This document shows, piece after piece, positions 1 to 64,000 of a stretch of 64,000 nt of DNA. This stretch comes from Bacteroidia bacterium (lineage in GTDB: Bacteria; Bacteroidota; Bacteroidia; M30B66). The notes under the pieces were generated by a model that was not told where the DNA came from, did no database searches, and worked only from the letters and a program-made list of their open reading frames with translations. The stretch covers positions 2,091 through 66,090 of the forward strand of contig JBKCHQ010000106.1 of NCBI GenBank assembly GCA_046302715.1, given 5' to 3'. Each line of letters begins with the position of its first letter. Position 1 is the first letter of the stretch. The position numbers and the translations under genes were made by a program.

Positions 1-493
1 TTTCGAAAAAGTTAAAGTTATCAATCACATCCTTTTTGATGTGTACCAGTTTTCGGGCAATACAACCAACTATCACGCCCCACAAAACTCGTATATCAAT
101 AATGTACTTGAAAGCAAAAAAGGGAATCCCCTTCTTTTATCCATCTTGTATTCGGTAATTGCCCAAGGACTAAACATTCCAATTTACGGGGTTAATTTAC
201 CAGAACACTTTATTTTGGCGTATCGAGATGAGTTTACGCTCCATAAAGAAGGAGAGGCCGAACCTATACTTTTTTACATCAATCCCTTTAGTCGCGGTGC
301 GGTATTTAGCAAACGCGAGATTGACACCTTCTTGAAGCAATTGAAGCTCGAGGCCAATCCCATTTTCTATGAAAGTTGCCCCAATACTGCGATAATAAGC
401 AGGCAGCTGCGAAATTTGATTCACTCCTACGAAAAATTAGGGTATCCCAATAAAGTAGAGGAACTCAATAGCTTACTAGAGATTCTTCAGTGA
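1..493 (+). CDS. SirB1/UPF0162-like transglutaminase-like family protein, C-terminal portion; 5' end lies outside the window
   Basis: ORF 41..493 begins with a GTG and the frame stays open upstream to position 2. The segment GNPLLLSILYSVIAQGLNIPIYGVNLPEHFIL resembles the transglutaminase-like core of SirB1-family proteins. Confidence 0.4.
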   Translation, partial: FEKVKVINHILFDVYQFSGNTTNYHAPQNSYINNVLESKKGNPLLLSILYSVIAQGLNIPIYGVNLPEHFILAYRDEFTLHKEGEAEPILFYINPFSRGAVFSKREIDTFLKQLKLEANPIFYESCPNTAIISRQLRNLIHSYEKLGYPNKVEELNSLLEILQ

Positions 494-494
494 T

Positions 495-1193
495 TTATGG
501 GGTGGAACCCTTTCTTTTTAGTTTAATAGGGAGTTTTTGCGGCCGTCGTTTTTTAGGGTAACGCTTGAGAATAAAACGGGAAACCTGGTCGGGAGCTCTG
601 CTGCATCTAAACGTCCAGCCCTGATTTAAATCTAATTTTCGATAAATAAAAAATGAACCATCTTTCAACGCCGAAACCGGAGCCAGCAGCAGCGTTAAAA
701 ATTCTGTAGTTGGCGTTGAATAGCCAAATAGTACAAAATTATTTAAGGCATAAACCGATCGTTCAGGCTTTCGTTTTCTTTTATATTCTAAAAAAACACT
801 ATCGCACCTAATTTCGATGAGTCGGCCCCTGCGTGGCATTTCGGCAGTGTCGCCCTTTAACTTATAATAGAGCATGTTCTTTTCCCTAAATAAAGGCCGC
901 CGCTTAGAATTTGCATTTGAAAATTCTAACTGATAGGACTCAGTTTTCAAGCCTTTTTCTATAGCCTGACTTTCCAGCAAAAAGCCGTATGTAAGTCGAA
1001 TAGGAAGTTCATATTCGACCGTATCGGAGGCATCCAACAATCGAAAAAAAATAAGGCTGTCATTCGTGTTCAGGATGATGCATTCCAGCAGTACATCCTT
1101 TTCCCGTAAAAAAATAATGTCCTGCCCGATGCTCTTTCCGCAGTTAATTACGAACAGTATAACAATGAAGCATTTAAAGCCGCTGGAAGACAT
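495..1193 (-). CDS. hypothetical protein with hydrophobic N-terminus (possible lipoprotein or secreted protein)
   Basis: 232-aa ORF filling the gap between flanking genes. Basic C-terminal tail and no recognisable catalytic motif. Confidence 0.35.
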   Translation of the reverse strand: MSSSGFKCFIVILFVINCGKSIGQDIIFLREKDVLLECIILNTNDSLIFFRLLDASDTVEYELPIRLTYGFLLESQAIEKGLKTESYQLEFSNANSKRRPLFREKNMLYYKLKGDTAEMPRRGRLIEIRCDSVFLEYKRKRKPERSVYALNNFVLFGYSTPTTEFLTLLLAPVSALKDGSFFIYRKLDLNQGWTFRCSRAPDQVSRFILKRYPKKRRPQKLPIKLKRKGSTP

Positions 1194-1245
1194 TTAATCA
1201 CAAAATTAATGTAAAGCTGGGCACGATTACTATTTTTGTGATACT

Positions 1246-1743
1246 ATGAACGGCCAACTTATTTTAACGCCTCAAAAAGTGAAGCAAAAACTGAAGCGCA
1301 TTGCACTTCAGATACTGGAACGCAATCACGAAAAAAAAATAATATTGGTTGGAATAGAAAAACGAGGCCTTGAATTAGCGCAACTTTTAGCCGAAGATTT
1401 ACAAAGATTTGGACCGCATCCCGTTACTGTGGCATTCATTCGAATCAATAAAGAAAATCCTTTAGAAAATCCAGTTGTGAGCCATATTGAACATGACGAT
1501 CTCCTGCAGTCTGCGTTAATTATTGTAGATGACGTGCAAAATTCAGGGCGAACTATGATGTATGCTATTAGGCATTTTCTGGACCTTCCGATACCCTCTA
1601 TCCAAACCTGTATTTTGGTGAATCGTGGGCACAATCAATTTCCTGTGCATTGCGATTATGTAGGTCTAGCGCTTTCAACCACCTTGCAGGAACATGTACG
1701 TGTAGAGGTTAGCGGCAGCGAAGTTGAGGTGTATTTAAGTTAG
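1246..1743 (+). CDS. pyrR: PyrR-like phosphoribosyltransferase (pyrimidine operon regulator / uracil PRTase family)
   Basis: The PRPP-binding motif IIVDDVQNSGRTM is present. The length and the N-terminal ILERN...LVGIEKRGLELA region follow the PyrR layout. Confidence 0.55.
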   Translation: MNGQLILTPQKVKQKLKRIALQILERNHEKKIILVGIEKRGLELAQLLAEDLQRFGPHPVTVAFIRINKENPLENPVVSHIEHDDLLQSALIIVDDVQNSGRTMMYAIRHFLDLPIPSIQTCILVNRGHNQFPVHCDYVGLALSTTLQEHVRVEVSGSEVEVYLS

Positions 1744-1756
1744 AAGATATAAATTC

Positions 1757-1800
1757 AATAAGGTCGCAATACCCAAGAGGGCCTTATTATTCTTTTTGCT
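1757..1800. terminator. possible bidirectional terminator between convergent pyrR-like and nusB genes
   Basis: 9-bp stem AATAAGGTC/GGCCTTATT (one G-U pair) with a 13-nt loop, followed by ATTCTTTTTG. Weak. Confidence 0.3.
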
Positions 1801-1806
1801 CAAGAT

Positions 1807-2751
1807 TTATTCAACCAAGCCGCGGCCTGCTTTAACAATCTTATTCTTCTTCTTATAGTCGGCCACCAATTTATCTAAAATCCCGTTGATGAAGTTTTTA
1901 CTCTGTGGGCTTGAGTAATCTTTAGAAAGTTCTATGTATTCGTCGAGGCTTACTTTGACTGGAATTGACGGAAAGCAGGTTAATTCGCACATGGCCATCT
2001 TCATCAGAATAATGTCCATTTTCGCCACACGCTCTATTTCCCAGTTTTCCGCTTTTTGAGCAATCTCTTTCTCAAAATCCTCGTGATGCAAAATAGTTTG
2101 ACGGTATAATTCAGTCGCAAATTTTCGGTCCTCGTCAGATTCTTTCTGCAATGGCATCAATTTAAAGGCGCACTCTTCCTCCTTTATGTTCCTAATGGTT
2201 TTATAAACGCCATGCTGCATTATTTCAATCTCATCCAGCCAGTAAATGCTTCGCTCCTCCAACATTAATCGAATAAGCTCTGAAGGGAATACATGATGTT
2301 CGTAAATCCAGCAAACCAATTCCTGGTCTTCTTTAAAACTTGGGGCGTTTTTATGGAGATACTCTACAAATACAGCTTCATTGCGAAACTGCATGAAGAT
2401 TTTACGCACTAACTCCTGCTGCCCAATCCAGTTAATTTTAAGCTTATAGAGCTTTTCCTGCAGACCTTCGTGATTGCCTATTTTTTGAATAATGCGATTC
2501 TCAACGAAATTAAGGCTCGGATTTAGATCTTCTGCTGTTGGAAGGTGCTTTTGCCTGCGTTCATGAATGAGATTTTCGGCAGCATCTCTAAATTCAGGAA
2601 GAATAGAAAGATACGTTAAGTAAATCTCATACACCTTGTCGATGCTATGAAACAATTCTTTTTCACCCAGACGCACATCGTCCTGCCCCGACTGAAAAAA
2701 GGCATAAAGCGCTTTAAGTACTTTTTCTCGTATATGCCTTCTGTTGAGCAT
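1807..2751 (-). CDS. nusB: transcription antitermination factor NusB (long Bacteroidota form)
   Basis: The N-terminus RRHIREKVLKALYAFFQSG is the canonical NusB start. Its start lies 2 nt downstream of the ldh-like stop codon. Confidence 0.75.
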   Translation of the reverse strand: MLNRRHIREKVLKALYAFFQSGQDDVRLGEKELFHSIDKVYEIYLTYLSILPEFRDAAENLIHERRQKHLPTAEDLNPSLNFVENRIIQKIGNHEGLQEKLYKLKINWIGQQELVRKIFMQFRNEAVFVEYLHKNAPSFKEDQELVCWIYEHHVFPSELIRLMLEERSIYWLDEIEIMQHGVYKTIRNIKEEECAFKLMPLQKESDEDRKFATELYRQTILHHEDFEKEIAQKAENWEIERVAKMDIILMKMAMCELTCFPSIPVKVSLDEYIELSKDYSSPQSKNFINGILDKLVADYKKKNKIVKAGRGLVE

Positions 2752-2752
2752 G

Positions 2753-3865
2753 TTAAAAGGATAGTTTTATGCGGCCTACGGAGTCGATTCTTTTTTCTGC
2801 TAATCGTTTAGCCGCTTCGATGGTAGGGATATTTTCATTTCGGGCAATGCCAAAAACATGACAAGCAGCATCGTAGATATGTTCCGTTTTTGCGTAAGCA
2901 CGTTCACGGTTATAGCCTTCAAGCTCTATAGATACATTGATAAGCCCGCCAGCATTAATCAAAAAATCTGGAGCATACAAAATGCCTTTATCCTTTACCA
3001 TTTGACCATGTACTTCTTCTTCGGCCAGCTGATTATTGGCTGCACCAGCGATAATGGAGCATTTCAAACGTGAAAGTGAATCGGTATTTACCGAAGCGCC
3101 CAAGGCACAAGGGGCATAAATATCGATGTCTAAATCGAATAACTGATCGCCTTCCACTACATTTACGCCTGAAGATTGGGTCAATACGCTGTTGATATTG
3201 TCTTTATTGATGTCGTTAATCCAAACTTTAGCCCCTTCTTTTACTAAATGGGCAACCAGATGCTGGCCTACTTTTCCAACGCCCTGAACAGCGACTTTTT
3301 TGCCATTTAAGCTATCATTCCCAAAAACCTCTTTGGCAGAAGCCTTCATTCCTAAATAAACTCCGTACGCCGTAACCGGAGATGGATCGCCGCCACCGCC
3401 TAGTATTTCAGGTAAACCGGTAACATGCTTGGTTTCCATGGCAATATATTCAATATCGCGTGTACCAATATTCACATCTTCGGCGGTGATGTATCTGCCG
3501 GCAAGGCCATCAACAAATTTACCGAAGCGTCTGAGCATAGCTTCAGTTTTCTGATTACGGGCATCGCCAATTATTACAGCCTTTCCACCACCCAGATTTA
3601 AACCGGTAATTGCTGCTTTATAGGTCATGCCCCGCGACAGGCGCAATACATCGGTAAGCGCCTCTGCTTCGGTTTTGTATGTCCACATGCGCGTACCGCC
3701 CAATGCAGGACCTAAATGGGTATTGTGTATGGCAACTATGGCTTTTAAGCCTGTGGCTCGATCATAAAAATGTACTACCTGTTCGTGGCCGCCTTGTTCC
3801 ATGCCTGTTAAGGCTGAGGTCACTTCTTGGGCAACCGATGTATTTAATTCAGTTGTTTGAGCCAT
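2753..3865 (-). CDS. Glu/Leu/Phe/Val dehydrogenase family (leucine dehydrogenase-like)
   Basis: 370 aa, with the GGGK substrate-loop motif (GLNLGGGKAVI) and a Rossmann GVGKVG motif. Length matches leucine or valine dehydrogenases. Confidence 0.8.
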   Translation of the reverse strand: MAQTTELNTSVAQEVTSALTGMEQGGHEQVVHFYDRATGLKAIVAIHNTHLGPALGGTRMWTYKTEAEALTDVLRLSRGMTYKAAITGLNLGGGKAVIIGDARNQKTEAMLRRFGKFVDGLAGRYITAEDVNIGTRDIEYIAMETKHVTGLPEILGGGGDPSPVTAYGVYLGMKASAKEVFGNDSLNGKKVAVQGVGKVGQHLVAHLVKEGAKVWINDINKDNINSVLTQSSGVNVVEGDQLFDLDIDIYAPCALGASVNTDSLSRLKCSIIAGAANNQLAEEEVHGQMVKDKGILYAPDFLINAGGLINVSIELEGYNRERAYAKTEHIYDAACHVFGIARNENIPTIEAAKRLAEKRIDSVGRIKLSF

Positions 3866-4008
3866 GTGATTTGTTTTCTTTTGGGAGTTTGAGTTAGGTC
3901 AATAGCTGGGATTTTCAATATTTTTGCTTCAGTATTAGTATCCCCGCAAATCGGGGCACAAAAGTACACGATTTTACACACCCCGCAAAATTCAAGAAGC
4001 AGGAACCT

Positions 4009-5811
4009 ATGAAATCATTGAAATTTCTTAATGCCTATCTCCTGCGCTATAAAACAAGGCTGTTATTGGGGGTGGTTTTTGTTACGGTATCGAACATTTT
4101 TGCCATTTATCCGGCCGAGATTTTACGCAAGGGTATTGATATGGTGCACCATGGCATTCAGGTGTATTTTCAGTTTAAAGGCGCATCGCTCGAGAGCGAC
4201 TTGATTAGTGGCTTTTTTACGCTATTGCTTATTTTAGGTTTGGCTGTAATCTGCACAGCGCTTTTAAAAGGGCTATTTATGTTTTTTATGCGGCAAACTA
4301 TAATTGTAATGTCGCGCCTGGTGGAGTATGATTTAAAAAACGACATTTTTGCTCAATATCAGCGGCTCGATTACGCTTTTTATAAAAGAAATAAAACCGG
4401 CGACCTTATGGCTCGCATCGGCGAAGACGTGAGTCAGGTGAGGATGTATGTAGGGCCAGCCATAATGTACGCGATAAGTACGGTTACCTTGTTTTTTCTG
4501 GTACTAGGACGCATGGTTTCGGTAGAGCCCGAGTTAACACTTTATGTGTTGAGCCCGCTGCCTATTTTGGCTTTGGCCATTTATTTAGTGAATTCCACTG
4601 TAATCAAGAAAAGCGAACGTGTGCAGCAGCAACTTTCGTTAATATCGTCACGTGTGCAGGAAAGCCTGTCTGGTATTAGGGTTGTTAAAGCCTATGCTAA
4701 AGAACATTATTATGCAAACGTTTTTGGGGCGGAGACCGAGGAATATAAAAACAGAAATTTAACATTGGTGCAAATAAGCGCACTTTTTCAGCCGCTCATT
4801 GTGGTATTAATCGGCTTAAGTACACTAATTACAGTGTATGTGGGTGGGTTAAAAGTGCAAACGGGCGAAATTTCGGCAGGTATTATTGGCGAATTTATTC
4901 TTTACGTAAATATGCTTACTTGGCCGGTAGCCAGTATTGGCTGGGTAACTTCTATTGTTCAAAGAGCCGCCGCTTCGCAGGTACGTATTAATGAGTTTAT
5001 GGAACAAAAGCCCGGTGTAGTTAACGAAACAAGCGAGCCATTTACGCTGCAAGGTAACATCGAGTTTAAGGAGGTGTATTTCCGTTATCCCGAAAGTGGT
5101 ATAGAGGCCTTACACGATATTAGTTTTACCCTGGAAAAAGGAAAATCGTTGGCTTTTGTGGGCAGAACCGGATCGGGCAAAAGTACTATTGCCGCTTTGG
5201 TTACACGACTTTATGATGTTGACCATGGCCAAATTTTGATTGACGGTAAATCGCTCCAGAATATTAATCTCGATCATTACCGCTCTTCGCTTTCGTATGT
5301 TCCGCAAGATGTATTTCTTTTTTCAGACACCATAAAGGCAAATATCTCTTTTGGTTTTCATCCCTCGCAGGTGCCTCAAAATGAAATGCCACTCATTGAA
5401 CAAGCTGCTACGGATGCTGCAATATTAGAACACATCGAAGCATTTTCTGAAAAATTTGAAACTCGAATTGGCGAAAGAGGGGTAACGCTTTCGGGGGGAC
5501 AAAAGCAACGAATTTCAATTGCTCGGGCTCTTGTGCGTAATCCTCAATTATTAATTTTCGATGATTGTTTAAGTGCTGTAGATACTGCTACCGAAGAAAC
5601 TATATTAAACAATCTAAAGCGAAAAATGGAGGGTAAAACTTGCATTTTTATTGCACATCGCATTTCAACCATTAAGCATTGCGATGAAATTATTGTTCTT
5701 GAAAATGGCCGTATAGCCGAAAAAGGATCGCACCAAGAGCTTATTGCCCAAGAAGGGATATATGCTTCGATGTACCGAAAACAATTGCTCGAAGAAAAAT
5801 CCTCTGTTTAG
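4009..5811 (+). CDS. ABC transporter permease/ATP-binding fusion protein (MsbA-like exporter)
   Basis: 600 aa with six N-terminal transmembrane helices, Walker A GRTGSGKST, the ABC signature LSGGQKQRISIARAL and Walker B LLIFDD. Confidence 0.85.
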   Translation: MKSLKFLNAYLLRYKTRLLLGVVFVTVSNIFAIYPAEILRKGIDMVHHGIQVYFQFKGASLESDLISGFFTLLLILGLAVICTALLKGLFMFFMRQTIIVMSRLVEYDLKNDIFAQYQRLDYAFYKRNKTGDLMARIGEDVSQVRMYVGPAIMYAISTVTLFFLVLGRMVSVEPELTLYVLSPLPILALAIYLVNSTVIKKSERVQQQLSLISSRVQESLSGIRVVKAYAKEHYYANVFGAETEEYKNRNLTLVQISALFQPLIVVLIGLSTLITVYVGGLKVQTGEISAGIIGEFILYVNMLTWPVASIGWVTSIVQRAAASQVRINEFMEQKPGVVNETSEPFTLQGNIEFKEVYFRYPESGIEALHDISFTLEKGKSLAFVGRTGSGKSTIAALVTRLYDVDHGQILIDGKSLQNINLDHYRSSLSYVPQDVFLFSDTIKANISFGFHPSQVPQNEMPLIEQAATDAAILEHIEAFSEKFETRIGERGVTLSGGQKQRISIARALVRNPQLLIFDDCLSAVDTATEETILNNLKRKMEGKTCIFIAHRISTIKHCDEIIVLENGRIAEKGSHQELIAQEGIYASMYRKQLLEEKSSV

Positions 5812-5820
5812 GTTTAGATT

Positions 5821-6687
5821 CTAACGGGGCTTTGCCAGCCCTTTTTCAGGTTTTTTGAAGTTTTTCTGTTCCTCTTTGTCGTTTCTGGCCTCGAAATTTC
5901 TGATAAACTTCCATTTACCTTTTTCGAAAACGTAGGCATCGGTAGAAAAATCGGGACTATAAAATGCATACTGGCCCTCCAACGTAGAATTTGGCGGCAC
6001 CAGATGGTCGAAGACTATATGCTGGTTGGTCTCGAAATAACGCAGACTTACAGCTGCATCCTCGGCATATTCAAGCAAAACTCGATGCTTAAGAATCTTA
6101 CCCTCCTGAAAAATTGGAGATCCAAACTTAACATTCTTACCAGTTATCTGCATAACGTCAATAATCTTTCGGTTGCTAAGGGCAGTATTGCCGTCCCAAC
6201 CTAAAAGCGTGTAGGTTTTTTTACGCTTGTATTTTGTATAAATTATCTTGTAATACAAAGCTCCGTACCAATGAGCAGCATTTAATGCCCTAAATTCAGG
6301 TTTAGAAATACTGTCCGAATCATCAATTAAAACTAAGGTCTTACCTCTAGCTTTTTTAGAATCGGCGAATCTAACGCGTCCGTAATATTTGTACGTTCCG
6401 TCTAATTGTGGAATATTCCACGTTATCAGCAGAAAGGTATTGTCGGGCGCACGTAGGACGGAAATGGACCTTATGGTGTCTAGGCCATTAAACGAAGATT
6501 GGGGCAGGCTTAAAACAGAATCAATGAGTGTCTCCACTTTTCGGCCAAACTCCATTCTTTTTTCTGCATCAGAATCATTAAGCATGGCTCGGGCACTTTC
6601 AGAAAGCCCCATCTGGCCGTAAAGTCCGGAAATGGAAATGCTGTAAATGAAGATTATGCGTCGAAAAACCATCCCTTTGAGGTGCAT
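5821..6687 (-). CDS. hypothetical secreted protein, last gene of the BatA-like / dihydroorotase-like unit
   Basis: Signal-peptide-like N-terminus (MVFRRIIFIYSISISGLYGQ). Its start overlaps the 3' end of the upstream dihydroorotase-like gene by 19-34 nt. Confidence 0.45.
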   Translation of the reverse strand: MHLKGMVFRRIIFIYSISISGLYGQMGLSESARAMLNDSDAEKRMEFGRKVETLIDSVLSLPQSSFNGLDTIRSISVLRAPDNTFLLITWNIPQLDGTYKYYGRVRFADSKKARGKTLVLIDDSDSISKPEFRALNAAHWYGALYYKIIYTKYKRKKTYTLLGWDGNTALSNRKIIDVMQITGKNVKFGSPIFQEGKILKHRVLLEYAEDAAVSLRYFETNQHIVFDHLVPPNSTLEGQYAFYSPDFSTDAYVFEKGKWKFIRNFEARNDKEEQKNFKKPEKGLAKPR

Positions 6688-7931
6688 GTTCCGTAAATCT
6701 TGCCCTGTAACTGCATGCCCGGGTAAGGCGAATTCGAAGATTTTGAGAATATCATTTCCTCCGTAAACGTAAATTGCTCCGCTGGCGTATATATAAAGAA
6801 ATTGGCCGGAGCTCCATCTTCAATTCTCGGGATCTCTTTACCGACAATTTTTCGGGGATTAATCGAAAGGGCGCGGATTAAAACATCGATATCTGAATCA
6901 CTATTTAAGGCTTTACGTGCAGCCGCATAAAGACATTCAATGCCTTCGATCCCAAATCGGGCATACGCAAATTCAACATCTTTATGCTCAATTGGCTCAG
7001 GCCGGTGATCAGAACACAATACGTCAATGGTCCCGTCGCGCAAGCCTTGAATAAGTGCAATTCGATCATTTTCGCTCCTTAAAGGAGGCCACACTTTATA
7101 ATTACTATCGAACTTTTCAAGACATCCATCATTAAAAAGCAGATGATGCGGGTAGGTGCTGCAATACACCTTAATGTGTGCAGACTTAGCTTCTCTAATA
7201 ATATCCACCGATTTGGCACAACTTATTCCTGCAATAAATATGGGAACATCGTGATATTGAGCTAAAGTAATAGCCCGCTGAATACCGAGTATTTCGCTTA
7301 TTTCAGGCGCACTTTTTAATCCCAATCGCGTGCTGCTTTCGCCTTCATTCACTAAGGCCCCCTGAGTTATTGCGGCATCATCGGGGTGCAACATCACTAT
7401 ACCTCCTGATAATTTGGTGTACTGGAGCGCCAAATGCAGAAGAAGCGTGTTGGACAAAGCGCTTTTATCGTCGGTAAATACTGCGACCCCTTCCTGTTTC
7501 AAGGCCACCATTTCGGTTAGATCTTTTCCCTTCATACCAACCGAAAGTGCACCCGCTGCGACAAATTCAACAGGTAAATCGGCAGTGGATTGATGGATAA
7601 ATGCTGCAGCCCCACGATGATCCGTTACCGGAAGTAAGTCTGGCATCAGGTTTAATGAAGTTACTCCACCACGCATGGCTGCATTAGATAAACTTTCAAA
7701 GGTTTCGCGTTCTTCAAACCCAGGCTCTCCACCTGTAACTTGAAAATCGTAAAGACCGGGTGAAGCCAAAAGTCCACTGCAATCGAAAACCTCAATTTCG
7801 AATGAATTATCTGTTTGTGCGTTTATATGGATTATTCCGTCTCTTACTAAAATGGAGCACAGTTGATGGTGTAAATTACTTTCAGGATGTGCAATGCGTA
7901 CGTTTTTGAATAGAACCGCGTGCTTCTTCAT
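6654..7931 (-). CDS. dihydroorotase-like amidohydrolase lacking metal-binding residues (PyrC'-like pseudoenzyme)
   Basis: The amidohydrolase fold aligns to class I dihydroorotase. The HxH motif before ..PG is replaced (DFQVTGGEPG versus canonical DxHVHxRxPG) and DHAPH is replaced by DHRPEP. The start is placed at MKKHAV, where the ATG overlaps the upstream stop as ATGA. Confidence 0.65.
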   Translation of the reverse strand: MKKHAVLFKNVRIAHPESNLHHQLCSILVRDGIIHINAQTDNSFEIEVFDCSGLLASPGLYDFQVTGGEPGFEERETFESLSNAAMRGGVTSLNLMPDLLPVTDHRGAAAFIHQSTADLPVEFVAAGALSVGMKGKDLTEMVALKQEGVAVFTDDKSALSNTLLLHLALQYTKLSGGIVMLHPDDAAITQGALVNEGESSTRLGLKSAPEISEILGIQRAITLAQYHDVPIFIAGISCAKSVDIIREAKSAHIKVYCSTYPHHLLFNDGCLEKFDSNYKVWPPLRSENDRIALIQGLRDGTIDVLCSDHRPEPIEHKDVEFAYARFGIEGIECLYAAARKALNSDSDIDVLIRALSINPRKIVGKEIPRIEDGAPANFFIYTPAEQFTFTEEMIFSKSSNSPYPGMQLQGKIYGTCTSKGWFFDA

Positions 7932-9970
7932 GATTTCATAAAGCGTATGAGTAATATTTCGAGAAGGAAAAACAATAATGCAGCAATGATGAAGTATTTC
8001 CAAATGGGCTTTCCTTCATCAAGTTGTGCGATACTGTTTCCCAATTCTTTTTGATTGCCGTCGAGAATTTCCAGAGAGGTGAAACCAGCTGCATTGAAGC
8101 GTTTTAGCAAATTCTCCTTATTTTCGAACTTCATTTCCGACTCTTCGCGCGGGTAATTGAACGATGCCCATCCCTTAATGCTATCGCCTATCATGATCTT
8201 GTAATTGCCTGCTTTAGGCAATTCATTGTTAACATATAGTTTAACAATACCGTTTTGCATTTCCTGTTCAGGTATAATTTCGAATGTGCCGTCTTCCGAT
8301 TTGAGCTTCAGAGTTTTGTCGCCACCTGCTACCACACCCGACAACATTATTGCTTCATTTCTGCCAAGGGTATAATACAATTTCGAGGAGGGGAAAGAGT
8401 ACAAGCCAATTTTATATAGCGTAGGTACAAAAAGCGCATGTTGTTGAAAATTACCGCCTACGTCATTGAGCTCAGTGCAGAACAAATACACCTTCCCTTT
8501 GCCCGAATCAAAGCTAGAAGCAAACAAGTCGCCATTGGGTAAACGCATGATTTCTTCGGAGCTGTTTTTTGAACCGCTGGTAATGCTGAAATATTTTTTT
8601 ACACTGGGCAAATCAATATTTTGAGGTACGCGTTCAAAAACATCATCATAAATTGGATGCCTGAAATTTAAATTCCCAACTCGTTGCGACAGCTCCTTTA
8701 AAGCACCATAACCGCCTGCATTGAGCGTTTGGCATAGCGATGTGTAACCGCTTACATTAGCCTGTAAGCTGGGGAAAACCGCAAGACTGCCGCCCTCACC
8801 GATGAACTTACTGATTTCTTGAACCATTCCGCTCGAAATCTCTTTTAAGCCACTCAATACGATTAAATTGTATTCAGGAAACTTCGAATAATCCAGCTGA
8901 AGCGAGGTAACGCTCGTTAAATTAAATGCAGGATTTTTCCCATAAATCTTTTCAAGGTAATTGCCCCCACCCTCATCTTGTACCACTAATACATTAAGTT
9001 TTTCAGGCACGTTGTAGCTGAAATAGAAACGATCGTCGAAAATGATGGGGTGGTCGTTAATGGATAAACTGCCAAATTGATAGCCCGATTCGGGATTGGA
9101 AAAATTCATTTCGGCAATTTTTGAAGAATCAGCTCCAGCACTAAACGAACTTATACCTTTTTGAAGTTGATTAATGGTAACCGATGCCGCAATATTTTCA
9201 GCCCGTTGTTTAGAGTGATTGGTCACTGAGAATAATAATCTATCGGATGTTGATTTTTGGCGATATGGGGTTTCAAACCATAGGGAATCTATAGAAACAT
9301 TGCCTTCGGCTTTGTTTTGTAAATGAATGAGGTTAAGTTGAACGGTAGTGTCGGCTTTTGCTTGTTCAATATCAGCGGCTCCACTTTGGAAGTCGCTTAT
9401 TAAAAAGGAAATGGGGTTTTTGATTTTATTGTAATCAAACAGTTCGTTTTGACGGGCAATAATCTCTGAAGTTTTGCGGTAGCTGGCACTTAAATCCACT
9501 TCACGAAGCATTTCGAGAAATTGGTCCTTCGAAAGCAGTCGCTGATGCTTTCCTTCAAAGTCGTTGGTTATTAATTGAAAGCGATCTGTTTCTTTGTAAG
9601 AAGATGCGATGGAAGCGGCGTGTTTTTTTGCCATTTCGAGTAATGTGGCCGTTTCGCTTTTGCCGTTCATAGAGAACGAGTTATCAATATATATACTAAT
9701 GGCCCTACTTCCGGTTTTTGCTTTATGCACCGAGGGTATGAAAGGGCGGGCAAAGGCTATTACCAAGGCAGCTAAAGCCAGACACCGCGCAATTAAAATG
9801 AGGATGTGCTTGAGTTTTGAGCGACTTTGTGTTTCTTTTTGGAGCGATATTAAGAAACGTACATTGGTAAAATAAACCGTTTTAAACTTCCTGAAGTGAA
9901 AGAGGTGTATAATTATGGGGATAGCCAAGCTAAACAATGCCCATAAAAAAGCCGGATTCGTAAACTTCAT
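7928..9970 (-). CDS. BatA-like N-terminal double-transmembrane-domain protein with large extracytoplasmic region
   Basis: The N-terminus MKFTNPAFLWALFSLAIPIIIHLFHFRKF plus a second helix matches the BatA-type two-helix anchor. 680 aa, with a C-terminal transmembrane helix. Confidence 0.55.
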   Translation of the reverse strand: MKFTNPAFLWALFSLAIPIIIHLFHFRKFKTVYFTNVRFLISLQKETQSRSKLKHILILIARCLALAALVIAFARPFIPSVHKAKTGSRAISIYIDNSFSMNGKSETATLLEMAKKHAASIASSYKETDRFQLITNDFEGKHQRLLSKDQFLEMLREVDLSASYRKTSEIIARQNELFDYNKIKNPISFLISDFQSGAADIEQAKADTTVQLNLIHLQNKAEGNVSIDSLWFETPYRQKSTSDRLLFSVTNHSKQRAENIAASVTINQLQKGISSFSAGADSSKIAEMNFSNPESGYQFGSLSINDHPIIFDDRFYFSYNVPEKLNVLVVQDEGGGNYLEKIYGKNPAFNLTSVTSLQLDYSKFPEYNLIVLSGLKEISSGMVQEISKFIGEGGSLAVFPSLQANVSGYTSLCQTLNAGGYGALKELSQRVGNLNFRHPIYDDVFERVPQNIDLPSVKKYFSITSGSKNSSEEIMRLPNGDLFASSFDSGKGKVYLFCTELNDVGGNFQQHALFVPTLYKIGLYSFPSSKLYYTLGRNEAIMLSGVVAGGDKTLKLKSEDGTFEIIPEQEMQNGIVKLYVNNELPKAGNYKIMIGDSIKGWASFNYPREESEMKFENKENLLKRFNAAGFTSLEILDGNQKELGNSIAQLDEGKPIWKYFIIAALLFFLLEILLIRFMKS

Positions 9971-10025
9971 CGCCCCACAAAGATATAAGCATTTTTAACC
10001 TCATTAAACCATTTCGTTAATTTAT

Positions 10026-10730
10026 TTGAAGTACATGAGTGGTTTCGTAAGTTTTGACTTATTTCGTTTTGTGAAACTTTCGCCCTCTGGTATTCAGCGT
10101 AAATTAGCCTTGGGCTTGCCCGGTCCATCGGCTCAATGGTTAATGGCGCCTGCAAATCGGCCACAACAGACTGCCGAGCAGGAATGGTACACCCGTTCAG
10201 CCGTTTTGATTCTTATATTGTTTGGCGGTAATGAGCCTGAAATAGTGTTTATACGTAGGGCCAGTTATAATGGAGTGCACAGCGGGCAAATCGGTTTTCC
10301 TGGGGGTAAATTTGAGCCCGACGAGCACAGTGCAGCAGAGGTTGCGCTGCGAGAGGCCAATGAAGAAATCGGAATAAATAGGAGTGACGTAGAGATTTTA
10401 GGCGCGTTGAGCCCTTTGCATATTCCGGTAAGCAAGATGCGGGTCGAACCTATTTTAGCAGTTTCAGAAATGATGCCGCAATTCGTACGCAATGAGCGGG
10501 AAGTAGAGGAAATATTGGTAAAACCGCTTGACTTTTTTCTACAAATCGATAATATTGTAGCGTATGAATTGAAGCAATTTATTGGAGAAATAAGAAAAGT
10601 GCCCGCATTTAATACGAAGCCGGTACCAATTTGGGGAGCGACAGCCATGATAATGTCAGAGTTGCTAACCCTGGTTTATGATGCACATTGGTTACATGTG
10701 GCGCAGCGCAATTTTTATAAGAATCAGTAA
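10026..10730 (+). CDS. NUDIX hydrolase, CoA pyrophosphatase type
   Basis: Nudix box GQIGFPGGKFEPDEHSAAEVALREANEEIGI. The upstream LILILF segment is typical of the NudL family. Confidence 0.7.
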   Translation: MKYMSGFVSFDLFRFVKLSPSGIQRKLALGLPGPSAQWLMAPANRPQQTAEQEWYTRSAVLILILFGGNEPEIVFIRRASYNGVHSGQIGFPGGKFEPDEHSAAEVALREANEEIGINRSDVEILGALSPLHIPVSKMRVEPILAVSEMMPQFVRNEREVEEILVKPLDFFLQIDNIVAYELKQFIGEIRKVPAFNTKPVPIWGATAMIMSELLTLVYDAHWLHVAQRNFYKNQ

Positions 10731-10886
10731 GAATACTCCACCGCCAAGAATAAGTGCAATAAGTCCTGAATTTTGATACTGACTCCGGTGAATACCCTTA
10801 TCTTTTTTGAATGACCAGATTAAAATTCCGATAAATGCAACAGCAAAAAGAAGAGCAAATACCCAATGTCCCGGCCCGATGTTCAT
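10692..10886 (-). CDS. possible small two-helix membrane protein
   Basis: 64-aa ORF with two hydrophobic helices separated by a basic loop, sitting 20 nt downstream of the T9SS cargo gene on the same strand. Confidence 0.3.
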   Translation of the reverse strand: MNIGPGHWVFALLFAVAFIGILIWSFKKDKGIHRSQYQNSGLIALILGGGVFLLILIKIALRHM

Positions 10887-10906
10887 TCACTAATTTTAGG
10901 TCGAAA

Positions 10907-11626
10907 TTAGTGCTTTATCGTAATTTTTCCAGTACGAAGAGCTTTGGAGCCTTGCTGCAATCTATATATGTATACCCCTGATGGTAGGTTAACCAACGAT
11001 ATTTGGTGATTCGTGTTTTGTGCAATGAGTGTTTCGCTCAAAACCTTAGTGCCCAACATATTAAATATTTCTAGCTCAGTATTTTTCTTTAATCCATTGC
11101 ACGTTATGTTTAAGATATCGCTCACTGGGTTGGGATAGGTTTTTACCGACCATTCGGTAGCTTTGACATTTGGGGAACTTAATGGAGCAATATCGAATTT
11201 TACTACCAAGACAGAAGAATCAGCTTCGTTTTGTGCATTATAGAAAGTGTAATGGATTTCTGCAGTGCCGGCCATTGAATCGGGACGCAAATGAACAGAA
11301 AATACGTTGGTGGTATTTCCGCCCTCAATATCAAGTGGAGTAGGGGATTGACTAACACTGGGAAGATAGCAGGCAGTCCAGCAAAAAAAGTTTGTTGATC
11401 CTTGGATGTTCTGAACAATACGCCTCCTTACATGGAACGAACCATATTCGTTAGATGAATTAGTAACAGGAATTTGACGTTCAATTTCGTACTCCTCGGC
11501 TCCAGCAGTGATCACAACCGGACTGCTAGCTCCAAAGGTAATGGATTGCGAATTAATTGATTTTGAAAACGATACCAGAACTAATGTTAAACTTAAACAA
11601 ATTGCTGCAAGTCTTGAAGTGCCCAT
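10907..11626 (-). CDS. small secreted protein with T9SS C-terminal sorting domain
   Basis: N-terminal signal peptide. The C-terminal ~80 aa (YPNPVSDILNITCNG...LPSGVYIYRLQ...KITIKH) is a typical Por-secretion sorting domain. Confidence 0.6.
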   Translation of the reverse strand: MGTSRLAAICLSLTLVLVSFSKSINSQSITFGASSPVVITAGAEEYEIERQIPVTNSSNEYGSFHVRRRIVQNIQGSTNFFCWTACYLPSVSQSPTPLDIEGGNTTNVFSVHLRPDSMAGTAEIHYTFYNAQNEADSSVLVVKFDIAPLSSPNVKATEWSVKTYPNPVSDILNITCNGLKKNTELEIFNMLGTKVLSETLIAQNTNHQISLVNLPSGVYIYRLQQGSKALRTGKITIKH

Positions 11627-11778
11627 AATTCTTGATTTATTTTAATTTCAAATTTACGGCTTTTACCCAAGCCTGCATCACTGATCAATAATTTTTGCCT
11701 TTTTTTTTATGGAGCAGGTTGTTTTATTAAGAAATTCTTAATTTTGAAAATTCTCAACAAGTCAAATTCAACAATCAC

Positions 11779-13251
11779 ATGAAAAAATTTTTACAAAATG
11801 TAAGTCTTGCAATGGGCTTATTAGTAGCAGGGAGTGCAAATGCGCAGTTGGCTAACGGAGCGTTGATGCCTGCGGGATTGGTATTAACCGACATTAACGG
11901 AAATACACATGATTTAGATGCCTTGCTTAGCCAAGGTAAAGCATTGTTTATTGATGTGTCTGCAACATGGTGTGGGCCATGCTGGGGCTTCCACCAAACA
12001 GGAATTTTAGAGGAGCTTTATGCTACTTATGGTCCCGAAGGAACCGATGAGGTTCGTGTATTCTTTATCGAGGGTGATGGTCAAACAACAATTGATCAAC
12101 TTAACGGAATTGGGTCGGGAACACAAGGAAATTGGGTGGCTGGTACACCATATCCTATTGTAGATGATGCAGCAGCTGGCGACGCGTTAAGCGTTGGATT
12201 TTTCCCAACATTATACATGATCTGTCCAAGCCGCCGTGTATGGCACATTTCACCATCGGAAGTTTTGGCATATTGGCCTTCTTCTTTGCACATTGCCAAT
12301 GCACGTGCTTGTAATAACCCTATTGATGCGGTTATGAATGGTTATACCGGCGAAACTTCAACATGTGGTTCACTTTCTCCCTTGAAAGTGCAAATTCAAA
12401 ATAAAGGTGTAGAAGCATTAACCAGCGCAACTATTACTGCTTCTTTAGGAGGTACACAAGTGGCCACTACAAATTGGACTGGTACACTGCAGCAATTCCA
12501 GGCTACCGAAGTATCATTTGGTTCTGCTGATATTACTTCATCTTCTGATCTAGTATTTACGGTTACTCCTACGGGAACGGATGTTGCTCCAAACGACAAT
12601 ACGTTTACTCAAGCAATTGATATGGCCCCTACCATCTCAACGACAGATGTAATCGTTAAAATCACTACTGATCGTTACGGTTCTGAAACTACTTGGAGAA
12701 TTCGTCGTCCAAATAATTCTATTCTTGCATCAGGCGGACCTTACGATGACATGGCTGCAAACGGAGTTACTGTTCAACCAGAAGAAACAGTAACATTGCC
12801 TGCTAACGGATGTTATAAATTCGAAATTTTAGATTCGTATAGTGATGGTATTTGCTGCGCTTACGGCGAAGGGTCATACGAAGTAACCGATGCCAATGGA
12901 GTTTCTCTTGTTAGTGGTGGAGAGTTCGGTGCGACTGAAAAAAGAGCACTAATCGGTGAAGGCGCTTCTTCAATCGATGACAACCAATCTGTAGTTTCTG
13001 ATTTTACTGTGTATCCTAACCCATCAAATGGTTTAGTGAATATTTCGATGAACTTAACTTCAAATGACGATGTTACTTTGAAAGTTTACAATTCTATCGG
13101 AGCGTTGGTTCATGAAAACGATTTGGGTCGTTTAACGGTTGGTTCTTATTTCTACCCACTTAATTTATCAGGCTATGCAGCTGGAATGTACCGTGTTGTT
13201 GCGGTTTCATCAAAAGGTGTTAGCGTAAATTCAGTACAAATAAGCCGTTAA
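11779..13251 (+). CDS. T9SS-sorted protein with N-terminal thioredoxin-like domain (WCGPC active site)
   Basis: Signal peptide, then the thioredoxin-fold motif FIDVSATWCGPCWGFHQ. The C-terminus (VYPNPSNGLVNISMNL...GMYRVVAVSSKG) is a T9SS sorting domain. Confidence 0.7.
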   Translation: MKKFLQNVSLAMGLLVAGSANAQLANGALMPAGLVLTDINGNTHDLDALLSQGKALFIDVSATWCGPCWGFHQTGILEELYATYGPEGTDEVRVFFIEGDGQTTIDQLNGIGSGTQGNWVAGTPYPIVDDAAAGDALSVGFFPTLYMICPSRRVWHISPSEVLAYWPSSLHIANARACNNPIDAVMNGYTGETSTCGSLSPLKVQIQNKGVEALTSATITASLGGTQVATTNWTGTLQQFQATEVSFGSADITSSSDLVFTVTPTGTDVAPNDNTFTQAIDMAPTISTTDVIVKITTDRYGSETTWRIRRPNNSILASGGPYDDMAANGVTVQPEETVTLPANGCYKFEILDSYSDGICCAYGEGSYEVTDANGVSLVSGGEFGATEKRALIGEGASSIDDNQSVVSDFTVYPNPSNGLVNISMNLTSNDDVTLKVYNSIGALVHENDLGRLTVGSYFYPLNLSGYAAGMYRVVAVSSKGVSVNSVQISR

Positions 13252-13278
13252 TTTTAACGGAATAAAATTTGATAAGCA

Positions 13279-13319
13279 CCGGGAAATACATGGTTATTTC
13301 CCGGTTTTTTATTTTTTTT
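13279..13319 (+). terminator. rho-independent terminator after the thioredoxin-like T9SS cargo gene
   Basis: Perfect hairpin CCGGGAAATA-CATGGT-TATTTCCCGG followed by TTTTTTATTTTTTTT. Confidence 0.65.
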
Positions 13320-13324
13320 GAATT

Positions 13325-13840
13325 ATGAAAAAATTCGTTCTATTTCTTTTTTTGGCGCCTTCCTTAGTTTTTGCTCAGTCCTCTGAAAATGCAAGGGCTT
13401 TTCCTGAAGTATCGATTAAGACGCTTGATGGTAAATCAATTTCAACCAAAGATTTTGATAACGGGGGAAAACCAATTGTGGTATCATTTTGGGCCACCTG
13501 GTGTAAACCTTGCGTGAATGAATTAACCAATATAGCCGAGTTATATGAGCAGTGGCAGAAACAAACCGGTGTGAAAGTAATTGCCATTTCCATCGATGAT
13601 GCACGCAATACTGCTAAAGTTGCTCCTTTCGTAAACGGCAAAGGTTGGGATTATGAGGTTTACACCGATCCCAATTCGGATTTGAAGCGCGCATTAAACA
13701 TCAATCTTGTGCCTCATACATTTTTGCTCGATGGTCAAAAAAACATAGTTTGGCAGCACAATAGCTACACCGAAGGCGATGAAATTAAGCTTTTTGAACT
13801 TGTAAAAAAAGTGGCAGAAGGAAAACCAATTGCTGAATGA
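13325..13840 (+). CDS. TlpA/ResA-like periplasmic thiol:disulfide oxidoreductase
   Basis: Signal peptide plus the redoxin motif SFWATWCKPC. 171 aa. Confidence 0.8.
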   Translation: MKKFVLFLFLAPSLVFAQSSENARAFPEVSIKTLDGKSISTKDFDNGGKPIVVSFWATWCKPCVNELTNIAELYEQWQKQTGVKVIAISIDDARNTAKVAPFVNGKGWDYEVYTDPNSDLKRALNINLVPHTFLLDGQKNIVWQHNSYTEGDEIKLFELVKKVAEGKPIAE

Positions 13841-15495
13841 TTTTTAAGAAATATTTATGGAGTCGGTATCTGATAGTATCGGCTATTCTTCTTATTGACC
13901 ATCAATTAATTGCTCAAAATCCCACTCCCGCCGCCGATTGGGGCGAGCTGCATGGTAATTTTCAGCTTGATGCGCAATACTACAATCAAGATTCACTTAT
14001 CGGAGCTCCAGTTGTTCCTGAAAAAATCCTTTCCAATGGTTTTATGAACCTTTGGTATACACGGGGTAAATTTTCGGCGGGCCTTCGATACGAACATTAT
14101 TTAAATGTAATGCAAGGCTTTGACCCCCGTTACAAAGGTTCGGGTGTGCCATTTCGTTTTGCAAGCTATACCAATGATGAACTCGAGGCTACTGTGGGTA
14201 ATTTTTATGAGCAGTTTGGTAGTGGGCTCATCTTGCGCGCTTACGAAGAACGTGGACTTGGTTTCGATAATGCACTCGAAGGGGCTAAAGTAAAATACCA
14301 GCCCATCAAAGGTCTTATTGTAAAAGGGGTAATTGCCCGACAAAGAGCCTTTTTCTCCTTGAGTCCGGGTATTTTAAGAGGTGGCGATATAGAGTTTAAC
14401 CTTAACGAAAGTTTGCCGGTAGAAAAGCAGCTGACTACAAATATTATTATAGGGGGCTCGGCTCTTAGCCGCTATCAAGACGATCAGGATCCAATTTACA
14501 TTTTGCCTGAAAATGTGGCGGCCTTTGCAGGTCGTTTTAATGTTAATAGAGGTAAGTTAAATCTTTTTGCAGAATACGGATATAAAATAAATGATCCTTC
14601 AGCGAGTAATAATAGAATTTATAGACCGGGTCAGGCATTAATGGTTACTGCCTCATACTCCACTAAGGGTTTGGGCATTATCGCAACAGCAAAACGACTG
14701 GATAATTTTGATTTTCGATCCGATCGTGCCGCAAGCGGAATCGGATATAACATCAATTTTTTGCCGGCTACAACCCGCCAACACACCTACAATTTACCGG
14801 CAACTATTTATCCTTACGCTACGCAGCCAAACGGTGAAATGGGCTACCAGGTGGAAGTAGCTTGGCGCATTAAAAAAGGAACTTTCTGGGGCGGAAAATA
14901 CGGCACCGAAATAACCCTCAACGCTTCGGGTACCAATGGTTTAGATAAAACACCGGCGAGCAATGATACCTTAGGCTATGAATCGGGATTTTTTAAAATT
15001 GGCAAAGAAGTTTTTTTTAGAGACTACCACCTAGAAATTCATAAGAAAATCAATAAAACTTGGAAAGCTAATTTAATGCTGCTTTACTGGGTTTACAATA
15101 AAGATGTGGTGCAAGGCTTAACCGGTTTTGGTACCATTTACGCACCCATGGGTGTATTTGATTTAACCTGTCGCATCAATGATAAGCATACGGTACGCAT
15201 GGAGGCTCAGGCGCTATTTACAGAACAGGATGCCGGTTCTTGGGCTATGGGCCTATTGGAATACACATACTCGCCCAATTGGTTTGTTGCGGTGGTGGAT
15301 CAATACAATTTCGGTAATCCGGATGAAAGGTTGCAAATTCATTACCTCACCGGTAATGTTGGATTTATGAAAAAAGGAAACCGTATAATGTTGGGCTATG
15401 GTCGTCAAAGGGCCGGTATTTTTTGCGTTGGAGGCGTTTGCAGAAATGTTCCAGCTTCAAATGGACTCACGCTTTCAATTTTAAGCAGCTTTTAG
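13837..15495 (+). CDS. putative outer-membrane beta-barrel protein (porin-like)
   Basis: Start overlaps the tlpA-like stop (ATGA). N-terminal signal sequence, alternating beta-strand-like pattern and a C-terminal ...LSILSSF ending in Phe. Confidence 0.5.
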   Translation: MIFKKYLWSRYLIVSAILLIDHQLIAQNPTPAADWGELHGNFQLDAQYYNQDSLIGAPVVPEKILSNGFMNLWYTRGKFSAGLRYEHYLNVMQGFDPRYKGSGVPFRFASYTNDELEATVGNFYEQFGSGLILRAYEERGLGFDNALEGAKVKYQPIKGLIVKGVIARQRAFFSLSPGILRGGDIEFNLNESLPVEKQLTTNIIIGGSALSRYQDDQDPIYILPENVAAFAGRFNVNRGKLNLFAEYGYKINDPSASNNRIYRPGQALMVTASYSTKGLGIIATAKRLDNFDFRSDRAASGIGYNINFLPATTRQHTYNLPATIYPYATQPNGEMGYQVEVAWRIKKGTFWGGKYGTEITLNASGTNGLDKTPASNDTLGYESGFFKIGKEVFFRDYHLEIHKKINKTWKANLMLLYWVYNKDVVQGLTGFGTIYAPMGVFDLTCRINDKHTVRMEAQALFTEQDAGSWAMGLLEYTYSPNWFVAVVDQYNFGNPDERLQIHYLTGNVGFMKKGNRIMLGYGRQRAGIFCVGGVCRNVPASNGLTLSILSSF

Positions 15496-15522
15496 TATTT
15501 TTAAAGTGAAATTTGAAAGGGT

Positions 15523-16371
15523 ATGAAAGGTCGAATTATTCTTGTGTTGATTGCTTTAAGCTATCTAACAATTTCTTGCGATAAAATTGAAGGTCCGTAT
15601 TCTGAAAATGCCGGAAACGGTAATCCTGATACATCTTCGGGATATTTTAGAAAGATTTTGGTGGAGGATTTTACAGGTCACACTTGCGGCAATTGTCCAC
15701 GTGCTGCCGAAACACTTAAGCAGCTTCACGATTTATACGGTGAAAAGGTGGTGTCATTTGCGGTTCACGTAGGTTTTTTCGCCGAGCCCCAACCTTCAGG
15801 CTACTACACCGCCGATTATCGAACCTTGGTAGGAAATGAAATTGACCAATATTTTGGAAATTCAACAGCAGGCCTTCCCAATGGTCTGGTTAATCGTATT
15901 TCATTTGAATCGAATCCTATAGTGCAACATACCGATTGGGCCTCAAAAGTGTCGGGCATGGTTTCAACAGCAGCGGATGCCTGGATTGAATTAACTCCCG
16001 AGTTTAATGCTATAACACGAGAACTTACGGCGTCATCAACCACACGAATTTTAAATGAATTATCAGACTCGCTTCACATTACCTATTATCTAACAGAGGA
16101 CAGTATTTTAAGTGCACAAAAAGATTATTCTCTTTCACCAAGTACCATTCAGAATTACTATCACCGCCACGTGTTACGCGGGAGTATGAACGGGACCTGG
16201 GGTACGGCTTTAAGTGTAGGACAGCAATTTTCCGCAGGTCAACAGATTGCTCATTCGGCAAGCTACACATTGCCCCCAAGTTGGAATGCACAAAAAGTGC
16301 ATGTTGTTGCTGTTTTATCTAAAGCTGGCACCAAAGAGGTAATTCAGGCTGAAGAAGCGCACATTGAATAG
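15523..16371 (+). CDS. lipoprotein with thioredoxin-like CxxC motif
   Basis: Lipobox LTISC, followed by ILVEDFTGHTCGNCPRA, which resembles a thioredoxin-fold active site. Confidence 0.5.
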   Translation: MKGRIILVLIALSYLTISCDKIEGPYSENAGNGNPDTSSGYFRKILVEDFTGHTCGNCPRAAETLKQLHDLYGEKVVSFAVHVGFFAEPQPSGYYTADYRTLVGNEIDQYFGNSTAGLPNGLVNRISFESNPIVQHTDWASKVSGMVSTAADAWIELTPEFNAITRELTASSTTRILNELSDSLHITYYLTEDSILSAQKDYSLSPSTIQNYYHRHVLRGSMNGTWGTALSVGQQFSAGQQIAHSASYTLPPSWNAQKVHVVAVLSKAGTKEVIQAEEAHIE

Positions 16372-16374
16372 AGA

Positions 16375-16986
16375 ATGAGGCATTTTGTTTTATTCTTCCT
16401 GTTTGCCTGCATTATTCAAGGGGCATTTAGTCAAAAGTTTAATTCGGGTCTGCAGCTGGGATTAAATACTAGTCAGATAACCGGCGATAATCTAGCGGGT
16501 TACAATAAGGCTGGAATAACCGCAGGCATTTGGGTGAATCGCAATATTTCCGAACGATTATCAATATGGATGGAACTATCCTATTTGCCAAAAGGAAGTA
16601 AAAAACTAAACAGCCCATCTGATTCGATTCCTGATTATTACCGTCTGCATATCAATTATATAGAGGTGCCAATAAGTATTACTTATCGTTTACATCCCAA
16701 ACTGAGTTTCGAAACGGGAATTTCATGTGGAGCATACATAAGCCATACCGAGGAAGACGTAAATGGTGATTTAACCGGAATATACGGCCCAAGTGAACAA
16801 TTTAAGTCCACCGACATTTCATTTAATGCAGGCTTAAACTGGCACTTTAATTCAAAATGGATGTTTAATGTTCGTAATGCAAATAGCATTTTTCCGGTTC
16901 GTAATCACAATCAGCAAACCTATTTTAGGCTGAATCGGGGGCAGTACACCTCCTGCATAATGGGACGCATTTTATACCAGTTTTAG
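16375..16986 (+). CDS. small outer-membrane beta-barrel protein (porin family)
   Basis: Signal peptide, 203 aa, and a C-terminal aromatic residue (..ILYQF). Starts 4 nt after the preceding gene. Confidence 0.5.
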   Translation: MRHFVLFFLFACIIQGAFSQKFNSGLQLGLNTSQITGDNLAGYNKAGITAGIWVNRNISERLSIWMELSYLPKGSKKLNSPSDSIPDYYRLHINYIEVPISITYRLHPKLSFETGISCGAYISHTEEDVNGDLTGIYGPSEQFKSTDISFNAGLNWHFNSKWMFNVRNANSIFPVRNHNQQTYFRLNRGQYTSCIMGRILYQF

Positions 16987-16987
16987 C

Positions 16988-17554
16988 ATGGGAAGAAAAA
17001 TAGTAGTGGCGGTTTCGGGGGCTTCAGGTTCTATTTATGCCGATTTACTTTTACGGCGTTTAGCAAGTATCGATAATCAATTCGAAAAACTGGATATGGT
17101 TTTTTCAAAGAGTGCTTTTGATGTTTGGAAACACGAATTGGGGAAGGATAGTTACAATGAACATTCCTATAAAATATGGGAGAATGATAATTTTTTTGCA
17201 CCCTTTGCCTCTGGTTCAGCGGGGTACGACACCCTAATAATTTGCCCCTGCTCGATGGGTATGCTTGGGCGAATTGCATCGGGTATATCAGACGATTTGA
17301 TTACCCGTTCGGCTGATGTTATGCTAAAAGAACGCCGCAAACTCATACTTTGCCTGCGTGAAACCCCATATAATTTAGTCCAAATCCGTAATATGGAAAC
17401 CTTAACTCTTGCAGGTGGGATTATTTGCCCTGCAACGCCCTCATTTTATTCGCAACCCAGAAGTATTGAGGAGGTAGCGTTAACAGTTGTAGATCGTTTA
17501 ATTGATTTGGCAGGATTTAAAATATCCAGTAGCAGGTGGCAAAGTAGCGACTAG
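16988..17554 (+). CDS. ubiX: flavin prenyltransferase UbiX
   Basis: The N-terminus KIVVAVSGASGSIYADLLLRRL and the 188-aa length match UbiX/Pad1 flavoproteins. Confidence 0.8.
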   Translation: MGRKIVVAVSGASGSIYADLLLRRLASIDNQFEKLDMVFSKSAFDVWKHELGKDSYNEHSYKIWENDNFFAPFASGSAGYDTLIICPCSMGMLGRIASGISDDLITRSADVMLKERRKLILCLRETPYNLVQIRNMETLTLAGGIICPATPSFYSQPRSIEEVALTVVDRLIDLAGFKISSSRWQSSD

Positions 17555-17693
17555 GGAATTTTAATTCACGCTACTTTATTTTAAAATCTGCGAACTTCAC
17601 ACTGAAACTATTTGACTTATACGTTACAGAGTTGTTCCATTTAAATTGAATATATTGATATTCGCCTGCTTTTATTAGTTTTGTTTAAATTCG

Positions 17694-18425
17694 GTGAGGA
17701 TGTCATCTACAGAAAAGCTATCCATAGTAATACCCGCTTACAACGAAGGCAGAACCATACATTTTATTTTGGATAAAATAAAGGCTGTCGATTTAGTTGG
17801 CAAGATTCAAAAAGAGGTAATTATCGTAAACGATTGTTCGAAAGACAATACGGAAGAAGCGATTCACACCTATATCCAAAACAATCCTGATTTACCCATT
17901 GCATATTTCAAACATGAGTTTAATAAGGGCAAAGGAGCAGCTCTTCATACGGGGATTTCGAAGGCTACCGGTAATTACGTTATCATTCAAGATGCTGATC
18001 TAGAATACGATCCACAGGAATACAATATTCTTTTAAAACCAATCCTGAATGGCTTTGCCGATGTTGTTTATGGTAGTCGCTTTATCGGAGGAAAGCCACA
18101 TCGTATTTTATTTTTCTGGCATACGATAGGCAATCGTTTTCTTACATTTTTATCGAATATGTTCACCAACAAGAACATTACCGACATGGAAACGTGTTAT
18201 AAATTGTTCAGAAGAGAGATTATTCAATCGTTAAAACTGGTTGAAAAACGATTTGGTTTTGAACCGGAGGTTACCGCAAAGATTAGCAGAATTGAGGGCA
18301 TTCGCATCTACGAAGTAGGTATTTCGTATTACGGAAGAACGTACGAGGAAGGTAAAAAAATTGGTTGGAGAGATGGATTCAGAGCTATTTATTGCATCTT
18401 GAAATATGGATTATTCAGGTACTAA
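17694..18425 (+). CDS. GT2 polyprenyl-phosphate glycosyltransferase (DPM-synthase / ArnC-like)
   Basis: [10 protein letters not shown], a DAD motif (QDADLEYDP) and a C-terminal amphipathic tail, as in dolichol-phosphate-mannose-synthase-like enzymes. Confidence 0.8.
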
Positions 18426-18427
18426 GT

Positions 18428-19162
18428 ATGCAATTTGAATACAAGGAAATAGACGAAGAAGGATTAGAAACCTTAAATGCCATCGAAAAGGCAAATAAGT
18501 TTAATCGTTGGATGTATTCTGCTATTCGCCCTTCTTGCAAAGGGAAAATATTAGAAGTTGGTAGTGGAATCGGTAACATCTCGCACTTTTTTTTTGAGGA
18601 AAAGGAAGATATTATTCTAAGCGATATTCGTCAAAACTATTGCGAAAAGCTGCGAAATAAATTTCCCCAAGCCAAGGTGCTCAATTTTGATTTGGTGTCA
18701 CCTGACTTTGATACTGAAATGAAGGAGTACTTCGGTTATTTTGATTCAATATTTGCCTTAAATGTATTAGAGCACATAGAAAACGATCGGCTTGCATTAA
18801 GCAATGCAAAAAAGCTATTGAAGGAAGGAGGTACGCTTATTATTCTCGTTCCCGCGTATCAAAAGCTCTACAATAGATTCGATAAGGAACTTATGCATTT
18901 TAGGCGCTATACTGCATCATCGCTTTGTAGTGTTTTTAGAAAGGCCGGTTTTTCTATCTCGGATAATAAGTACTTTAATTTGATTGGTATAGCTGGTTGG
19001 CTATTTTCTGGGGCTATCCAGAAAAATAAAACTATACCGGCTGAGCAAATGCGCATTTATAATGCTTGCGTACCTATGTTTAAGATATTCGATAATTTGG
19101 TACTGCATAAAATTGGCTTATCCGTAATTGTTGTTGGTACTAATACTGCAACAAAAACATAG
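18428..19162 (+). CDS. class I SAM-dependent methyltransferase
   Basis: SAM-binding motif ILEVGSGIGN. Start placed at the ATG that follows the GT2 stop; the ORF-track start at 18365 lies inside the GT2 gene. Confidence 0.65.
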   Translation: MQFEYKEIDEEGLETLNAIEKANKFNRWMYSAIRPSCKGKILEVGSGIGNISHFFFEEKEDIILSDIRQNYCEKLRNKFPQAKVLNFDLVSPDFDTEMKEYFGYFDSIFALNVLEHIENDRLALSNAKKLLKEGGTLIILVPAYQKLYNRFDKELMHFRRYTASSLCSVFRKAGFSISDNKYFNLIGIAGWLFSGAIQKNKTIPAEQMRIYNACVPMFKIFDNLVLHKIGLSVIVVGTNTATKT

Positions 19163-19173
19163 TTGCTTTTAAA

Positions 19174-20478
19174 ATGAAATATTTCATTCGAATGTGGAAA
19201 GAAAGAAAGTTGGAAATTTTCATCTTTCTATTTTTTACAATGCTTTATTCCATTATAGTATTAAAAACTCAGAGCAATGCTTTAATTGGCGACGAGAACA
19301 GGTATATAGCTCATGCAAAGTGTATTCTCGAAGGCAGATGGACGCCAGAGGATGATGCGATGTGGTTGTGGAATGGCCCGGGTTACCCAATGCTTATTTC
19401 GGGCTTTATGTTAATTTTCAAAGATTTCATTACGCCGGTTAGGCTATTCAATGCATTGTTACTATCCGCTTCAATTGTATTGTTTTATAAAACCGTTTTA
19501 TTGGGGAACCGTAAGAAATGGGCATTCTTATTTACGTCTCTTTTTGCGTTTTATGTGTTGATTTGGAAGAGTTTGCCTTACCTGCTGACCGAAATACTCA
19601 CAATTTTTCTATTGTGTCTTCTTATGTATCAATTCGCCAACTTTAAAAATACACTGCAAAAGTGGCTTTTAGCGGGTCTGACTATCGGTTTTTTATGCAT
19701 GGTTAAATTTGTTTTTGGTTATATAATTTTGTTAATACTGGGAATTTCTGCTGTTTATTATTACTTCAGCCGTAAAGACTCGGCTCGTTTCATCAGAAAT
19801 TCGTTTTTGATGGGTTTTGTTTTTTGTACACCTTGGCTTACCTACACATATGCCTTAACCGGTAAATTTTTGTATTGGGGGGCATCGGGGGGCACCACCA
19901 TTTATTGGATGTCGAACCCAACTCCCCATGAGTATGGCGAATGGATGAATTTTGCGTTTAACTCTTCACTGGGCGTAAAGGGAGCCGAGGAGGGTTATTT
20001 GGCAAGCCATGGGGCAGAAATAAAGCGAATTACTCAAAATTTCCGTCGGGTAGAGCGCGACACAGAATTTAAGAGGGTGGCCATTGAAAATATTAAAAAG
20101 CACCCCAAAAAATACTTGCAAAATGTATGGTGCAACGTAGGTCGCTATTTTTTCAATTATCCGTTCTCTTACTATCCCCAGCAACCCTCCACACTGGTTA
20201 ATGTTTTTATTAATGGTCCAATTTTAGGATTACTTCTTTTATTGTTGATTCCCAGTTTTCGGCGATTTAATGAATTGCCTGCCCATATTCAACTGGGCTT
20301 AATCTTATTTATTATTTACACGGGTGTTTCGATTTTGGTGAGTTCCTATATCCGTATGTTTTATGTTTTCATTCCCATCTTGTTTCTATGGTTTGCATTT
20401 ATGCTGGATAAGGTGAAATTTCAGTGGCCCAGTACTTCCGCTTTTTCGACAAGTGGCAAACCTTCATCTGAAAATTAG
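19174..20478 (+). CDS. GT39/ArnT-like membrane glycosyltransferase (polyprenyl-phosphate-sugar dependent)
   Basis: 434 aa and polytopic. The first periplasmic loop carries a DE-containing motif (IGDENRY) typical of PMT/ArnT-type transferases. Confidence 0.55.
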   Translation: MKYFIRMWKERKLEIFIFLFFTMLYSIIVLKTQSNALIGDENRYIAHAKCILEGRWTPEDDAMWLWNGPGYPMLISGFMLIFKDFITPVRLFNALLLSASIVLFYKTVLLGNRKKWAFLFTSLFAFYVLIWKSLPYLLTEILTIFLLCLLMYQFANFKNTLQKWLLAGLTIGFLCMVKFVFGYIILLILGISAVYYYFSRKDSARFIRNSFLMGFVFCTPWLTYTYALTGKFLYWGASGGTTIYWMSNPTPHEYGEWMNFAFNSSLGVKGAEEGYLASHGAEIKRITQNFRRVERDTEFKRVAIENIKKHPKKYLQNVWCNVGRYFFNYPFSYYPQQPSTLVNVFINGPILGLLLLLLIPSFRRFNELPAHIQLGLILFIIYTGVSILVSSYIRMFYVFIPILFLWFAFMLDKVKFQWPSTSAFSTSGKPSSEN

Positions 20479-20505
20479 CATTTCTGATGAAATGCGAAAT
20501 CGTAT

Positions 20506-21438
20506 TTATTTCAAAAATTGTATGGTCCGCTTCAGTCCATCAAAACCTGCTCGCTCCACAGCCGATTTACCAAGAACCTTTGTAAAAACGTCATAACTTA
20601 AGTCTTCCCAATCCTCCTTCGTAAGATTTAGCAAATCAGGGTGTGGTTCAAATAACGGCTCATGGTGCTTTTCAGCGAAACGATTCCAGGGACATACCTC
20701 CTGGCAAACATCGCAACCAAACATCCAGTTGTCCATTTTACGTTGAAACGAATCTGCTATGGCATCGCGTAATTCAATGGTTAGGTATGAAATACACTTG
20801 TTGGCATCAATTGTATAAGGTGTTAGTGCTTCCGTTGGGCAGGCGTCAATGCAACGTGTACACGATCCACAATAGTCTTTAATCGGACCATCTGCTTGTA
20901 AGTCCAAGTCAATTATTAATTCGGCGATAAAAAACCACGATCCCGCCTGGGGGCGTATCACATTGGTATTCTTGCCCATCCATCCCGCTCCAGATCTCAC
21001 GGCCCATGCTTTATCCATAACCGGCGCCGAATCAACAAATGCACGTCCTGCAATAGAACCGAATTGATTGCTCAAGCGGTTCATCAAATCAAAAAGCTTA
21101 CTTTTTATCACCTTATGGTAATCTTCGCCGTACGCATACCGCGATATTTTAGGTGACTCAGGGTCTTTTTGTTTTTCCGGTGTGTAATAATTGAATAATA
21201 GAGTAATTACCGACTTGGCGCCTTCTACCAATAAGGTGGGATTGATGCGCTTATCAAAGTAATTTTCCATGTAGCGCATTTTTCCATGCATGCCCTTATT
21301 TAGCCACTGTTCCAATTTTCGGGCTTCATCATCAAGAGGTCCTGCCTTAGATATACCGCAGTACATGAATCCAAATTCTGCGGCAAGGTTCTTTATAACA
21401 TGGGCTCTTTCGTGCGCAAGCAATTCGGCCTGAGTCAT
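20506..21438 (-). CDS. queG: tRNA epoxyqueuosine reductase QueG
   Basis: 4Fe-4S ferredoxin motifs CGSCTRCIDACP and CDVCQEVCP, with the cobalamin-binding region of the QueG family. Confidence 0.85.
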   Translation of the reverse strand: MTQAELLAHERAHVIKNLAAEFGFMYCGISKAGPLDDEARKLEQWLNKGMHGKMRYMENYFDKRINPTLLVEGAKSVITLLFNYYTPEKQKDPESPKISRYAYGEDYHKVIKSKLFDLMNRLSNQFGSIAGRAFVDSAPVMDKAWAVRSGAGWMGKNTNVIRPQAGSWFFIAELIIDLDLQADGPIKDYCGSCTRCIDACPTEALTPYTIDANKCISYLTIELRDAIADSFQRKMDNWMFGCDVCQEVCPWNRFAEKHHEPLFEPHPDLLNLTKEDWEDLSYDVFTKVLGKSAVERAGFDGLKRTIQFLK

Positions 21439-21447
21439 TTCGATGAT

Positions 21448-22485
21448 TTACAAGTCACTATCACTGAAGAGCCCTCCCTGTTTTTGAGGACTAATGAACC
21501 CCAGATGACGATAGGCTAGGGGGGTAACCTCGCGCCCTCTTGGTGTGCGCATCAAAAAACCTTCCTGTATAAGATAGGGTTCATACACTTCTTCAATCGT
21601 TTCGGAATCCTCTCCGCAGGCAGTAGCAATGGTGTTTACGCCCACAGGTCCACCTTTAAATTTTTGAATGATAGTAGTTAGGATGCGATTATCCATTTCG
21701 TCCAGGCCGAAGCGGTCAACATTTAAGGCATCGAGCGCGATACAGGTAATATCTTTATCAATAGAACCGTTACCTTTTACCATGGCAAAATCGCGCACAC
21801 GTCGTAATAAGGCGTTAGCAATTCGAGGAGTGCCTCGGCTGCGGACAGCAATTTCTCTGGCAGCATCGCCATCAATAGCTATTTTCAGAATTTCGGCCGA
21901 TCGTTTTATAATTTTTGCCAGCAACGTTGCATCGTAATACGAAAGGCGTGAATTAATGCCAAATCTCGCGCGAAGTGGCGATGTAAGTAGGCCCGATCTT
22001 GTAGTGGCTCCTACAAGTGTAAATGGGTTTAAATTAATCTGAATAGCACGAGCATTGGGGCCACTCTCAATCATGATATCAATGCGATAGTCCTCCATTG
22101 CGGAATATAGGTATTCCTCTACAACTGGACTTAACCTGTGTATTTCGTCGATAAATAATACGTCGTTGGCTTCGAGTCCGGTAAGCAGGCCTGCCAGGTC
22201 GCCCGGTTTATCGAGCACAGGCCCCGAGGTTATTTTTATTCCTACTCCCAGCTCGTTGGCAATGATATTGGCAAGCGTAGTTTTACCTAAGCCTGGCGGG
22301 CCATGTAACAATACGTGGTCAAGTGCTTCGTCGCGAAGCCTCGCTGCCTCAACAAAAATTTTAAGGTTTTCAAGTATTTGATCCTGTCCGCTAAAATCTT
22401 CGAAAGCAAGTGGCCGCAAAGCCTTTTCAAGCTCTTTTTCTTTTGGAGTTAAATTTTCGTTTTCAGGATTTAAATGCGGATTCAT
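21448..22485 (-). CDS. ruvB: Holliday junction branch migration ATPase RuvB
   Basis: Walker [10 protein letters not shown] and Walker [10 protein letters not shown], with the RuvB winged-helix C-terminus. Start chosen at MNPHLNPEN because the longer ORF would run into the cox terminator. Confidence 0.9.
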
Positions 22486-22510
22486 AGCGTAATAAAGGTA
22501 GTCGATGCAA

Positions 22511-22545
22511 AGCAAAAAAAAACGCCTCCATAAAGAGGCGTTTTT
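22511..22545 (-). terminator. rho-independent terminator downstream of coxA (hairpin AAAACGCCTC-N6-GAGGCGTTTT plus U-run on the minus strand)
   Basis: Perfect 10-bp inverted repeat followed by a T-run on the minus strand, about 20 nt after the coxA stop. Confidence 0.6.
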
Positions 22546-22561
22546 ACAATTTTTTCAACGC

Positions 22562-24412
22562 TTAATGATGGCCTTCTGCCATTTCTTTTTCAGTTAAAGG
22601 CACTGTTTGGGGCACAAAGTCTTCTTCGCGCTCGGGGCGGCTATAATCGTAAGCCCAACGATGCACTTCAGGAATTTCTCCAGGCCAGTTACCGTGAATA
22701 TGCTCCACAGGTGCTGTCCACTCGAGTGTATTCGATTTCCAAGGATTTTGTGTAGCTTTTTGTCCTTTGAAAATACTAAAGAAGAAATTAAAAAGGAATA
22801 TTACTTGTGCACAGCCAGCAAGAATGGCAAACCAGGTAACCATAACATTAATATCCACCAAATCATTGAATAATGGGAACTCAGTATTTGAATAATAACG
22901 GCGAGGTACGCCTGCCATACCTAAAAAGTGCATAGGGAAGAATACACCATAAGCCCCGGCAAAAGTGAGCCAGAAATGCGCATATCCCATTTTTTTATTC
23001 ATAACACGTCCGAATAGTCTCGGAAACCAATGATACACACCCGCAAACATTCCAAATATTGCAGCTGAACCCATCACAAGGTGGAAGTGTGCTACAACAA
23101 AATAGGTGTCATGCAGATTGATATCTAGTGCAGAGTCTCCCAATATTAAACCGGTTACACCACCCGAAATAAAGAACGATACCAATCCAATGGCAAAAAG
23201 CATCGCTGGTGTAAATTGTATGTTACCTTTCCACAATGTGGTGATGTAATTAAAAGCCTTAACTGCAGAAGGGATGGCAATTAAAAGTGTGGTAAATACG
23301 AAAACCGATCCTAAGAATGGATTCATACCCGTAATAAACATGTGGTGCCCCCATACGATAAAGGAGAGGAATGCAATACCTAAAATTGAGGCAATCATAG
23401 CACGGTATCCGAAAATTGGCTTACGAGCGTTTGTTGCGATAACCTCAGAGGTGATTCCTAACGCAGGAAGCAAAACAATGTATACTTCAGGATGGCCAAG
23501 GAACCAAAATAAGTGCTCATATAAAATTGGACTTCCACCATCGTATTCCAGCGCTTTGCCAGCAATATAAATATCGCTTAAATAAAAACTGGTTCCAAAA
23601 CTGCGATCAAAAATTAGTAGCAGTGCAGCAGCGAATAATACTGGGAACGACAGCACCCCAAGAATAGCAGTTACTAGAAATGCCCAAATGGTAAGAGGTA
23701 ATCGGGTCATCGACATCCCTTTAGTACGGAGATTGATAACGGTAACTATGTAGTTAAGTGAGCCTAATAAAGAAGACACAATAAATAACGACATCGAAAC
23801 TAACCATAATGTCATTCCTAAGCCAGAACCTGGCATAGCATCAGGCAATGCACTCAATGGCGGATACACTGTCCAACCTCCTGAGGCCGGGCCACCTTCA
23901 ATTCCTAATGAAAATAACATTACTACACTTGATGCAAAAAAGAACCAAAATGAAAGCATGTTCAAAAATCCAGAAGCCATATCACGTGCTCCAATTTGTA
24001 AGGGGATTAGAAGGTTCGAGAATGTTCCCGATAATCCACCTGTTAATACGAAGAATACCATTATAGTACCGTGTATAGTTACAAGCGCCAAATAAAAATT
24101 AGGATCAAGTACACCACCCGGAGCCCATTTACCTAAGATTGGCTCAAGAATGGGGAAGCTTTTTCCAGGCCATGCGAGTTGTAAACGAAATACTAACGAC
24201 ATGAGCATGGCAAGTACGCCCATAAATACTGCAGTTATAAGAAACTGCTTAGAAATCATTTTGTGATCTTGAGAAAATACATACTTGGTCAGGAAGGTAT
24301 CGTGATGCTCTTCATCATGATCGTGTTCGTGACTGTGTGCATGCTCATGACCGTGCACTAATTCTTCTGCTGCCTGTTCAGCGTGTAAGTTGTTTGTTTC
24401 CATTGCTGACAT
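22562..24412 (-). CDS. ctaD: cytochrome c oxidase subunit I (caa3-type) with His-rich N-terminal extension
   Basis: Twelve-helix core with the conserved YVFSQDHK start, heme and CuB His ligands (HGTIMVFF, WGHHMF). The N-terminus contains HGHEHAHSHEHDHDEEHHD. Confidence 0.9.
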   Translation of the reverse strand: MSAMETNNLHAEQAAEELVHGHEHAHSHEHDHDEEHHDTFLTKYVFSQDHKMISKQFLITAVFMGVLAMLMSLVFRLQLAWPGKSFPILEPILGKWAPGGVLDPNFYLALVTIHGTIMVFFVLTGGLSGTFSNLLIPLQIGARDMASGFLNMLSFWFFFASSVVMLFSLGIEGGPASGGWTVYPPLSALPDAMPGSGLGMTLWLVSMSLFIVSSLLGSLNYIVTVINLRTKGMSMTRLPLTIWAFLVTAILGVLSFPVLFAAALLLIFDRSFGTSFYLSDIYIAGKALEYDGGSPILYEHLFWFLGHPEVYIVLLPALGITSEVIATNARKPIFGYRAMIASILGIAFLSFIVWGHHMFITGMNPFLGSVFVFTTLLIAIPSAVKAFNYITTLWKGNIQFTPAMLFAIGLVSFFISGGVTGLILGDSALDINLHDTYFVVAHFHLVMGSAAIFGMFAGVYHWFPRLFGRVMNKKMGYAHFWLTFAGAYGVFFPMHFLGMAGVPRRYYSNTEFPLFNDLVDINVMVTWFAILAGCAQVIFLFNFFFSIFKGQKATQNPWKSNTLEWTAPVEHIHGNWPGEIPEVHRWAYDYSRPEREEDFVPQTVPLTEKEMAEGHH

Positions 24413-24444
24413 ATCTACCTCGTTTTTATTATTTAGTGTAACAA

Positions 24445-25470
24445 TTACTTAAGCTCTGTGTTCTGATTTAAGCTACTATTTTCCGCAGTCTGTTTCGCTT
24501 CAGATTTTTTTTGAGCCCAGGTTTTCTGCTCTGAAAGCCATTTGTTATATTCTTCCTTCGTTTCAACTATGATATCCATCTGCATATTGAAGTGTGATGC
24601 TCCGCAGATTTTATTGCAAAGCAACACATAATTGAATTTAGGATTCTTCAATTTGCTGCGCATTTCAGCAGTGGTAATTGTTGGAGTAAATTCAAACATG
24701 GTTTCCATGCCAGGCACACAGTTCATTTGAGCCCTGAAATGCGGCATGTACGCACTATGTATAACATCACGAGATCGAAATTTGAATTGCACAGGTTGTC
24801 CTTTAACCAAGTGTAATTCTCCTTTTACAATAACGTCGTCGTTAGACTTTACATCATCTATCAGACCTAAATCGTTTCCTTCACCAATAGTTCTAAAATC
24901 ATAAGCACCAAGTTTATTGTCATTACCCGCATAGCGGGCAGTCCAATCAAATTGCTTGGAATATAACTCCACCACCATTGCATTTTTATCGCCTGGATAA
25001 ATTACATCGTTCCATACGGTTAATCCGTAAGCAATAAGGCCGGTAAGTACAATAGCAGGTATAACCGTCCAGATTAATTCGAGTTTGTTGCTATGTGCAA
25101 AGTGTACCGCACGATTTCCCTTTTTACCTGCGTACTTGTAGGTTTGGTAAATCATGATGATATGAGTCCCAACAAAAACAATGGTAATAAGTGCTAATGT
25201 GACATTAAAAAGTTTGTCAATTTCAGGGCCATGTGCAGAGGCTGCCTCAGGTAAAATTTTGTCTTTGTACGCAAATAACTGCCAAATACAAAACACAAAA
25301 AATGCAGTAAGGAAATACACCCACATATTACCTTGGTTGCGATTGTCGGAGTCGGTAATGGTTTCATCGCTCCTTTTATCTCTAAGTTCGGCCGATAGCG
25401 CAGCAATACTCATTACACGCACAACGGTAAGAACAAACAAAACAATTACGGCTAAAATCAAGTAAGTCAT
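24445..25470 (-). CDS. coxB: cytochrome c oxidase subunit II
   Basis: Two N-terminal transmembrane helices and the CuA motif CNKICGASHFNM. Confidence 0.85.
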   Translation of the reverse strand: MTYLILAVIVLFVLTVVRVMSIAALSAELRDKRSDETITDSDNRNQGNMWVYFLTAFFVFCIWQLFAYKDKILPEAASAHGPEIDKLFNVTLALITIVFVGTHIIMIYQTYKYAGKKGNRAVHFAHSNKLELIWTVIPAIVLTGLIAYGLTVWNDVIYPGDKNAMVVELYSKQFDWTARYAGNDNKLGAYDFRTIGEGNDLGLIDDVKSNDDVIVKGELHLVKGQPVQFKFRSRDVIHSAYMPHFRAQMNCVPGMETMFEFTPTITTAEMRSKLKNPKFNYVLLCNKICGASHFNMQMDIIVETKEEYNKWLSEQKTWAQKKSEAKQTAENSSLNQNTELK

Positions 25471-25502
25471 ATAAAAGGTCGGCTCGTTAAAATCTTAAAA
25501 AG

Positions 25503-26684
25503 TTAAATATGGTGATGCACACTTTCTTGGTAGAAAACGTGATTTGGATTATTGACTGGCTTACTCGCCAATCGTGAGAAAACTACATAGCAAAACAAAC
25601 CAATAAAACCAAGCATGGTCCCGATTTCCATCCATCCAAGGTGCCAATGATCTTTCAAAACACCAGGCGTGATCATTACAAAATTGTCGCTCCAGTGTCC
25701 GATTAAAATTACCACTCCCACTACTTTTAAAAGTCCATAGGTTCTTTTTGAACCTCGCTTCATTAAAACCAAGAATGGGAAGAAAAAGTTCAGTACGAGA
25801 TTAAATATAAATAAGAACTTATAATTCTCGAAACGGTCCATGAAGTAGGTTACTTCCTCAGGAATATTGGAATACCAAATGAGCATAAACTGCGAAAACC
25901 ATAAATACGTCCAAAAAACCGAGAATGCAAACATGAACTTTCCTAAGTCATGAATATGGTTATCGTTTACTTCAGGTAGAAGTCCTTTTGATTTTAGGTG
26001 CAATACAATCAAAGTGATGGTAGTTATTGCACTAACAAAGAACCCTGCAAAAGTGTACCATCCGAATAACGTAGAGAACCAGTGGGTATCAATGGACATA
26101 ATCCAATCCCATGCTGAGGTTGATGATGTTACGGCAAAAAATACTAAAAACCACGCGGCTAAACTTTGACTGCGTTTCCAGTTTTGATAATCATAACCTT
26201 GCATTTCCAATTCAGAACGTTTCATAAATGCTCTGAAAAATAGTATCCAGCCAGCCAAATAAACAATAGTGCGGATAATATAGAAAACCGGATTCAAAAA
26301 AGCAGCTTTACCCGCAATGATGGCATCATAATGTTCGCTTTTAGGGTCGTGAACATGAGGATCGGCCCAATGGTAAATATGATTAACGTGGAGGGCTGAT
26401 AATATAACAACTACTCCAAATATTGCTGCACCAACTGGTAAAAAACTGGCAACTGCTTCCATTGGGCGTTTCACAGTTGCCGACCAACCAGCTTCAGCTG
26501 CATATTGAACGGCCATAAAAAACAAGGCTCCTAAACCCAATGCCATGAAGAAAAATGAATTATGTAGGAGTGTAGGCCATGCCCTATGAGAGTCCACGAT
26601 GAAGCCGCTTACTATCGTCAGCAAACCAACGCCCATGAGAACCATACATATTTTCTTAAACGAGTCTGAAAAGGTGTAATTCAT
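25503..26684 (-). CDS. actF: alternative complex III subunit ActF (NrfD-like membrane subunit)
   Basis: 393-aa polytopic protein. Sits between actE and coxB as in Bacteroidota ACIII-caa3 operons. Confidence 0.65.
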   Translation of the reverse strand: MNYTFSDSFKKICMVLMGVGLLTIVSGFIVDSHRAWPTLLHNSFFFMALGLGALFFMAVQYAAEAGWSATVKRPMEAVASFLPVGAAIFGVVVILSALHVNHIYHWADPHVHDPKSEHYDAIIAGKAAFLNPVFYIIRTIVYLAGWILFFRAFMKRSELEMQGYDYQNWKRSQSLAAWFLVFFAVTSSTSAWDWIMSIDTHWFSTLFGWYTFAGFFVSAITTITLIVLHLKSKGLLPEVNDNHIHDLGKFMFAFSVFWTYLWFSQFMLIWYSNIPEEVTYFMDRFENYKFLFIFNLVLNFFFPFLVLMKRGSKRTYGLLKVVGVVILIGHWSDNFVMITPGVLKDHWHLGWMEIGTMLGFIGLFCYVVFSRLASKPVNNPNHVFYQESVHHHI

Positions 26685-26714
26685 TGTATTTGAATTGAAT
26701 TGTCCTTGTTTAAA

Positions 26715-27407
26715 TTATTTATCTTTCTTTGTTTTAGCTGGTTTCTCTTTCGTTGCAGCCAATGAATCTGATTTTACTGCCGAGGAATCTGTTGAAGCGC
26801 TTAAGCTTGTTCCGAGTCCTTCGGCTCTCAATTTTTTCACATATTGAATAACTGCCCAGCGCTCTCCAAAATTAATTTGCGATGCATGACTGCCCATCAT
26901 ATTTTTCCCATAATAGATGGTATGATACATTTTACCTTCCGGCAAATCTTTAAGTGCGGCACTGTAGTATGATGGCACGCCAGCAAATTTATCTCGTTGA
27001 ACAAGAGTACCGTTACCATCCCCTTTTTCGCCATGGCAGTGTATGCAAAAATTTGAATATACTGTCTTGCCTTTTTCAAGGATGGCTTCGGTGGCTTGAT
27101 ATTGCGAAGGAGCTTTTACATTTTGACCGGCAGCTTCGTAGCCTTCATTAGTGTTGGGATAAAGATATTGCTCGTGGTAAGGCAATGTTTCTTCATTGAA
27201 GCGCGGAACGGTTCCTGCTACAGGTTTCATCGAACTACCTTCCTTGCTAAAAGGACTTTCACCATAAGCTTCATAGGCCGTTCCTCTGTACATATCGGGC
27301 ATGTACTCAAGTCCCGGACTCAGCGGATTTGATGTGCACGATTCCATCACGGCCGCCAACATTATAAGTCCGGCAGCACTTAAAATCAGATATTGGGATG
27401 TTCTCAT
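26715..27407 (-). CDS. actE: alternative complex III subunit ActE (monoheme cytochrome c lipoprotein)
   Basis: Lipobox (AAVMESC) and a single CIHCHG heme-binding motif. Confidence 0.7.
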   Translation of the reverse strand: MRTSQYLILSAAGLIMLAAVMESCTSNPLSPGLEYMPDMYRGTAYEAYGESPFSKEGSSMKPVAGTVPRFNEETLPYHEQYLYPNTNEGYEAAGQNVKAPSQYQATEAILEKGKTVYSNFCIHCHGEKGDGNGTLVQRDKFAGVPSYYSAALKDLPEGKMYHTIYYGKNMMGSHASQINFGERWAVIQYVKKLRAEGLGTSLSASTDSSAVKSDSLAATKEKPAKTKKDK

Positions 27408-27416
27408 CAGATGCGA

Positions 27417-27953
27417 TTATTTCAAATCTTTTTGGTTAATTTCAAGAGCTCCGGTGCTGCGTAGGGTTGATATTATTTCATCATGACTCACTCGCTTGTT
27501 ATCTGCAGTTTGAATTTCCATAATGAATTTATCGTCGGTCGAACGTGGGTCTGGATTATGAGCTTTTCTCCCTGGATAAATTTTATTTACCAGTAAGTAG
27601 CTAAGTACCATACCATGTGCTGCACAAAAAACGGTTAATTCGAAAGTAACCGGAACAAATGCCGGCATGTTTAAATACCAGGCAAAGCTAGGCTTACCTC
27701 CTATGTTCATGGGCCAGTCATGGATCATCATATACCATGTCATTAATACTGCCATCGAGGTGCCAAACATCCCGTAAAAGAAGGCTGCATTTGATAAGCG
27801 GGTGGGTTTAATCCCAATTACTGGGTCAAGTCCGTGAATTGGGAATGGTGAAAATACATCCTTTATTTTCACTCCTTTTCCTCTTAATGCTTTAGCGCTG
27901 GAAATTAAAATTTCCTCATCGTCAAAAACGCCGTATATAACTTGTTTGCTCAT
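27417..27953 (-). CDS. actD: alternative complex III subunit ActD
   Basis: 178 aa with one transmembrane helix, positioned between actC and actE. Confidence 0.6.
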   Translation of the reverse strand: MSKQVIYGVFDDEEILISSAKALRGKGVKIKDVFSPFPIHGLDPVIGIKPTRLSNAAFFYGMFGTSMAVLMTWYMMIHDWPMNIGGKPSFAWYLNMPAFVPVTFELTVFCAAHGMVLSYLLVNKIYPGRKAHNPDPRSTDDKFIMEIQTADNKRVSHDEIISTLRSTGALEINQKDLK

Positions 27954-27959
27954 GATCGA

Positions 27960-29336
27960 TTAGTGATGCGGTGGTTTGGGATTTTCACTGGTAGATTTTA
28001 GAATAGTCTTCAATTCGTTCAATGCAATAACAGGGAACGTACGAGAGAATATCAAGAATAAAGTGAAGAAAATACCTATAGTTCCTATGAAAATTCCGAT
28101 ATCTACAAAAGTAGGGTGGAACATTGTCCAACTTGAAGGCAGGTAGTCACGGTGAAGTGATGTTACGATAATCACGAAGCGCTCGAACCACATCCCAATA
28201 TTTACAAAAATTGAAATAATAAAGGTGGCAAGTAGGCTTTTTCTGATCTTTTTAAACCAGAATAACTGCGGTGTGATTACGTTACACGTCATCATTGACC
28301 AATACGACCACAAATATGGTCCTGTGGCTCGTTTTAGAAATGCATATTGTTAATATTCAACTCCCGAGTACCAAGAGACAAACAACTCGGTCAAATAAGC
28401 AACACCCACTATAGATCCTGTTATGATAATGATTTTATTCATTGATTCCACGTGGGTAATGGTGATGTAATCTTCCAAATTACACACTTTACGCATGATA
28501 ATAAGAAGCGTAAGTACCATTGCAAATCCAGAGAAAATGGCCCCTGCAACGAAATACGGTGGAAAAATTGTAGTATGCCAGCCCGGTATTACTGAAGTAG
28601 CAAAGTCCATAGATACGATGGTGTGAACCGAAAGTACTAGTGGTGTTGAAAGACCCGCAAGTACTAAAGATACTTCTTCGAATCGTGACCATTGTTTAGC
28701 AGATCCTGACCATCCAAAGGAAAGAATACTGTAAATTTTACGTAATCTTGGTTTGGTTTGGCGATCACGAATAGTAGCAAAATCAGGTATTAATCCTGTA
28801 TACCAGAATACAAGTGATACGGTAAAATAGGTCGAAATCGCAAATACGTCCCAAAGAAGAGGTGAATTAAAGTTAACCCACAATGACCCGAATTGATTTG
28901 GAAGTGGCAATACCCAGTATGCCATCCATACGCGACCCATGTGCATTACAGGAAACAGCGCCGCACAGATCACCGCGAAAATGGTCATGGCCTCGGCCGA
29001 ACGGTTAATAGACATTCTCCACCGCTGACGGAAAAGCAAAAGAATAGCAGAAATGAGTGTACCGGCGTGACCTATACCTACCCACCATACGAAATTGGTG
29101 ATGTCCCATGCCCACCCTACTGTCTTATTTAATCCCCAAACCCCTATACCTGTGCCTATCGTATAGGCAAAGCAGGCTACGCCCCACAAGGCAAGTAATG
29201 CAGAAATGGTAAATACCACTTTAAACATTCCGTTAGCTTTACCTTCAACAGGTCTGGAAATGTCTTCTGTAATCTGATGGTAGGTTTTAGTTCCTAAAAT
29301 CAGTGGCTCTCTAACCGATGGTGTATGATGTGCCAT
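27960..29336 (-). pseudogene. actC: alternative complex III subunit ActC (NrfD/PsrC-like quinol-binding membrane subunit) interrupted by one in-frame TAA at 28350..28352
   Basis: ORFs 28350..29336 and 27960..28313 share one frame on the minus strand. They are separated by a single stop and 12 sense codons. Together (328 + 12 + 117 aa) they match the expected ~450-aa ActC, with the WFERF segment in the downstream piece. Confidence 0.55.
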
Positions 29337-29361
29337 AAAACGTTATATCGATTGTATTTCG

Positions 29362-32300
29362 TTAAGCTTTTGAATTTTTTGCCGTATTGCGCACTTTAGT
29401 GAGGTAGTAAACTGACGGCTGCGTTCCTACTTCCTCTAGAAGTTGATATTTACGATCGTCGTTCCATGCTTTTCTTACCATTGATTTTTCATCATTAAAG
29501 TCGCCAAAAATGATAGCATTAGTAGGACACGATTGTTGACATGCAGTTTTAATACTGCCATCTTTCGGACGTTCACCTTTTTTCTTCGCCTGTAGTTTTC
29601 CAGCCTGTACACGCTGAACACACATAGAGCATTTTTCCATAACCCCACGACTGCGCACGGTAACATCAGGGTTGAGCACCATTTTGCCCATATCGTCGTA
29701 CATGTTGAAGTCAAACTGCTCGTTTTCGTTGTAGCGGAACCAATTAAATCGACGCACTTTATATGGACAGTTGTTTGCACAATAACGTGTACCAATGCAA
29801 CGGTTATACGTCATCTGGTTAAGTCCTTCGAGTGAGTGTGTAGTGGCCAATACTGGACAAACCGTTTCACAGGGAGCTTGATTACAGTGCTGACACATCA
29901 CTGGTTGGAATACTACCTCTAGTGTGTCACCCGTTGACGGTACTTCCATTTTAAGGAATTTGTCAATCGCACCAATACCCTCTTTTTCGGCCCGTTCTTC
30001 ATTCATGTCGCTGGTGTAATATCGATCTATGCGCATCCAGTGCATTTCACGACTGCGACGTACTTCGTCCTTGCCTACAACAGGCACATTATTTTCGGCG
30101 GTACAACTTACTACACATGATCCACACCCAATACACGAGTTAAGATCAATGGCCATATTCCAAAAATGGTTCTTATATTCGAAGTTATCCCACAAATCGA
30201 GCTCTTGAGGCGTTGCTTTGCCGTCCTTACCTACCTTCGAGGAGTTTGTAGCAAGTAGAATTTGTTCGTTACCTGCTTTTGAATTTTTCTTGTATTCTTC
30301 AAGTGTTGTTTCTTTTACAATGCTTCTACCCATCATGGTATGGTGGGTTTGCGTTGCAGCTATATGATATGTTCCTGTACTTCCTGAAACTGTTACTTTA
30401 GAAACAATATAGCTAAAGTTTCCATTAGCGGTTCCCACAAATTTAAAAGCGTTGCCTCCGATTCCGTTGGCAGTTTTACCTGCAGCTGTGCGTCCATATC
30501 CAACTGCTGCTGCTACTACACCTTTGGGTAGTCCTGGTTGCGCAACTACCGGAAGCGAAATTTTAGCTCCACCAGAAACTGAAATCTCTACAACATTGGA
30601 CAATTGCTCCTGACCCATCAAAACGTTGAAGCCTTTAGATGTCATTTCATCTGGGTTCATCAACAAGTAATTATCCCATGTTACGCGGGTAATTGGATCG
30701 GGTAATTCTTGCAGCCATGGATTATTGGCTTGAGATCCCCATCCCATTCCTGTTTTCTCATAAATGACCATTTCAACTCCACCGGTCTGTGCTGCAATTC
30801 CGGCTATGGCTTGAGCCGCAGTTGAAACATCCATTTTAGGAGTTGTTTCTGTAGGTTTTTCTTCGGATTTAACAGGCTCCTGCTTCACCAATTTAGACTC
30901 AACATTTTTCGTGTTTTCAGCTTCTTGGGACTTTGTTTCCGTTGCTTTTACCTTAGTAAGAGCTCCATCATGCAATGTTTTATTCCAAAATTCTGTAAAT
31001 CCGCCGACGTATGCGTCACCCACCGAAGGAAATAAATTAGTTTCCCAATACTTAGCTACGTAATCGTGAGCATTTGAGTTATTGCCTGACCATGTCAAAA
31101 ACGATTCTATGGTTTGGCGGGTATTCCCTAATGGATTAATCACAGGTTGACCCAATGAATAATGCCCTGTTCTAGGATTTGCATCAGACCAACTTTCTAA
31201 GTAATGATGCGATGCCGCTACATACTTGCACTGCTTGGCAGTTTCATCCAAAGTATCGCTGAGCGAAACAGATAAATCGATTTTGCCTATAAGTTTAGCA
31301 AGTTCTTCGCCATTTGGTAGAGAATACACAGGATTAGCTCCTACCACAAACAAGGCAGAAACTTTCTGAGCCTTAATTTCTTCGATAAGTGCGATAACTT
31401 CTTTATCGTTACCTTGACGTGTATTATCTTGAATGTCTTTATTTATGGTTGTACCATAAGATCCCAAGTGATTATTGATGGCATTTACTACCAGTTGAAT
31501 GTTGGGATCATTTATTCCACAAACAACAAGTGCTTTGTTTTTATGAGCAGCCAATTCTGATGCCACCTTAGCAACAGCCGAATCTTGTCCTGTTTTACCC
31601 GAAGAGTGACTTGATCCTGTTAATGCGTTTAGGAGCATTACGGCAGCAGTTCCTAGTTCTGATGGTTTTAAGGCAATGCGCTTATCGGCATTTGAACCGG
31701 TTAAAGTAAGTAGCGATTCAATCTGAATATGTCGCGACATATTAGGATTATCTTTACTTACCTTCCTTTTGGTCGCATATTGGCGAGCATATTCAACTGG
31801 TGATAACCAATTGGCTAAAAAGTCACAACCAATTCCAACAATATAATCAGCTTTATCAAAATTATAAGTTGGTATCATGGCTTTACCATGCGAAATAGCA
31901 TGTGCATCAGCAATGGCTCTTTGAGAAACCGCATCATAAGAAATGATTTTGGTGCCTGTATATTTAGTACTAAACTCAGTAAGTGCCGCATTCATAGAAG
32001 GGCTTATCTGAGTTGAAGTGAGGATGCGAATGGCTCCACCCGAAGCAGCAATAGACGTTAATTTACTCTTCACGTCGGCATCGATGGTTTTCCAATCGGT
32101 GTCTTTGCCTTCTTTCATTGGTTTACGCAAGCGTGCAGAATCGTATAACGACAATACAGAAGCCTGCATGCGAGCATTACTACCACCTTGTGTGATGGTG
32201 CACAATTCATTTCCATCTACTTTAATTGGGCGACCTTCGCGGGTTTTTACAACTAGTCCTGCGTAATCTTGCCCGTCCCAATAGGAAGTAGCATAATAAT

Positions 32301-32574
32301 TGGCTACTCCAGGAGTAATTTCCTCAGGTTTGTTAAGGTAAGGAATAGCTTTTCTAACAGGAGCTTCGCACGCTGCCAATGAAGCAGCTGTAACACTAAA
32401 GCCCAAAACTTTAAGAAAATCGCGTCGGTTGGTTTGAGTAGAAACCACCTGCTCGTCTCCTAAAAAGCGATCAACAGGAAGCTCTTCAGCAAACTCATTG
32501 TGCTTTTGGTTTAAAAACTCAGGCGTTTCCTTAAGTTCTTCTATTCCTTTCCAGTATTTTTTCGAATTGCTCAT
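29362..32574 (-). CDS. actB: alternative complex III subunit ActB (molybdopterin-like and 4Fe-4S iron-sulfur subunit)
   Basis: 1070 aa with a Tat signal (RRDFLKVLGFSVTAASLAAC) and ferredoxin-like cysteine clusters (CIGCGSCVVSC, CQHCNQAPCETVCP, CIGTRYCANNCP). Confidence 0.9.
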   Translation of the reverse strand: MSNSKKYWKGIEELKETPEFLNQKHNEFAEELPVDRFLGDEQVVSTQTNRRDFLKVLGFSVTAASLAACEAPVRKAIPYLNKPEEITPGVANYYATSYWDGQDYAGLVVKTREGRPIKVDGNELCTITQGGSNARMQASVLSLYDSARLRKPMKEGKDTDWKTIDADVKSKLTSIAASGGAIRILTSTQISPSMNAALTEFSTKYTGTKIISYDAVSQRAIADAHAISHGKAMIPTYNFDKADYIVGIGCDFLANWLSPVEYARQYATKRKVSKDNPNMSRHIQIESLLTLTGSNADKRIALKPSELGTAAVMLLNALTGSSHSSGKTGQDSAVAKVASELAAHKNKALVVCGINDPNIQLVVNAINNHLGSYGTTINKDIQDNTRQGNDKEVIALIEEIKAQKVSALFVVGANPVYSLPNGEELAKLIGKIDLSVSLSDTLDETAKQCKYVAASHHYLESWSDANPRTGHYSLGQPVINPLGNTRQTIESFLTWSGNNSNAHDYVAKYWETNLFPSVGDAYVGGFTEFWNKTLHDGALTKVKATETKSQEAENTKNVESKLVKQEPVKSEEKPTETTPKMDVSTAAQAIAGIAAQTGGVEMVIYEKTGMGWGSQANNPWLQELPDPITRVTWDNYLLMNPDEMTSKGFNVLMGQEQLSNVVEISVSGGAKISLPVVAQPGLPKGVVAAAVGYGRTAAGKTANGIGGNAFKFVGTANGNFSYIVSKVTVSGSTGTYHIAATQTHHTMMGRSIVKETTLEEYKKNSKAGNEQILLATNSSKVGKDGKATPQELDLWDNFEYKNHFWNMAIDLNSCIGCGSCVVSCTAENNVPVVGKDEVRRSREMHWMRIDRYYTSDMNEERAEKEGIGAIDKFLKMEVPSTGDTLEVVFQPVMCQHCNQAPCETVCPVLATTHSLEGLNQMTYNRCIGTRYCANNCPYKVRRFNWFRYNENEQFDFNMYDDMGKMVLNPDVTVRSRGVMEKCSMCVQRVQAGKLQAKKKGERPKDGSIKTACQQSCPTNAIIFGDFNDEKSMVRKAWNDDRKYQLLEEVGTQPSVYYLTKVRNTAKNSKA

Positions 32575-32607
32575 ACTCAGATGAAAGTACAGTTTGAATG
32601 ATTGGGA

Positions 32608-33867
32608 TTAGTAATGGCACTTAGAGCATTCCAATCCACCGATTGATCCAATGGTGAATTTGTCTCCTTTTTTGTATTTAGGATCGTTGACAAACTCCTT
32701 GTGAAGTTCTTCGTAGTATTTATTGTCTTTGAAATCCACTTCCGTTTTTCTGTGGCAGTCAATACACCAACCCATCGTGAGCGGCGCATGCTGCTTAACC
32801 ACTTCCATGGAGTCAATGGCTCCGTGACATTCGGTACATTCAATCTTACCAACAGCTACGTGCTGACTGTGGTTAAAATATGCATGATCAGGCAATGAAT
32901 GCACGCGAATCCATTGAATGGGCTTTTTATTATTGCCGTATTGCCGTGTTTCTGGGTTATAGTCTAGGGCTGCATATATTTTCGAAATCTCCTCCTTACC
33001 ATATTGAGGGCCTTCCTGTATATACATATGACAATTCATGCACACATTTGCTGAGGGAATATTGGCATGTTTCGATTTTTCAACACCGCTGTGGCAATAC
33101 ACACAAGCGATTTTATTATCTCCTGCATGTAATTTATGAGAGAATTTAATAGGTTGCTCTGGGGCATATCCTTGGTAAACGCCAATTCCCATCAATCCGT
33201 CCCACCCTTGTTTTAATACCCATACAACTACTAAAAGCCCTAATACAGCTACAATTTTTTTGTTATTAGCAGCCCAAACTTTAAAATTACCCCAATTGCC
33301 GTAATTCGGTTTTTCAATTGTTTCAATCCCTTTCTTCTCATTAACCAGCGCTTCAAGTGACTTCTTAACTGAATTAAGAACGGTAACGAGTATGAGCAAT
33401 ATAACTGCAACTACAATAAGAATAAGAGAATAATTAGTTCCAGAATCACCATTAGCCGCTCCCTTGTTAGCTCCATCTGCTTGCGCAGTAGTTGCAGCAG
33501 GGGCATCTCCACCTTTATCGGCCCAGTCAATAATGGCAATTATTTCAGCATCAGATAAGTTTTGCGCCGGCATCACCGATTTTCCATACTCCTCGAAAAG
33601 CTTATTAGCATAAGCATCGCCTGTTGAAAGATAGGCAACCGAGTTTTTTACCCAAGCGGTAAGCTTAGCGTTGTCAGACCAATTACCTCTGCCTCGAACC
33701 CCCTTCAAGCCAGGCCCGACTAGTTTTTGGTCGCTTGGTTTATGACAAGAGGCACAATTAGCTTTAAATAATTTAGCTGCATCCTGAGCTTGAATAACGT
33801 TAAGATGGAGCATGAAGCCCAACAATAGGGCGAATGACTTTATAGTCCTTGAGTTCAATTTTCGCAT
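32608..33867 (-). CDS. actA: alternative complex III subunit ActA (multi-heme cytochrome c)
   Basis: Six CxxCH motifs (CASCH, CVYCH, CMNCH, CTECH, CIDCH, CSKCH) and an N-terminal signal peptide. First gene of the operon. Confidence 0.85.
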   Translation of the reverse strand: MRKLNSRTIKSFALLLGFMLHLNVIQAQDAAKLFKANCASCHKPSDQKLVGPGLKGVRGRGNWSDNAKLTAWVKNSVAYLSTGDAYANKLFEEYGKSVMPAQNLSDAEIIAIIDWADKGGDAPAATTAQADGANKGAANGDSGTNYSLILIVVAVILLILVTVLNSVKKSLEALVNEKKGIETIEKPNYGNWGNFKVWAANNKKIVAVLGLLVVVWVLKQGWDGLMGIGVYQGYAPEQPIKFSHKLHAGDNKIACVYCHSGVEKSKHANIPSANVCMNCHMYIQEGPQYGKEEISKIYAALDYNPETRQYGNNKKPIQWIRVHSLPDHAYFNHSQHVAVGKIECTECHGAIDSMEVVKQHAPLTMGWCIDCHRKTEVDFKDNKYYEELHKEFVNDPKYKKGDKFTIGSIGGLECSKCHY

Positions 33868-34112
33868 AGAAAATGAGGCTTATATCAACCTAATTCACTT
33901 TTTTACGGCTGCAAATTTAATCTATGCCGACTTTATTTAAGTTTTTTTTTCATTTTAATTCTAATATAGAATCATTCTAAATAGTGTGTATATACTAGAT
34001 AGTCAGTGTTATAGGCATTGTTGTATTCCTTGACATTGTTTGAAAAAATTTCTTTTCGCTGATATTCAGTACAATAAAATTAACATTTCTTGGCATAGTG
34101 ACGTAGCGTATA

Positions 34113-34598
34113 ATGGCAAATACTAAATTTGCGCTGAAAATTATGTTCGTCAAACGCTACTCCATCTTACCTATAGCTTTTTTATGGCACTTTGCCATGC
34201 CTGTTGCTGCTCAACAACCCAATGTTAAGCCCGTATCGTCTAAAGAAACTACTAAAGGCGAGGTTAAGGTTATTATGGACACCAAAATTGCGTCTGCGAT
34301 TAGTCGCCTTCGAAAAGGAACTAAAACTACACGTGAAACGATAGATGGATATCGGGTACAGATTTTTAGTATGTCGGGAAACGATGCCCGCAATGAGGCG
34401 GAGCGTGTTAAAAAAGACTTCGACAAAAGGTTTCCCGATGTCCGATCAAATTTAACGTATCTGCAACCAAATTTTAAAATCCGATGCGGTGATTTTCGAA
34501 CCAAAGCTGAGGCAAAGGGTTTTATCAATGATATTTCCCGCTACTACCCCGGGGCTTACATTGTTCGCGATAAAATTAAGGTCATTACCCTCGACTGA
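34113..34598 (+). CDS. SPOR (peptidoglycan-binding) domain protein
   Basis: The C-terminal region GYRVQIFSMSGNDARNEAERVKKDFDKRFPD...IRCGDFRTKAEAKGF follows the SPOR-domain pattern. Alternative start at 34143 (MFVKR) gives a signal peptide. Confidence 0.6.
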   Translation: MANTKFALKIMFVKRYSILPIAFLWHFAMPVAAQQPNVKPVSSKETTKGEVKVIMDTKIASAISRLRKGTKTTRETIDGYRVQIFSMSGNDARNEAERVKKDFDKRFPDVRSNLTYLQPNFKIRCGDFRTKAEAKGFINDISRYYPGAYIVRDKIKVITLD

Positions 34599-37397
34599 TT
34601 AAAGTTTTCGTTTAATCTCAACAATATCGTAACCTTCGATAATGTCTCCAACTTTCAAATCATTAAAGTTGTTGATGTTTAAACCGCATTCATACCCGGT
34701 AGCCACTTCTTTGACATCGTCTTTGAAGCGCTTAAGCGAACCTAAATCGCCCGAATACACAACGATGCCGTCGCGAATCAACCTTATTTTTGTGTTACGG
34801 GTAATCTTGCCATCCAATACATAGCAGCCGGCCACAGTGCCTACTCGCGTAATCTTAAACACTTCACGTACTTCTACATTACAAACTACTTTCTCCTCAA
34901 ATTCAGGAGCAAGCATTCCCTCCATAGCCGCTTTCACCTCTTCAATTGCATTGTAAATGATGGAGTAAAAACGCATGTCAATCTCTTCGTTTTCTGCTAA
35001 TCTTCTGGCACTGGCCGATGGTCGAACTTGAAATCCAACAATAATGGCGTTTGAAGCAGAAGCCAATAGCACGTCGCTTTCCGTTACCTGTCCCACCGAT
35101 TTGTGAATGATGTTAACTTGAATCTTTTCGGTCGACAGCTTCAATAATGAGTCTGAAAGGGCTTCAACGGATCCGTCAACGTCGCCTTTAACGATTATGT
35201 TAAGCTCCTTAAAGTCGCCAATGGCAATACGGCGACCAATTTCGTCCAAAGTGATGTGTTTTTGAGTACGAATACCTTGCTCTCTTTGAAGTTGCTGGCG
35301 TTTATTAGCAATTTCACGAGCCTCACGTTCGTCGGCCATCACGTTAAATTTATCGCCAGATGAAGGTGCTCCACTCAAGCCAAGCATTTGTGCTGCTTGT
35401 GATGGACCTGCTTCACGAATGGGCGCACCACGTTCGTTAAATAAAGCTTTAACCCTTCCGCTATGAGGCCCCGCCAGTACAACATCGCCAACACGTAGCG
35501 TCCCGGCGGTAACGAGCACTGTACTCACATATCCACGTCCTTTGTCAAGCTCCGATTCGATTACACTTCCTGTTGCACGTTTGTTCGGATTGGCTTTTAG
35601 GTCGAGTATTTCTGCTTCCAATAAAACCTTTTCGAGCAGCATATCCACATTTTTACCTTGTTTGGCTGAAATTTCTTGCACTTGATATTTTCCGCCCCAA
35701 TCTTCAACCAAAATATTCATTGCAGCAAGCTGCTCGCGTATCTTATCAGGATTAGCTCCCGGTTTATCAATTTTGTTAATAGCAAAGACGATCGGAACTT
35801 GGGCAGCTTGAGCGTGATTAATAGCTTCTATCGTTTGAGGCATAACGCTGTCGTCGGCAGCTACCACAATAATGGCTACGTCAGTTACCTGTGCACCGCG
35901 TGCACGCATGGCAGTAAAGGCTTCGTGGCCCGGAGTATCAAGGAATGTAATTTTCTTTCCATTCTCCATGGTTACGTTGTAGGCTCCGATGTGCTGTGTA
36001 ATTCCCCCAGCTTCGCCGGCAATTACATTTGCCTTTCTAACATAGTCAAGCAAAGAGGTTTTTCCATGGTCAACATGCCCCATCACCGTTACAATTGGCG
36101 GACGTGCGATTAAATCGCCTTCATCTTCTTCATCGTCTTTAATGGCTTCCTGCACTTCAACACTCACAAATTCAACCTTATACCCAAACTCGTCAGCAAC
36201 AATGGTCAATGTTTCTGCATCTAGGCGCTGGTTGATGGACACAAATAATCCAAGCGACATACAGGTCGAAATAATTTCGTTTACCTGAACATTCATCATC
36301 TTAGCCAATTCATTCGCCGTTACGAACTCTGTTACTTTGATTACTTTATCAAGATTTTCCAGCTCAGCCTCTTCCTGTGCAGCCTTATAATCTTCTCGCT
36401 TCTGCTTACGGTATTTTGCCGATTTTGACTTTTGCTTGCCTTGACTCAAACGAGCCAGTGTTTCTTTAATTTGTTTTTGAACTTCTTCTTCGGTTAGCTG
36501 AACTTTTGGCTGCGCTCCAGGTCTATTATGTTGAGGCCGCTGTTTCTGTCCTTGATCCCCTCTTTGCTGAAAATTACCTGATGGCGAACTCACCGCTGCC
36601 GGATTGGCCTCGATGCGTTTTCTCTTTTTCTTGCCGTCACCACCTTGATTTTGAGGAGCAGAAGAAGAGGCAACAGGCTTTTTCTGAGGTGTGGGTTGAA
36701 GTTCAATTCGTCCCAGAATGGTTGGGCCTTCCAGTTTTTTACGTTCTAATCGGAACGGTTCATCATCAGGCTTAGGCTCACTTTCGACTACAGGCTCTGT
36801 AGGTGGTATTGGTTCAACAGGAATTGTATCTGCCGAAACTTCAGTGATATCAGGTATTTGGGGTGTTTCTTTTTTTTCTTCTTGGGTATCCTCTTTTTTA
36901 ACTTCCTCTTTCTTTTTCGATTTACCCTTGCCAATCGTAGATAAATCAATACTACCCAGTACTTTTACAGATGGCCCCTCAGGCGTTTCGGCTTTAAATA
37001 CTTCGGGCTCTTCTTTGGCTGCAACGGGTTCGGGCTCAGGTGCTGGAACTTCTGCTTTTTTTCTTTCGGGTTGCGGAGGCGCTAAATTTTTAACCAGAAC
37101 TTCAGGTTCAGGCTCTGCTTCAGGCTCCTCACTTTTTCCTGAATTCTGTCCCGCAATCTCGGCCGCAAGTCCTTCTCTTTTGAGTCTGTTTTGAAGTATC
37201 TTTTTTGATTCTTCCTTAACATCCTTCTCAGAACCATATGCCTTCATCAGTAGGGCATACATATCATCCGTAATTTTTGAATTACGGTTAATATCATCAA
37301 ACCCTTTGGATGTAAGGAAATCAATAACGGTTTGTACCCCAACGTTTAACTCGGTGGCAACTTTGCTTATTCTTTTTACTGCTGATGGTTCTGACAT
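34599..37397 (-). CDS. infB: translation initiation factor IF-2
   Basis: GTPase motifs [12 protein letters not shown] and DTPGH. A low-complexity Pro/Glu/Lys-rich N-terminal region precedes the G domain. 932 aa. Confidence 0.95.
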
Positions 37398-37430
37398 CCG
37401 AAAAAATTTATGAACGTTAATCCCTTTTCA

Positions 37431-38666
37431 TTATTCAAACTCTGCTTTAAGGATTTTCATTACCTCCTTAATGGTCTCTTCTTCTAAATCCGTGCGTTTA
37501 ACCAGATCATCAACGGGCAATTCCAAAACACTTTTAGCGGTGTCGCATCCAATGTTTTTTAATTCGTCGATAATCCAACCGTCAATTTCGTCTGCAAATT
37601 CATCCAGATCAACGTCTTCAGAATCAATCTCTGAATCACGGTAAACGTCAATTTCATACCCGGTAAGTTTACTGGCTAAGCGAATATTCAATCCGCCCTT
37701 ACCAATAGCAAGAGATACTTGATCGGGTTTGAGATATACTTCGGCTCTTTTAGATTCCTCGTCTAATTTGATTGAGGTGATTTTTGCCGGACTCAGTGCA
37801 CGGGTTATGTATAGTGTATTGTTATTGGTAAAGTTTATTACGTCAATGTTTTCATTTCGCAACTCACGCACAATACCGTGTATGCGCGATCCTTTCATAC
37901 CCACACAGGCACCCACAGGGTCGATGCGATCGTCGTAAGATTCAACGGCAACTTTTGCTCTAACGCCGGGTTCGCGAACAATGTTTTTAATGGTGATAAG
38001 GCCATCAAATACTTCGGGAACTTCTTGTTCGAAAAGTTTTTCCAAAAAGCTAGGAGCCGTTCTGGAAAGGATGATTTGCGGATTATTGTTACGCATTTCA
38101 ACCCGAAGTACTACAGCTCGGGTGCTTTCCCCTTTTTTATAGAAATCGCTTGGTATCTGTTCCGTTTTGGGGATGATGAGCTCATTACCATCTTCATCCA
38201 AAATGAGCACTTCTTTTTTCCACACCTGATATATTTCGCCGGTAACTATCTCTCCCATGCGATCTTTATATTTTCGGTACACCGAGTCTTTTTCGAGTTC
38301 GGTGATACGCGCCACTAAATTTTGACGGAAAGCTAAAACGGCCCGACGCCCAAAATCGTTTAGATGTACTTCTTCCGAAACCTCTTCGCCCACCTCAAAA
38401 TCAGGTTCAATACGCACGGCTTCTGCATAAGCAATTTGTTTGTTTTCGTCTTCTACCTCACCGTCGTTCACAATTTCGCGATTTCGCCAAACTTCAAGAT
38501 CGCCTTTATCAATATTAATAATAATGTCGAAATTCTCGTCGGATCCGTATTTCTTTATAATCATATTACGGAATACATCCTCCAGAATGCCCATCATGGT
38601 AGGCCTGTCAATGTTCTTGAATTCTTTAAATTCAGCAAACGATTCGATTAATGCCGCGTGTTCCAT
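37431..38666 (-). CDS. nusA: transcription termination/antitermination factor NusA
   Basis: S1 and KH domains, with a GLNIRLASKLTGYEIDV KH motif. 411 aa, immediately upstream of infB. Confidence 0.95.
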   Translation of the reverse strand: MEHAALIESFAEFKEFKNIDRPTMMGILEDVFRNMIIKKYGSDENFDIIINIDKGDLEVWRNREIVNDGEVEDENKQIAYAEAVRIEPDFEVGEEVSEEVHLNDFGRRAVLAFRQNLVARITELEKDSVYRKYKDRMGEIVTGEIYQVWKKEVLILDEDGNELIIPKTEQIPSDFYKKGESTRAVVLRVEMRNNNPQIILSRTAPSFLEKLFEQEVPEVFDGLITIKNIVREPGVRAKVAVESYDDRIDPVGACVGMKGSRIHGIVRELRNENIDVINFTNNNTLYITRALSPAKITSIKLDEESKRAEVYLKPDQVSLAIGKGGLNIRLASKLTGYEIDVYRDSEIDSEDVDLDEFADEIDGWIIDELKNIGCDTAKSVLELPVDDLVKRTDLEEETIKEVMKILKAEFE

Positions 38667-38680
38667 TATTCTCTTGTGTG

Positions 38681-39148
38681 TTAAATTTTTATTACCAATC
38701 GCGTTTCAGAGATCTCTTCCATTGAAAATTTAAGATGCTCGATTGCGTTGGCGGGTGATTTTATTGATTTTTTGTTTGATTTTTTAAATTTAGGTAAAAG
38801 CGTTACTTCCTGATCTGTAGCCGAGGTTAGTACTCCCGAATATTTCAGACCATTGGAAGTTTTAATCTCAACATCTTTACCCAAGTATTTTTGATATTGA
38901 CGCAGAACCTTAAAAGGCTGTTCGATACCGGGCGAACTTACTTCAAGTTCGAAATCTTCAGCTTCGCGATCGAGCGAGTGTTCAATTTTACGACTCAGTG
39001 CCACACAGTCGCCAATGGCAACGTGCTGATCGTTGCCAATATGAACTAGAATTTTATTCGCAGCACTAACTTTTACCTCAATTAGATAATTATCAGTGTC
39101 CCGAAGAAAATCTTCCGCCATTTTTTGTATTAACTGCTTGTTAATCAT
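38681..39148 (-). CDS. rimP: ribosome maturation factor RimP
   Basis: Conserved rimP-nusA-infB order. The ~155-aa product starting at MINKQLIQKMAEDFL matches RimP length. Confidence 0.8.
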   Translation of the reverse strand: MINKQLIQKMAEDFLRDTDNYLIEVKVSAANKILVHIGNDQHVAIGDCVALSRKIEHSLDREAEDFELEVSSPGIEQPFKVLRQYQKYLGKDVEIKTSNGLKYSGVLTSATDQEVTLLPKFKKSNKKSIKSPANAIEHLKFSMEEISETRLVIKI

Positions 39149-39369
39149 GTGTTCAATAAAAAAAGGGACCACGTCCCTCTTCCAAAACCGCGGCAAAGTT
39201 AATACAAATTTTTAACGAACAAACATAAATAATCTAGTGTTAATGTTGAAGGCGGTAAAAATTAACGATGAAATTCAAAAAATGTTAGTCCAACATTCAA
39301 TTCAAGTTTGTTTATATTTGCCTCCCTTAAAGAACGAAAATTCACAAAACTCAAAACCTCTATTTCCCC

Positions 39370-40185
39370 ATGAGCAACAATTCAAAATCAGCATCAAGTG
39401 GTCTGGGTAGCATTTTTGCTACTTCGGTAATTCTAATTTCAATCATCGTTTGTTGGATAGTGTTTAAATACATTATGGGCGATGCATCACACTTTGAAGG
39501 TGGGGATGCAGAACTTGGTCACCCCAAGCCCGGAGATATCCTCGGTATTGTTTACAAAGGTGGTTTTATTGTACCTATATTAATGTCGATAGTGCTTATT
39601 ATCATCGCTTTTTCGATTGAGCGTTTTATAACCATTCTTAAAGCTAAGGGGCGCGGTCGATTAAATGTGTTTATCCGCAACCTGCAGAACATGATCAACA
39701 ATAATCAGATTGAAACTGCTCTTGAAGAATGCGATAAACAAAAAGGTTCCTTGGCAAACGTAATGAAAGCAGGACTTCAACGTTATCGTATATTGCAAAA
39801 CGACAGCACCATGGATAAGGATCAGAAAGTGGTAGCTATGCAAAAAGAATTGGAAGAGGCAACGGCGCTCGAATTGCCAATGTTGTCCAAAAATTTAGTC
39901 ATCATCTCTACCTGTGCATCCATTGCAACTCTCGTTGGTCTTATTGGAACGGTATTGGGAATGATTAAAGCATTCTCGGCGCTCGCTCAGGCAGGCGCAC
40001 CTGATGCAGTTGCTCTGGCAAACGGTATTTCTGAGGCCTTGATCAACACTGCTTTGGGGATTACAGGTTCAACAGTGGCCATCATCATGTATAACTATTT
40101 CACCACGCAGATAGATGGTTTAACTTATAAAATTGACGAATCCGGTTTTTCGTTGGTACAAACATTTGCTTCACAATCAAAGTAA
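39370..40185 (+). CDS. exbB: MotA/TolQ/ExbB proton-channel family protein
   Basis: Three transmembrane helices and the conserved C-terminal GLIGTVLGMIKAF...IALANGISEALINTALGI segment. Confidence 0.85.
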   Translation: MSNNSKSASSGLGSIFATSVILISIIVCWIVFKYIMGDASHFEGGDAELGHPKPGDILGIVYKGGFIVPILMSIVLIIIAFSIERFITILKAKGRGRLNVFIRNLQNMINNNQIETALEECDKQKGSLANVMKAGLQRYRILQNDSTMDKDQKVVAMQKELEEATALELPMLSKNLVIISTCASIATLVGLIGTVLGMIKAFSALAQAGAPDAVALANGISEALINTALGITGSTVAIIMYNYFTTQIDGLTYKIDESGFSLVQTFASQSK

Positions 40186-40205
40186 GATAAACCAGATCTG
40201 AGGTT

Positions 40206-40823
40206 ATGCCAAAAATAAAAATGCCCAAGAACAGTCCGTCCATCGATATGACACCGATGGTGGACTTGGCGTTCCTGCTGGTGACCTTCTTCATGCTAAT
40301 ATCGCAATTTAGAGCCGAAGAGGCTGCGGTAATTGATATCCCCTCGTCTGTTTCAGACCTTAAAATCCCCGAAAAAGAGCTACTCATGATACTTGTTGAT
40401 AAGCAAGACCGAGTATTCTTTAATCTTACTGGCCAGGAAGAACGAGTGGAGGTTTTGGAAAAAATGGGCAAGAAGTACGGAATCACATTTGATGAAAAGC
40501 AAAAGAAGGAGTTTTCAAATATGGCCTCGTTTGGAGTGCCTATGAAACAATTGCCCAGCTATCTAAATGCCAATTCAACCGAACGCAAAAAGCTCGCAGA
40601 AAAGTCGCAAGGAATTCCTTCGGATTCTTTGAAATGTGAGATTTGCGATTGGATTTACTATGCCCGTCGCGCTGCTCCCAAATTCAGGGTGGCCATTAAA
40701 GGCGATCAAATTACGAGCTACCCGGTAGTGCGAAAAGTGATGGATTATTTGCAGGATGATAATATTGGTAAGGTTAACAAATTCAACCTTATAACCAATA
40801 TGGAAACCGGTCCGTCAAATTAA
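40206..40823 (+). CDS. exbD: ExbD/TolR biopolymer transport protein
   Basis: The N-terminus IDMTPMVDLAFLLVTFFML is the ExbD signature. Confidence 0.85.
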   Translation: MPKIKMPKNSPSIDMTPMVDLAFLLVTFFMLISQFRAEEAAVIDIPSSVSDLKIPEKELLMILVDKQDRVFFNLTGQEERVEVLEKMGKKYGITFDEKQKKEFSNMASFGVPMKQLPSYLNANSTERKKLAEKSQGIPSDSLKCEICDWIYYARRAAPKFRVAIKGDQITSYPVVRKVMDYLQDDNIGKVNKFNLITNMETGPSN

Positions 40824-40880
40824 TTTTGATTTTTATTGAACCTGATTTAAGGTTTTACATAACAGAAAAAAAACACCAAC

Positions 40881-41552
40881 ATGGCTGAATTAAATACCGA
40901 CGATGGCGGGGGGGGTAAAAAGAAGCACGGGAAACAACGTGCGAAAAAATCATCAACCCGCATTGACATGACTCCAATGGTGGATTTAGGATTTCTTTTA
41001 TTGACGTTCTTTATTCTTACCACCACCTTTAATAAACCGCAAGCCATGCAGTTAACCATGCCGAAGAAAATTAAGGATCCTTCGGAATTGGAAAACAGCA
41101 GTAAGGTTGACGACGACCACACGCTTAACATACTTCTTACAAAAGATAATGTGGTGTATTGGTATTTTGGAATTGCCGATGCCAACAAAGGCGCTTTACC
41201 GGCATTAAATAAAGTGTCGTATGGTCCAAATGGATTGCGTAAAGTTTTAATCGAGGAGAACAATAAAAGGCACCGAACTTACGATGAAATAGAAAAGCTT
41301 GAGAAGATGGTAGAAGACGGGAAATTACCTAAAGATTCGTTGAGCAAGAAGAAGACTGCTTTTTTTAATGATCCGAAGAGAAAAACCAGTGTCTTGACCG
41401 TATTGTTAAAACCTGACAAAGACGCTAAGTATAAAAATATTGTGGATGCTTTAGACGAAATGGCTATTTGTAATATAGGTATTTATGCATTGCTTGAATC
41501 AAATCCCATTGAGGACCAAATGATAGCCAATGCCAATACATTCACCAAATAA
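40881..41552 (+). CDS. exbD: ExbD/TolR biopolymer transport protein, second copy
   Basis: RIDMTPMVDLGFLLLTFFIL signature. Confidence 0.8.
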   Translation: MAELNTDDGGGGKKKHGKQRAKKSSTRIDMTPMVDLGFLLLTFFILTTTFNKPQAMQLTMPKKIKDPSELENSSKVDDDHTLNILLTKDNVVYWYFGIADANKGALPALNKVSYGPNGLRKVLIEENNKRHRTYDEIEKLEKMVEDGKLPKDSLSKKKTAFFNDPKRKTSVLTVLLKPDKDAKYKNIVDALDEMAICNIGIYALLESNPIEDQMIANANTFTK

Positions 41553-41564
41553 AAATTAGAAATT

Positions 41565-42362
41565 ATGGCAGAGCAATTAACACTCAAAGACTTCGATGAG
41601 ATTGTCTTTGAAAAACGTAACCAAGAGTACGGTGCTTATGAGCTGCGTAAGCGCTACAATAAGCGGATGAATATTGCATTTGCAATATCTTTGGCTGTCT
41701 TTTTATTTGCAGTAAGTTTACCCACAATTCTAGATAAACTCAATGAGTTGACTAAAGAAAATATTAAAGTTCAGGAAGTGGATTTAAAACTGGCCGATCC
41801 GCCACCATTGGATAAAGACGAGCCACCACCACCACCACCACCACCAGAGCCGCCGCCACCGGTTCAGGAAACCATAAAGTTTACACCACCGGTAATTGTA
41901 GAAGAGGTGAAGGAGGAGGATATACCGCCCCCGCAAGAGGTTGCTAATGAAACTACGGTTGATGTAAAAACCCAAGAAGGCACAACGGATTTGGAAGTTT
42001 TGCCTGATGAAGGAGGCGGTGAGGATGAAGCCGGTTTGGGCGAACAGGAAATCTTTACTGTTGTAGAAAAGATGCCAGAGTTTGAAGGGGGTGAAGAGAA
42101 GTTGAGGGAATTCTTGTCTAAGAACATTAAGTATCCTTCGATGGCCCGTGAAAATGGAATTTCAGGTACGGTTTATATAACATTCGTTGTTGAAGGCGAT
42201 GGTAAGATTACCGATGTTAAGTCGCTTCGTGGCTTGGGAGGTGGACTTACCGAGGAAGCTATCAGAGTGGTACGAATGATGCCTAATTGGACGGCAGGTA
42301 GGCAAAATGGCAAGCCTGTGCGTGTTCAGTTTACTTTACCGGTAAAATTCACCCTGCGTTAA
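41565..42362 (+). CDS. tonB: energy transducer TonB
   Basis: N-terminal transmembrane anchor, a Pro-rich spacer (PPPPPPPPEPPPP) and a C-terminal TonB domain (GTVYITFVVEGDGKITDVKSLRG...GKPVRVQFTLPVKF). Confidence 0.8.
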   Translation: MAEQLTLKDFDEIVFEKRNQEYGAYELRKRYNKRMNIAFAISLAVFLFAVSLPTILDKLNELTKENIKVQEVDLKLADPPPLDKDEPPPPPPPPEPPPPVQETIKFTPPVIVEEVKEEDIPPPQEVANETTVDVKTQEGTTDLEVLPDEGGGEDEAGLGEQEIFTVVEKMPEFEGGEEKLREFLSKNIKYPSMARENGISGTVYITFVVEGDGKITDVKSLRGLGGGLTEEAIRVVRMMPNWTAGRQNGKPVRVQFTLPVKFTLR

Positions 42363-42375
42363 TTTTACCAGTGTT

Positions 42376-42579
42376 GTGCTAAAGCGAATTTTAATTGCGC
42401 TAAACCTCTTGATGATAAGTCTGTATTTCGTCATAGGTTTAGCGCTTTTTTTGTCAGACTTTGGCATGCACCTAATCAGTGGAACACAACGTTATATTTT
42501 GGCTTCTTTAATCTGTTGCTACGGTATATTCAGAGTGTTTAAATTCATAAAAGGGCTTAAAGCCGATGATGTTGAATAA
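42376..42579 (+). CDS. possible small two-helix membrane protein
   Basis: 67-aa hydrophobic ORF that fits tightly between tonB and the PstS-like gene. Confidence 0.25.
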   Translation: MLKRILIALNLLMISLYFVIGLALFLSDFGMHLISGTQRYILASLICCYGIFRVFKFIKGLKADDVE

Positions 42580-42581
42580 TT

Positions 42582-43514
42582 ATGTTTCGTAATGTTTCAA
42601 TTATAAGTATTGCGCTGTTTTTGTACGGTTGTGGAACGGAAAGCCGGAAAATTGACGAAACTACCACACGCGGTAACATTTCTGTTGCGGTGGATGCCTC
42701 CTATCAAAAATTAGTAGATGCTGAGCTGTTTGTATTTAAATCTTTGTATAAGTATGCGCAGGTAAAACCCGTTTATACCTCCGAAGGACGTGCACTCGAA
42801 TTGTTGAAAAACGATAGTGTTCGATTTGTGATCATGAGCAGAAAGTTAAATGAGCAGGAAAAAGTTTTTTTTAAGGAAAAAAGCAGAATCCCGAAAGAAA
42901 CGCTTGTTGCCTTTGATGGTGTGGCATTTATATGCAATAAGAAAAACACCGATACTACGCTAAGTTATACAGAGATTAAAAATCTTTTTTCAGGAAAAAT
43001 AAAACGTTGGAATGAGCTTGGCAGTGGTAGCAACGATTCGGTACTCTTGGTATTTGATTCGCATAAAAGCGGTAATGCACGGTATTTAAAAGATTATTTC
43101 AAATTAAATGAGTTCCCCGCCAATTGTTTCGCCGCCGATGACAATGCGCAGGTAATTAAATATGTAGAAGAGCATCCTGCCGCTATCGGAATATTAAGTT
43201 CGGGCCTCATTGCGGATATGGACGATTCGTTATCGCAGCAATTTTTAGATAAAGTAAAAGTTATGGGGGTATCTTCTAAAGATGATCCTGAAGGCTTGAA
43301 AGGATTTATTCAACCTTATCAAGAATATATAGGGGATGGATCGTATCCCTTTAAACGTGAAATTTATATCGTAAACTGCGAAATTGGTACACGTCTTGGT
43401 ACGGGGTTCGCGTCGTTTATCGCAAGTGATAAAGGACAGCGTATCATCTTAAAATCGGGCTTGCTTCCCGCAGTAACTCCGGTTCGATTTATTGAAGTTT
43501 CAAATGAATTTTAA
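42582..43514 (+). CDS. PstS-like periplasmic substrate-binding protein (phosphate-binding family) associated with the TonB cluster
   Basis: Lipoprotein-like N-terminus (LFLYGC). 310 aa, and its position after tonB is typical of Bacteroidota exbBD-tonB clusters. Confidence 0.6.
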   Translation: MFRNVSIISIALFLYGCGTESRKIDETTTRGNISVAVDASYQKLVDAELFVFKSLYKYAQVKPVYTSEGRALELLKNDSVRFVIMSRKLNEQEKVFFKEKSRIPKETLVAFDGVAFICNKKNTDTTLSYTEIKNLFSGKIKRWNELGSGSNDSVLLVFDSHKSGNARYLKDYFKLNEFPANCFAADDNAQVIKYVEEHPAAIGILSSGLIADMDDSLSQQFLDKVKVMGVSSKDDPEGLKGFIQPYQEYIGDGSYPFKREIYIVNCEIGTRLGTGFASFIASDKGQRIILKSGLLPAVTPVRFIEVSNEF

Positions 43515-43524
43515 AATACAAAGT

Positions 43525-45126
43525 ATGAGAAGTTTGATTTTTTCTTCGGTTTTATTGTTTTTATTAAATGTTGATGTCAACGGACAGAGTCTGGATGATG
43601 CAAAAAAGCTAACCCTTAATGAGCAGTACGAATCGGCCTCTTCGATGTTTTTGCGACTTGTAGCGAAATTTCCTATGAAAGGTGATTATTGGTATTATTT
43701 TGGCGAAAATTTATTGAAGGCAGAAAATACCGATTCGGCAGAAACGCTTTTTTCAAGCGGTATTCAAAACGAGCCTTCGAATCCGCTAAACTTTGTTGGT
43801 TTGGGTAAAGTTTACAAAACAAATGGACGAATGGAAGAAGCCGATGCCGCATTTAAAAAAGCATTGGATTTGGGAAATGCTAAAAATGCCGAAGTATTTA
43901 TTAGAATTTCTGATGCAAACATCAGCATCACGCCTAAAAACTTGTCTAAGGCATTTGAATATTTGCAGTTGGCCGAGAAGCTTCAACCTAAAAATCCGGA
44001 AGTATATATTTTGCAAGGAGATGCTTTTCTAGAAAATAATAATGGAACCGAAGCCGTTAAGTTTTATGAGAAGGCGAAGAAACTCGAGCCCAATTCACCT
44101 ACTGCAACATTAAGATTGGGCCAGTTGTGGGTTCGAGCTAGAAACTACCAAGGCAAAGATGGTGAAAAAGGCGCCTTGGAATATTATAATGAGGCGATTG
44201 ATGCAAGTCCCGAATTTGCACCTGCTTACCGCGAACTAGGAGATCTCTTTGCGCTTGCTCAGCGTTATGATGATGCAAAGGCAAACTATGAAAAATATTT
44301 GCAGCTTTCGAAGGGTAATATTGTTGCTAAAAGAAGGTATGCAGCGTTTAAGTATAAAACTAACGATTTTAGAGGTGCTTTGGAAGAGCTCGATAAAATC
44401 GCAGTTGAAGATGCAGGCTATAATATTAATAACCGTTTGGCGGCATACTGTTACTACGAAATTAAAGAGTACACCAAAGGCCTGGAGGCGATGGAGCGTT
44501 TTATTGCCCTTCAGCCCGAGAATAAATTACTCCCCAAAGATTTTGAGTATTACGGTAAGCTACTTTCCGAAAACGGGAAAGATTCTTTGGCTATAATTAA
44601 ACTTCGCCAAGCCATTGAATTGGATAATGCCAATACCGATTTGTATGCAAATATTGGTGCCATTTACTACAAGCAAAAGAACTATGCAATGGCGGCTGAA
44701 ATGTACGAGGCTAAAATTCGCGAAAGCAAACCCGCTCCTAACGATTATTTTAGATTGGGGCAAGCTTACTTTCAACTCAAACGATATGGTGAGGCCGACT
44801 CAGTATTTATTAAAGTAACTGAAGCGCAGCCCAAGATGGTGACCGGCTATTCATGGCGTGCTAAGGCCAATTCTAATCTCGATCCTGACTCAAAACTCGG
44901 ATTGGCCAAACCATTTTACGAAAAAGTAATCGAATTGTGTGAGGCCGATGAAGCCACCAAAACCAAATACAAGAAAGATTTGCTTGATGCATATAAGTAT
45001 CAGGGGGCATATTACTTTTTAGTAAACAATGATAAGGCAACCTCCATTTCGTGGTGGGAAAAAGTTCTGACGTTGGCTCCCGAGGATGAACAGGCGAAAA
45101 AGGTACTTGCTGATTTGAGAAAGTAA
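43525..45126 (+). CDS. tetratricopeptide repeat protein
   Basis: Signal peptide, then repeated TPR-like 34-aa units (A..Y/F..G spacing) throughout. Confidence 0.65.
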   Translation: MRSLIFSSVLLFLLNVDVNGQSLDDAKKLTLNEQYESASSMFLRLVAKFPMKGDYWYYFGENLLKAENTDSAETLFSSGIQNEPSNPLNFVGLGKVYKTNGRMEEADAAFKKALDLGNAKNAEVFIRISDANISITPKNLSKAFEYLQLAEKLQPKNPEVYILQGDAFLENNNGTEAVKFYEKAKKLEPNSPTATLRLGQLWVRARNYQGKDGEKGALEYYNEAIDASPEFAPAYRELGDLFALAQRYDDAKANYEKYLQLSKGNIVAKRRYAAFKYKTNDFRGALEELDKIAVEDAGYNINNRLAAYCYYEIKEYTKGLEAMERFIALQPENKLLPKDFEYYGKLLSENGKDSLAIIKLRQAIELDNANTDLYANIGAIYYKQKNYAMAAEMYEAKIRESKPAPNDYFRLGQAYFQLKRYGEADSVFIKVTEAQPKMVTGYSWRAKANSNLDPDSKLGLAKPFYEKVIELCEADEATKTKYKKDLLDAYKYQGAYYFLVNNDKATSISWWEKVLTLAPEDEQAKKVLADLRK

Positions 45127-45183
45127 CTGAACGAGATTATTCAAATACAGCATAATAAATTGAAACAAAAGCAAATTATTTGT

Positions 45184-45213
45184 TTGTATTTAAAATGCTT
45201 TGTGCTATATTTG
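45184..45213 (+). promoter_or_regulatory. candidate Bacteroidota sigma-A promoter upstream of rpsU (TTG at -33, TAtaTTTG at -7)
   Basis: TTG at 45184..45186 and TATATTTG at 45206..45213 are spaced 19 nt apart, about 35 nt upstream of the rpsU ATG. The consensus TTG/TAnnTTTG is established for Bacteroides. Confidence 0.4.
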
Positions 45214-45246
45214 CAGCCCTCAAAAACATAAAAACATCGTTTAAAA

Positions 45247-45438
45247 ATGCTAATTATTCCAGTTAAAGAAGGCGAATCGATCGAGAAAGCGTTAAAGAAA
45301 TTCAAGCGTAAGGTTGAAAAAACTGGCCTTATTAAAGAGTTGCGTGAGCGCCAAAAATTCACCAAACCTTCTGTTGAACGCCGCGAAGAAATTAAACGTG
45401 CGGTGTACTCTAATAAATTTCGCAATCCTCAGGATTAA
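45247..45438 (+). CDS. rpsU: 30S ribosomal protein S21
   Basis: 63 aa and basic. The sequence MLIIPVKEGESIEKALKKFKRKVEKTG is highly conserved in S21. Confidence 0.9.
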   Translation: MLIIPVKEGESIEKALKKFKRKVEKTGLIKELRERQKFTKPSVERREEIKRAVYSNKFRNPQD

Positions 45439-45460
45439 TTTCCTTTTTGATACCAGAATT

Positions 45461-45490
45461 AAGCCATTCTCTCGAATGGCTTTTTTGTTT
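45461..45490 (+). terminator. rho-independent terminator after rpsU
   Basis: Hairpin AGCCATTC-TCTC-GAATGGCT followed by TTTTTTGTTTT. Confidence 0.6.
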
Positions 45491-45607
45491 TAAGCCGGTC
45501 CCTTGGTTTAAGCTTAACTCAACGCTGTGGGAATTTTATTTTTCTATCTAGTCCATTAATCAAAACATACACGTTTATAATTTTTAAAACGTTAGTCAAA
45601 AGGCAAG

Positions 45608-46510
45608 GTGTCTATTCATAATTTTATAGGTATGATCGAGACGTTTTTGGATTATCTGCGCTATGAACGAAGATTTTCGAACCATACAGTTATCGCATAT
45701 CGAAACGACTTAACTCAGTTGCAGCAATTTGTCCAATCCGATAGCCCCGAATCGGAATTGACCTCATTAACGGCGCCCGAAATTAGAGTGTGGCTTGTGA
45801 AACTCATGGAAGACGGGCTGGATGCACGAAGTGTTAACCGAAAAATTACCGCACTTAAAACGTTCTACAAGTTTGCATTAAAAAGCCATTGGATTCAGAT
45901 AAATCCGATGTTAAAAGTGGTTTCGCCAAAAGTCTCTAAAAAATTGCCGGTATATGTAGAAGCTGAGCGTCTTGATTTATTGCTGGATAAGGTGGAGTTT
46001 CCGCACAATTTTGAAGGAGGTAGAGATCATCTCATTCTTGAATTATTATATGGTACCGGAATGCGTCGCGCCGAATTGCTGGATTTGAAGATTGATGATA
46101 TTGACTTTCGCTTAGGGCAAATTAAAGTGACGGGTAAGCGAAATAAACAACGTATTATTCCTTTGTTCGATGCCTTATCCGATGCTTTAAGCAAGTATTT
46201 AGAAATAAGGCGAACGTTGGTTTCTAATCATGATTTTCTTCTATGTGATGAAAAAGGTGAACGTTTGTACCCCGAAAAAATTTATCGCATCGTAAAAAAG
46301 TATCTCAGTTTGGTGAGCACGCAAACCAAACGAAGTCCACACACCCTTCGGCATAGTTTTGCTACGGAGATGTTGAACAAAGGAGCCGACTTAAATTCGA
46401 TCAAGGAAATACTCGGTCATGCAAACCTTAGCGCAACTCAGGTTTACACGCATAATTCAATCGAAAAACTGAGAGCTATTTACAAAAAAGCACATCCACG
46501 CGGTGATTAG
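45608..46510 (+). CDS. xerC: tyrosine site-specific recombinase XerC/XerD family
   Basis: Catalytic R..HxxR..Y residues (HTLRHSFATEML, GHANLSATQVYTH). Its position after rpsU is conserved in Bacteroidota. Confidence 0.8.
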   Translation: MSIHNFIGMIETFLDYLRYERRFSNHTVIAYRNDLTQLQQFVQSDSPESELTSLTAPEIRVWLVKLMEDGLDARSVNRKITALKTFYKFALKSHWIQINPMLKVVSPKVSKKLPVYVEAERLDLLLDKVEFPHNFEGGRDHLILELLYGTGMRRAELLDLKIDDIDFRLGQIKVTGKRNKQRIIPLFDALSDALSKYLEIRRTLVSNHDFLLCDEKGERLYPEKIYRIVKKYLSLVSTQTKRSPHTLRHSFATEMLNKGADLNSIKEILGHANLSATQVYTHNSIEKLRAIYKKAHPRGD

Positions 46511-47643
46511 TTGCGGGACTTCTTCTTTTTTAGTTTAAAGGTGGCTGTAAGCGGATAATGATCGCTTAGCTTCTTTTTAATGAGTTTGAAGTTGAGGGCA
46601 TCAAACTTTTCTTTTGTATACAGGATGTAATCAATCCTTAAAAAGGGAATCATACCTATATAGGTTGTACCCAGTCCCGAGCCAGCTTCGCGATAGGCAT
46701 CGCCCAGGTCTTGTGCAATTTGATGGTAGCTGTATGAATTTGGGGTGTCATTAAAATCGCCGCATACGATAAAGGGGTAAGGGCAACTTTTAATATGGGT
46801 TCTAATAGCATCCGTTTGTCGAGCTCTGCGAATAAAGGCACGCCGCATACGAGAAATAATTAGCTGGGGGCCGTCTAAATTGGTTTGATCTTCATTGCCA
46901 GTGAGTATTTTGAGGGCCTCATAGTCTTTTTTACGGAAACGAATAGACTCTAAATGAAGATTGTAAATACGTATGGTGTCATTTTTAATTGCAACATCTG
47001 TAAAAATCGAAATGTTGTCGGTACTATCTCTGAAGGGAATTATCCCTTTATTTACAATAGGAAAAGCGCTAAGCGTGGCAATGCCCCAATGGTGCACATC
47101 TTTAACGGTGGCCGTGTGTTCAATATGCTTAAAACGGGCCGGTTGAACTTGTAAAAGCGTATCAAGGGTGTTGAACGATTTGGTGTCGTCATAATAAAAC
47201 TCCTGAAAGCACAATATATCTGCCTGTTCCTTTCTGATAAGGTCAATAATTTTATTGCGAGTGAGCTTATTTTCGGTCCAGTTATATAAATCGAACAACC
47301 TTACATTATACGACATTATATGCAGGGTTGAATCTGATAGTTTCTGCATCGTTGCAGATTCTCTGCTCATGGGCTTCTCAAACTGGTATGTAGATCCAAG
47401 CTGACTTATTCCGATAAGGACAGGAATGCCTGAAAATAGGGCGTTTTTCCAACGGATAATAATCCAGTATAAAACAAATAATACATTTGCGATAAACAGA
47501 AAAGGGAAACCCAATCCGGCAAATGCTAAAATCCAGAACGTTTCGGGTGAAATATAAAGGGCAAGGAACGATAGCAGTAAGCCAATTACTGCCAGCATGT
47601 TAAGACCAAAAACCACCTTGTTAACAATGCCTTTGCCGATCAT
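46507..47643 (-). CDS. membrane-anchored endonuclease/exonuclease/phosphatase (EEP) family protein
   Basis: Four N-terminal transmembrane helices, then an EEP fold with conserved SYNV, GDFN and SDHYP segments. Confidence 0.65.
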   Translation of the reverse strand: MIGKGIVNKVVFGLNMLAVIGLLLSFLALYISPETFWILAFAGLGFPFLFIANVLFVLYWIIIRWKNALFSGIPVLIGISQLGSTYQFEKPMSRESATMQKLSDSTLHIMSYNVRLFDLYNWTENKLTRNKIIDLIRKEQADILCFQEFYYDDTKSFNTLDTLLQVQPARFKHIEHTATVKDVHHWGIATLSAFPIVNKGIIPFRDSTDNISIFTDVAIKNDTIRIYNLHLESIRFRKKDYEALKILTGNEDQTNLDGPQLIISRMRRAFIRRARQTDAIRTHIKSCPYPFIVCGDFNDTPNSYSYHQIAQDLGDAYREAGSGLGTTYIGMIPFLRIDYILYTKEKFDALNFKLIKKKLSDHYPLTATFKLKKKKSRN

Positions 47644-47881
47644 CTTATTTTACAAAAATACATTATTGCCGCTTTATTTTAATCTCCCTGCAAAACCTTA
47701 ATCCAAGCGTTTATATTTAATAAATCTCTTTTAATGTTTATCAAAAGGATAGTGTAGTAAAAACGTTATTTACTTGTCCTTAGTGCATAAAAATATTATT
47801 GTACTGGCGCGTTCTCATAGGTAGGCCAATTGATTATGAATTTCGCCAAGGTATTTGTCGTTTCATACTACCTTTACGGCA

Positions 47882-48961
47882 ATGAAACAGGTTCTGTTGT
47901 TGCTGTTTTTTTCGTGTACACTGCTTAAGGCTCAACACGAGGCTGCCTTATTTTCGGTGTATTTGGTAGGTGATGCCGGCAGAGATACTTTGCCTTCAGA
48001 AACCATGTATCTTCTGGCGTACGATGCCATCAGTGATACAACCAGCGCAGTGCTTATTTTGGGCGATAATTGTTATCCCGCCGGTTTGGGCGTAAAATCG
48101 CCTCAAAAAAAGATATCTGAACGTAAGCTGGCCGCACAGCTCGAATTATTCAGCACTTATAAAGGACACTTAAAAATGATACCGGGTAATCACGATTGGA
48201 ATGCAGGCCGTTTTGGGGGGTATGATGCCGTATTGAGGCAGAAAAAAATTGTAGATGATTTTTCAAAGAATAACTCCATCAATAAAAATGCGGGTTCGGT
48301 TTATTTTTCCTCAGCAGGACTTCCCGGTCCTGAAATCACTCCGTTAAGTCCAGAAATAAAACTAATATCTATTGATAGTCAGTGGTTTTTGCATTTCAGT
48401 GGTTGGTTTGCCGCCCGAAAACTGAACGGTAAACATATTCGTGAAACCGAAAATGAATTTTGGGTAAAAATGAAGCAAGAGCTTGACGCATCAAAGGAAA
48501 TGGGTCAGTATGTAATTATTGCTGCACATCACCCAGTATTAACAAACGGCAGTCATGCACATAGACGGCAGCCGATTCGATTTTTAGCACAATACACCCC
48601 TTTGCGTTTGTTTACTACCGCTTTAAACCGAACTTGGCTGTCACAAGATATTGATCATGCTGCCTATTCGAGATACCGAAAAAAAATGCTCAACCTGATT
48701 AAAGATTATCAAAAGGTAATTTATGTTTCGGGGCACGAGCACAATATGCAATACTTTAGCAAATCGGGCAATGCATTCATTGTAAGCGGCAGCGGTTCAA
48801 AACTTAGCCCCATAGATCGCTATCGTTTTCCCGCAGAGTTTATGGAAGATCAACAACCCGGTTTTTTTAAATTGCAGTTTTTTAACAGTGGTAAAGTGGT
48901 TTTGAGTGCTTTCGGGACCCGTGAACGAGGCTTATATTGGTCGAAGATCATTCATAAGTAG
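47882..48961 (+). CDS. calcineurin-like metallophosphoesterase
   Basis: Signal peptide. Motifs VGDAGR, GDNCY, GNHDW and SGHEH form the phosphoesterase metal-binding set. Confidence 0.7.
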   Translation: MKQVLLLLFFSCTLLKAQHEAALFSVYLVGDAGRDTLPSETMYLLAYDAISDTTSAVLILGDNCYPAGLGVKSPQKKISERKLAAQLELFSTYKGHLKMIPGNHDWNAGRFGGYDAVLRQKKIVDDFSKNNSINKNAGSVYFSSAGLPGPEITPLSPEIKLISIDSQWFLHFSGWFAARKLNGKHIRETENEFWVKMKQELDASKEMGQYVIIAAHHPVLTNGSHAHRRQPIRFLAQYTPLRLFTTALNRTWLSQDIDHAAYSRYRKKMLNLIKDYQKVIYVSGHEHNMQYFSKSGNAFIVSGSGSKLSPIDRYRFPAEFMEDQQPGFFKLQFFNSGKVVLSAFGTRERGLYWSKIIHK

Positions 48962-49058
48962 TCGTTAGATTTTGATTGCTTCTGGTTTTACATTTAAAGC
49001 AGCTATTCCATTAAATATCGTTTTCTTTGTACTTACAACAGCGCTTTAGGAGCAGAGC

Positions 49059-49694
49059 ATGGATATTATTGATTTTTTTTCAAATGCGATGGCGTATTTT
49101 CAGCCAGAGTATATCATCAGATACGGAGGCTTGCTATTGCTGTTATCAGTGGTTTTTATTGAAAACGGCTTGTTTTTTGGCTTTTTTCTGCCCGGTGATT
49201 CGCTCATGTTTACCGCAGGTTTGCTCACCGCCACAGGTGTGCTCAACCACCCTCTTCTAATTGTACTTTCCTCTGTTTTTATAACTGCTGTTTTGGGAAG
49301 CCTGTTCGGTTATTATTTCGGTTTGAAAGCAGGAAGTAAATTATACGTTAGAAAGGATAGCTTTTTTTTTCGAAAAAGTCATATCGCCACTGCCGAAAAG
49401 TACTATGAACGTTATGGTATCCGCACTTTGGTTATTGGGCGCTTTTTGCCAGTGGTTCGCACCTTCGCACCCATTGTTGCCGGCATTGTAAAGATGCCTT
49501 TGGGCAAGTTTATGGGAGCGAATATGTTGGGTGCCTTTGCATGGGTAGGCTCGCTGGTTTCCTTAGGTTATTTTCTGGGAAAAATCTGGCCCGATGCCGA
49601 ACATTATTTAGGATATATAATTCTGCTTCTCATCGTAATAACAGCAATACCCGTATTGCGCACCTATCTTAAAGCGAAAAAAGGCACACTTTAA
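49059..49694 (+). CDS. DedA/SNARE-associated family membrane protein
   Basis: 211 aa, polytopic, with the DedA signature region FLPGDSLMFTAG. Confidence 0.75.
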   Translation: MDIIDFFSNAMAYFQPEYIIRYGGLLLLLSVVFIENGLFFGFFLPGDSLMFTAGLLTATGVLNHPLLIVLSSVFITAVLGSLFGYYFGLKAGSKLYVRKDSFFFRKSHIATAEKYYERYGIRTLVIGRFLPVVRTFAPIVAGIVKMPLGKFMGANMLGAFAWVGSLVSLGYFLGKIWPDAEHYLGYIILLLIVITAIPVLRTYLKAKKGTL

Positions 49695-49771
49695 AAATTG
49701 GTGCTGCCACACAATTACCATCAACATTTTTGCGTTCATAAGTTCGATGCAATTTTATAATTCGCCCACTT

Positions 49772-52700
49772 GTGAGGGCTAATTTTACATCAAGAATTAA
49801 TGTTTGCATGAGATTCGGTTTTCTATTTCTTTTTATAATTGGTTTCCTAACTGCAGGAGCTCAGGAATCGCTGAATTTAAGAGAGGAGCATTTTCTTTTC
49901 CATGATGCTGCCGAGTTATTTGATGTTGCCAAGTTCGGTGCTTCACAGAACATATTTAAAAGGGTTCATGATGAGGAACATCTGAAGAAATTTTCAAAAG
50001 CAGTAAGCTCACAGTATTATTCTGCGTTATGCGCAGTTGAATTGCAAAACCCAGATGCTGAATTTTTATTGACTCAGTTTATTGCTCAACATCCCGAGAA
50101 TCCGCTTGTGTTGGATGCTTACTTTCAATTGGGTCGGTTTTTCTTTCATGATAAAAAATACAAGAAAGCTGAGCCCTGGTTTAGAATGGTGAATCCCGAC
50201 TTACTCGATGTTACTGAACAGGATGAGTATCATTTTAAAATGGGATACACTTATTTTAAAATGGACAATTATGATAGAGCCTTGTCTGAGTTTGCTGCAG
50301 TTAAGGATGGTTCGTCGGATTATGCCTCTACCGCGATTTACTACTATGGGCATATTCAATACTATCAGAAAAATTTTGAGTCGGCGCTGGAGCATTTCTC
50401 GAGGTTAAATAATGATGAAACCTTTGGCAGAATTGTTCCGCTGTATATAAGTCAGATCTACTTTTTACAAAATAAGTTTGATAAGGTAATTGACTATTCA
50501 TTGCAGGTTTTGGATACCACCAAAAGCAAGCGTAAATCAGAGATTGCGCGTTTAATCGGCGAGTCTTATTACAACACTGGAAAATATAAAGAGAGTATTC
50601 CTTATTTAGAGCGCTATCGCGACGAAAGCAAAGATCCTCGAACCCGCGAAGATGATTATCAGTTGGGTTTTTCGTATTTCAAAACCGGAGCCTATGCCAA
50701 TGCAATTCCTTGCTTTGAAAAGGCCACCGGAAACGAAGATGCTTTAGGACAGAATGCATGGTATCATTTGGGCTGGTGTCAGTTAAAAGGGGGTGATAAA
50801 AAATATGCCCGTAGTGCCTGGGCAGAAGCTGTAAAAACATCTTTTGATACATTGCTAAAAGAGCAAGCACTTTTTGATTATGCAAAGCTTGCTTACGAAC
50901 TTGGCTCAGACCCATACGATGAAGCAGTGAGGGCTCTACAGGATTACATGAATGCTTATCCCGGCAGTAAACGCATGGATGAGGCCAACTCATTTCTGGC
51001 ATCGATTTATTCTTCGACGCATAATTACCGAACGGCATTAATGTCGCTCGATAGGATAAATAACAAAAATAAAAAGCTGAAAGAAGTGTATCAGAAGGTG
51101 GCTTTTTATAGAGGAATTGAGTTGCTTAACGATAAAAGTAATACGGAGGCTACAAAACACTTTGAACTTTCTCTCAAATATCCCGAAAATAAGGAAATGG
51201 CATCTTTGGCCAATTATTGGAATGCCGAGGCACTTTATCGTTCGGGCAGTTATGCTGCAGCAGCCAAAGGATACGAGGCGTTTATTTATGGCTTAACTGC
51301 CATTAATCAAAAGAATTTTAACCGGGCCAATTATAATCTCGGATATGCATTTTTTAAGCAAAAGGACTATGCCAATGCTTTGGTTTGGTTTAGAAAATAT
51401 ACAGCCAAATACGCCCCTGAAGAGGTTAAAATAGCAGCTGATGCATTTATCAGAAGCGGCGATTGTTATTTTATGAAAAGCGATTATTCTGGTGCTGCAG
51501 ATGCCTACGAAAAGTCCATTCAACTTAAACAGCCCGGAGGCGATTATGCGCTTTACCAAAAGGGGATGGCGCAAATGGTAAGTGGTAAATCAGAAGCTCA
51601 GTTAAAAACACATCGGCAGATTATTGACGATTTCCCGAAATCGGGATATGCAGATGATGCACGATGGGAGATGGGCCGTACTCTCGAAAACCAGGCTAAT
51701 TATGAGGAGGCATATCAAATGTACAATGATATTTTGCTCCAACATGGAACTTCAGCCTATGTGCCCATGGCAAAGCTACAAATGGCAGGCATTCGCTACA
51801 ATCAAAATCGAGATGATGAGGCAAAAGCCTTATATCTCGAGGTTATTGACAATTATCCCGGAACGCCACAGTTTCGTGATGCACAAATTGGGTTAAAGCG
51901 CATTTATACAGAGAGTGGCAAAGTGCTTGAATTTCAGGATCTTGCCAAAGAGAAAGGCTTGGAGCAGTTAAAGTCGGGAACACTTGACTCAACAGCATGG
52001 GAATCGGCCGAGGCTATTTATTTTAAAGAAAATAACTGCGAAAAGTCTATCGGTCAGTTTAATTCTTACATATCTAATTTTCCAACCGGAGCGTTTATAA
52101 TCCAGGCTTTAGGGTATAGGGCCGATTGTGAAATGAAGCTGAATAAAATTGAGGATGCGGCTGCTACTTACAGGCAGATTGCAGAAAGACCTCAAAATGA
52201 ATTTTCGGCAGAAGCCGCCCTAATGTTGGGTATATATTATCGCGAAAAGGAGCAAAACGATGAGGCATTGTCGTATTTCAAGTCGCTTGAAACATTTGCC
52301 GAAAACGACAACCAGCTCATCGAGGCGCGTTCAAATGCAATGAGACTTTGTTCGGAGAAGGGAGATAATGCTCTAGCTGATGCCTATGCTCGGAAATTGC
52401 TCGAAATGGCTAAGGTCGAAGATGATGTAAAACAGGAAGCACGGTTAATCGTTGCACGTTATCACTTCAATAACGGGCGTGATGATGAGGCCATGACGGA
52501 GTTCAATAAACTGAAGAAAATAAATTCGGAGATTGGGGCGGAATCCCGTTATTATATAGCACATATTTATCACAACAAGCAGGAATACAAAAAATGTGAA
52601 AAGGCCATTTTTGACCTTGTGGATGAAATGCCTTCTTACGACTACTGGTTGGCCAAAGCATTTATTCTCCTGGCCGACAATTACCTCAAGGTAGGCAATG

Positions 52701-52906
52701 TATTTCAGGCCAAAAGCACATTACAGAGTGTGATTGACAATCATGAGGGCGAGGAGTTGCGAAACGTAGCAAAAGTTAAACTTGAAGCAATTCAACTTCA
52801 GGAAAATGGTTCGAAAAACGACGCCCCTCCACAGGACAGCGATTCGGATGAGGAACCAGACAATGCTGATGAAGATGAAAATCAGGAAGGAGGCAGTAAT
52901 GAATAA
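49772..52906 (+). CDS. large secreted tetratricopeptide-repeat protein with acidic C-terminal tail
   Basis: 1044 aa with a signal peptide and TPR-like helical repeats throughout. The C-terminus is [23 protein letters not shown]. Confidence 0.65.
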   Translation: MRANFTSRINVCMRFGFLFLFIIGFLTAGAQESLNLREEHFLFHDAAELFDVAKFGASQNIFKRVHDEEHLKKFSKAVSSQYYSALCAVELQNPDAEFLLTQFIAQHPENPLVLDAYFQLGRFFFHDKKYKKAEPWFRMVNPDLLDVTEQDEYHFKMGYTYFKMDNYDRALSEFAAVKDGSSDYASTAIYYYGHIQYYQKNFESALEHFSRLNNDETFGRIVPLYISQIYFLQNKFDKVIDYSLQVLDTTKSKRKSEIARLIGESYYNTGKYKESIPYLERYRDESKDPRTREDDYQLGFSYFKTGAYANAIPCFEKATGNEDALGQNAWYHLGWCQLKGGDKKYARSAWAEAVKTSFDTLLKEQALFDYAKLAYELGSDPYDEAVRALQDYMNAYPGSKRMDEANSFLASIYSSTHNYRTALMSLDRINNKNKKLKEVYQKVAFYRGIELLNDKSNTEATKHFELSLKYPENKEMASLANYWNAEALYRSGSYAAAAKGYEAFIYGLTAINQKNFNRANYNLGYAFFKQKDYANALVWFRKYTAKYAPEEVKIAADAFIRSGDCYFMKSDYSGAADAYEKSIQLKQPGGDYALYQKGMAQMVSGKSEAQLKTHRQIIDDFPKSGYADDARWEMGRTLENQANYEEAYQMYNDILLQHGTSAYVPMAKLQMAGIRYNQNRDDEAKALYLEVIDNYPGTPQFRDAQIGLKRIYTESGKVLEFQDLAKEKGLEQLKSGTLDSTAWESAEAIYFKENNCEKSIGQFNSYISNFPTGAFIIQALGYRADCEMKLNKIEDAAATYRQIAERPQNEFSAEAALMLGIYYREKEQNDEALSYFKSLETFAENDNQLIEARSNAMRLCSEKGDNALADAYARKLLEMAKVEDDVKQEARLIVARYHFNNGRDDEAMTEFNKLKKINSEIGAESRYYIAHIYHNKQEYKKCEKAIFDLVDEMPSYDYWLAKAFILLADNYLKVGNVFQAKSTLQSVIDNHEGEELRNVAKVKLEAIQLQENGSKNDAPPQDSDSDEEPDNADEDENQEGGSNE

Positions 52907-54578
52907 GTGTATTATAACATTTCTTATGGTTTGCCTTTGTTTAGGTGCAGGCATTACCCTAAATGCGCAACCCGGCCATACTTCTATGGACATAATTGGT
53001 TCGTACAAGCCAAAAATTCCGGATGCTCAAAAGATCAACGAACAGCCAACCATTACCGATACCGTTAAAGAAAAGCTAACGATCGAGTATGAATTGTTCA
53101 GTAGAAAGGTGAATACCGTGTATGAAGTGGATCCGATAAAGGCAGCAAACATGCGCGGTGAACTTCAGAAGAAGCTCTATCCCGGCTATTTTAAAGGAGG
53201 ATTCGGTACGTATATGAGTCCCTATGCCGAACTGTTTTACAATACCACACGTTCAAAAAAACAGGCCCTTGGATTTCATTACCGCCATTTTTCTTCCGAA
53301 AATGACTTGAAGGACTATGCCGATGGCCCATTTAGCCGCAATAGTATTGATCTTAATGGAAAAACCTTCATTAAAAAATCGGTGTTGAGCGGCAGTTTAG
53401 ATTACGACCGTAATGTGGTTCGGTATTATGGCATCCCCGAAGATTCATTAAGCACCTTGTGGAAGGATTTTGATGTTAATCCGGATGTCCTTCGTCAGCG
53501 ATATCAGCTCATTAATGCTCATGCCGAGCTCAACGATTTGTATCCGGTTGATTCGCATGCTACAAAGTTTAAAGCAGCGATTAATTTTTACAACTACAGC
53601 GCCTTAGATACAGCTCAGGAAAACAGCTTTAACACAAATGGGTTAGGTTCTTTTTATTACAAGGAGTACGATTTATTTGTTGGTGGCGATTTCTCCTATT
53701 TCAAGAATCAAAATGCATTGGGCGAATATCAGATTTCCCTCCTCACGTTAAAGCCCGGAATTCGGTTTAAGAAAGATAATTGGCGTTTGAGTGCCAATGT
53801 GGGGTTATTCTCTGCGTTTGGCGATACTAGTTTTTTCAAGGTGGTTCCAGAGCTTGATTTTGATTGGAATATTTACGAGCGCTTTATCGTTTTGAATATT
53901 GGAACCGACTCGCGCTATGAGCGCCTTTCGTATCGAAATTTAACAGAGCAAAATCCGTTTTTAGATGAAAACGTGGAACTGCGAAACACCTGGAAGCCTT
54001 TTCGCGTCTACGCTGGATTAAGAGGGGCTATTAGCTCGCGTATCGGGTATTCAATGCGTGCCAGTTATGTGCAAATTGAGAATCAGCATTATTTTGTGAA
54101 CGATACCACTTATGGTAACTGGAATAAAATGGTGGTGGTTTATGATAACCCTGGCCTGTTTGAATTTAATGGGGAGCTATTTTGGCAAAAAAGCGATAAA
54201 ATGAAACTTTCAGCCCGAGCAGATTATATGGCATATAGTGCTGATGTGCAGCAGAGACCCTGGCATATACCTTCTTTACGTATGAGTATTAACGGAGCTT
54301 ATAAAATTAAGGACAAGATTAAGTTGAATGCAGCGGTACATACCATTAATCGTCAGTTTGCTAGGGTAATAACCTCAGACTCCTTAGGAGTGCCTGTTAT
54401 TCGTCAGGAGGAACTTAAAGGAATTGTGGACGTTAATTTAGGCGCCGAGTATCGGTATTCAAAGCGCATTGGTATGTTTTTGCAGCTTAATAACGTTCTA
54501 AATAGGCGCTATTTTAGGTATATGAATTACCCGCTTCAGCGTTTTAATGCACTTGGCGGAATAACGCTAAGTTTTTAA
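52899..54578 (+). CDS. predicted outer-membrane beta-barrel protein whose start overlaps the stop of the TPR gene
   Basis: Start ATGAATAAG overlaps the TPR stop by 8 nt. Signal peptide ([24 protein letters not shown]), alternating aromatic and hydrophilic strands, and a C-terminal ...GGITLSF. Confidence 0.5.
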
Positions 54579-55645
54579 AAGGGATTTTTAAATGCAGGTT
54601 CGTTTATGAAGGTACTATCGGTAAAGGTTTTAAGAAAAGCCACAAGGTCGGCTTTATCCTGAACCGAAAGATTTAATCCTGTGCCCACGTGCTTCATAAG
54701 CGGATCCACCGTTGCAGATGGTTTTCCGCCAGCGTTATAATGCTCAACAACCTCTTCTAAAGTGGCAAATCGACCGTCGTGCATGTAGGGTGCAGTTAGG
54801 GCGATATTTCGAAGGGTAGGTGTGAGGAATTTTCCCATATCGCTTGGATTGCCCGTAACCCCAGCTAAGCCCGGATCTGAAAAAGCCGAATCCAATCCAT
54901 TGTTATGAAATTGGTTATCTGTAAGTAGGCGCCCTGCATCAATATTATGGCAGTGAAAACAATCGCCCCGTTCGGTCATAAAAATGGAAAAGCCATTCAT
55001 TTCCTGAGGCGTTAAATTAATCTCATATCGAAGTCGCTTATCGAGGCGGGAATTATAGCTGATCAATGTGCGCATGAACTGCGCCAATGCTTTAGACACG
55101 TGGCTTGAATCGAAATCGTAAGTTCCGAAGGCTGCGTAAAATTCGTTATTGTAGTTTTTGGCATTTTTAAGTTTTGAAACGGCATCGGGCCAGGATTGAT
55201 GCATTTCAATAGGATTGGGTATTGGTTCAAGTGCTTGTTGCTCCAGTGATTCAGCTCTTCCGTCCCAAAAAAAGCGAAGGTTAAAAGCAAGATTTATAAG
55301 CGCCTGAGCGTTTCGCGTTCCCTGTATTCCATCAATTCCTACACTAAATATGTTGCCGTTGTCGCTAAACGATAAGGATTGGTTATGGCAAGAGCCGCAG
55401 GACTGTGTGTTATTGCCCGAAAGTAACGTCTCGTAAAATAGTTTTCGTCCCAAAGCAACTCCTTCTACCGTAGTAGGATTATCGGCGGGTTCCAGGGGAG
55501 CCGGAAAACCTGCAGGTCGCAATAATGTATAAGGCGTTGGATTGTAAACGGGCTTATCGTCGGGTTCGGGTTCTTCTTTTTTACATCCCAACCACAAGCC
55601 CATCAAAACGGGCAGCATCCACCAAATTTTTTGAAGCTGCATCAT
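54575..55645 (-). CDS. di-heme cytochrome c peroxidase (CCP/MauG family) lipoprotein
   Basis: Two CxxCH motifs (CGSCHN, CFHCHN), the conserved [18 protein letters not shown] segment and a lipobox (LWLGC). Confidence 0.85.
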
Positions 55646-55663
55646 CTTAATAACAAATATACA

Positions 55664-56683
55664 TTAATCCGGTTTAAAGCGTTTGTCGATTATAAACGTT
55701 GGATCTGAAAGTGCATTCAAAAAAGCAACAAGATCGGCACGTTCGGTATTGCTTAAATTTAGAGGGCGAATAAGACTGTCTTTATTGGCAAAATTGCTCC
55801 CGCCATGGTTATACGTGGCAACAACGTCTTCGAGCGTTTTAACGCTGCCATTGTGCATGTAAGGTGCTGTATAGGCGATATTGCGTAGGCTGGGCACGCT
55901 AAAAAGCCCACGGTCGTTTTCGAGCATGGTAATTCGCTGGCGACCGCTATCGGCATATTCGCTGAAGAAACCGTTGCTTTTAAACGATCGGTTGGTAAAA
56001 AGTGGAGCGGTATGACAAGAATTACAACCAGAACGCTCAGAAAAAAAAAGCTGCATGCCCCGCTTCTCAGCTTCATTTAACGCCTGTGTTGATCCGTTTA
56101 CATATTCATCATAGCGGCTATTGGCCGAAATCATACTTAGTTGGAAGCAGGCCAAGGCATGTAATAAATTGTTGCCGGTAAGACCATCGGCATATGCCTT
56201 ATTGAAAAGCTCCTGATAGGTATTGTCAGATTGTAGTCGGTTAACAATTTCAAAAAGACTATTGTCGAATTCTAGAGGGTTTTGAATGGGGTTTAAGGCG
56301 GCCAAATGAAGGCGGTTTACGCCGCCGTCTCTAAAAAAATGTTTGCCCCATGCCAGATTAAAGAGTGGTTGCGTATTTCGAAATACGGACTGGTTATTTA
56401 TTCCGGTGCTAAATTCGGCGGCATCGGCAAAGGCATATTCGACCTTATGACACGATCCGCAACTTATCGAATTGTCGGCCGATAGGCGGGTTTCATAAAA
56501 CAGTTTTTTGCCCAGAACCAACCGGCTCTCGGTAAATTCGTTTGCCAGTTCGCTTGTAACTGAAGGAAAACCCTTAGGCTGAGGTAAACCAATATAGTTT
56601 TCGTCTAATGTAGAAACGTCGTTTTGGCAAGCAGTGAAGCTAAATGCCCATAAAATAACTAACCTAGAAAACCCCCTAAGCAT
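55664..56683 (-). CDS. di-heme cytochrome c peroxidase (CCP/MauG family), second tandem paralog
   Basis: CGSCHK and CNSCHT heme motifs, PSLRNIAYTAPYMHNG segment and a lipobox (FTAC). Confidence 0.8.
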   Translation of the reverse strand: MLRGFSRLVILWAFSFTACQNDVSTLDENYIGLPQPKGFPSVTSELANEFTESRLVLGKKLFYETRLSADNSISCGSCHKVEYAFADAAEFSTGINNQSVFRNTQPLFNLAWGKHFFRDGGVNRLHLAALNPIQNPLEFDNSLFEIVNRLQSDNTYQELFNKAYADGLTGNNLLHALACFQLSMISANSRYDEYVNGSTQALNEAEKRGMQLFFSERSGCNSCHTAPLFTNRSFKSNGFFSEYADSGRQRITMLENDRGLFSVPSLRNIAYTAPYMHNGSVKTLEDVVATYNHGGSNFANKDSLIRPLNLSNTERADLVAFLNALSDPTFIIDKRFKPD

Positions 56684-56691
56684 CCTTTTCC

Positions 56692-57477
56692 TTAATTGGA
56701 TTTTATGCTTTTGCTTAGATTTCTAATTACTTTTCGCGCCAGCTCAAGATTATCGGTGGTATGTGTAAAATAATCGTTTTGCATGTTGACGGTATCGCCT
56801 GGCTGGCTAAAAATATCGTTTACCTCTAGATTAAGTTCAAGAATGGTAGTTTGATCTTTTTCGATATTGAGAGATAAGTCGCTTAGAACATTGGGGCTGT
56901 AAAGTGAATCAAGGCCGCTGTGATAAAACCAGGTAAAGGTTGGAGTTTGATTTTGGGTGGCCGAAGTATCCGTTTTGCCCTCCACTTTTGAGAAAATATA
57001 TCCGGTAGCCCATGACCAATACATGCCGTTATAAATGCTCAGCGGATGAGTTAAAGGCCATTGGGCTTCGTCGTAGTCGGGGTTATTGGTTCCGTTTAGC
57101 GTAGGGTTAAGTCCCACTGCGTAGCTCATGCGGCTGTAGGAGCCGGGTGCTACATCGAAACGGAAGTTAAGTGCGCCCGAAACAAGGTCGACAAATTCCA
57201 CATCTTCTGCTAAAATGGAGTCGTTGCCTTGATGCAGATAAATATCTGACCAATAGAACTTAAGTGTCTCAAGTAACATTCTTTTTCCGTTGGGTCCAAT
57301 AAAAAGGGAGTTGCCTTCGAGCGGAACTCCGTTCATGGTGGGTTTAAACCTAATTTCGAGTGTGCCCAGTGGCGTTTCGGGTTCGGGAAGCGGCGGGTCT
57401 TTTTTACACGAGGTAACCAGTAAAAGAAGTACAAATAAAGAGGTGAGTGATGGAATGAAAAAGAGATGCCGCTTCAT
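56692..57477 (-). CDS. lipoprotein of unknown function, possibly an MbnP-like partner of the downstream peroxidases
   Basis: Lipobox LVTSC and 261 aa, beta-rich and Trp-rich (GMYWSWATGYIF). The stop is 9 nt from the start of the first peroxidase gene. The MbnP assignment is an inference from size and context only. Confidence 0.35.
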   Translation of the reverse strand: MKRHLFFIPSLTSLFVLLLLVTSCKKDPPLPEPETPLGTLEIRFKPTMNGVPLEGNSLFIGPNGKRMLLETLKFYWSDIYLHQGNDSILAEDVEFVDLVSGALNFRFDVAPGSYSRMSYAVGLNPTLNGTNNPDYDEAQWPLTHPLSIYNGMYWSWATGYIFSKVEGKTDTSATQNQTPTFTWFYHSGLDSLYSPNVLSDLSLNIEKDQTTILELNLEVNDIFSQPGDTVNMQNDYFTHTTDNLELARKVIRNLSKSIKSN

Positions 57478-57575
57478 GATAAGCTATGTGTTTAATGGCT
57501 AGGTAAAGATATTACAAAGGAGAATTGAAATGTACACTTGACAGGCCATGAAAATTTTGTAGGTTTGCAGCCCGT

Positions 57576-57650
57576 TCGGGATGTGGCTCAGCCCGGTTAG
57601 AGTGCTCGTCTGGGGGGCGAGAGGTCGCGGGTTCAAATCCCGCCATCCCG
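57576..57650 (+). tRNA. tRNA-Pro (anticodon GGG), CCA not encoded
   Basis: Cloverleaf read by hand: acceptor CGGGATG/CATCCCG, D-stem GCTC, anticodon stem CTCGT/GCGAG with loop CTGGGGG, T-arm GCGGG-TTCAAAT-CCCGC, discriminator A. Confidence 0.8.
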
Positions 57651-57652
57651 AC

Positions 57653-57700
57653 TAAATCCGCTTAAATTCAATTGGTTTAGGCGGATTTTATTTTTTTTTA
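57653..57700 (+). terminator. rho-independent terminator after tRNA-Pro
   Basis: 13-bp stem AAATCCGCTTAAA/TTTAGGCGGATTT (one G-U pair) with a 9-nt loop, followed by a T-run of about 12. Confidence 0.65.
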
Positions 57701-57765
57701 TTTGAGGGGTTTTACTCCGTTTTTTATGGGACATTTTTTAGTTTTGCGCTGTAAAATCCAAATTC

Positions 57766-58473
57766 ATGGGACGTATTTTTGAAAAACGCAAGCACAAGAT
57801 GTTTGCACGCTACGATAGGATGGCTAAAACATTTACACGCATTGGTAAGGAAATAGCCATTGCTGTAAAGCAGGGTGGTCCCGATCCCGATGGAAATCCA
57901 CGTTTGCGTGCAGCCATGCGTAATGCCAAGGCCATTAACATGCCCAAAGATCGTATTGAAGCGGCGGTAAAACGCGCGCACGACAAAGGAGCAGGCGATT
58001 TTTCGGAAGTGGTGTACGAAGGATATTTGCCGCATGGAGTGGCCGTGTTAATTGAAACTGCCACCGACAATCCCACCCGTACGGTTGCTAATGTGCGGAT
58101 GTACCTAACCCGTGGTGGCGGTTCTTTGGGTAAAACAGGTTCGCTCGATTTTATTTTTGAGCGTAAGGCATTGTTCAAGCTCAATGCAGAGGGCCTTGAT
58201 CTCGAAGAACTGGAGTTGGAGCTTATTGACCATGGCCTTGAAGAGATAAACCTCGATGAGGGTTTGATATATATCTACACAGCATTCACCGATTATCATA
58301 AGATGCAAACAGAACTCGAACGACGTAATTTAAGTATTGCAGGCTCAGAGTTGGTGCGAATATCCTTAACCACGGTAGAATTGAATGCAGAGCAGGAAGA
58401 GGAGATTAACGAGCTGGTGGAAAAAATTGAGGAGGATGACGACGTGCAGCAGGTTTTTGTGAATGTGAAGTAG
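57766..58473 (+). CDS. yebC: YebC/PmpR family DNA-binding transcriptional regulator
   Basis: The N-terminus MGRIFEKRKHKMFARYDRMAKTFTRIGKEI is the canonical start of the YebC family. 235 aa. Confidence 0.9.
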   Translation: MGRIFEKRKHKMFARYDRMAKTFTRIGKEIAIAVKQGGPDPDGNPRLRAAMRNAKAINMPKDRIEAAVKRAHDKGAGDFSEVVYEGYLPHGVAVLIETATDNPTRTVANVRMYLTRGGGSLGKTGSLDFIFERKALFKLNAEGLDLEELELELIDHGLEEINLDEGLIYIYTAFTDYHKMQTELERRNLSIAGSELVRISLTTVELNAEQEEEINELVEKIEEDDDVQQVFVNVK

Positions 58474-60642
58474 TTAATCACCTATTTTGATCCATCGAAT
58501 TAAATCAGATCCGTTTGGACCTGCTACTTTTATTAGATAAAAACCATTAGGTAAGCTCTGAGATTCCAGAGTAACTTCACGACTAGCGTTTAGCTCCAGT
58601 GTTGTAACAAGCTTGCCATCAGCAGTGCTTATCTGAATACTTGATATTGGATATTCTGCTTTTATGTTTATCCAATCCTTACCCGGATTAGGGTACACCA
58701 AAAGAGTCCCGTCTTTTTTAAGTGAGTTTATACTGTTTGAAGTTTGACCTTTGTAGAAGATTAATCCACCACTCATATTTCCAACAATCAAATGGGGGAG
58801 TTCATTAGGGGCTGACTGATATACCGCAGGACTGATAAACCGACCCTCATCAATAGCATTGAGCATGGAGTCTTTTAATACTAAACTGTTGTTGTTCAAT
58901 ATTTCCCAAACAAACAACTGCCCCCGTTCAGATCCTGAAAACAAATATTTTTTATTCTGATAGGTGCAAATTCTAGGAGCGCTGTATCCGTAATTGCTAA
59001 CTTCTTCCTCGATAGTTTCAGCTTCATTCCATAAAGATGTTTCGAAAACATTGTTAAATAATGGATTTGAATTAGATCCTATATTTAAAAATACCTTAAA
59101 GTAACCTTGCTTATTACCAGATATAAGATCCTTTTTTTGATCATTGTTTACATCATAAAATTCAGGATAGGACACATCGCCTGCATCACACATATTGCCC
59201 CAATTGATAGCCGCCCAAATTGAAGGGCCGTTTTGTGTATAAAATAGAAAGGTGCCGTTTGTAAGTCCGAGACATAATTCGGCTTTGCCGTCGCCCGTTA
59301 GATCAGCGAGGGCTGGATTAAGCGAGGGTTGGTTTAAGGAACTTAGGTTTGCAAAATCGTTGGTACGAAAAGTAAATTCAGGCGTAGCTGATGTTCCTGT
59401 ATTTTCGTAGTAAGCCACTTTAGAAGTGTATGTGCCTTCTGGTGCGCCGTTAAAAGGAGGAGTGAAAATTCCGCCGGTACCCACTACCAGATCTAAATCT
59501 GAATCGCCGTCAATATCGCCCAAAGCAGGGGTTGAGTTAAGCCCGAAATCGAGCATTTCGTTGCACAGAAATGGACTTTCGGGACCGGTGAATTTATAAG
59601 CGGCATCCGCAATGGTAGGGTAGCGAACTAGGGTACTTTCTGCGTTAATCGAGCCAATATCGGTGTTTGGGGCCAGCAAAAGATCGGGCAACGAATCTGA
59701 GTTGGTATTAACACTAAAAAGTCCCGGAAACAGGTAGATTCCAGTTTGTTCCCATTGTTCTGTAGGGTATTGCGGCGGTGTAGGTATGATGTTGTCGGTA
59801 ATGCCCAATGGTTGATTTATAAGAAAGAGAGGTGTTTCGTAGGCTACGTCACCCAGAACGAGATCGGCATCACCGTCGAGGTCGAGGTCGTTCATAAGAA
59901 GGGTTGAGCCGCTGTGGCGCTCGTTGCGTCCGCAGCTGTCGTTAAGATTAATGGTATTGGTTGTTGCCGATTCGGTGAAGCGCCCCCAATTGTCGGATTC
60001 GAGCCTGAAGATTAAGGAGTCGCTGCCAAAACCAGACTCTTGACTTAAGTTTCGATGGTATTCGACGCAGGTGCCCAAAATATAAAATGTGAGGATATCA
60101 AGGTCGCCGTCGGAGTCAACATCTCCAATGGCGGGAATGTCAGCTCGACTCACATATAAATTAAGTGGTGAGCCAAAATAATTTGAAAAAATAAGCGGTG
60201 CGCTCAGTTCAAAGTTTAAAAGGCCTTGGTTTACAAACCCCGTATACACCTTAATGCCGTTTAGTGCGGAGCAAAACAAATCTTCAATGCCATCGTTATT
60301 GTAATCGGCCATATGAAACCAATCACCAATATCAGGCATTAGTCGCTTGTAGTGAGGTGCATACTTCCAGGAAGCGCGTTGGTCTGTTGTTTCAAAAACC
60401 GATATTCTGTTCCCTGAGCGATCGAGGATGACAATTTCGGCTAATCCGTCGCGGTTGAGATCGGCTTCCTGTATTTGCGGTGCATTGAAACCGCCCGCCC
60501 AGGCATTCGATAGTGGGCTTGTAGAATTTTCTGGAAATATGGGAGTGTTTCCCCAGTATTCAAATTCAAATGGTAAATTTTGACTGTAAGTCGGTGAAAA
60601 TATCCACAAGCTCAACCACAAGAAAATGATACCGACTTTCAT
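58474..60642 (-). CDS. FG-GAP/VCBS-repeat protein with T9SS C-terminal sorting domain
   Basis: Repeated DxDGDGxxD calcium-binding FG-GAP-like motifs (DVDSDGDLD, DLDLDGDAD, DIDGDSDLD). The C-terminus LLVYPNPGKDWINIKAEY...NGFYLIKV is a T9SS sorting domain. Confidence 0.65.
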   Translation of the reverse strand: MKVGIIFLWLSLWIFSPTYSQNLPFEFEYWGNTPIFPENSTSPLSNAWAGGFNAPQIQEADLNRDGLAEIVILDRSGNRISVFETTDQRASWKYAPHYKRLMPDIGDWFHMADYNNDGIEDLFCSALNGIKVYTGFVNQGLLNFELSAPLIFSNYFGSPLNLYVSRADIPAIGDVDSDGDLDILTFYILGTCVEYHRNLSQESGFGSDSLIFRLESDNWGRFTESATTNTINLNDSCGRNERHSGSTLLMNDLDLDGDADLVLGDVAYETPLFLINQPLGITDNIIPTPPQYPTEQWEQTGIYLFPGLFSVNTNSDSLPDLLLAPNTDIGSINAESTLVRYPTIADAAYKFTGPESPFLCNEMLDFGLNSTPALGDIDGDSDLDLVVGTGGIFTPPFNGAPEGTYTSKVAYYENTGTSATPEFTFRTNDFANLSSLNQPSLNPALADLTGDGKAELCLGLTNGTFLFYTQNGPSIWAAINWGNMCDAGDVSYPEFYDVNNDQKKDLISGNKQGYFKVFLNIGSNSNPLFNNVFETSLWNEAETIEEEVSNYGYSAPRICTYQNKKYLFSGSERGQLFVWEILNNNSLVLKDSMLNAIDEGRFISPAVYQSAPNELPHLIVGNMSGGLIFYKGQTSNSINSLKKDGTLLVYPNPGKDWINIKAEYPISSIQISTADGKLVTTLELNASREVTLESQSLPNGFYLIKVAGPNGSDLIRWIKIGD

Positions 60643-61173
60643 TTAGTATTTGATGAGGCTATGAATGGGCATTTGATGTTTGGCCAACATTTGGCTGCCT
60701 TTTAGAAATTCGAGCTCTACTACAAATGAAAAACCTGCAACACGGGCATGTTGTAATTTAATTAGTTCGGCCGCTGCAGAGGCGGTGCCGCCTGTGGCGA
60801 GCAGGTCGTCGTGTACGAGAACATTCCATTGGGGCTTTAAGCTGTTAACGTGCATTTCTACCGTGGCGCTTCCATACTCCAAGTCATAGGCATATGAAAT
60901 GGTTTTATAGGGGAGCTTGCCTGCTTTTCGTACCGGTACAAAGGGGATTTTAAGATGTTGAGCCATTAGCATCCCAAAAAGGAATCCACGACTTTCAACG
61001 CCCACAATAGCATCGAGGGCTTTTTCCTTGAACGGTAAAACGAGGTGTTCGGTAATTTCTGTGCATAATTCCGGATTTTCGAGCAGGGGCGTTATGTCTT
61101 TAAACAGAATGCCAGGTTTCGGGAAATCGGCTACATCGCGGATGGTAGACTTTAGTTTTTCTTCGATATTCAT
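60643..61173 (-). CDS. apt: adenine phosphoribosyltransferase
   Basis: 176 aa with VGVESRGFLFG and the PRPP loop VHDDLLATGGTASAA. Confidence 0.9.
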   Translation of the reverse strand: MNIEEKLKSTIRDVADFPKPGILFKDITPLLENPELCTEITEHLVLPFKEKALDAIVGVESRGFLFGMLMAQHLKIPFVPVRKAGKLPYKTISYAYDLEYGSATVEMHVNSLKPQWNVLVHDDLLATGGTASAAAELIKLQHARVAGFSFVVELEFLKGSQMLAKHQMPIHSLIKY

Positions 61174-62072
61174 TCAAACGAAAGATAAGGGGCCAATTTC
61201 CAAATCTGTTCCGGACGTAAAGCGTATATTTTATTTAAATCCGCAGCCGAATGAAATGGGCCATTTTTACTGCGGTAATTTACGATCCTTTTTCCAACTC
61301 CGTACCAGCAATACGGATGCTTTTGAATTTCTTCGAATGATATGGTGTTGATTTTAATTTTTCGGATTAATGCACTGTCCACGAATAATTTGCCGCTCCA
61401 TGCTTGAAGGAGCGAATCGCTAAATCCTTTTATTTCTACAAGTTGATTTAATCGATAATATCCTCCGAGTGCCTCGCGTCGTCGCAGTATCTTGCTTGCA
61501 CGCCAGGGGCCAATACCGGGCACACCAATAAGCGTTAACGAGTCGGTACTGTTTAGCTCTACGGGCTTAATCGGGCGGCTTTGTTTTGAGGAAAAATCTC
61601 GGGTGTCTTCTGTCAAAGGGATGTAGATAAATGGCTCCAGTTCAGTGTATTTTTCTTCGTTTACGCAGAATAGTTTTTTTACGTCTTCCTTTCGGTAAAA
61701 TGTAAAGCCTTTTGTTCGGATGTTTAGGATTGCCTGGGCCTGTTTGGGACTAAAGCCCAGATTTATCCAGCCCTGTTGGTCAAGTGTATTGGGGTCGAAG
61801 GTAAACAGTTCAATTTCCTGCTTCTTGGGTTTGTCCTTCACGTTTAAATTACGATTCATTTGCTCGGCAATCCATTTTTCTTCGGGGCTTTCTACGGTAA
61901 CTTGCCAGGGTTCTTCTGTTGCCTTATAGTTGAGGTAATAGGCCCTTGACAGCTCGAGAATAATCAGTAAAAAAGAAAGGATAAGGATGCCCCTTATTTC
62001 GGTTGGTGAGTGGCTAAAGTATGCCATTAAAAATTTTCTCATGGCGGTAAAGTAATTACAGCCTGAGCGCAT
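61170..62072 (-). CDS. ComEA-like tandem helix-hairpin-helix DNA-binding protein
   Basis: Transmembrane or signal anchor, then two HhH-type segments (LTLIGVPGIGPWRASKIL, YCWYGVGKRIVNYR). Its stop overlaps the apt start as ATGA. Confidence 0.5.
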   Translation of the reverse strand: MRSGCNYFTAMRKFLMAYFSHSPTEIRGILILSFLLIILELSRAYYLNYKATEEPWQVTVESPEEKWIAEQMNRNLNVKDKPKKQEIELFTFDPNTLDQQGWINLGFSPKQAQAILNIRTKGFTFYRKEDVKKLFCVNEEKYTELEPFIYIPLTEDTRDFSSKQSRPIKPVELNSTDSLTLIGVPGIGPWRASKILRRREALGGYYRLNQLVEIKGFSDSLLQAWSGKLFVDSALIRKIKINTISFEEIQKHPYCWYGVGKRIVNYRSKNGPFHSAADLNKIYALRPEQIWKLAPYLSFE

Positions 62073-62124
62073 GAGTTGTTATGAAACGTTTATAAACGTT
62101 TAAAACGGGAAATCCACACCCTGT

Positions 62125-63558
62125 TTATTTCTTTAAGTCGGAGAGATAATTCTTCAGGTCAAATTTAACCTCTGCATGTAAAATATATAGCGCCAGCATG
62201 TTGGGAAGCGCCATGGCCAGAATCATTAAATCGCCCAAGTCAGTTACAGCTTTAAGACTTAAGGTGCAGCCCATCACTGTGCAGGTTAAAAAAAGTAGGT
62301 TGTAGGCATGTCTTACCCAAAGTTTATCGCCAAATAAATAAGTCCAAGCTTTAAGTCCATAATACGACCATGAAATCATAGTTGAAAAGGCAAAAAGAAA
62401 AACGGCGACGGTAAGCAAAATGGGGAACCAGGAAATTACCGAGCCAAAAGCCCGCGATGTTAGGGCCGTGCCTTCAATGTTTCCGGTGGTGTATTGTCCG
62501 GTGAAAACGATGACCAAAGCAGTCATGGTACAAATTACTACGGTATCAATAAAGGGTTCGAGCAAGGCCACGATGCCCTCGCTTACGGGCTTATCGGTTT
62601 TAGCGGCAGCGTGCGCTATGGACGCCGAACCAATTCCGGCTTCGTTCGAAAATGCAGCGCGACGAAAGCCCGTCATCATCACCCCCAGAAAACCACCCTG
62701 AACGGCAGTACTGCCAAACGCTTCGGTAAAAATCAAGCGAGCAACGGCGGCCATTTGATCGATATTGTAGAAGATGATAAACAAGGCACTTCCTACATAA
62801 AGCATGGCCATAAATGGAACAATTTTCTCAGCCACACGGGCAATACCTTTTAATCCGCCAATGATTACCGAACCTGTTAATAAGGCCAGCAAAACCCCAA
62901 ACATGGTGGCATTTCCTTCGAGAACTGGAACTTGGGTGGTGACTTGCGCAAATGCCTGATTGGCCTGCAACATATTTCCTCCGGCTAGGGCTCCGCCAAC
63001 GCATAAAACAGAAAATAAGGTTGCCATAAATATGCCGATTTTGTTTAATCCTAGTCGGCTAAATGCTATTGGTATGTAATGCATCGGGCCTCCCGAAACT
63101 TCGCCTGAAGCATTTATTTTTCGGTATTTTAGGCCAAGGGTACATTCGGTAAACTTCGAAGTCATGCCCAGCAACCCGGCCACAATCATCCAAAATGTAG
63201 CCCCCGGACCACCTACCGAAATAGCAACAGCTACCCCTGCAATATTACCCAAGCCAACAGTAGCGGATAGGGCAGTGGATAGGGCTTGGAAATGACTCAC
63301 TTCGCCTGTTTCGCCTGGTTTGTCGTATTTACCGCGTACCAAATCGATGGCAAGTTTAAAACAACGGAAGTTTACGAAACGCATTCTAAACGTTAGAAAG
63401 ATAGCGCCAGAGATAAGCCACAAAACGATAAACGGAACTTTGGCTCCCAGTTGCACACCCATGGCAGCGAATGGATCCCAAAAGATAACTGCGTCGAGTG
63501 CGTTTATTAATGGAGAAAGCAATTCCTCTGAAAACGAAGTAGTTAAAGCTGCGCTCAT
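62125..63558 (-). CDS. alanine/glycine:cation symporter (AGCS family)
   Basis: 477 aa and polytopic, with conserved AGCS segments (GGPGATFWM, FSNEAGIGSASIAHAAAKT). Confidence 0.85.
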   Translation of the reverse strand: MSAALTTSFSEELLSPLINALDAVIFWDPFAAMGVQLGAKVPFIVLWLISGAIFLTFRMRFVNFRCFKLAIDLVRGKYDKPGETGEVSHFQALSTALSATVGLGNIAGVAVAISVGGPGATFWMIVAGLLGMTSKFTECTLGLKYRKINASGEVSGGPMHYIPIAFSRLGLNKIGIFMATLFSVLCVGGALAGGNMLQANQAFAQVTTQVPVLEGNATMFGVLLALLTGSVIIGGLKGIARVAEKIVPFMAMLYVGSALFIIFYNIDQMAAVARLIFTEAFGSTAVQGGFLGVMMTGFRRAAFSNEAGIGSASIAHAAAKTDKPVSEGIVALLEPFIDTVVICTMTALVIVFTGQYTTGNIEGTALTSRAFGSVISWFPILLTVAVFLFAFSTMISWSYYGLKAWTYLFGDKLWVRHAYNLLFLTCTVMGCTLSLKAVTDLGDLMILAMALPNMLALYILHAEVKFDLKNYLSDLKK

Positions 63559-64000
63559 GATTGTTTTTCGAGTTGATGTTGCAAAATGGCTAACCCTTCT
63601 TCGAACGAATGCGGGTTATACCCCAGTATGCGACGTGATTTGCTTAAATCGAAACCGGTACGTGGCGGGCGTTTGGCAGGCTGGTTCAGGCTAGCCGAGT
63701 CGCTTCGTTGCACGATGGATTTGTCGAGGTGGAAAAAATCGGCAACACGATTCACGAGTTCAAAGATGCTCATATAATCAGGGCCCGAGATGTTAAATAT
63801 GCCCTGAGCATTTTGGGTAGCCGCCAATAAACAGCCATCGGCCAAATCTTCCGCCAGCGTAGGCATTCGAAATTGGTCGTCGACCACTTTTATGGGTGCG
63901 CCTTTTTCTAACGCTGATTTTGCCCAAAGTACCACGTTGGATCTACTCATGTTATCGACTACGCCGAAAACCAATATGGTTCGAAGTATGGCCCATGATG
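63555..64000 (-). CDS. rfbD: dTDP-4-dehydrorhamnose reductase (RfbD-like) C-terminal part; N-terminus outside the window
   Basis: This is the C-terminal region of the NAD(P)-dependent epimerase/reductase fold (MPTLAEDLADGCL...NISGPDYMSIFEL). The ORF runs to the window edge, and its stop overlaps the symporter start. Confidence 0.55.
   Translation of the reverse strand, partial: SWAILRTILVFGVVDNMSRSNVVLWAKSALEKGAPIKVVDDQFRMPTLAEDLADGCLLAATQNAQGIFNISGPDYMSIFELVNRVADFFHLDKSIVQRSDSASLNQPAKRPPRTGFDLSKSRRILGYNPHSFEEGLAILQHQLEKQS

Follow-up and report, generated by a model that had tools for sequence, protein, structure and literature searches.

Among bacterial homologs of type-I dihydroorotase, the sole documented non-catalytic role is that of a partner of aspartate transcarbamoylase (ATCase) (PMC7053772, PMC9771888). 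The example is the class A ATCase of Pseudomonas, whose PyrC' (pDHO) chain has been proven necessary for assembly of the enzyme and is encoded by a gene that overlaps pyrB (PMC7053772). The type of active dihydroorotase found in Bacteroidota is represented by 2GWN of P. gingivalis, a distinct, type III enzyme that is apparently monomeric (PMC9771888).

Described here is a locus from a Bacteroidia bacterium, lying in a 64-kb stretch of DNA (the window), in which a dihydroorotase-like gene directly follows a gene for a BatA-like membrane protein. Our search of the full-text literature found nothing on a pseudo-dihydroorotase of Bacteroidota or on the pairing of such a gene with a BatA-like gene.

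Gene layout and expression signals

The locus consists of three overlapping minus-strand genes (Table 1), and the layout given in the first-pass annotation, with an ATGA junction followed by an overlap of 19-34 nt, is borne out by the open reading frames and the sequence. The first junction reads ...ATG AAA TCA TGA AGA AG..., in which the BatA-like TGA and the dihydroorotase-like ATG share ATGA. A TTG start at 8003, from a mechanical list of open reading frames (449 aa), was also considered for the dihydroorotase-like gene; ATG 7931 is preferred because public gene calls, the N-termini of homologs and the conserved ATGA junction agree on it. The frame itself stands as annotated, but its product has 425 residues and not 426, the stop codon having been counted. 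The third gene starts at 6687 or 6672, for an overlap of 34 or 19 nt, and public calls give its product as 288, 283 or 263 aa. An identical 425-aa dihydroorotase-like protein is found on contigs of four independent samples, which rules out a sequencing error or frameshift in the gene and disposes of the suggestion that a frameshift had displaced its ligand residues.

Table 1. Features of the locus, in window coordinates
Feature	Position	Strand	Details
BatA-like membrane protein gene	7928..9970	minus	680 aa
Dihydroorotase-like gene	6654..7931	minus	425 aa, type-I dihydroorotase fold, no signal peptide
Exported 288-aa protein gene	5821..6687	minus	alternative start 6672; fold family without assignment
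ATGA stop/start overlap of BatA-like and dihydroorotase-like genes	7928..7931	minus	sequence reading
N-terminal double-transmembrane BatA domain, aa 1-79	9734..9970	minus	family models and structure model
VWA domain, aa 89-216	9323..9706	minus	DxSxS metal-ion-dependent adhesion (MIDAS) motif, D96-N-S98-F-S100
GATase1-like / ThuA-like domain, aa 325-500	8471..8998	minus	
C-terminal transmembrane helix, aa 657-679	7934..8002	minus	model helix; hydrophobic, ends RFMKS
Candidate Bacteroidetes-type -7 promoter element, TATCTTTG	9978..9985	minus	7 nt upstream of BatA-like ATG

The consensus of the Bacteroidetes-type -7 element is TAnnTTTG. The site TATCTTTG is the only minus-strand match upstream of any gene start in the unit and may function as a promoter; two further minus-strand matches (8509 and 6123) lie deep within coding sequence. 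Sigma-70-like sites are no more frequent than chance predicts (9 observed, 10.0 expected). A single terminator-like site was found and is on the plus strand, with none on the coding (minus) strand inside the unit. The BatA-like and dihydroorotase-like genes are probably co-transcribed from one promoter, and the 288-aa gene is probably co-transcribed with the dihydroorotase-like gene. An Rfam scan of positions 1..12000 at E <= 1 gave no match, including none to the PyrR-binding attenuator. A PyrR-like regulator had been pointed out 5 kb away (1246..1743, 165 aa); PyrR models are indeed the best matches to this phosphoribosyltransferase, yet it scores 96.5 bits against a cut-off of 138, lies on the other strand with four genes between, and has no apparent connection with the unit.

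An incomplete type-I dihydroorotase

The dihydroorotase-like protein gives a full-length alignment (residues 7-416) with the Aquifex chains 3d6n and 6gde at an E-value of 3e-59, and matches chains 3mpg and 4yiw at about 1e-57; we take 3MPG to be the type-I dihydroorotase of Bacillus anthracis. TIGR00857 (pyrC_multi) scores 273.3 bits, just below its cut-off of 279.05, and the best dihydroorotase equivalog, NF006558, scores 287.7 against 645; all NCBIfam dihydroorotase models fall below cut-off.

A full set of ligands in the type-I enzyme comprises His-x-His, a bridging Asp or carboxylated Lys, two more His and the catalytic Asp; here three of the six are present (the positions read Q64, T66, D155, H182, G235 and D308). 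Neither metal site is complete because H61, H63 and H232 (Aquifex aeolicus numbering) are replaced by Q64, T66 and G235. The first-pass annotation had the binuclear-metal ligands as lost, which is correct for these three, but D153, H180 and D305 are kept as D155, H182 and D308, and are nearly invariant in the window's own clade. Substrate residues are altered as well: R65 to G68, N95 to D98, and H309 to E312, the last being the change in the "DHAPH" motif, whose Asp (D308) is still there.

Judged from its sequence, the protein lacks a functional metal center and is presumed, as the best explanation, to be a catalytically dead descendant of type-I dihydroorotase. The earlier proposal is supported in that the protein is a candidate dihydroorotase-fold pseudoenzyme. 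All public names seen for the protein are "dihydroorotase" or "dihydroorotase family protein", and metabolic reconstructions that trust the name may count a step that the protein probably cannot perform.

Decay of the active site in Bacteroidota

In a neighbor-joining tree the degenerate sequences form one (monophyletic) Bacteroidota clade, and intact HHDHHD sequences are basal. The two intact relatives examined lie in pyrR-pyrB-pyrC and pyrB-pyrC-carA operons; in the earliest-branching degenerate member (P0105) the gene order is already BatA-like, dihydroorotase-like, GT2.

Across 113 degenerate homologs the six ligand columns are at the 41st to 87th percentile of column variability, and patterns at these positions vary by lineage (QSDHGD, SSYFTD, NSGYNQ and HEGRFG, for example). 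Invariant columns in a 19-sequence sample include 38 that are not ligands. By these alignments, the fold is conserved in the degenerate clade while the ligand positions drift by lineage. The 40 sequences of the window's own clade are 51% identical on average, and among them Q61, D153, H180, G232 and D305 in Aquifex numbering hardly vary; in the Pedobacter sister clade N61, G153 and Q305 are fixed. The second most conserved stretch of the degenerate family is the segment LGLKSxPExxE of loop 5, which contacts ATCase in Aquifex.

Pairing with the BatA-like gene

In synteny counts that are inflated by Pedobacter species (about 35 of 80 loci), the dihydroorotase-like gene is immediately preceded by a co-directional BatA-like gene in 64 of the 69 loci with enough upstream flank, and the two genes overlap by 4 nt at 40 of 68 junctions, most others having a gap of 54 nt or less. 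The pairing spans Sphingobacteriales, Chitinophagales, Cytophagales and Flavobacteriales, with Kordia likewise having the BatA-like gene directly upstream, so that the coupling to a BatA-type membrane protein first noted in this window holds in most Bacteroidota examined. Two BatA-like orthologs sampled from the BatA side have no dihydroorotase-like gene downstream, and some dihydroorotase-like genes are solitary or beside gldB/gldC; the pair is therefore not obligatory. Downstream of the dihydroorotase-like gene are DUF4199 (45 of 69 loci) and GT2 (39 of 69) genes, which also occur at loci without the BatA-like gene.

The window contains no open reading frame with both ATCase/OTCase motifs and no separate active dihydroorotase. 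An ATCase-like frame (motifs STRTR and HPTQ) was found within about 7 kb of the dihydroorotase-like gene at 0 of 84 related loci. The initial remark that there is no pyrB nearby therefore extends to relatives, in which adjacency to pyrB had been named as a finding that would make this a routine PyrC' case.

The BatA-like protein is made up, in order, of the N-terminal double-transmembrane domain, VWA domain, a beta-sandwich, the GATase1-like domain, a beta domain and the C-terminal transmembrane helix. Both PF07584 (75.8 bits, cut-off 25.9) and TIGR02226 (two_anch; 69.9, cut-off 23.05) are passed, and the VWA domain has both the fold and the DxSxS MIDAS motif. In the structure model the protein crosses the membrane three times. 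By the positive-inside rule, its basic loop (aa 26-55, with 8 Lys/Arg) would be cytoplasmic and the VWA and GATase1-like domains would face the periplasm. Apart from this loop, about 30 aa long, only a tail of 4 aa would be left in the cytoplasm. Many of the loop's residues are invariant, H22, L23, F24, F26, R27, F34, N36 and F39 among them, and the loop is conserved in BatA-domain proteins at large.

A proposed cytoplasmic partner of a membrane module

The reading that we prefer, with a probability of roughly 40%, is that the dihydroorotase-like protein is a non-catalytic, cytoplasmic protein that partners a module in the membrane or envelope. In an ancestor of most Bacteroidota, the gene would have left a pyrR-pyrB-pyrC context for a place directly behind a BatA-type gene, after which metal and substrate residues would have decayed differently by lineage. 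In the window, transcription would begin at the single promoter upstream of the BatA-like gene, and the ATGA overlap would couple translation of the dihydroorotase-like gene to that of its neighbor. The pseudoenzyme, lacking a signal peptide and so presumably cytoplasmic, might then act as a structural or adaptor subunit, produced at a constant ratio to the BatA-like protein, a predicted three-pass inner-membrane partner with its VWA and GATase1-like domains in the periplasm. Contact with these two domains is unlikely because the proteins' predicted locations differ, and docking to the extracytoplasmic region, which had been suggested for modeling, is improbable for the same reason. Counting against the reading as a whole are the small part of the BatA-like protein predicted to lie in the cytoplasm, with a loop that BatA-domain proteins share at large, the pairs of genes that are broken up in some relatives, the documented role of such homologs as ATCase partners, and the conservation of loop 5.

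The clusters of many relatives further include genes for a DUF4199 membrane protein and for GT2 glycosyltransferases of the polyprenol-phosphate type, and we propose on this ground that the role is linked to the membrane or envelope and is not a step of pyrimidine synthesis. Rather doubtful is a fuller version, in which a pyrimidine enzyme became a pseudoenzyme early in Bacteroidota and serves as the cytoplasmic part of a BatA-type/DUF4199/GT2 envelope module, possibly linking pyrimidine/UDP-sugar supply or ATCase to membrane glycosylation. If the protein does work with the BatA-like, DUF4199 and GT2 proteins, it would add a bacterial example of a metabolic enzyme's fold taken over for an adaptor at the membrane, and would provide a first handle on a widespread, uncharacterized BatA-type protein of about 680 aa.

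Alternative roles

A close rival to the membrane partner is a relocated PyrC'-type pseudo-dihydroorotase, that is, a non-catalytic subunit that assembles or stabilizes ATCase trimers while a type-III dihydroorotase elsewhere does the catalysis, its position behind the BatA-like gene being a frozen operon order. Tentative as it is, this explanation has several points in its favor: type-I descent (TIGR00857 falls only just short), nearest intact relatives encoded beside pyrB, and a type-III enzyme, 2GWN, that is distinct from the dihydroorotase-like protein and matches it in part only. In Pseudomonas, likewise, an active enzyme of another type coexists with an inactive, type-I-like chain on which ATCase depends (PMC7053772), but pyrB and pyrC' overlap there, unlike the arrangement at the 84 loci examined here. 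Type-I enzymes have been proposed to join ATCase generally through loop 5 (PMC9771888), and conservation of that loop may be an indirect hint of ATCase binding; the motif is, however, common to active type-I enzymes and possibly structural. Phylum-wide retention after loss of catalysis would most simply reflect a pre-existing second function. Weighing on the other side are coupling of the gene to membrane-protein genes across several orders and the lack of any upstream pyrimidine-type regulatory RNA in the region scanned. Searches for literature on class A ATCase biochemistry in Bacteroidota, and on which class of ATCase Flavobacteria or Cytophaga possess, found none. Were the protein an ATCase subunit, it would represent a second, independently evolved class-A-like ATCase, in Bacteroidota, with the partner gene unlinked from pyrB.

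A retained role in catalysis, or in the binding of a metal or ligand, is improbable; on this view a reduced pocket (Q64, D155, H182, D308) might hold a single metal, and the protein might process or detect some substrate different from carbamoyl-aspartate. The near-invariance of the pocket positions in the window's own clade would suit such a role, and active type-III enzymes tolerate a change of the first His to Gln (PMC9771888), a residue that is also conserved at that position in Zur-regulated PyrC2 paralogs (PMC11672702). Loss of H63 and H232 nevertheless leaves no site with full ligands, R65, N95 and H309 are altered, and sister clades with the same gene context, such as Pedobacter, have none of the pocket residues, so a shared function cannot depend on them.

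Improbable, too, is a single functional unit of all three genes with the exported 288-aa protein as a working partner: the shared direction, the overlap, the absence of a same-strand terminator-like site or of a promoter-like motif before the third gene, and the persistence of the arrangement in relatives as distant as L005 (52% identity) speak for it, but a profile of 120 homologs places the 288-aa family beside the dihydroorotase-like gene solely in the close relatives L001-L005, homologs at 37-43% identity are found behind a ferredoxin gene, away from both partners, and unrelated genes take its position in other lineages, which rules out a conserved three-gene unit and marks the 288-aa gene as a lineage-specific, recent neighbor and not a core part.

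Comparison with known systems

The BatA-like protein is about twice as long as BatA and BatB of the Bacteroides aerotolerance (Bat) operon, adding the beta-sandwich, the GATase1-like domain and the C-terminal membrane anchor, and its gene lies outside any moxR-bat operon, paired instead with the dihydroorotase-like gene. The dihydroorotase-like protein has in common with the active type-I enzymes (3D6N of Aquifex aeolicus and 3MPG) the motifs EPG, NEGxxSxxLG, KVxPPLR and DH.P...EK, and differs from them in the replacement of H61, H63, H232, R65, N95 and H309.

CRMPs share the cyclic-amidohydrolase fold and, no longer having an active site, have been retained as scaffolds or adaptors; their origin is independent and eukaryotic, and they derive from dihydropyrimidinase, not dihydroorotase. 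The fungal dihydroorotase-like domain has the same fold and was likewise kept as a scaffold or adaptor after losing its active site (PMC8442968), but it too arose independently in eukaryotes and is fused within a multienzyme protein. Together they show that a purely structural role is compatible with the fold.

The likeness to PyrC' of the Pseudomonas class A ATCase consists of a type-I-like chain, presumed non-catalytic, whose mass is about 45 kDa and whose metal center is incomplete; in either system the reaction itself is presumably left to a dihydroorotase of another type. The difference lies in what the gene accompanies: in Pseudomonas it overlaps pyrB, whereas in the window it overlaps a BatA-type gene, and pyrB is never near.

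The three-gene unit and its expression

The unit is made up of three minus-strand genes that encode a BatA-like membrane protein, a dihydroorotase-like protein and an exported protein. The three reading frames and their overlaps are present as the first-pass annotation described them. The first junction reads ATG AAA TCA TGA AGA AG, with ATGA common to stop and start, and the start of the third gene overlaps the dihydroorotase-like gene by 34 nt (ATG 6687) or 19 nt (ATG 6672). A mechanical ORF list placed the dihydroorotase-like start at TTG 8003; this was rejected, as public calls, homologue N-termini and the conserved junction favour the ATG. An identical 425-aa protein occurs on contigs of four independent samples, which rules out a frameshift or assembly error in the gene. 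A NUDIX hydrolase gene flanks the unit, divergent from the BatA-like gene with 55 nt between starts, as does a gene for a small protein with a type IX secretion sorting domain.

No Rfam family was matched in window positions 1..12000, no terminator-like site was found on the minus strand inside the unit, and sigma-70-like sites are at chance level. A candidate promoter element, TATCTTTG, precedes the BatA-like ATG by 7 nt and fits TAnnTTTG, the Bacteroidetes -7 promoter consensus; the two remaining minus-strand matches in the unit are deep within coding sequence. Across the whole window this motif is rarer than chance (57 matches vs 75 expected), yet many of its copies closely precede gene starts, fitting the -7 element. 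The simplest reading is that a single transcript would carry all three genes.

Features of the window
Feature	Position	Strand	Basis or remark
BatA-like gene, 680 aa	7928..9970	-	ORF calling
Dihydroorotase-like gene, 425 aa	6654..7931	-	ORF calling; ATG start at 7931
Exported-protein gene, 288 aa	5821..6687	-	ORF calling
NusB homologue, 314 aa	1807..2751	-	NusB domain at residues 172-295 only; long N-terminal extension without family match
Glu/Leu/Phe/Val-type dehydrogenase	2753..3865	-	closest model ScyB tryptophan dehydrogenase, 412 bits vs cut-off 600
CoA-pyrophosphatase-like NUDIX hydrolase	10026..10730	+	
Small protein, type IX secretion C-terminal sorting domain	10907..11626	-	
403-aa ORF, two DxHxH motifs	25506..26714	-	motif screen for intact dihydroorotases
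TAnnTTTG	1231-1238	+	
TAnnTTTG	1201-1208	-	
TAnnTTTG	3919-3926	+	
TAnnTTTG	3959-3966	-	
TAnnTTTG	9978-9985	-	
TAnnTTTG	11649-11656	-	
TAnnTTTG	11739-11746	+	

A degenerate dihydroorotase family

The 425-aa protein, publicly named 'MAG: dihydroorotase [Bacteroidia bacterium]', matches Aquifex aeolicus dihydroorotase across query residues 7-416 (E 3e-59). Its TIGR00857 score of 273.3 bits is slightly below the 279.05 cut-off, and it falls far short of all dihydroorotase equivalog cut-offs. In Aquifex numbering, followed by that of the 425-aa protein, the metal ligands H61, H63 and H232 are lost (Q64, T66 and G235), while D153, H180 and D305 are kept (D155, H182 and D308); the substrate residues R65, N95 and H309 are altered to G68, D98 and E312. 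The first-pass annotation quoted the motifs correctly but held that the ligands had been lost outright, where three of six are gone and the Asp of 'DHAPH' is still there; its designation of the protein as almost certainly non-catalytic is broadly right, though overstated given the three ligands that remain. The alignment begins at residue 7 in the query and 5 in the Aquifex enzyme, leaving no space for a signal peptide, and on this basis the protein is predicted to be cytoplasmic.

All named matches among the 120 best homologues are from Bacteroidota (Pedobacter, Adhaeribacter, Pontibacter, Kordia and Bacteroidia metagenome-assembled genomes). A complete HHDHHD ligand set (Aquifex positions 61/63/153/180/232/305) is confined to 7 of the 120, and in the others the replacements vary by lineage (e.g., QSDHGD, SSYFTD, NSGYNQ, HEGRFG). 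In a neighbour-joining tree the intact sequences are basal and every degenerate sequence falls in one clade. When alignment columns are ranked by variability across the 113 degenerate sequences, those of the ligands fall at the 41st-87th percentile, and the best-conserved stretches are DSNYKVxPPLR (strand 7), LGLKSxPExxE (loop 5) and DGTIDxxxSDH (strand 8). The degenerate family is functional and under selection, though not for a common metal site. In the window's clade (40 sequences, mean identity 51%) Q61, D153, H180, G232 and D305 are almost invariant, whereas the Pedobacter clade is fixed for N61, G153 and Q305; pocket residues are therefore kept inside each clade and differ between clades.

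Gene context across genomes

Synteny was compared at 80 loci, obtained by scanning a single genome from each species, with ORFs called and neighbours clustered. The link to the BatA-like protein proposed from the window alone is strongly conserved: 64 of the 69 loci with sufficient flank have a ~680-aa BatA-like gene directly upstream in the same orientation, and the two genes overlap by 4 nt in 40 of 68, most others having a gap of ≤54 nt, although these counts are phylogenetically non-independent because Pedobacter contributes ~35 of the 80 loci. The pairing spans Sphingobacteriales, Chitinophagales, Cytophagales and Flavobacteriales, and Kordia has the same arrangement. Downstream of the dihydroorotase-like gene, Sphingobacteriales encode an acidic 223-aa protein, a DUF4199 membrane protein and two GT2 glycosyltransferases; DUF4199 and GT2 genes also follow in Saprospiraceae, and at one locus (L094) they do so despite an absent BatA-like gene.

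The pairing is not obligatory. Some loci (L057, L065, L068, L073, L080 and L093) have the dihydroorotase-like gene without the BatA-like gene, and two loci sampled starting from the BatA-like protein (L095 8210-9676 and L096 8076-10013) have BatA-like orthologues of 39-43% identity with no dihydroorotase-like gene downstream, the next gene encoding a convergent PMT_2 (ArnT-like) glycosyltransferase in one and a sulfatase in the other. At L093 (7001-9784; ligand pattern TNALAD) the gliding-motility genes gldB and gldC adjoin on the opposite strand.

The proposed link to the exported protein did not hold across genomes. By family profile, the 288-aa family adjoins the dihydroorotase-like gene in loci L001-L005 only, and in remoter homologues (L085-L087) the immediately preceding gene encodes a small 4Fe-4S ferredoxin; the 288-aa gene is a lineage-specific neighbour. 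The protein, whose 310 homologues are unnamed, has no match in Pfam or NCBIfam. Its N-terminus, as read from the sequence, resembles a signal peptide followed by Gln, the arrangement of the Bacteroidetes 'Q-rule'. The family gave a confident model without a fold match.

A possible membrane-linked role or ATCase partnership

The N-terminal double-transmembrane domain of the BatA-like protein is significant (PF07584, 75.8 bits; TIGR02226, 69.9 bits). An AlphaFold2 model (36 homologues, pLDDT 82) orders the protein as two N-terminal helices, VWA domain, beta-sandwich, GATase1-like domain, beta domain and C-terminal transmembrane helix. The loop joining the first two helices has eight Lys/Arg and one acidic residue, and by the positive-inside rule this loop and the C-terminal RFMKS tail would be cytoplasmic and the ~580-aa body periplasmic, in agreement with the topology described for TIGR02226. 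With that body periplasmic and the pseudoenzyme cytoplasmic, direct contact with the VWA or GATase1-like domains is unlikely.

Where adjacency and translational coupling persist between orders with little gene order in common, the proteins usually act together. Because coupled adjacency persists in this way here, we favour, at a probability of roughly 0.4, a membrane-linked role in which the pseudoenzyme is functionally grouped with the membrane genes for BatA-like, DUF4199 and GT2 proteins. The earliest-branching degenerate member is already ordered BatA-like, dihydroorotase-like, GT2. Intact relatives are encoded within pyrR-pyrB-pyrC and pyrB-pyrC-carA operons, and one has an Actinomycetota cluster mate. 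The absence of a nearby pyrB, remarked on for the window, extends to the comparison: no ORF with motifs of aspartate transcarbamoylase (ATCase) was found in the window or in 84 loci.

A relocated ATCase partner, like PyrC' of Pseudomonas, is a tentative alternative. Among bacterial type-I dihydroorotase homologues, ATCase partnership is the sole non-catalytic role established (PMC7053772), and loop 5, through which type-I enzymes are proposed to contact ATCase (PMC9771888), is highly conserved in the degenerate family; a separate, active type-III dihydroorotase also exists in Bacteroidota. The membrane role and ATCase partnership are close and not strictly exclusive, since the pseudoenzyme could hold ATCase close to the membrane. 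Residual catalysis or ligand binding, for which the near-invariant residues of the window's clade may have left a single-metal or ligand pocket, is improbable.

A literature search found no paper on the degenerate family or its pairing with the BatA-like gene. The pseudo-dihydroorotase is itself of a known kind; its gene context is undescribed and widely conserved.

What the first reader, a model, noticed from the sequence alone, without database searches (positions are those of the whole stretch)
10907..16986. Cluster of thioredoxin-fold proteins aimed at the periplasm, the outer membrane and the T9SS: a possible cell-surface thiol-redox relay
Six consecutive genes share an envelope-targeting and thiol-redox theme. 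A small T9SS cargo protein (10907..11626) is divergently paired with a T9SS cargo carrying a classical thioredoxin WCGPC active site (11779..13251), which ends at a strong terminator. Next come a periplasmic TlpA-like reductase (WCKPC, 13325..13840) whose stop overlaps the start of a 552-aa predicted outer-membrane barrel as ATGA, a lipoprotein with a thioredoxin-like CGNC site (15523..16371), and a small beta-barrel starting 4 nt later (16375..16986). A periplasmic reductase, outer-membrane barrels, a lipid-anchored CxxC protein and a surface-exported thioredoxin together look like a pathway. It could carry reducing equivalents from the periplasm to the cell surface or extracellular milieu, or do oxidative folding and repair of T9SS cargo. 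A T9SS-exported classical thioredoxin with no obvious extracellular reductant is itself odd. I know of no described system with this architecture, so the model is my inference.
Basis: inference. Interest (0 to 1): 0.55.

Follow-up and report, generated by a model that had tools for sequence, protein, structure and literature searches.

The report
Conserved Bacteroidota envelope cysteine-pair gene module
The six genes are real, and five of them form a gene module conserved across the phylum Bacteroidota (a periplasmic TlpA reductase, a large DUF6029 outer-membrane barrel, an Omp28 lipoprotein, a surface-anchored thioredoxin and a PorA-like protein), each with an invariant cysteine pair; in Porphyromonas gingivalis the same module is one operon ending in porA, which suggests an undescribed thiol-exchange route from periplasm to cell surface linked to type IX secretion.

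Summary

- **Identities:** the 552-aa barrel is DUF6029 (PF19494), modelled as a roughly 24-strand, plug-less barrel. The "CGNC lipoprotein" is an Omp28-family protein with the HBP35 fold (thioredoxin-like domain plus beta-sandwich). The small T9SS cargo is a PorA-family protein.
- **Conservation:** in 80 loci across Bacteroidota, TlpA lies directly upstream of DUF6029 in 73 of 74 and Omp28 directly downstream in 69 of 71. PorA-like and large T9SS CxxC proteins each occur in about 70% of loci with enough flank.
- **Cysteine pairs:** five proteins each keep an invariant pair, including C-x-GG-x-C in the barrel (126 of 128 family representatives) and C-x3-C in PorA-like proteins (42 of 42). The small barrel has no conserved cysteine and is not core.
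- **P. gingivalis:** the order is tlpA-DUF6029-omp28-porA, tightly spaced on one strand.

A T9SS-exported thioredoxin is not new, because HBP35 is one. I found no paper in the searchable library that describes the module.

The best-supported mechanism is a thiol-disulfide exchange chain from periplasm to cell surface. This is inferred, not shown. Rivals are a dedicated export route for Omp28 and PorA, and ligand capture.

The parts
10907..11626 (-). PorA-family T9SS cargo: signal peptide, Ig-like N-domain with invariant Cys82-x3-Cys86 (codons 11381-11383 and 11369-11371), and a type-A T9SS CTD
   Evidence: PF18962/TIGR04183 CTD. The N-domain profile hits only PDB 6KJK, the PorA N-domain (E 1e-4), with the motifs aligned. 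hhalign against PorA gives probability 95.6%. BLASTP against P. gingivalis PorA gives 27% over 186 aa, E 4e-9. The Cys pair is present in 42 of 42. Found within 4 genes of DUF6029 in 38 of 54 loci.
11627..11778 (.). Divergent promoter region with one Bacteroidota-type -7 box (TAnnTTTG) for each gene: 11739-11746 (+) and 11649-11656 (-)
   Evidence: Motif scan and sequence. These are consensus matches only, and the consensus itself is from established knowledge.
11779..13251 (+). T9SS-anchored thioredoxin-fold protein: ResA/TlpA-class domain with WCGPC (Cys65/Cys68, codons 11971-11973 and 11980-11982), Ig-like middle domains, and a type-A CTD
   Evidence: CTD PF18962 E 2e-9. The N-domain matches 2LJA and ResA structures. 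No Omp28 sandwich is present. The same genomic slot is filled by Omp28/HBP35-class T9SS proteins in most loci and by ResA-class ones in L001, L015, L034 and L046. The CxxC is conserved in 48-49 of 51.
13278..13305 (+). Terminator-like hairpin (11-bp stem plus T-run), ending 19 nt before the TlpA start codon; possibly a partial terminator or attenuator within a longer transcript
   Evidence: No -7 box occurs in the 73-nt spacer.
13325..13840 (+). Periplasmic TlpA/ResA-like thiol-disulfide oxidoreductase with WCKPC (Cys60/Cys63, codons 13502-13504 and 13511-13513); its stop overlaps the next start
   Evidence: AhpC-TSA E 3e-22 and Redoxin E 2e-19, plus ResA, StoA and TlpA NCBIfam hits. Directly upstream of DUF6029 in 73 of 74 loci. 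The Cys pair and the cis-Pro130 are each present in 74 of 74. 48.6% identical to the P. gingivalis operon member.
13837..15495 (+). DUF6029 outer-membrane barrel of about 24 strands with no plug domain; invariant Cys530-V-G-G-V-Cys535 hairpin (codons 15424-15426 and 15439-15441) just before the C-terminal strand
15523..16371 (+). Omp28-family lipoprotein with the HBP35 fold: lipid Cys19, conserved C-D-K-I-E-G-P-Y tether, thioredoxin-like domain with Cys55-G-N-Cys58 (codons 15685-15687 and 15694-15696), and a C-terminal beta-sandwich
   Evidence: PF11551 E 6e-24, and NF033782 at 146 bits against a cut-off of 150. AF2 pLDDT 91. Foldseek top hits are 5Y1A HBP35 E 4e-12, 2AXO and 2R2C. Directly downstream of DUF6029 in 69 of 71 loci. 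N-terminal motif.
16375..16986 (+). Small OMP_b-brl_2 beta-barrel; probably co-transcribed, but not a core member (no conserved cysteine)
   Evidence: PF13568 E 3e-13. Present in 30 of 80 loci, nearly always with UbiX. No Cys column.
16988..17554 (+). UbiX flavin prenyltransferase, 1 nt after the small barrel; a syntenic passenger with no evident link to the thiol module
   Evidence: TIGR00421 at 165 bits against a cut-off of 109. Present in 28 of 80 loci.

Best explanation
This is the window's copy of a gene module conserved across Bacteroidota. Its core is a dedicated periplasmic TlpA-type reductase, a plug-less DUF6029 outer-membrane barrel of about 24 strands, and an Omp28-family (HBP35-fold) lipoprotein. 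Two T9SS-CTD proteins usually accompany the core: a surface-anchored thioredoxin-fold protein and a PorA-family protein.

Shown: the gene order is conserved. Each of the five proteins keeps an invariant cysteine pair. The three thioredoxin-fold members have complete active-site geometry, with CxxC at the helix N-terminus plus the cis-proline. In P. gingivalis, tlpA-DUF6029-omp28-porA lie tightly spaced on one strand, with the omp28 stop overlapping the porA start.

Inferred: the module works as a thiol-disulfide exchange chain. TlpA is presumably reduced by an inner-membrane CcdA/DsbD-type protein that was not identified here. It supplies reducing equivalents at the periplasmic face. The barrel and its partner lipoprotein form a complex in which the lipoprotein's thioredoxin domain and the barrel's Cys hairpin lie on the outer side or in the lumen. 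The T9SS-anchored thioredoxin and the C-x3-C of the PorA-like protein are the surface end-points, as acceptors or substrates.
For: Synteny: TlpA is directly upstream of DUF6029 in 73 of 74 loci and Omp28 directly downstream in 69 of 71, across loci 49-94% identical drawn from Flavobacteriales, Hymenobacter, Sphingobacteriales, Bacteroidales and Saprospiraceae. Median gaps are 17.5 and 12 nt. Unbiased clustering finds no other family conserved beyond close relatives. The same order occurs in P. gingivalis, followed by porA.

Cysteine pairs: TlpA 74 of 74, large T9SS protein 48-49 of 51, PorA-like 42 of 42, Omp28 in all, DUF6029 80 of 80 and 126 of 128 across 50%-identity cluster representatives; in about half of the barrels these are the only cysteines.

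Fold: in the lipoprotein model (pLDDT 91) C55 and C58 sit between beta1 and the N-terminus of helix 58-75, and the invariant P119 precedes a strand, which is canonical thioredoxin geometry. The best structural match is HBP35. HBP35's CxxC has thioredoxin activity in vitro that is lost on Cys mutation (PMC2907840).

The T9SS slot is filled by either of two unrelated thioredoxin-fold classes, and both keep CxxC and the CTD. So the selected feature is a surface CxxC domain, not the Omp28 sandwich.

NCBIfam holds an Omp28-related selenoprotein model (NF045500). From general knowledge, selenocysteine is typical of redox-active sites.

The barrel is large enough in principle to hold a domain, since its top structural hits are the 24-strand ushers. 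TlpA is translationally coupled to it.
Against: No electron transfer, protein complex or surface exposure was tested. No multimer model or model coordinates were available, so the extracellular position of the barrel's Cys hairpin rests on topology reasoning from the DSSP string. A Cys pair flanking a GG beta-turn could simply be a structural staple. No known mechanism moves reducing equivalents across an outer membrane through cysteines. No CcdA/DsbD gene was found next to the module. PorA's cysteines are dispensable for its only known function (PMC12152298). HBP35 also binds hemin, and a Paraprevotella Omp28-related T9SS protein acts by binding trypsin, with no redox role reported (PMC2907840, PMC9477747). 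The 80 loci are the best matches to one query, so the more divergent part of the family was sampled only for the barrel's Cys motif and for P. gingivalis.
Confidence: 0.42

Rival explanations
1. Dedicated export and assembly route. DUF6029 is the outer-membrane conduit or docking barrel that carries its partner lipoprotein Omp28, and possibly PorA, to the cell surface. TlpA keeps their cysteines reduced during periplasmic transit. Disulfide formation or exchange at the barrel hairpin on the outside then traps them there, a folding trap comparable to the mitochondrial Mia40 pathway.
For: [quoted passage not shown] The barrel has about 24 strands and no plug. Its top structural matches are ushers, which pass folded Ig-like pilins, and the PorA N-domain resembles the FimH lectin domain (PMC7712824). 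The lipoprotein has a strongly conserved tether motif, C-D-K-I-E-x-P-Y, followed by a disordered linker. In five Bacteroidales loci the triad follows bamA-skp-skp.
Against: Similarity to ushers may reflect only strand number; no usher plug, periplasmic domains or chaperone are present. PorA-like and the large thioredoxin protein carry T9SS CTDs and are ordinary T9SS cargo by sequence. This reading does not explain why a CxxC thioredoxin fold of either class is kept at the T9SS slot. About 30% of loci with enough flank have no PorA-like gene nearby.
Confidence: 0.22
2. Ligand capture and uptake system. The Omp28/HBP35-fold proteins bind an extracellular ligand such as hemin, a thiophilic metal like copper, or a host protein. 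The DUF6029 barrel is the channel, and TlpA prepares or receives the ligand in the periplasm, as TlpA does for the copper sites of ScoI and CoxB. On this reading the cysteine pairs bind ligand and do not relay electrons.
For: HBP35 binds hemin, and its mutant grows poorly under hemin limitation (PMC2907840). A Paraprevotella Omp28-related T9SS protein recruits trypsin to the surface (PMC9477747). Invariant H82, H214 and H216 in the lipoprotein could ligate a metal or heme. CxxxC motifs bind copper in Sco and CuA proteins (established knowledge). A 2026 preprint proposes an iron-related role for similar Muribaculaceae proteins (PMC13404670). An alternative complex III and cytochrome oxidase operon lies 5 kb away in this window.
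Against: There is no TonB box, plug, ABC transporter or inner-membrane permease in the conserved set. No riboswitch or other known regulatory RNA is present. Replacing the HBP35-class domain by a ResA-class thioredoxin without the sandwich, as in this window, argues against a binding site in the sandwich. The module is present in P. gingivalis, an anaerobe that from my own knowledge lacks haem-copper oxidases, so CuA maturation cannot be the general role.
Confidence: 0.15
3. The genes are functionally unrelated neighbours, or the barrel is a polysaccharide-export porin, as suggested for DUF6029 from its similarity to Wzi.
Against: Gene order and cysteine positions are conserved across orders, while all flanking genes vary. 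No OPX, Wzx/Wzy or other polysaccharide genes are in the conserved set. The model has about 24 strands and matches ushers better than 18-strand Wzi.
Confidence: 0.03

Closest known systems
HBP35 of Porphyromonas gingivalis (PG0616; PDB 5Y1A)
   Same: HBP35 is a T9SS type-A CTD cargo with a CxxC thioredoxin-like domain plus a beta-sandwich. It is the best full-length structural match of the window's lipoprotein and the top PDB hit of the large T9SS family at this genomic slot. Its thioredoxin activity has been shown in vitro (PMC2907840).
   Different: The window's HBP35-fold protein is lipid-anchored, not T9SS-anchored. The window's T9SS protein has a ResA/TlpA-class domain and no Omp28 sandwich. 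By its locus number, hbp35 in P. gingivalis lies outside the module.
PorA of P. gingivalis (PG2172/PGN_0123; PDB 6KJK)
   Same: The architecture and size match (239 vs 246 aa): signal peptide, Ig-like N-domain with the aligned motif 'FC(W/F)..C..P.vS.SP', and a type-A CTD. Both are encoded in the TlpA-DUF6029-Omp28 neighbourhood.
   Different: Sequence identity is only about 27%. Here the gene is divergently transcribed upstream of the module instead of being the last gene of the operon. Binding to PorY and regulation of the T9SS are known only for P. gingivalis and depend on the CTD, not on the conserved cysteines (PMC12152298).
Omp28 of P. gingivalis (PG2173; PDB 2R2C) and the Omp28-related 00502 of Paraprevotella clara
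   Same: Same Pfam family (PF11551). The P. gingivalis protein has the same lipobox followed by Asp, the same CxxC position and the same position after DUF6029.
   Different: No function is established for Omp28. 00502 is a T9SS-anchored multi-Ig protein that recruits trypsin (PMC9477747). Whether 00502 keeps the CxxC was not checked.
CcdA/DsbD to TlpA/ResA/CcmG periplasmic reductive pathways
   Same: The window encodes a signal-peptide-bearing ResA/TlpA-class thioredoxin with W-C-x-P-C and a cis-Pro, tightly coupled to its presumed client genes.
   Different: Known clients are periplasmic: apocytochrome c, ScoI, CoxB and spore cortex proteins. Here the co-conserved partners are an outer-membrane barrel, an outer-membrane lipoprotein and T9SS surface proteins.
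LptD-LptE plug-and-barrel complex and the FimD/PapC ushers
   Different: There is no sequence relationship. There is no LptD N-terminal domain, no usher plug or periplasmic domains, and no chaperone. A DUF6029-Omp28 complex is hypothetical.
MtrCAB porin-cytochrome conduits
   Same: They are the only established way of moving reducing power across a bacterial outer membrane: a barrel sheathing redox proteins, with a surface lipoprotein as the terminal reductase (established knowledge).
   Different: They use haems, not cysteine pairs, and there is no homology. This is an analogy for the proposed logic only.

Membership tests
DUF6029 (PF19494) | Full-length match to the Pfam model above the gathering score | tested here: met
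   610.7 bits against a cut-off of 27, covering residues 17-552.
DUF6029 (PF19494) | C-terminal C-x-G-G-x-C-R-x-x-P motif (a family feature found here, not part of any published definition) | tested here: met
   CVGGVCRNVP at 530-539. Present in 80 of 80 loci and 126 of 128 representatives.
Omp28 family outer-membrane lipoprotein (PF11551 / NF033782) | Pfam Omp28 domain above the gathering score | tested here: met
   85.2 bits against 34.9. The 2R2C sequence hit has E 8e-8.
Omp28 family outer-membrane lipoprotein (PF11551 / NF033782) | NCBIfam NF033782 whole-protein cut-off | tested here: not met
   146.1 bits against a cut-off of 150, a narrow miss. Relatives at about 54% identity are named Omp28 family lipoprotein by NCBI.
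Omp28 family outer-membrane lipoprotein (PF11551 / NF033782) | Lipoprotein signal peptide with lipobox cysteine | tested here: met
   LTISC19, with invariant C19-D20.
HBP35-type surface thioredoxin (for 11779-13251) | HBP35/Omp28-class thioredoxin-like domain followed by the Omp28 beta-sandwich | tested here: not met
   The N-domain is ResA/TlpA-class. The middle region has no similarity to the Omp28 profile (hhalign probability 0.2%). It works like HBP35, as a T9SS-anchored CxxC domain, but is not a member.
HBP35-type surface thioredoxin (for 11779-13251) | T9SS type-A C-terminal domain | tested here: met
   PF18962 at 38 bits against 27, and TIGR04183 at 25.5 against 23.
HBP35-type surface thioredoxin (for 11779-13251) | Thioredoxin (disulfide reductase) activity and hemin binding | not testable with these tools
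   These need biochemical assays, as in PMC2907840.
PorA family (for 10907-11626) | Homology of the N-terminal Ig-like domain to PorA-N (6KJK) | tested here: met
   The family profile hits only 6KJK outside the CTDs, at E 1e-4. hhalign probability is 95.6%. Pairwise BLASTP gives E 4e-9. Support is modest but consistent.
PorA family (for 10907-11626) | C-x3-C pair equivalent to PorA Cys92/Cys96 | tested here: met
   C82 and C86 align to the PorA 'CFGQC' motif. The PorA cysteines at 92 and 96 were verified on L082.
PorA family (for 10907-11626) | CTD binds PorY and activates PorXY-SigP; surface localisation independent of the T9SS | not testable with these tools
   Known only from P. gingivalis genetics (PMC7712824, PMC12152298).
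TlpA/ResA-type periplasmic thiol-disulfide oxidoreductase | Thioredoxin fold of the AhpC-TSA/Redoxin class with CxxC and a cis-Pro, plus an export signal | tested here: met
   PF00578 at 79.5 bits and PF08534 at 70.3 bits. WCKPC is present and P130 is invariant. The signal peptide ends in AQ.
TlpA/ResA-type periplasmic thiol-disulfide oxidoreductase | Equivalog-level identity with ResA, StoA, TlpA or DsbE | tested here: not met
   All NCBIfam scores are far below the cut-offs, for example ResA at 81 against 170. It is a distinct, highly conserved subfamily.
Wzi-like polysaccharide-export barrel | 18-strand barrel with a helical plug, encoded near OPX or capsule genes | tested here: not met
Chaperone-usher pathway usher | Plug domain, N- and C-terminal periplasmic domains, and an adjacent chaperone and pilin genes | tested here: not met
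   Only the barrel is similar. There are no extra domains and no chaperone or pilin genes.

The most novel reading that the evidence does not exclude
The DUF6029 barrel with its partner Omp28 lipoprotein is a thiol-dependent outer-membrane gate, which could serve two roles. (a) It could be the missing T9SS-independent route by which PorA reaches the cell surface. [quoted passage not shown] This would be the first cysteine-based redox or translocation device spanning a bacterial outer membrane.
Probability: 0.15. Interest if true: 0.9.

Novelty: new variant of a known kind. Interest (0 to 1): 0.7.

Why it matters
Every component belongs to a family that is either uncharacterised (DUF6029), has no assigned function despite a crystal structure (Omp28), or is only half understood. 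PorA falls in the last group: its CTD signals to PorY, but its conserved N-domain and cysteines have no known role, and its T9SS-independent route to the surface is unexplained.

Finding that these genes form one conserved module, and one tightly spaced gene string in the genetically tractable P. gingivalis, turns several separate puzzles into a single testable hypothesis. That hypothesis can be tested with mutants and antibodies that already exist.

If reducing power or thiol state does cross the outer membrane here, it would extend the DsbD/TlpA paradigm beyond the periplasm. It would also bear on how Bacteroidota, including gut and oral species, keep surface proteins such as cysteine proteases and adhesins active in oxidising surroundings.

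Tried and rejected
- **Selenocysteine or frameshift as the reason for the few loci lacking TlpA or Omp28.** tblastn shows these are genuine absences (L058, L038, L072).
- **The window's T9SS thioredoxin as an HBP35 orthologue.** Rejected, because it has no Omp28 sandwich and a different thioredoxin class.
- **The small beta-barrel as a redox component.** Rejected, because it has no conserved cysteine and a patchy distribution tied to UbiX.
- **Riboswitch or other known RNA upstream as a clue to a ligand.** None was found in the whole window.
- **TlpA serving the nearby cytochrome oxidase and ACIII genes.** Unlikely as a general role, because the same TlpA-DUF6029 pairing exists in P. gingivalis.
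- **Searches that led nowhere.** The supplement of the Phylogenize2 preprint holds no relevant terms. The Alvarez 2006 tlpB paper is not held, so orthology of F. psychrophilum tlpB (a gliding-defective mutant) to this TlpA is untested. The afdb50 fold library was unavailable. Model coordinates are not exposed, so no Cys-Cys distances could be measured. The homologue search with a 61-aa PorA fragment returned only one short protein, but that hit led to the P. gingivalis contigs.

Full report
**1. Observation**

- The TlpA-like gene's stop overlaps the next gene's start (13837-13840).
- The Omp28-like gene follows after 27 nt, and the small barrel after a further 3 nt.
- A hairpin at 13278-13305 (11-bp stem plus T-run) is the best terminator-like site in the region.
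- Both outer genes carry type-A T9SS C-terminal domains.
- All six proteins begin with signal peptides, and the 282-aa protein has a lipobox.

Within this window alone, five neighbouring genes with a C-x2-4-C motif is only mildly unusual, since 15 of 54 long ORFs have one. The weight of the evidence therefore rests on comparison with other genomes.

**2. What the parts are**

*The "CGNC lipoprotein".* It is an Omp28-family protein: PF11551 at 85 bits, and NF033782 at 146 bits against a cut-off of 150. Its model (pLDDT 91) has three parts: a disordered tether after the lipid cysteine, a thioredoxin-like domain, and a beta-sandwich. C55 and C58 lie between strand 45-51 and the N-terminus of helix 58-75. 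The best full-length structural match is HBP35 of P. gingivalis (5Y1A, E 4e-12), followed by a DUF1223 thioredoxin-like protein (2AXO) and the Omp28 domain (2R2C).

*The 171-aa protein.* It is a ResA/TlpA-class oxidoreductase, but it falls far below every NCBIfam equivalog cut-off.

*The 490-aa T9SS protein.* Its WCGPC domain is also ResA/TlpA-class (best PDB hits 2LJA and ResA). Ig-like domains and the CTD follow it. It has no Omp28 sandwich.

*The 203-aa protein.* It is a generic OMP_b-brl_2 barrel.

**3. Conservation**

One scan of species-representative genomes with the DUF6029 protein returned 80 loci, at 49-94% identity. By their record titles they come from Flavobacteriales, Hymenobacter, Sphingobacteriales, Bacteroidales, Saprospiraceae and other Bacteroidota. 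The closest is a freshwater Flavobacteriales MAG.
- A TlpA-like gene lies immediately upstream of DUF6029 in 73 of 74 loci with room for it. An Omp28-like gene lies immediately downstream in 69 of 71. The median gaps are 17.5 and 12 nt.
- The three exceptions are genuine absences, not selenocysteine or frameshift artefacts.
- Clustering all neighbouring ORFs without prior labels gave the same picture. It also showed that the large T9SS protein upstream is a paralogue of the lipoprotein (hhalign probability 99.9%, E 2e-33). The top PDB hit of that family is again HBP35 (E 1e-14).
- Of 54 loci with enough flank, 38 have the small T9SS protein within four genes, 37 have a large T9SS CxxC protein, and 29 have all five.
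- The small barrel and UbiX occur together in about 30 loci.
- All other neighbours are variable housekeeping genes: Sir2, malic enzyme, Der, TrmO, and bamA-skp-skp in one clade.

**4. Cysteines**

| Protein | Motif | Conservation |
|---|---|---|
| TlpA | C60/C63 | 74 of 74 (cis-Pro130 also 74 of 74) |
| Large T9SS protein | CxxC | 48-49 of 51 |
| Lipoprotein | CxxC | every copy recognised (CGNC the commonest) |
| Lipoprotein | P119 before a strand | invariant |
| DUF6029 barrel | C-x-G-G-x-C, 17 residues from the C-terminus | 80 of 80 |
| Small T9SS protein | C82-x3-C86 | 42 of 42 |
| Small barrel | none | no conserved cysteine |

In 42 of the 80 loci it holds the barrel's only two cysteines. 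A full-library profile search found 1691 clusters at 50% identity with E up to 0.001. Of 128 full-length representatives among the best 150, 122 have C-x-GG-x-C and four more keep C-x4-C.

In the model the two barrel cysteines flank the GG turn of a small hairpin (527-531 and 534-538) that leads into the last strand. The C-terminus of a BAM-assembled barrel is periplasmic, so this hairpin should lie on the outer side or in the lumen. That placement is an inference from topology. No coordinates were available to check it.

**5. Two thioredoxin classes in one slot**

Most large T9SS proteins at this position have the Omp28/HBP35-class motif "...EEFT..xCxxC" and a PF11551 domain. The window's protein, and those of L001, L015, L034 and L046, instead carry a ResA/AhpC-TSA-class domain ("F[IL]D..ATWCxPC") and no Omp28 domain. 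Two unrelated thioredoxin-fold classes alternate at one slot, and both keep the CxxC and the T9SS anchor. This suggests that selection acts on a surface-anchored CxxC domain. It is the strongest argument here for a thiol-redox role over a ligand-binding role for the sandwich.

**6. The PorA link**

A profile of the small T9SS family hits T9SS CTD structures and, through its N-domain, only 6KJK, the N-terminal domain of P. gingivalis PorA (E 3e-5 for the whole profile and 1e-4 for the N-domain alone). The signature motifs align: "vkNsS" with "VINQS", and "yFCw.anCygPsvsvsP" with "ALCF-GQCMLPNVSVSP".

The literature shows that PorA (PG2172) lies next to Omp28 (PG2173) (PMC9722745). To see the locus itself:
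- I recovered a PorA fragment and its contig, which reads [DUF6029 C-terminus]-Omp28-PorA.
- An exact-match metagenome scan then gave a 19-kb contig.
- That contig encodes, on one strand after nqrDEF: a 160-aa TlpA-like protein (NCKPC; 48.6% identical to the window's), a 581-aa DUF6029 protein (36% identical, CSGGVC), a 291-aa Omp28 (KCLYC) and a 246-aa PorA. The gaps are 55 and 19 nt, and the Omp28 stop overlaps the PorA start as TAATG.
- The PorA ORF has cysteines at 92, 96, 137 and 181. These are exactly the residues named by Ito et al. 2025 (PMC12152298).

The module therefore extends to Porphyromonas, where two of its members have been studied.

Three published facts bear on interpretation:
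- PorA's CTD alone activates PorY, and the four cysteines are dispensable for that (PMC12152298).
- PorA reaches the surface in T9SS translocon mutants by an unknown route, and its N-domain resembles the FimH lectin domain (PMC7712824).
- The authors complemented porA from a foreign promoter and do not discuss an operon.

The searchable library has no paper holding the tags PGN_0121, PGN_0122, PGN_0124 or PGN_0125. DUF6029 appears only in the OPX paper, and nothing found connects Omp28, TlpA and PorA.

**7. What was already known**

A T9SS-exported thioredoxin is not new. HBP35 is a T9SS cargo whose CxxC gives insulin-reductase activity, and it also binds hemin (PMC2907840). A 2026 preprint notes HBP35-like T9SS thioredoxins and lipoprotein thioredoxins in Muribaculaceae and suggests roles in oxidative protection or iron, but it does not describe this module. 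An Omp28-related T9SS protein of Paraprevotella recruits trypsin to the cell surface.

**8. Mechanism**

*Shown:* a conserved, tightly linked gene set whose five products are all exported and all keep a cysteine pair. Three of them have canonical thioredoxin active-site geometry.

*Inferred (confidence about 0.4):* a thiol-disulfide exchange chain. It would run from TlpA in the periplasm, through a barrel-lipoprotein complex, to the surface thioredoxin-fold protein and the PorA-like protein.

*Main rival (about 0.2):* the barrel is a dedicated conduit or platform for Omp28 and PorA, with thiol chemistry acting as a transit and trapping device.

*Third reading (about 0.15):* capture of hemin, a metal or a protein. 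In both alternatives the cysteine pairs still matter.

The idea of unrelated neighbours or a polysaccharide porin is strongly disfavoured.

*Weaknesses:* nothing was tested biochemically. The barrel's Cys pair could be a structural staple. No inner-membrane electron donor was identified. The sampling is centred on relatives of one query.

**9. Transcription**

The divergent spacer (11627-11778) holds one Bacteroidota-type -7 box for each gene. The 73-nt spacer that contains the hairpin before TlpA holds none. In most other genomes the large T9SS gene abuts TlpA. The hairpin may therefore act as a partial terminator inside a longer transcript and not as a strict operon boundary. This is inference from motifs only.

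**10. Verdict**

The components are members of known families. Their assembly into a conserved module containing an outer-membrane barrel with a redox-type cysteine pair has not been described in the literature I could search. I rate it a new variant of a known kind (periplasmic TlpA-type reductive pathways, extended to the outer membrane and cell surface), with interest of about 0.7.

Noticed in passing
window 16375-17554; L032 2055-3237; L034 3003-4173: A small OMP_b-brl_2 barrel and the cytoplasmic flavin prenyltransferase UbiX form a conserved, almost gap-free gene pair (1-nt gap here). The pair stays next to the module even where it is inverted and moved upstream (L032, L034). An outer-membrane barrel coupled to UbiX has no obvious rationale.
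   Followed up: partly
L052 2523-6342 (also L055, L061, L067, L073): In five Bacteroidales-type loci the TlpA-DUF6029-Omp28 triad lies directly downstream of bamA (Omp85/POTRA) and two skp/ompH genes on the same strand. This may hint at a link to outer-membrane protein biogenesis, or it may be clade-specific synteny.
   Followed up: partly
window 14749-14850 (DUF6029 residues about 305-338): The most conserved stretch of the barrel ('LPATTRQHTYNLPATIYPYATQPNGEMGY', many positions at least 90% conserved) lies in the long loop that has the lowest model confidence (pLDDT below 50 at 303-312 and 326-331). It may be a partner-binding or lumen-plugging element that a monomer model cannot place.
   Followed up: no
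window 13252-13324: The terminator-like hairpin ends only 19 nt before the TlpA start codon, and the 73-nt spacer has no TAnnTTTG -7 box. The downstream genes may depend on read-through, which would make the hairpin an attenuator.
   Followed up: partly
window 15577-15600 and the Omp28 orthologues in L001-L080: The mature lipoprotein N-terminus is strongly conserved as C-D-[KVE]-[IVL]-[ED]-x-P-[YF]. That is more specific than a generic Bacteroidota lipoprotein export signal, and P. gingivalis Omp28 keeps C-D-I-I-D. It could be a sorting signal or a barrel-docking peptide.
   Followed up: partly
window 22562-33867 (- strand): This is an operon for alternative complex III (multihaem ActA, molybdopterin/Fe-S ActB, NrfD-like ActC, ActD, cytochrome c) followed by cytochrome c oxidase subunits II and I. 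The organism is therefore an aerobe, and cytochrome and CuA maturation clients for a TlpA-type reductase are encoded 5-9 kb from the module.
   Followed up: partly
window 7928-9970 (- strand): A 680-aa protein with a BatA (aerotolerance regulator) N-terminal domain lies upstream of the module. It is syntenic with the module in the closest relatives (cluster 14, 8 loci). A link to oxygen tolerance was not examined.
   Followed up: no
L011 1215-6232 and 9638-12940; L016 190-6123: Some genomes carry two or three tandem large T9SS Omp28/HBP35-class CxxC paralogues around the module, which suggests expansion of the surface end of the system.
   Followed up: no

What the first reader, a model, noticed from the sequence alone, without database searches (positions are those of the whole stretch)
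27960..29336. actC of the alternative complex III operon is split by a single in-frame TAA
The ORF track gives two minus-strand ORFs, 28350..29336 (328 aa) and 27960..28313 (117 aa). Their top coordinates fall in the same codon phase, so they are in one frame, separated only by the TAA at 28350..28352 and 12 sense codons. The upstream piece is the N-terminal NrfD/PsrC-like transmembrane region. The downstream piece carries the conserved WFERF segment and the C-terminal helices. Together they reconstitute a full-length ~450-aa ActC. Every other gene of the actABCDEF-coxBA unit is intact. TAA is used as a normal stop elsewhere in the window, for example after exbD and the T9SS thioredoxin gene, so a reassigned genetic code is unlikely. 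This is either a recent nonsense mutation in a core respiratory gene, a sequencing or assembly error, or a genuinely two-piece ActC. ACIII is the only visible quinol:cytochrome c route feeding the adjacent caa3 oxidase, so a true knockout would have physiological consequences.
Basis: partly seen in the sequence, partly recalled or inferred. Interest (0 to 1): 0.55.

Follow-up and report, generated by a model that had tools for sequence, protein, structure and literature searches.

The report
Private stop codon breaking actC
One stop codon splits an otherwise ordinary respiratory gene (actC of alternative complex III) in this metagenome-assembled genome, but strains of the same species carry the gene intact, and the stop sits in a tight cluster of four odd base changes, so it is a local sequence error or a very recent private mutation and not a new gene arrangement.

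Summary
Two minus-strand ORFs, 28350..29336 and 27960..28313, lie in one frame. A single TAA at 28350..28352 (codon 329) separates them, and together they read as a 458-aa ActC. The best solved relative is Flavobacterium johnsoniae ACIII subunit C (6BTM_C, E 3.6e-243).

It is not a natural split. All 118 listed homologues in which the motif could be located have Glu at this codon, and the full-length ones run 456-487 aa, with one of 568 aa. Three independent contigs of the same species (98.9-99.9% nucleotide identity) cover the patch. Two reach codon 329, read GAA there and carry an intact 458-aa gene. The third starts inside the patch and shows the ancestral TGG at codon 342.

The TAA is one of four changes private to the window, all within 41 bp: 28352, 28341, 28332 and 28312. 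All four are transversions, and three are G:C>T:A. Three hit residues conserved across the family: E329*, N335K and W342L. Everywhere else in the operon, differences between strains are synonymous or conservative.

The source is a GenBank MAG. Its protein accession numbers skip ActC, so it was probably already annotated as a pseudogene.

The likeliest cause is a local consensus or sequencing artefact (~0.55). The main rival is a genuine, very recent clustered mutation (~0.35). A functional two-piece ActC or recoding is very unlikely. Interest is low.

The parts
27960..29336 (-). actC (NrfD/PsrC-like quinol-binding membrane subunit of alternative complex III), 458 codons plus its terminal TAA, interrupted at codon 329
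   Evidence: One search gives the translation. One search finds homologues at 98% identity and 458 aa. One search gives 6BTM_C (E 3.6e-243) and 6F0K_C (E 3.5e-182). One search shows Pfam NrfD on the N piece.
28350..28352 (-). In-frame TAA at codon 329, replacing GAA/GAG (Glu). The G>T change (coding strand) is at window position 28352.
   Evidence: Searches show GAA in same-species contigs L009/L022 and L010, and GAA/GAG in eight more distant loci. One search shows Glu in 118 of 118 homologues. The codon aligns with R. marinus ActC Glu338, a residue of the proposed periplasmic proton half-channel.
28312..28352 (-). 41-bp cluster of four changes private to the window, given on the coding strand: 28352 G>T (E329*), 28341 T>A (synonymous, Ala332), 28332 C>A (N335K), 28312 G>T (W342L, which creates the TTG 'start' of ORF2)
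   Evidence: The window differs from every same-species contig covering these sites: L010 and L022 at all four, and L011 at 28312. Six of the 19 window-versus-L022 mismatches in 14,891 bp fall within 57 bp (28296..28352). The Poisson tail is 1.9e-10 per 57-bp window, or 2.9e-6 after correction for position.
28350..29336 (-). N-terminal ORF (328 aa), holding seven strong hydrophobic segments (about TMH1-7) that include the first four-helix bundle
   Evidence: TMH numbering follows the R. marinus structure description and is an inference.
27960..28313 (-). C-terminal ORF (117 aa from the mutant TTG), holding about TMH8-10 and the WFERF motif. E385/R386 correspond to R. marinus Glu394/Arg395.
22562..33867 (-). 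Operon context, all other genes intact: actA (32608..33867), actB (29362..32574), actC, actD (27417..27953), actE (26715..27407), actF (25503..26684), coxB (24445..25470), coxA (22562..24412)
   Evidence: Searches give the family hits. Searches show the same gene order and lengths in relatives. One search shows no internal stops, TAA terminators and gaps of 6-33 bp.

Best explanation
The split is a private local lesion in this one metagenome-assembled genome and not a feature of the organism's lineage. A single local event changed four bases within 41 bp of an otherwise ordinary, strongly conserved actC. One change turned Glu329 (GAA) into TAA. The others gave N335K, W342L and one silent change. 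The most likely origin is an error in the deposited consensus. Such an error could come from a stretch built from poor or damaged reads, or from a spot where the assembler switched between co-occurring strains. On this reading the living population makes a normal full-length ActC. Shown: the lesion is private to the window, clustered and unselected, and same-species strains are intact. Inferred: it arose in sequencing or assembly and not in the cell.
For: (1) Two same-species contigs from independent samples read GAA and encode an intact 458-aa ActC: L009/L022 (SRR31534983, 99.87% identity over 14.9 kb) and L010 (ERZ28619986). A third, L011 (ERZ27247987), begins at window position 28331 and shows the ancestral TGG at codon 342. 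(2) The TAA is one of four window-private changes in 41 bp. All four are transversions and three are G:C>T:A, a pattern typical of oxidative-damage or base-calling errors (my own background knowledge). Six of the 19 mismatches against L022 fall within 57 bp, corrected P about 3e-6. (3) Three of the four hit conserved residues: E in 118/118, N in 118/118 and W in 113/118 homologues. In the rest of the act-cox operon nearly all differences between strains are synonymous, and the four amino-acid changes are conservative I/V or K/R swaps. The changes therefore never passed through selection. (4) The window has no other private change anywhere in actC, so this is not slow decay after pseudogenisation. 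(5) The patch also carries two alleles shared with L010 (28344, 28296), while the flanks resemble L022. That mosaic fits a strain switch in the consensus. (6) The source is a MAG, on a 68,083-bp contig. (7) No public assembly holds the 328-aa, 117-aa or 111-aa products. Pattern scans with N at the stop position found only GAA.
Against: The rest of the contig looks accurate. There are no indels over 27 kb against twelve same-species contigs. Where the other differences can be judged, they behave like natural polymorphism. A 68-kb contig implies reasonable coverage, and several reads would then have to share all four errors. Small SNP clusters occur naturally elsewhere in this population, for example 2172..2188 and 29575..29620, though those are mostly synonymous. 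An ACIII knock-out is viable in F. johnsoniae, so a real lesion is biologically possible. No reads could be inspected.
Confidence: 0.55

Rival explanations
1. Genuine, very recent clustered mutation. One multi-nucleotide event, such as an error-prone repair patch or clustered oxidative lesions, hit actC in the strain that dominated this sample. That strain would have a pseudogenised actC and no ACIII-caa3 branch, and would respire through another quinol oxidase.
For: The assembly is otherwise clean, with zero indels over 27 kb. Nonsense changes at consensus level are usually real in well-covered assemblies (background knowledge). F. johnsoniae delta-actA is viable, though slower, thanks to a bd oxidase. 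The absence of any other damage in the operon fits a very young lesion. Contig L011 from another sample ends at 28331, one base from private site 28332, which might mark an assembly-graph branch, meaning real polymorphism, at that site. This last point is weak.
Against: Four substitutions in 41 bp from one natural event is very rare. The allele is absent from every other public assembly searched. It would disable a protein kept at 98% amino-acid identity while synonymous sites diverged to 81% nucleotide identity, so it should be removed quickly by selection. L011 carries TGG at 28312, so any branch there would not be the window's haplotype.
Confidence: 0.35
2. Short recombination import from a divergent or decayed donor copy (gene conversion) brought in the patch, including the stop.
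For: The 57-bp patch is about 10% diverged from L022 and is flanked by L022-like sequence. It contains two alleles shared with L010. SNP micro-clusters elsewhere suggest short imports do occur.
Against: A functional donor would contribute mainly synonymous changes. Here three of the four private changes are radical, and none of the stop, K335 or L342 occurs in the 118 homologues. No donor sequence carrying the mutant 12-mers or longer exists elsewhere in the window. The rest of the genome could not be searched.
Confidence: 0.05
3. A functional two-piece ActC. The N piece (TMH1-7) and a C piece re-initiated at the new TTG (codon 342) or at ATG348 assemble into a working subunit. Alternatively, the TAA is read through or recoded.
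For: W342L creates a TTG start 13 codons after the stop. Two of the other changes add A upstream of it. The C piece is otherwise perfectly conserved.
Against: No homologue is split. Same-species strains are unsplit. Residues 330-341, among them the invariant Y331, A332, F333, R336, A337, G339 and Y341, would be missing from both pieces. K335 and L342 replace conserved residues. TAA ends all eight operon genes and 38 of 56 ORFs. There is no suppressor tRNA in the window. UAA is the least leaky stop codon (background knowledge). No split gene products are on record in other assemblies.
Confidence: 0.03

Closest known systems
ActC of Flavobacterium johnsoniae alternative complex III (PDB 6BTM chain C)
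   Same: Aligned over residues 2-452 at E 3.6e-243. The conserved motifs match, including YSGVEYEQYAFLNRATGPYWW and WFERF. The operon layout is the same, actABCDEF followed by coxBA.
   Different: The window copy has TAA in place of the Glu of the YEQY motif, plus K for N and L for W nearby. The reference protein is a single 466-aa chain.
ActC of Rhodothermus marinus ACIII (PDB 6F0K chain C; Sousa et al. 2018, PMC5928083)
   Same: The fold family is the same: ten TMHs, two four-helix bundles, and helix 7a between TMH7 and TMH8. Window codon 329 aligns with Glu338, and E385/R386 align with Glu394/Arg395 of the proposed periplasmic proton half-channel.
   Different: It is more distant (E 3.5e-182) and is an intact single chain.
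Ordinary nonsense pseudogenes and consensus errors in metagenome-assembled genomes
   Same: A single internal stop in a conserved gene, private to one assembly. The annotation pipeline gave it no protein accession, as inferred from the accession gap MFN5318123 to MFN5318124.
   Different: The stop comes with three further private transversions within 41 bp, which is denser than a simple point mutation.

Membership tests
ActC (alternative complex III subunit C, NrfD/PsrC-like) | Full-length sequence similarity to structurally characterised ActC | tested here: met
   6BTM_C at E 3.6e-243 over residues 2-452. 6F0K_C, 6LOD_C and 8K9E_C also match.
ActC (alternative complex III subunit C, NrfD/PsrC-like) | NrfD-family membrane domain with about ten transmembrane helices | tested here: met
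   Pfam PF03916 on the N piece; nine strong hydrophobic segments, plus a weaker one at about 343-360.
ActC (alternative complex III subunit C, NrfD/PsrC-like) | Genomic context actA-actB-actC-actD-actE-actF, often followed by a caa3 oxidase | tested here: met
   Searches identify a multihaem cytochrome c, a TAT-variant molybdopterin-like/FeS ActB, PF11821 ActD, a monohaem cytochrome c, CoxB and CoxA. Synteny is the same in L001-L009.
ActC (alternative complex III subunit C, NrfD/PsrC-like) | Uninterrupted reading frame that encodes one polypeptide | tested here: not met
   TAA at codon 329. The requirement is met in the two same-species contigs that span the gene, L009/L022 and L010.
Naturally split (two-gene) ActC | Orthologues in related genomes split at the same position | tested here: not met
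   Among the 120 best homologues, 117 are full length (116 of 456-487 aa and one of 568 aa) and 3 are shorter (386-406 aa), probably cut off at contig ends. Glu is present in all 118 where the motif could be located. Same-species contigs are intact.
Stop-codon reassignment or programmed readthrough | TAA found inside many conserved genes, or a suppressor tRNA or recoding signal | tested here: not met
   TAA terminates 38 of 56 ORFs and all eight operon genes. No other act/cox gene has an internal stop. The only tRNA in the window is tRNA-Pro.
Old pseudogene under relaxed selection | Extra unselected changes spread across the gene or operon | tested here: not met
   All private actC changes lie within 41 bp. 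The remaining 1336 bp of actC have no private change against L022.

The most novel reading that the evidence does not exclude
The four clustered changes act together to convert actC into two translationally separate genes: a stop at codon 329, a new TTG start at codon 342 and an A-enriched leader between them. This strain would then assemble ACIII from a 7-helix piece and a 3-helix piece, cutting the second four-helix bundle at helix 7a.
Probability: 0.02. Interest if true: 0.55.

Novelty: not a real feature. Interest (0 to 1): 0.1.

Why it matters
It matters little. If it is an artefact, it is a reminder that internal stops in MAG consensus sequences should be checked against reads and same-species contigs before any physiology is inferred. 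If it is real, it is a young, strain-private knock-out of the ACIII-caa3 branch. That branch is dispensable in at least one flavobacterium that has a bd oxidase. Neither reading changes what is known about ACIII architecture or the genetic code. The useful methodological point is that exact-protein look-ups of neighbouring genes retrieved same-species contigs, and these settled the 'natural split' question directly.

Tried and rejected
1. Natural two-gene ActC was rejected. Homologues and same-species contigs are unsplit.
2. Code reassignment and suppression were rejected.
3. Old pseudogene decay was rejected. There is no other private change in actC, and the operon is intact.
4. I looked for a gene-conversion or template-switch donor inside the window. 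No 12-mer or longer spanning the mutant bases occurs elsewhere. The rest of the genome was not available.
5. I searched for the TAA allele elsewhere.
   - Two genome-contig scans found nothing at all, so the species is apparently not represented there.
   - Of two metagenome-contig scans, the 48-mer found nothing. The 26-mer found eight distant relatives, all with GAA.
   - Exact look-ups of the 328-aa, 117-aa and 111-aa products found nothing.
6. I tried to fetch the window's own contig record through ActB and ActA. ActB is not in the position index. ActA returned only a 3.4-kb Logan contig that does not reach actC.
7. I tested whether the window carries other unselected private changes, which would point to genome-wide error or a mutator.
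   - In IF-2 at residue 404, the window has the ancestral allele.
   - The three private NusB substitutions lie at positions that vary across the family, so they are uninformative.
8. The promoter and terminator scan around the break found nothing above shuffle expectation.

Full report
**1. The observation**

The ORF list and the sequence show two minus-strand ORFs, 28350..29336 (328 aa, ATG) and 27960..28313 (117 aa, TTG). Translating 27960..29336 in one frame gives 459 codons with a single internal stop. That stop is TAA at 28350..28352, codon 329. Twelve sense codons follow it before the TTG. The description is accurate.

**2. What the gene is**

With X at the stop, the joined translation finds thousands of homologues.
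- The best are 458 aa and 98% identical over 100% of the query.
- Against solved structures, the best match is subunit C of the Flavobacterium johnsoniae alternative complex III (6BTM_C, E 3.6e-243, residues 2-452).
- ActC of Rhodothermus marinus, Roseiflexus and a further species follow.

The neighbouring genes fit an ACIII operon:
- a multihaem cytochrome c (ActA);
- a 1070-aa TAT-variant molybdopterin-like/FeS protein (ActB);
- PF11821 ActD;
- a monohaem cytochrome c (ActE);
- a 393-aa ORF with no family hit, in the ActF position;
- CoxB and CoxA.

Related contigs show the same order and gene lengths. All eight genes end in TAA, and only actC has an internal stop. TAA is the commonest terminator in the window, at 38 of 56 ORFs. 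The only tRNA in the window is tRNA-Pro. A changed genetic code is therefore excluded.

**3. Which residue is replaced, and where it lies in the protein**

In an alignment with 18 homologues, the stop replaces a Glu in the motif YSGVEY-E-QYAFLNRATGPYWW. A motif search over the 120 listed homologues found the motif in 118 of them:
- E at this position in 118 of 118;
- N at position 335 in 118 of 118;
- W at position 342 in 113 of 118.

From the alignment to 6F0K_C (offset +9), codon 329 corresponds to R. marinus ActC Glu338. Sousa et al. (PMC5928083) list that residue in the proposed periplasmic proton half-channel. They list it together with Glu394/Arg395, which correspond to E385/R386 of the WFERF motif in the C-terminal piece.

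Hydropathy places seven strong hydrophobic segments before the stop. The remaining ones, about TMH8-10, come after it. The break therefore falls right after TMH7, in the region described as helix 7a. The helix numbering is my inference.

**4. Is the split natural?**

No. Of the 120 best homologues, 116 are 456-487 aa and one is 568 aa. The other three (386-406 aa) are probably fragments cut off at contig ends.

An exact-sequence look-up of the window's ActD and ActE proteins retrieved contigs of the same species from independent samples.
- L009/L022 (Logan SRR31534983) is 99.87% identical over 14.9 kb.
- L010 (ERZ28619986) is 98.9% identical.
- L011 (ERZ27247987) is 99.6% identical.
- L012 and L013 do not reach the site.

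L009/L022 and L010 each carry an intact 458-aa actC with GAA at codon 329. L011 begins at 28331 and has the ancestral TGG at codon 342.

More distant relatives are about 81% identical at the nucleotide level but 97-98% identical in amino acids. They have GAA or GAG. ActC has clearly been under very strong purifying selection.

**5. The stop is part of a cluster**

Against L022 the window has 19 mismatches in 14,891 bp. Six of them lie in the 57 bp from 28296 to 28352. The Poisson tail is 1.9e-10 for one such window, and 2.9e-6 after correction for position.
- Two of the six, 28344 and 28296, are shared with L010 and are ordinary silent polymorphisms.
- The other four are private to the window against every contig that covers them.

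| Window position | Change (coding strand) | Effect |
|---|---|---|
| 28352 | G>T | E329* |
| 28341 | T>A | GCT>GCA, silent |
| 28332 | C>A | N335K |
| 28312 | G>T | W342L |

All four are transversions, and three are G:C>T:A. The last change creates the TTG that the ORF track reported as the start of the second ORF.

The other differences among strains in the act-cox operon look quite different. Almost all are third-position synonymous changes. The four that change an amino acid are conservative I/V or K/R swaps. No other private change exists anywhere in actC.

The cluster therefore looks like one local event that never passed through selection. It does not look like gradual decay after pseudogenisation. 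It also does not look like an import from a functional relative, which would bring mostly silent differences. No donor for the mutant patch exists elsewhere in the window.

**6. Where the window comes from**

Exact look-ups of eight window proteins place them on a 68,083-bp contig of a GenBank MAG named 'Bacteroidia bacterium'. The protein accessions run in gene order:
- QueG, MFN5318117;
- CoxB, ..120;
- ActE, ..122;
- ActD, ..123;
- ActB, ..124;
- ActA, ..125;
- NusA, ..128.

No number is left for ActC between ActD and ActB. The annotators' pipeline evidently produced no protein for it, which suggests it is already flagged as a pseudogene. This is inferred from the numbering and was not read from the record.

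The split products are not on record in any other public assembly. Pattern scans that left the stop position open found nothing in one-genome-per-species contigs. In JGI metagenomes they found only distant relatives with GAA.

**7. Artefact or real?**

This cannot be decided without reads, so I weigh the two.

In favour of an artefact:
- The density of the cluster and its transversion bias.
- Three hits on conserved residues.
- The mosaic look of the patch, with L010-like alleles inside L022-like flanks.
- The MAG origin.
- The absence of the allele anywhere else.

In favour of a real lesion:
- The contig is otherwise clean. It has no indels over 27 kb against twelve same-species contigs.
- Where other differences could be polarised or judged, they look natural. 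At IF-2 residue 404 the window has the ancestral allele. The NusB private changes sit at variable positions.
- A 68-kb contig implies decent coverage.
- Loss of ACIII is tolerated in F. johnsoniae, where delta-actA grows more slowly but survives on a bd oxidase (PMC8552683).
- One weak hint: contig L011 ends exactly one base from private site 28332, which could mark a graph branch there. However, L011 carries TGG at 28312 and so is not the window's haplotype.

I put an artefact at about 0.55 and a real recent clustered mutation at about 0.35. A conversion import from a decayed copy gets about 0.05. A functional two-piece or read-through ActC gets about 0.03.

The two-piece idea has one curious point in its favour, because the cluster creates both a stop and a downstream start. 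Against it, twelve residues would be missing from both pieces, among them the invariant Y331, A332, F333, R336, A337, G339 and Y341. No relative is split either.

If the lesion is real, the truncated protein lacks TMH8-10 and the E/R pair of the proton half-channel, so ACIII would be non-functional. The 387 nt of untranslated mRNA could also cause Rho-dependent polarity on actDEF-coxBA. That last point is an inference and was not tested.

**8. Comparison with known systems, and verdict**

The locus is a standard Bacteroidota ACIII-caa3 operon whose actC meets every membership test except an uninterrupted frame. The interruption is private to one MAG consensus. This is either not a real biological feature or an ordinary young pseudogene. 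Interest is low, at 0.1.

Noticed in passing
window 28311..28313 (codon 342 of actC): The TTG that the ORF track gives as the start of the 117-aa ORF is itself a private mutation (TGG>TTG, W342L). With the ancestral sequence, the first possible start after the stop would be ATG at codon 348.
   Followed up: yes
L011 (ERZ27247987 k141_1134724), whose end maps to window 28331: This same-species MEGAHIT contig ends exactly one base from private site 28332 (N335K). That could mark an assembly-graph branch, meaning real polymorphism at that site in another sample, or it could be a chance coverage break. L011 carries the ancestral TGG at 28312.
   Followed up: partly
window 2172..2188 (nusB-like gene 1807..2751) and 29575..29620 (actB): Small SNP clusters between same-species contigs occur elsewhere: four differences in 17 bp against L029, and five in 46 bp against L010. 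They are mostly or entirely synonymous. Short recombination tracts or local rate heterogeneity therefore seem normal in this population. The actC cluster differs in being made of radical changes.
   Followed up: partly
window 1807..2751 (314-aa NusB-domain protein): The window has three amino-acid changes, N102Y, P126A and G194C, against both L029 and the 99%-identity cluster representative P0186. All three are transversions and all lie at positions that vary across the family.
   Followed up: yes
window 17694..20478: Gene content varies between queG and the GT2 glycosyltransferase. A 434-aa ORF with no Pfam hit (19174..20478) is present in the window, L022, L005 and L008, and absent in L001 and L004. 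A methyltransferase gene next to it (ORF 18365..19162; 244 aa in L022) was seen only in the window and L022.
   Followed up: no
window 25503..26684: The ORF in the ActF position (393 aa mechanically; called as 347-393 aa in relatives) has no Pfam or NCBIfam hit. Yet ActF is a structural homologue of ActC, and the ActC query only weakly touches 6F0K_F and 8K9E_F (E about 1e-4). The family seems poorly covered by profile libraries.
   Followed up: no
whole window; GenBank proteins MFN5318117..MFN5318128: The window belongs to a 68,083-bp contig of a GenBank MAG labelled 'Bacteroidia bacterium'. The protein accession series skips ActC between ActD (..123) and ActB (..124), which suggests the depositor's annotation already treats actC as a pseudogene. 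The species was not found in the one-genome-per-species collection with two patterns.
   Followed up: partly
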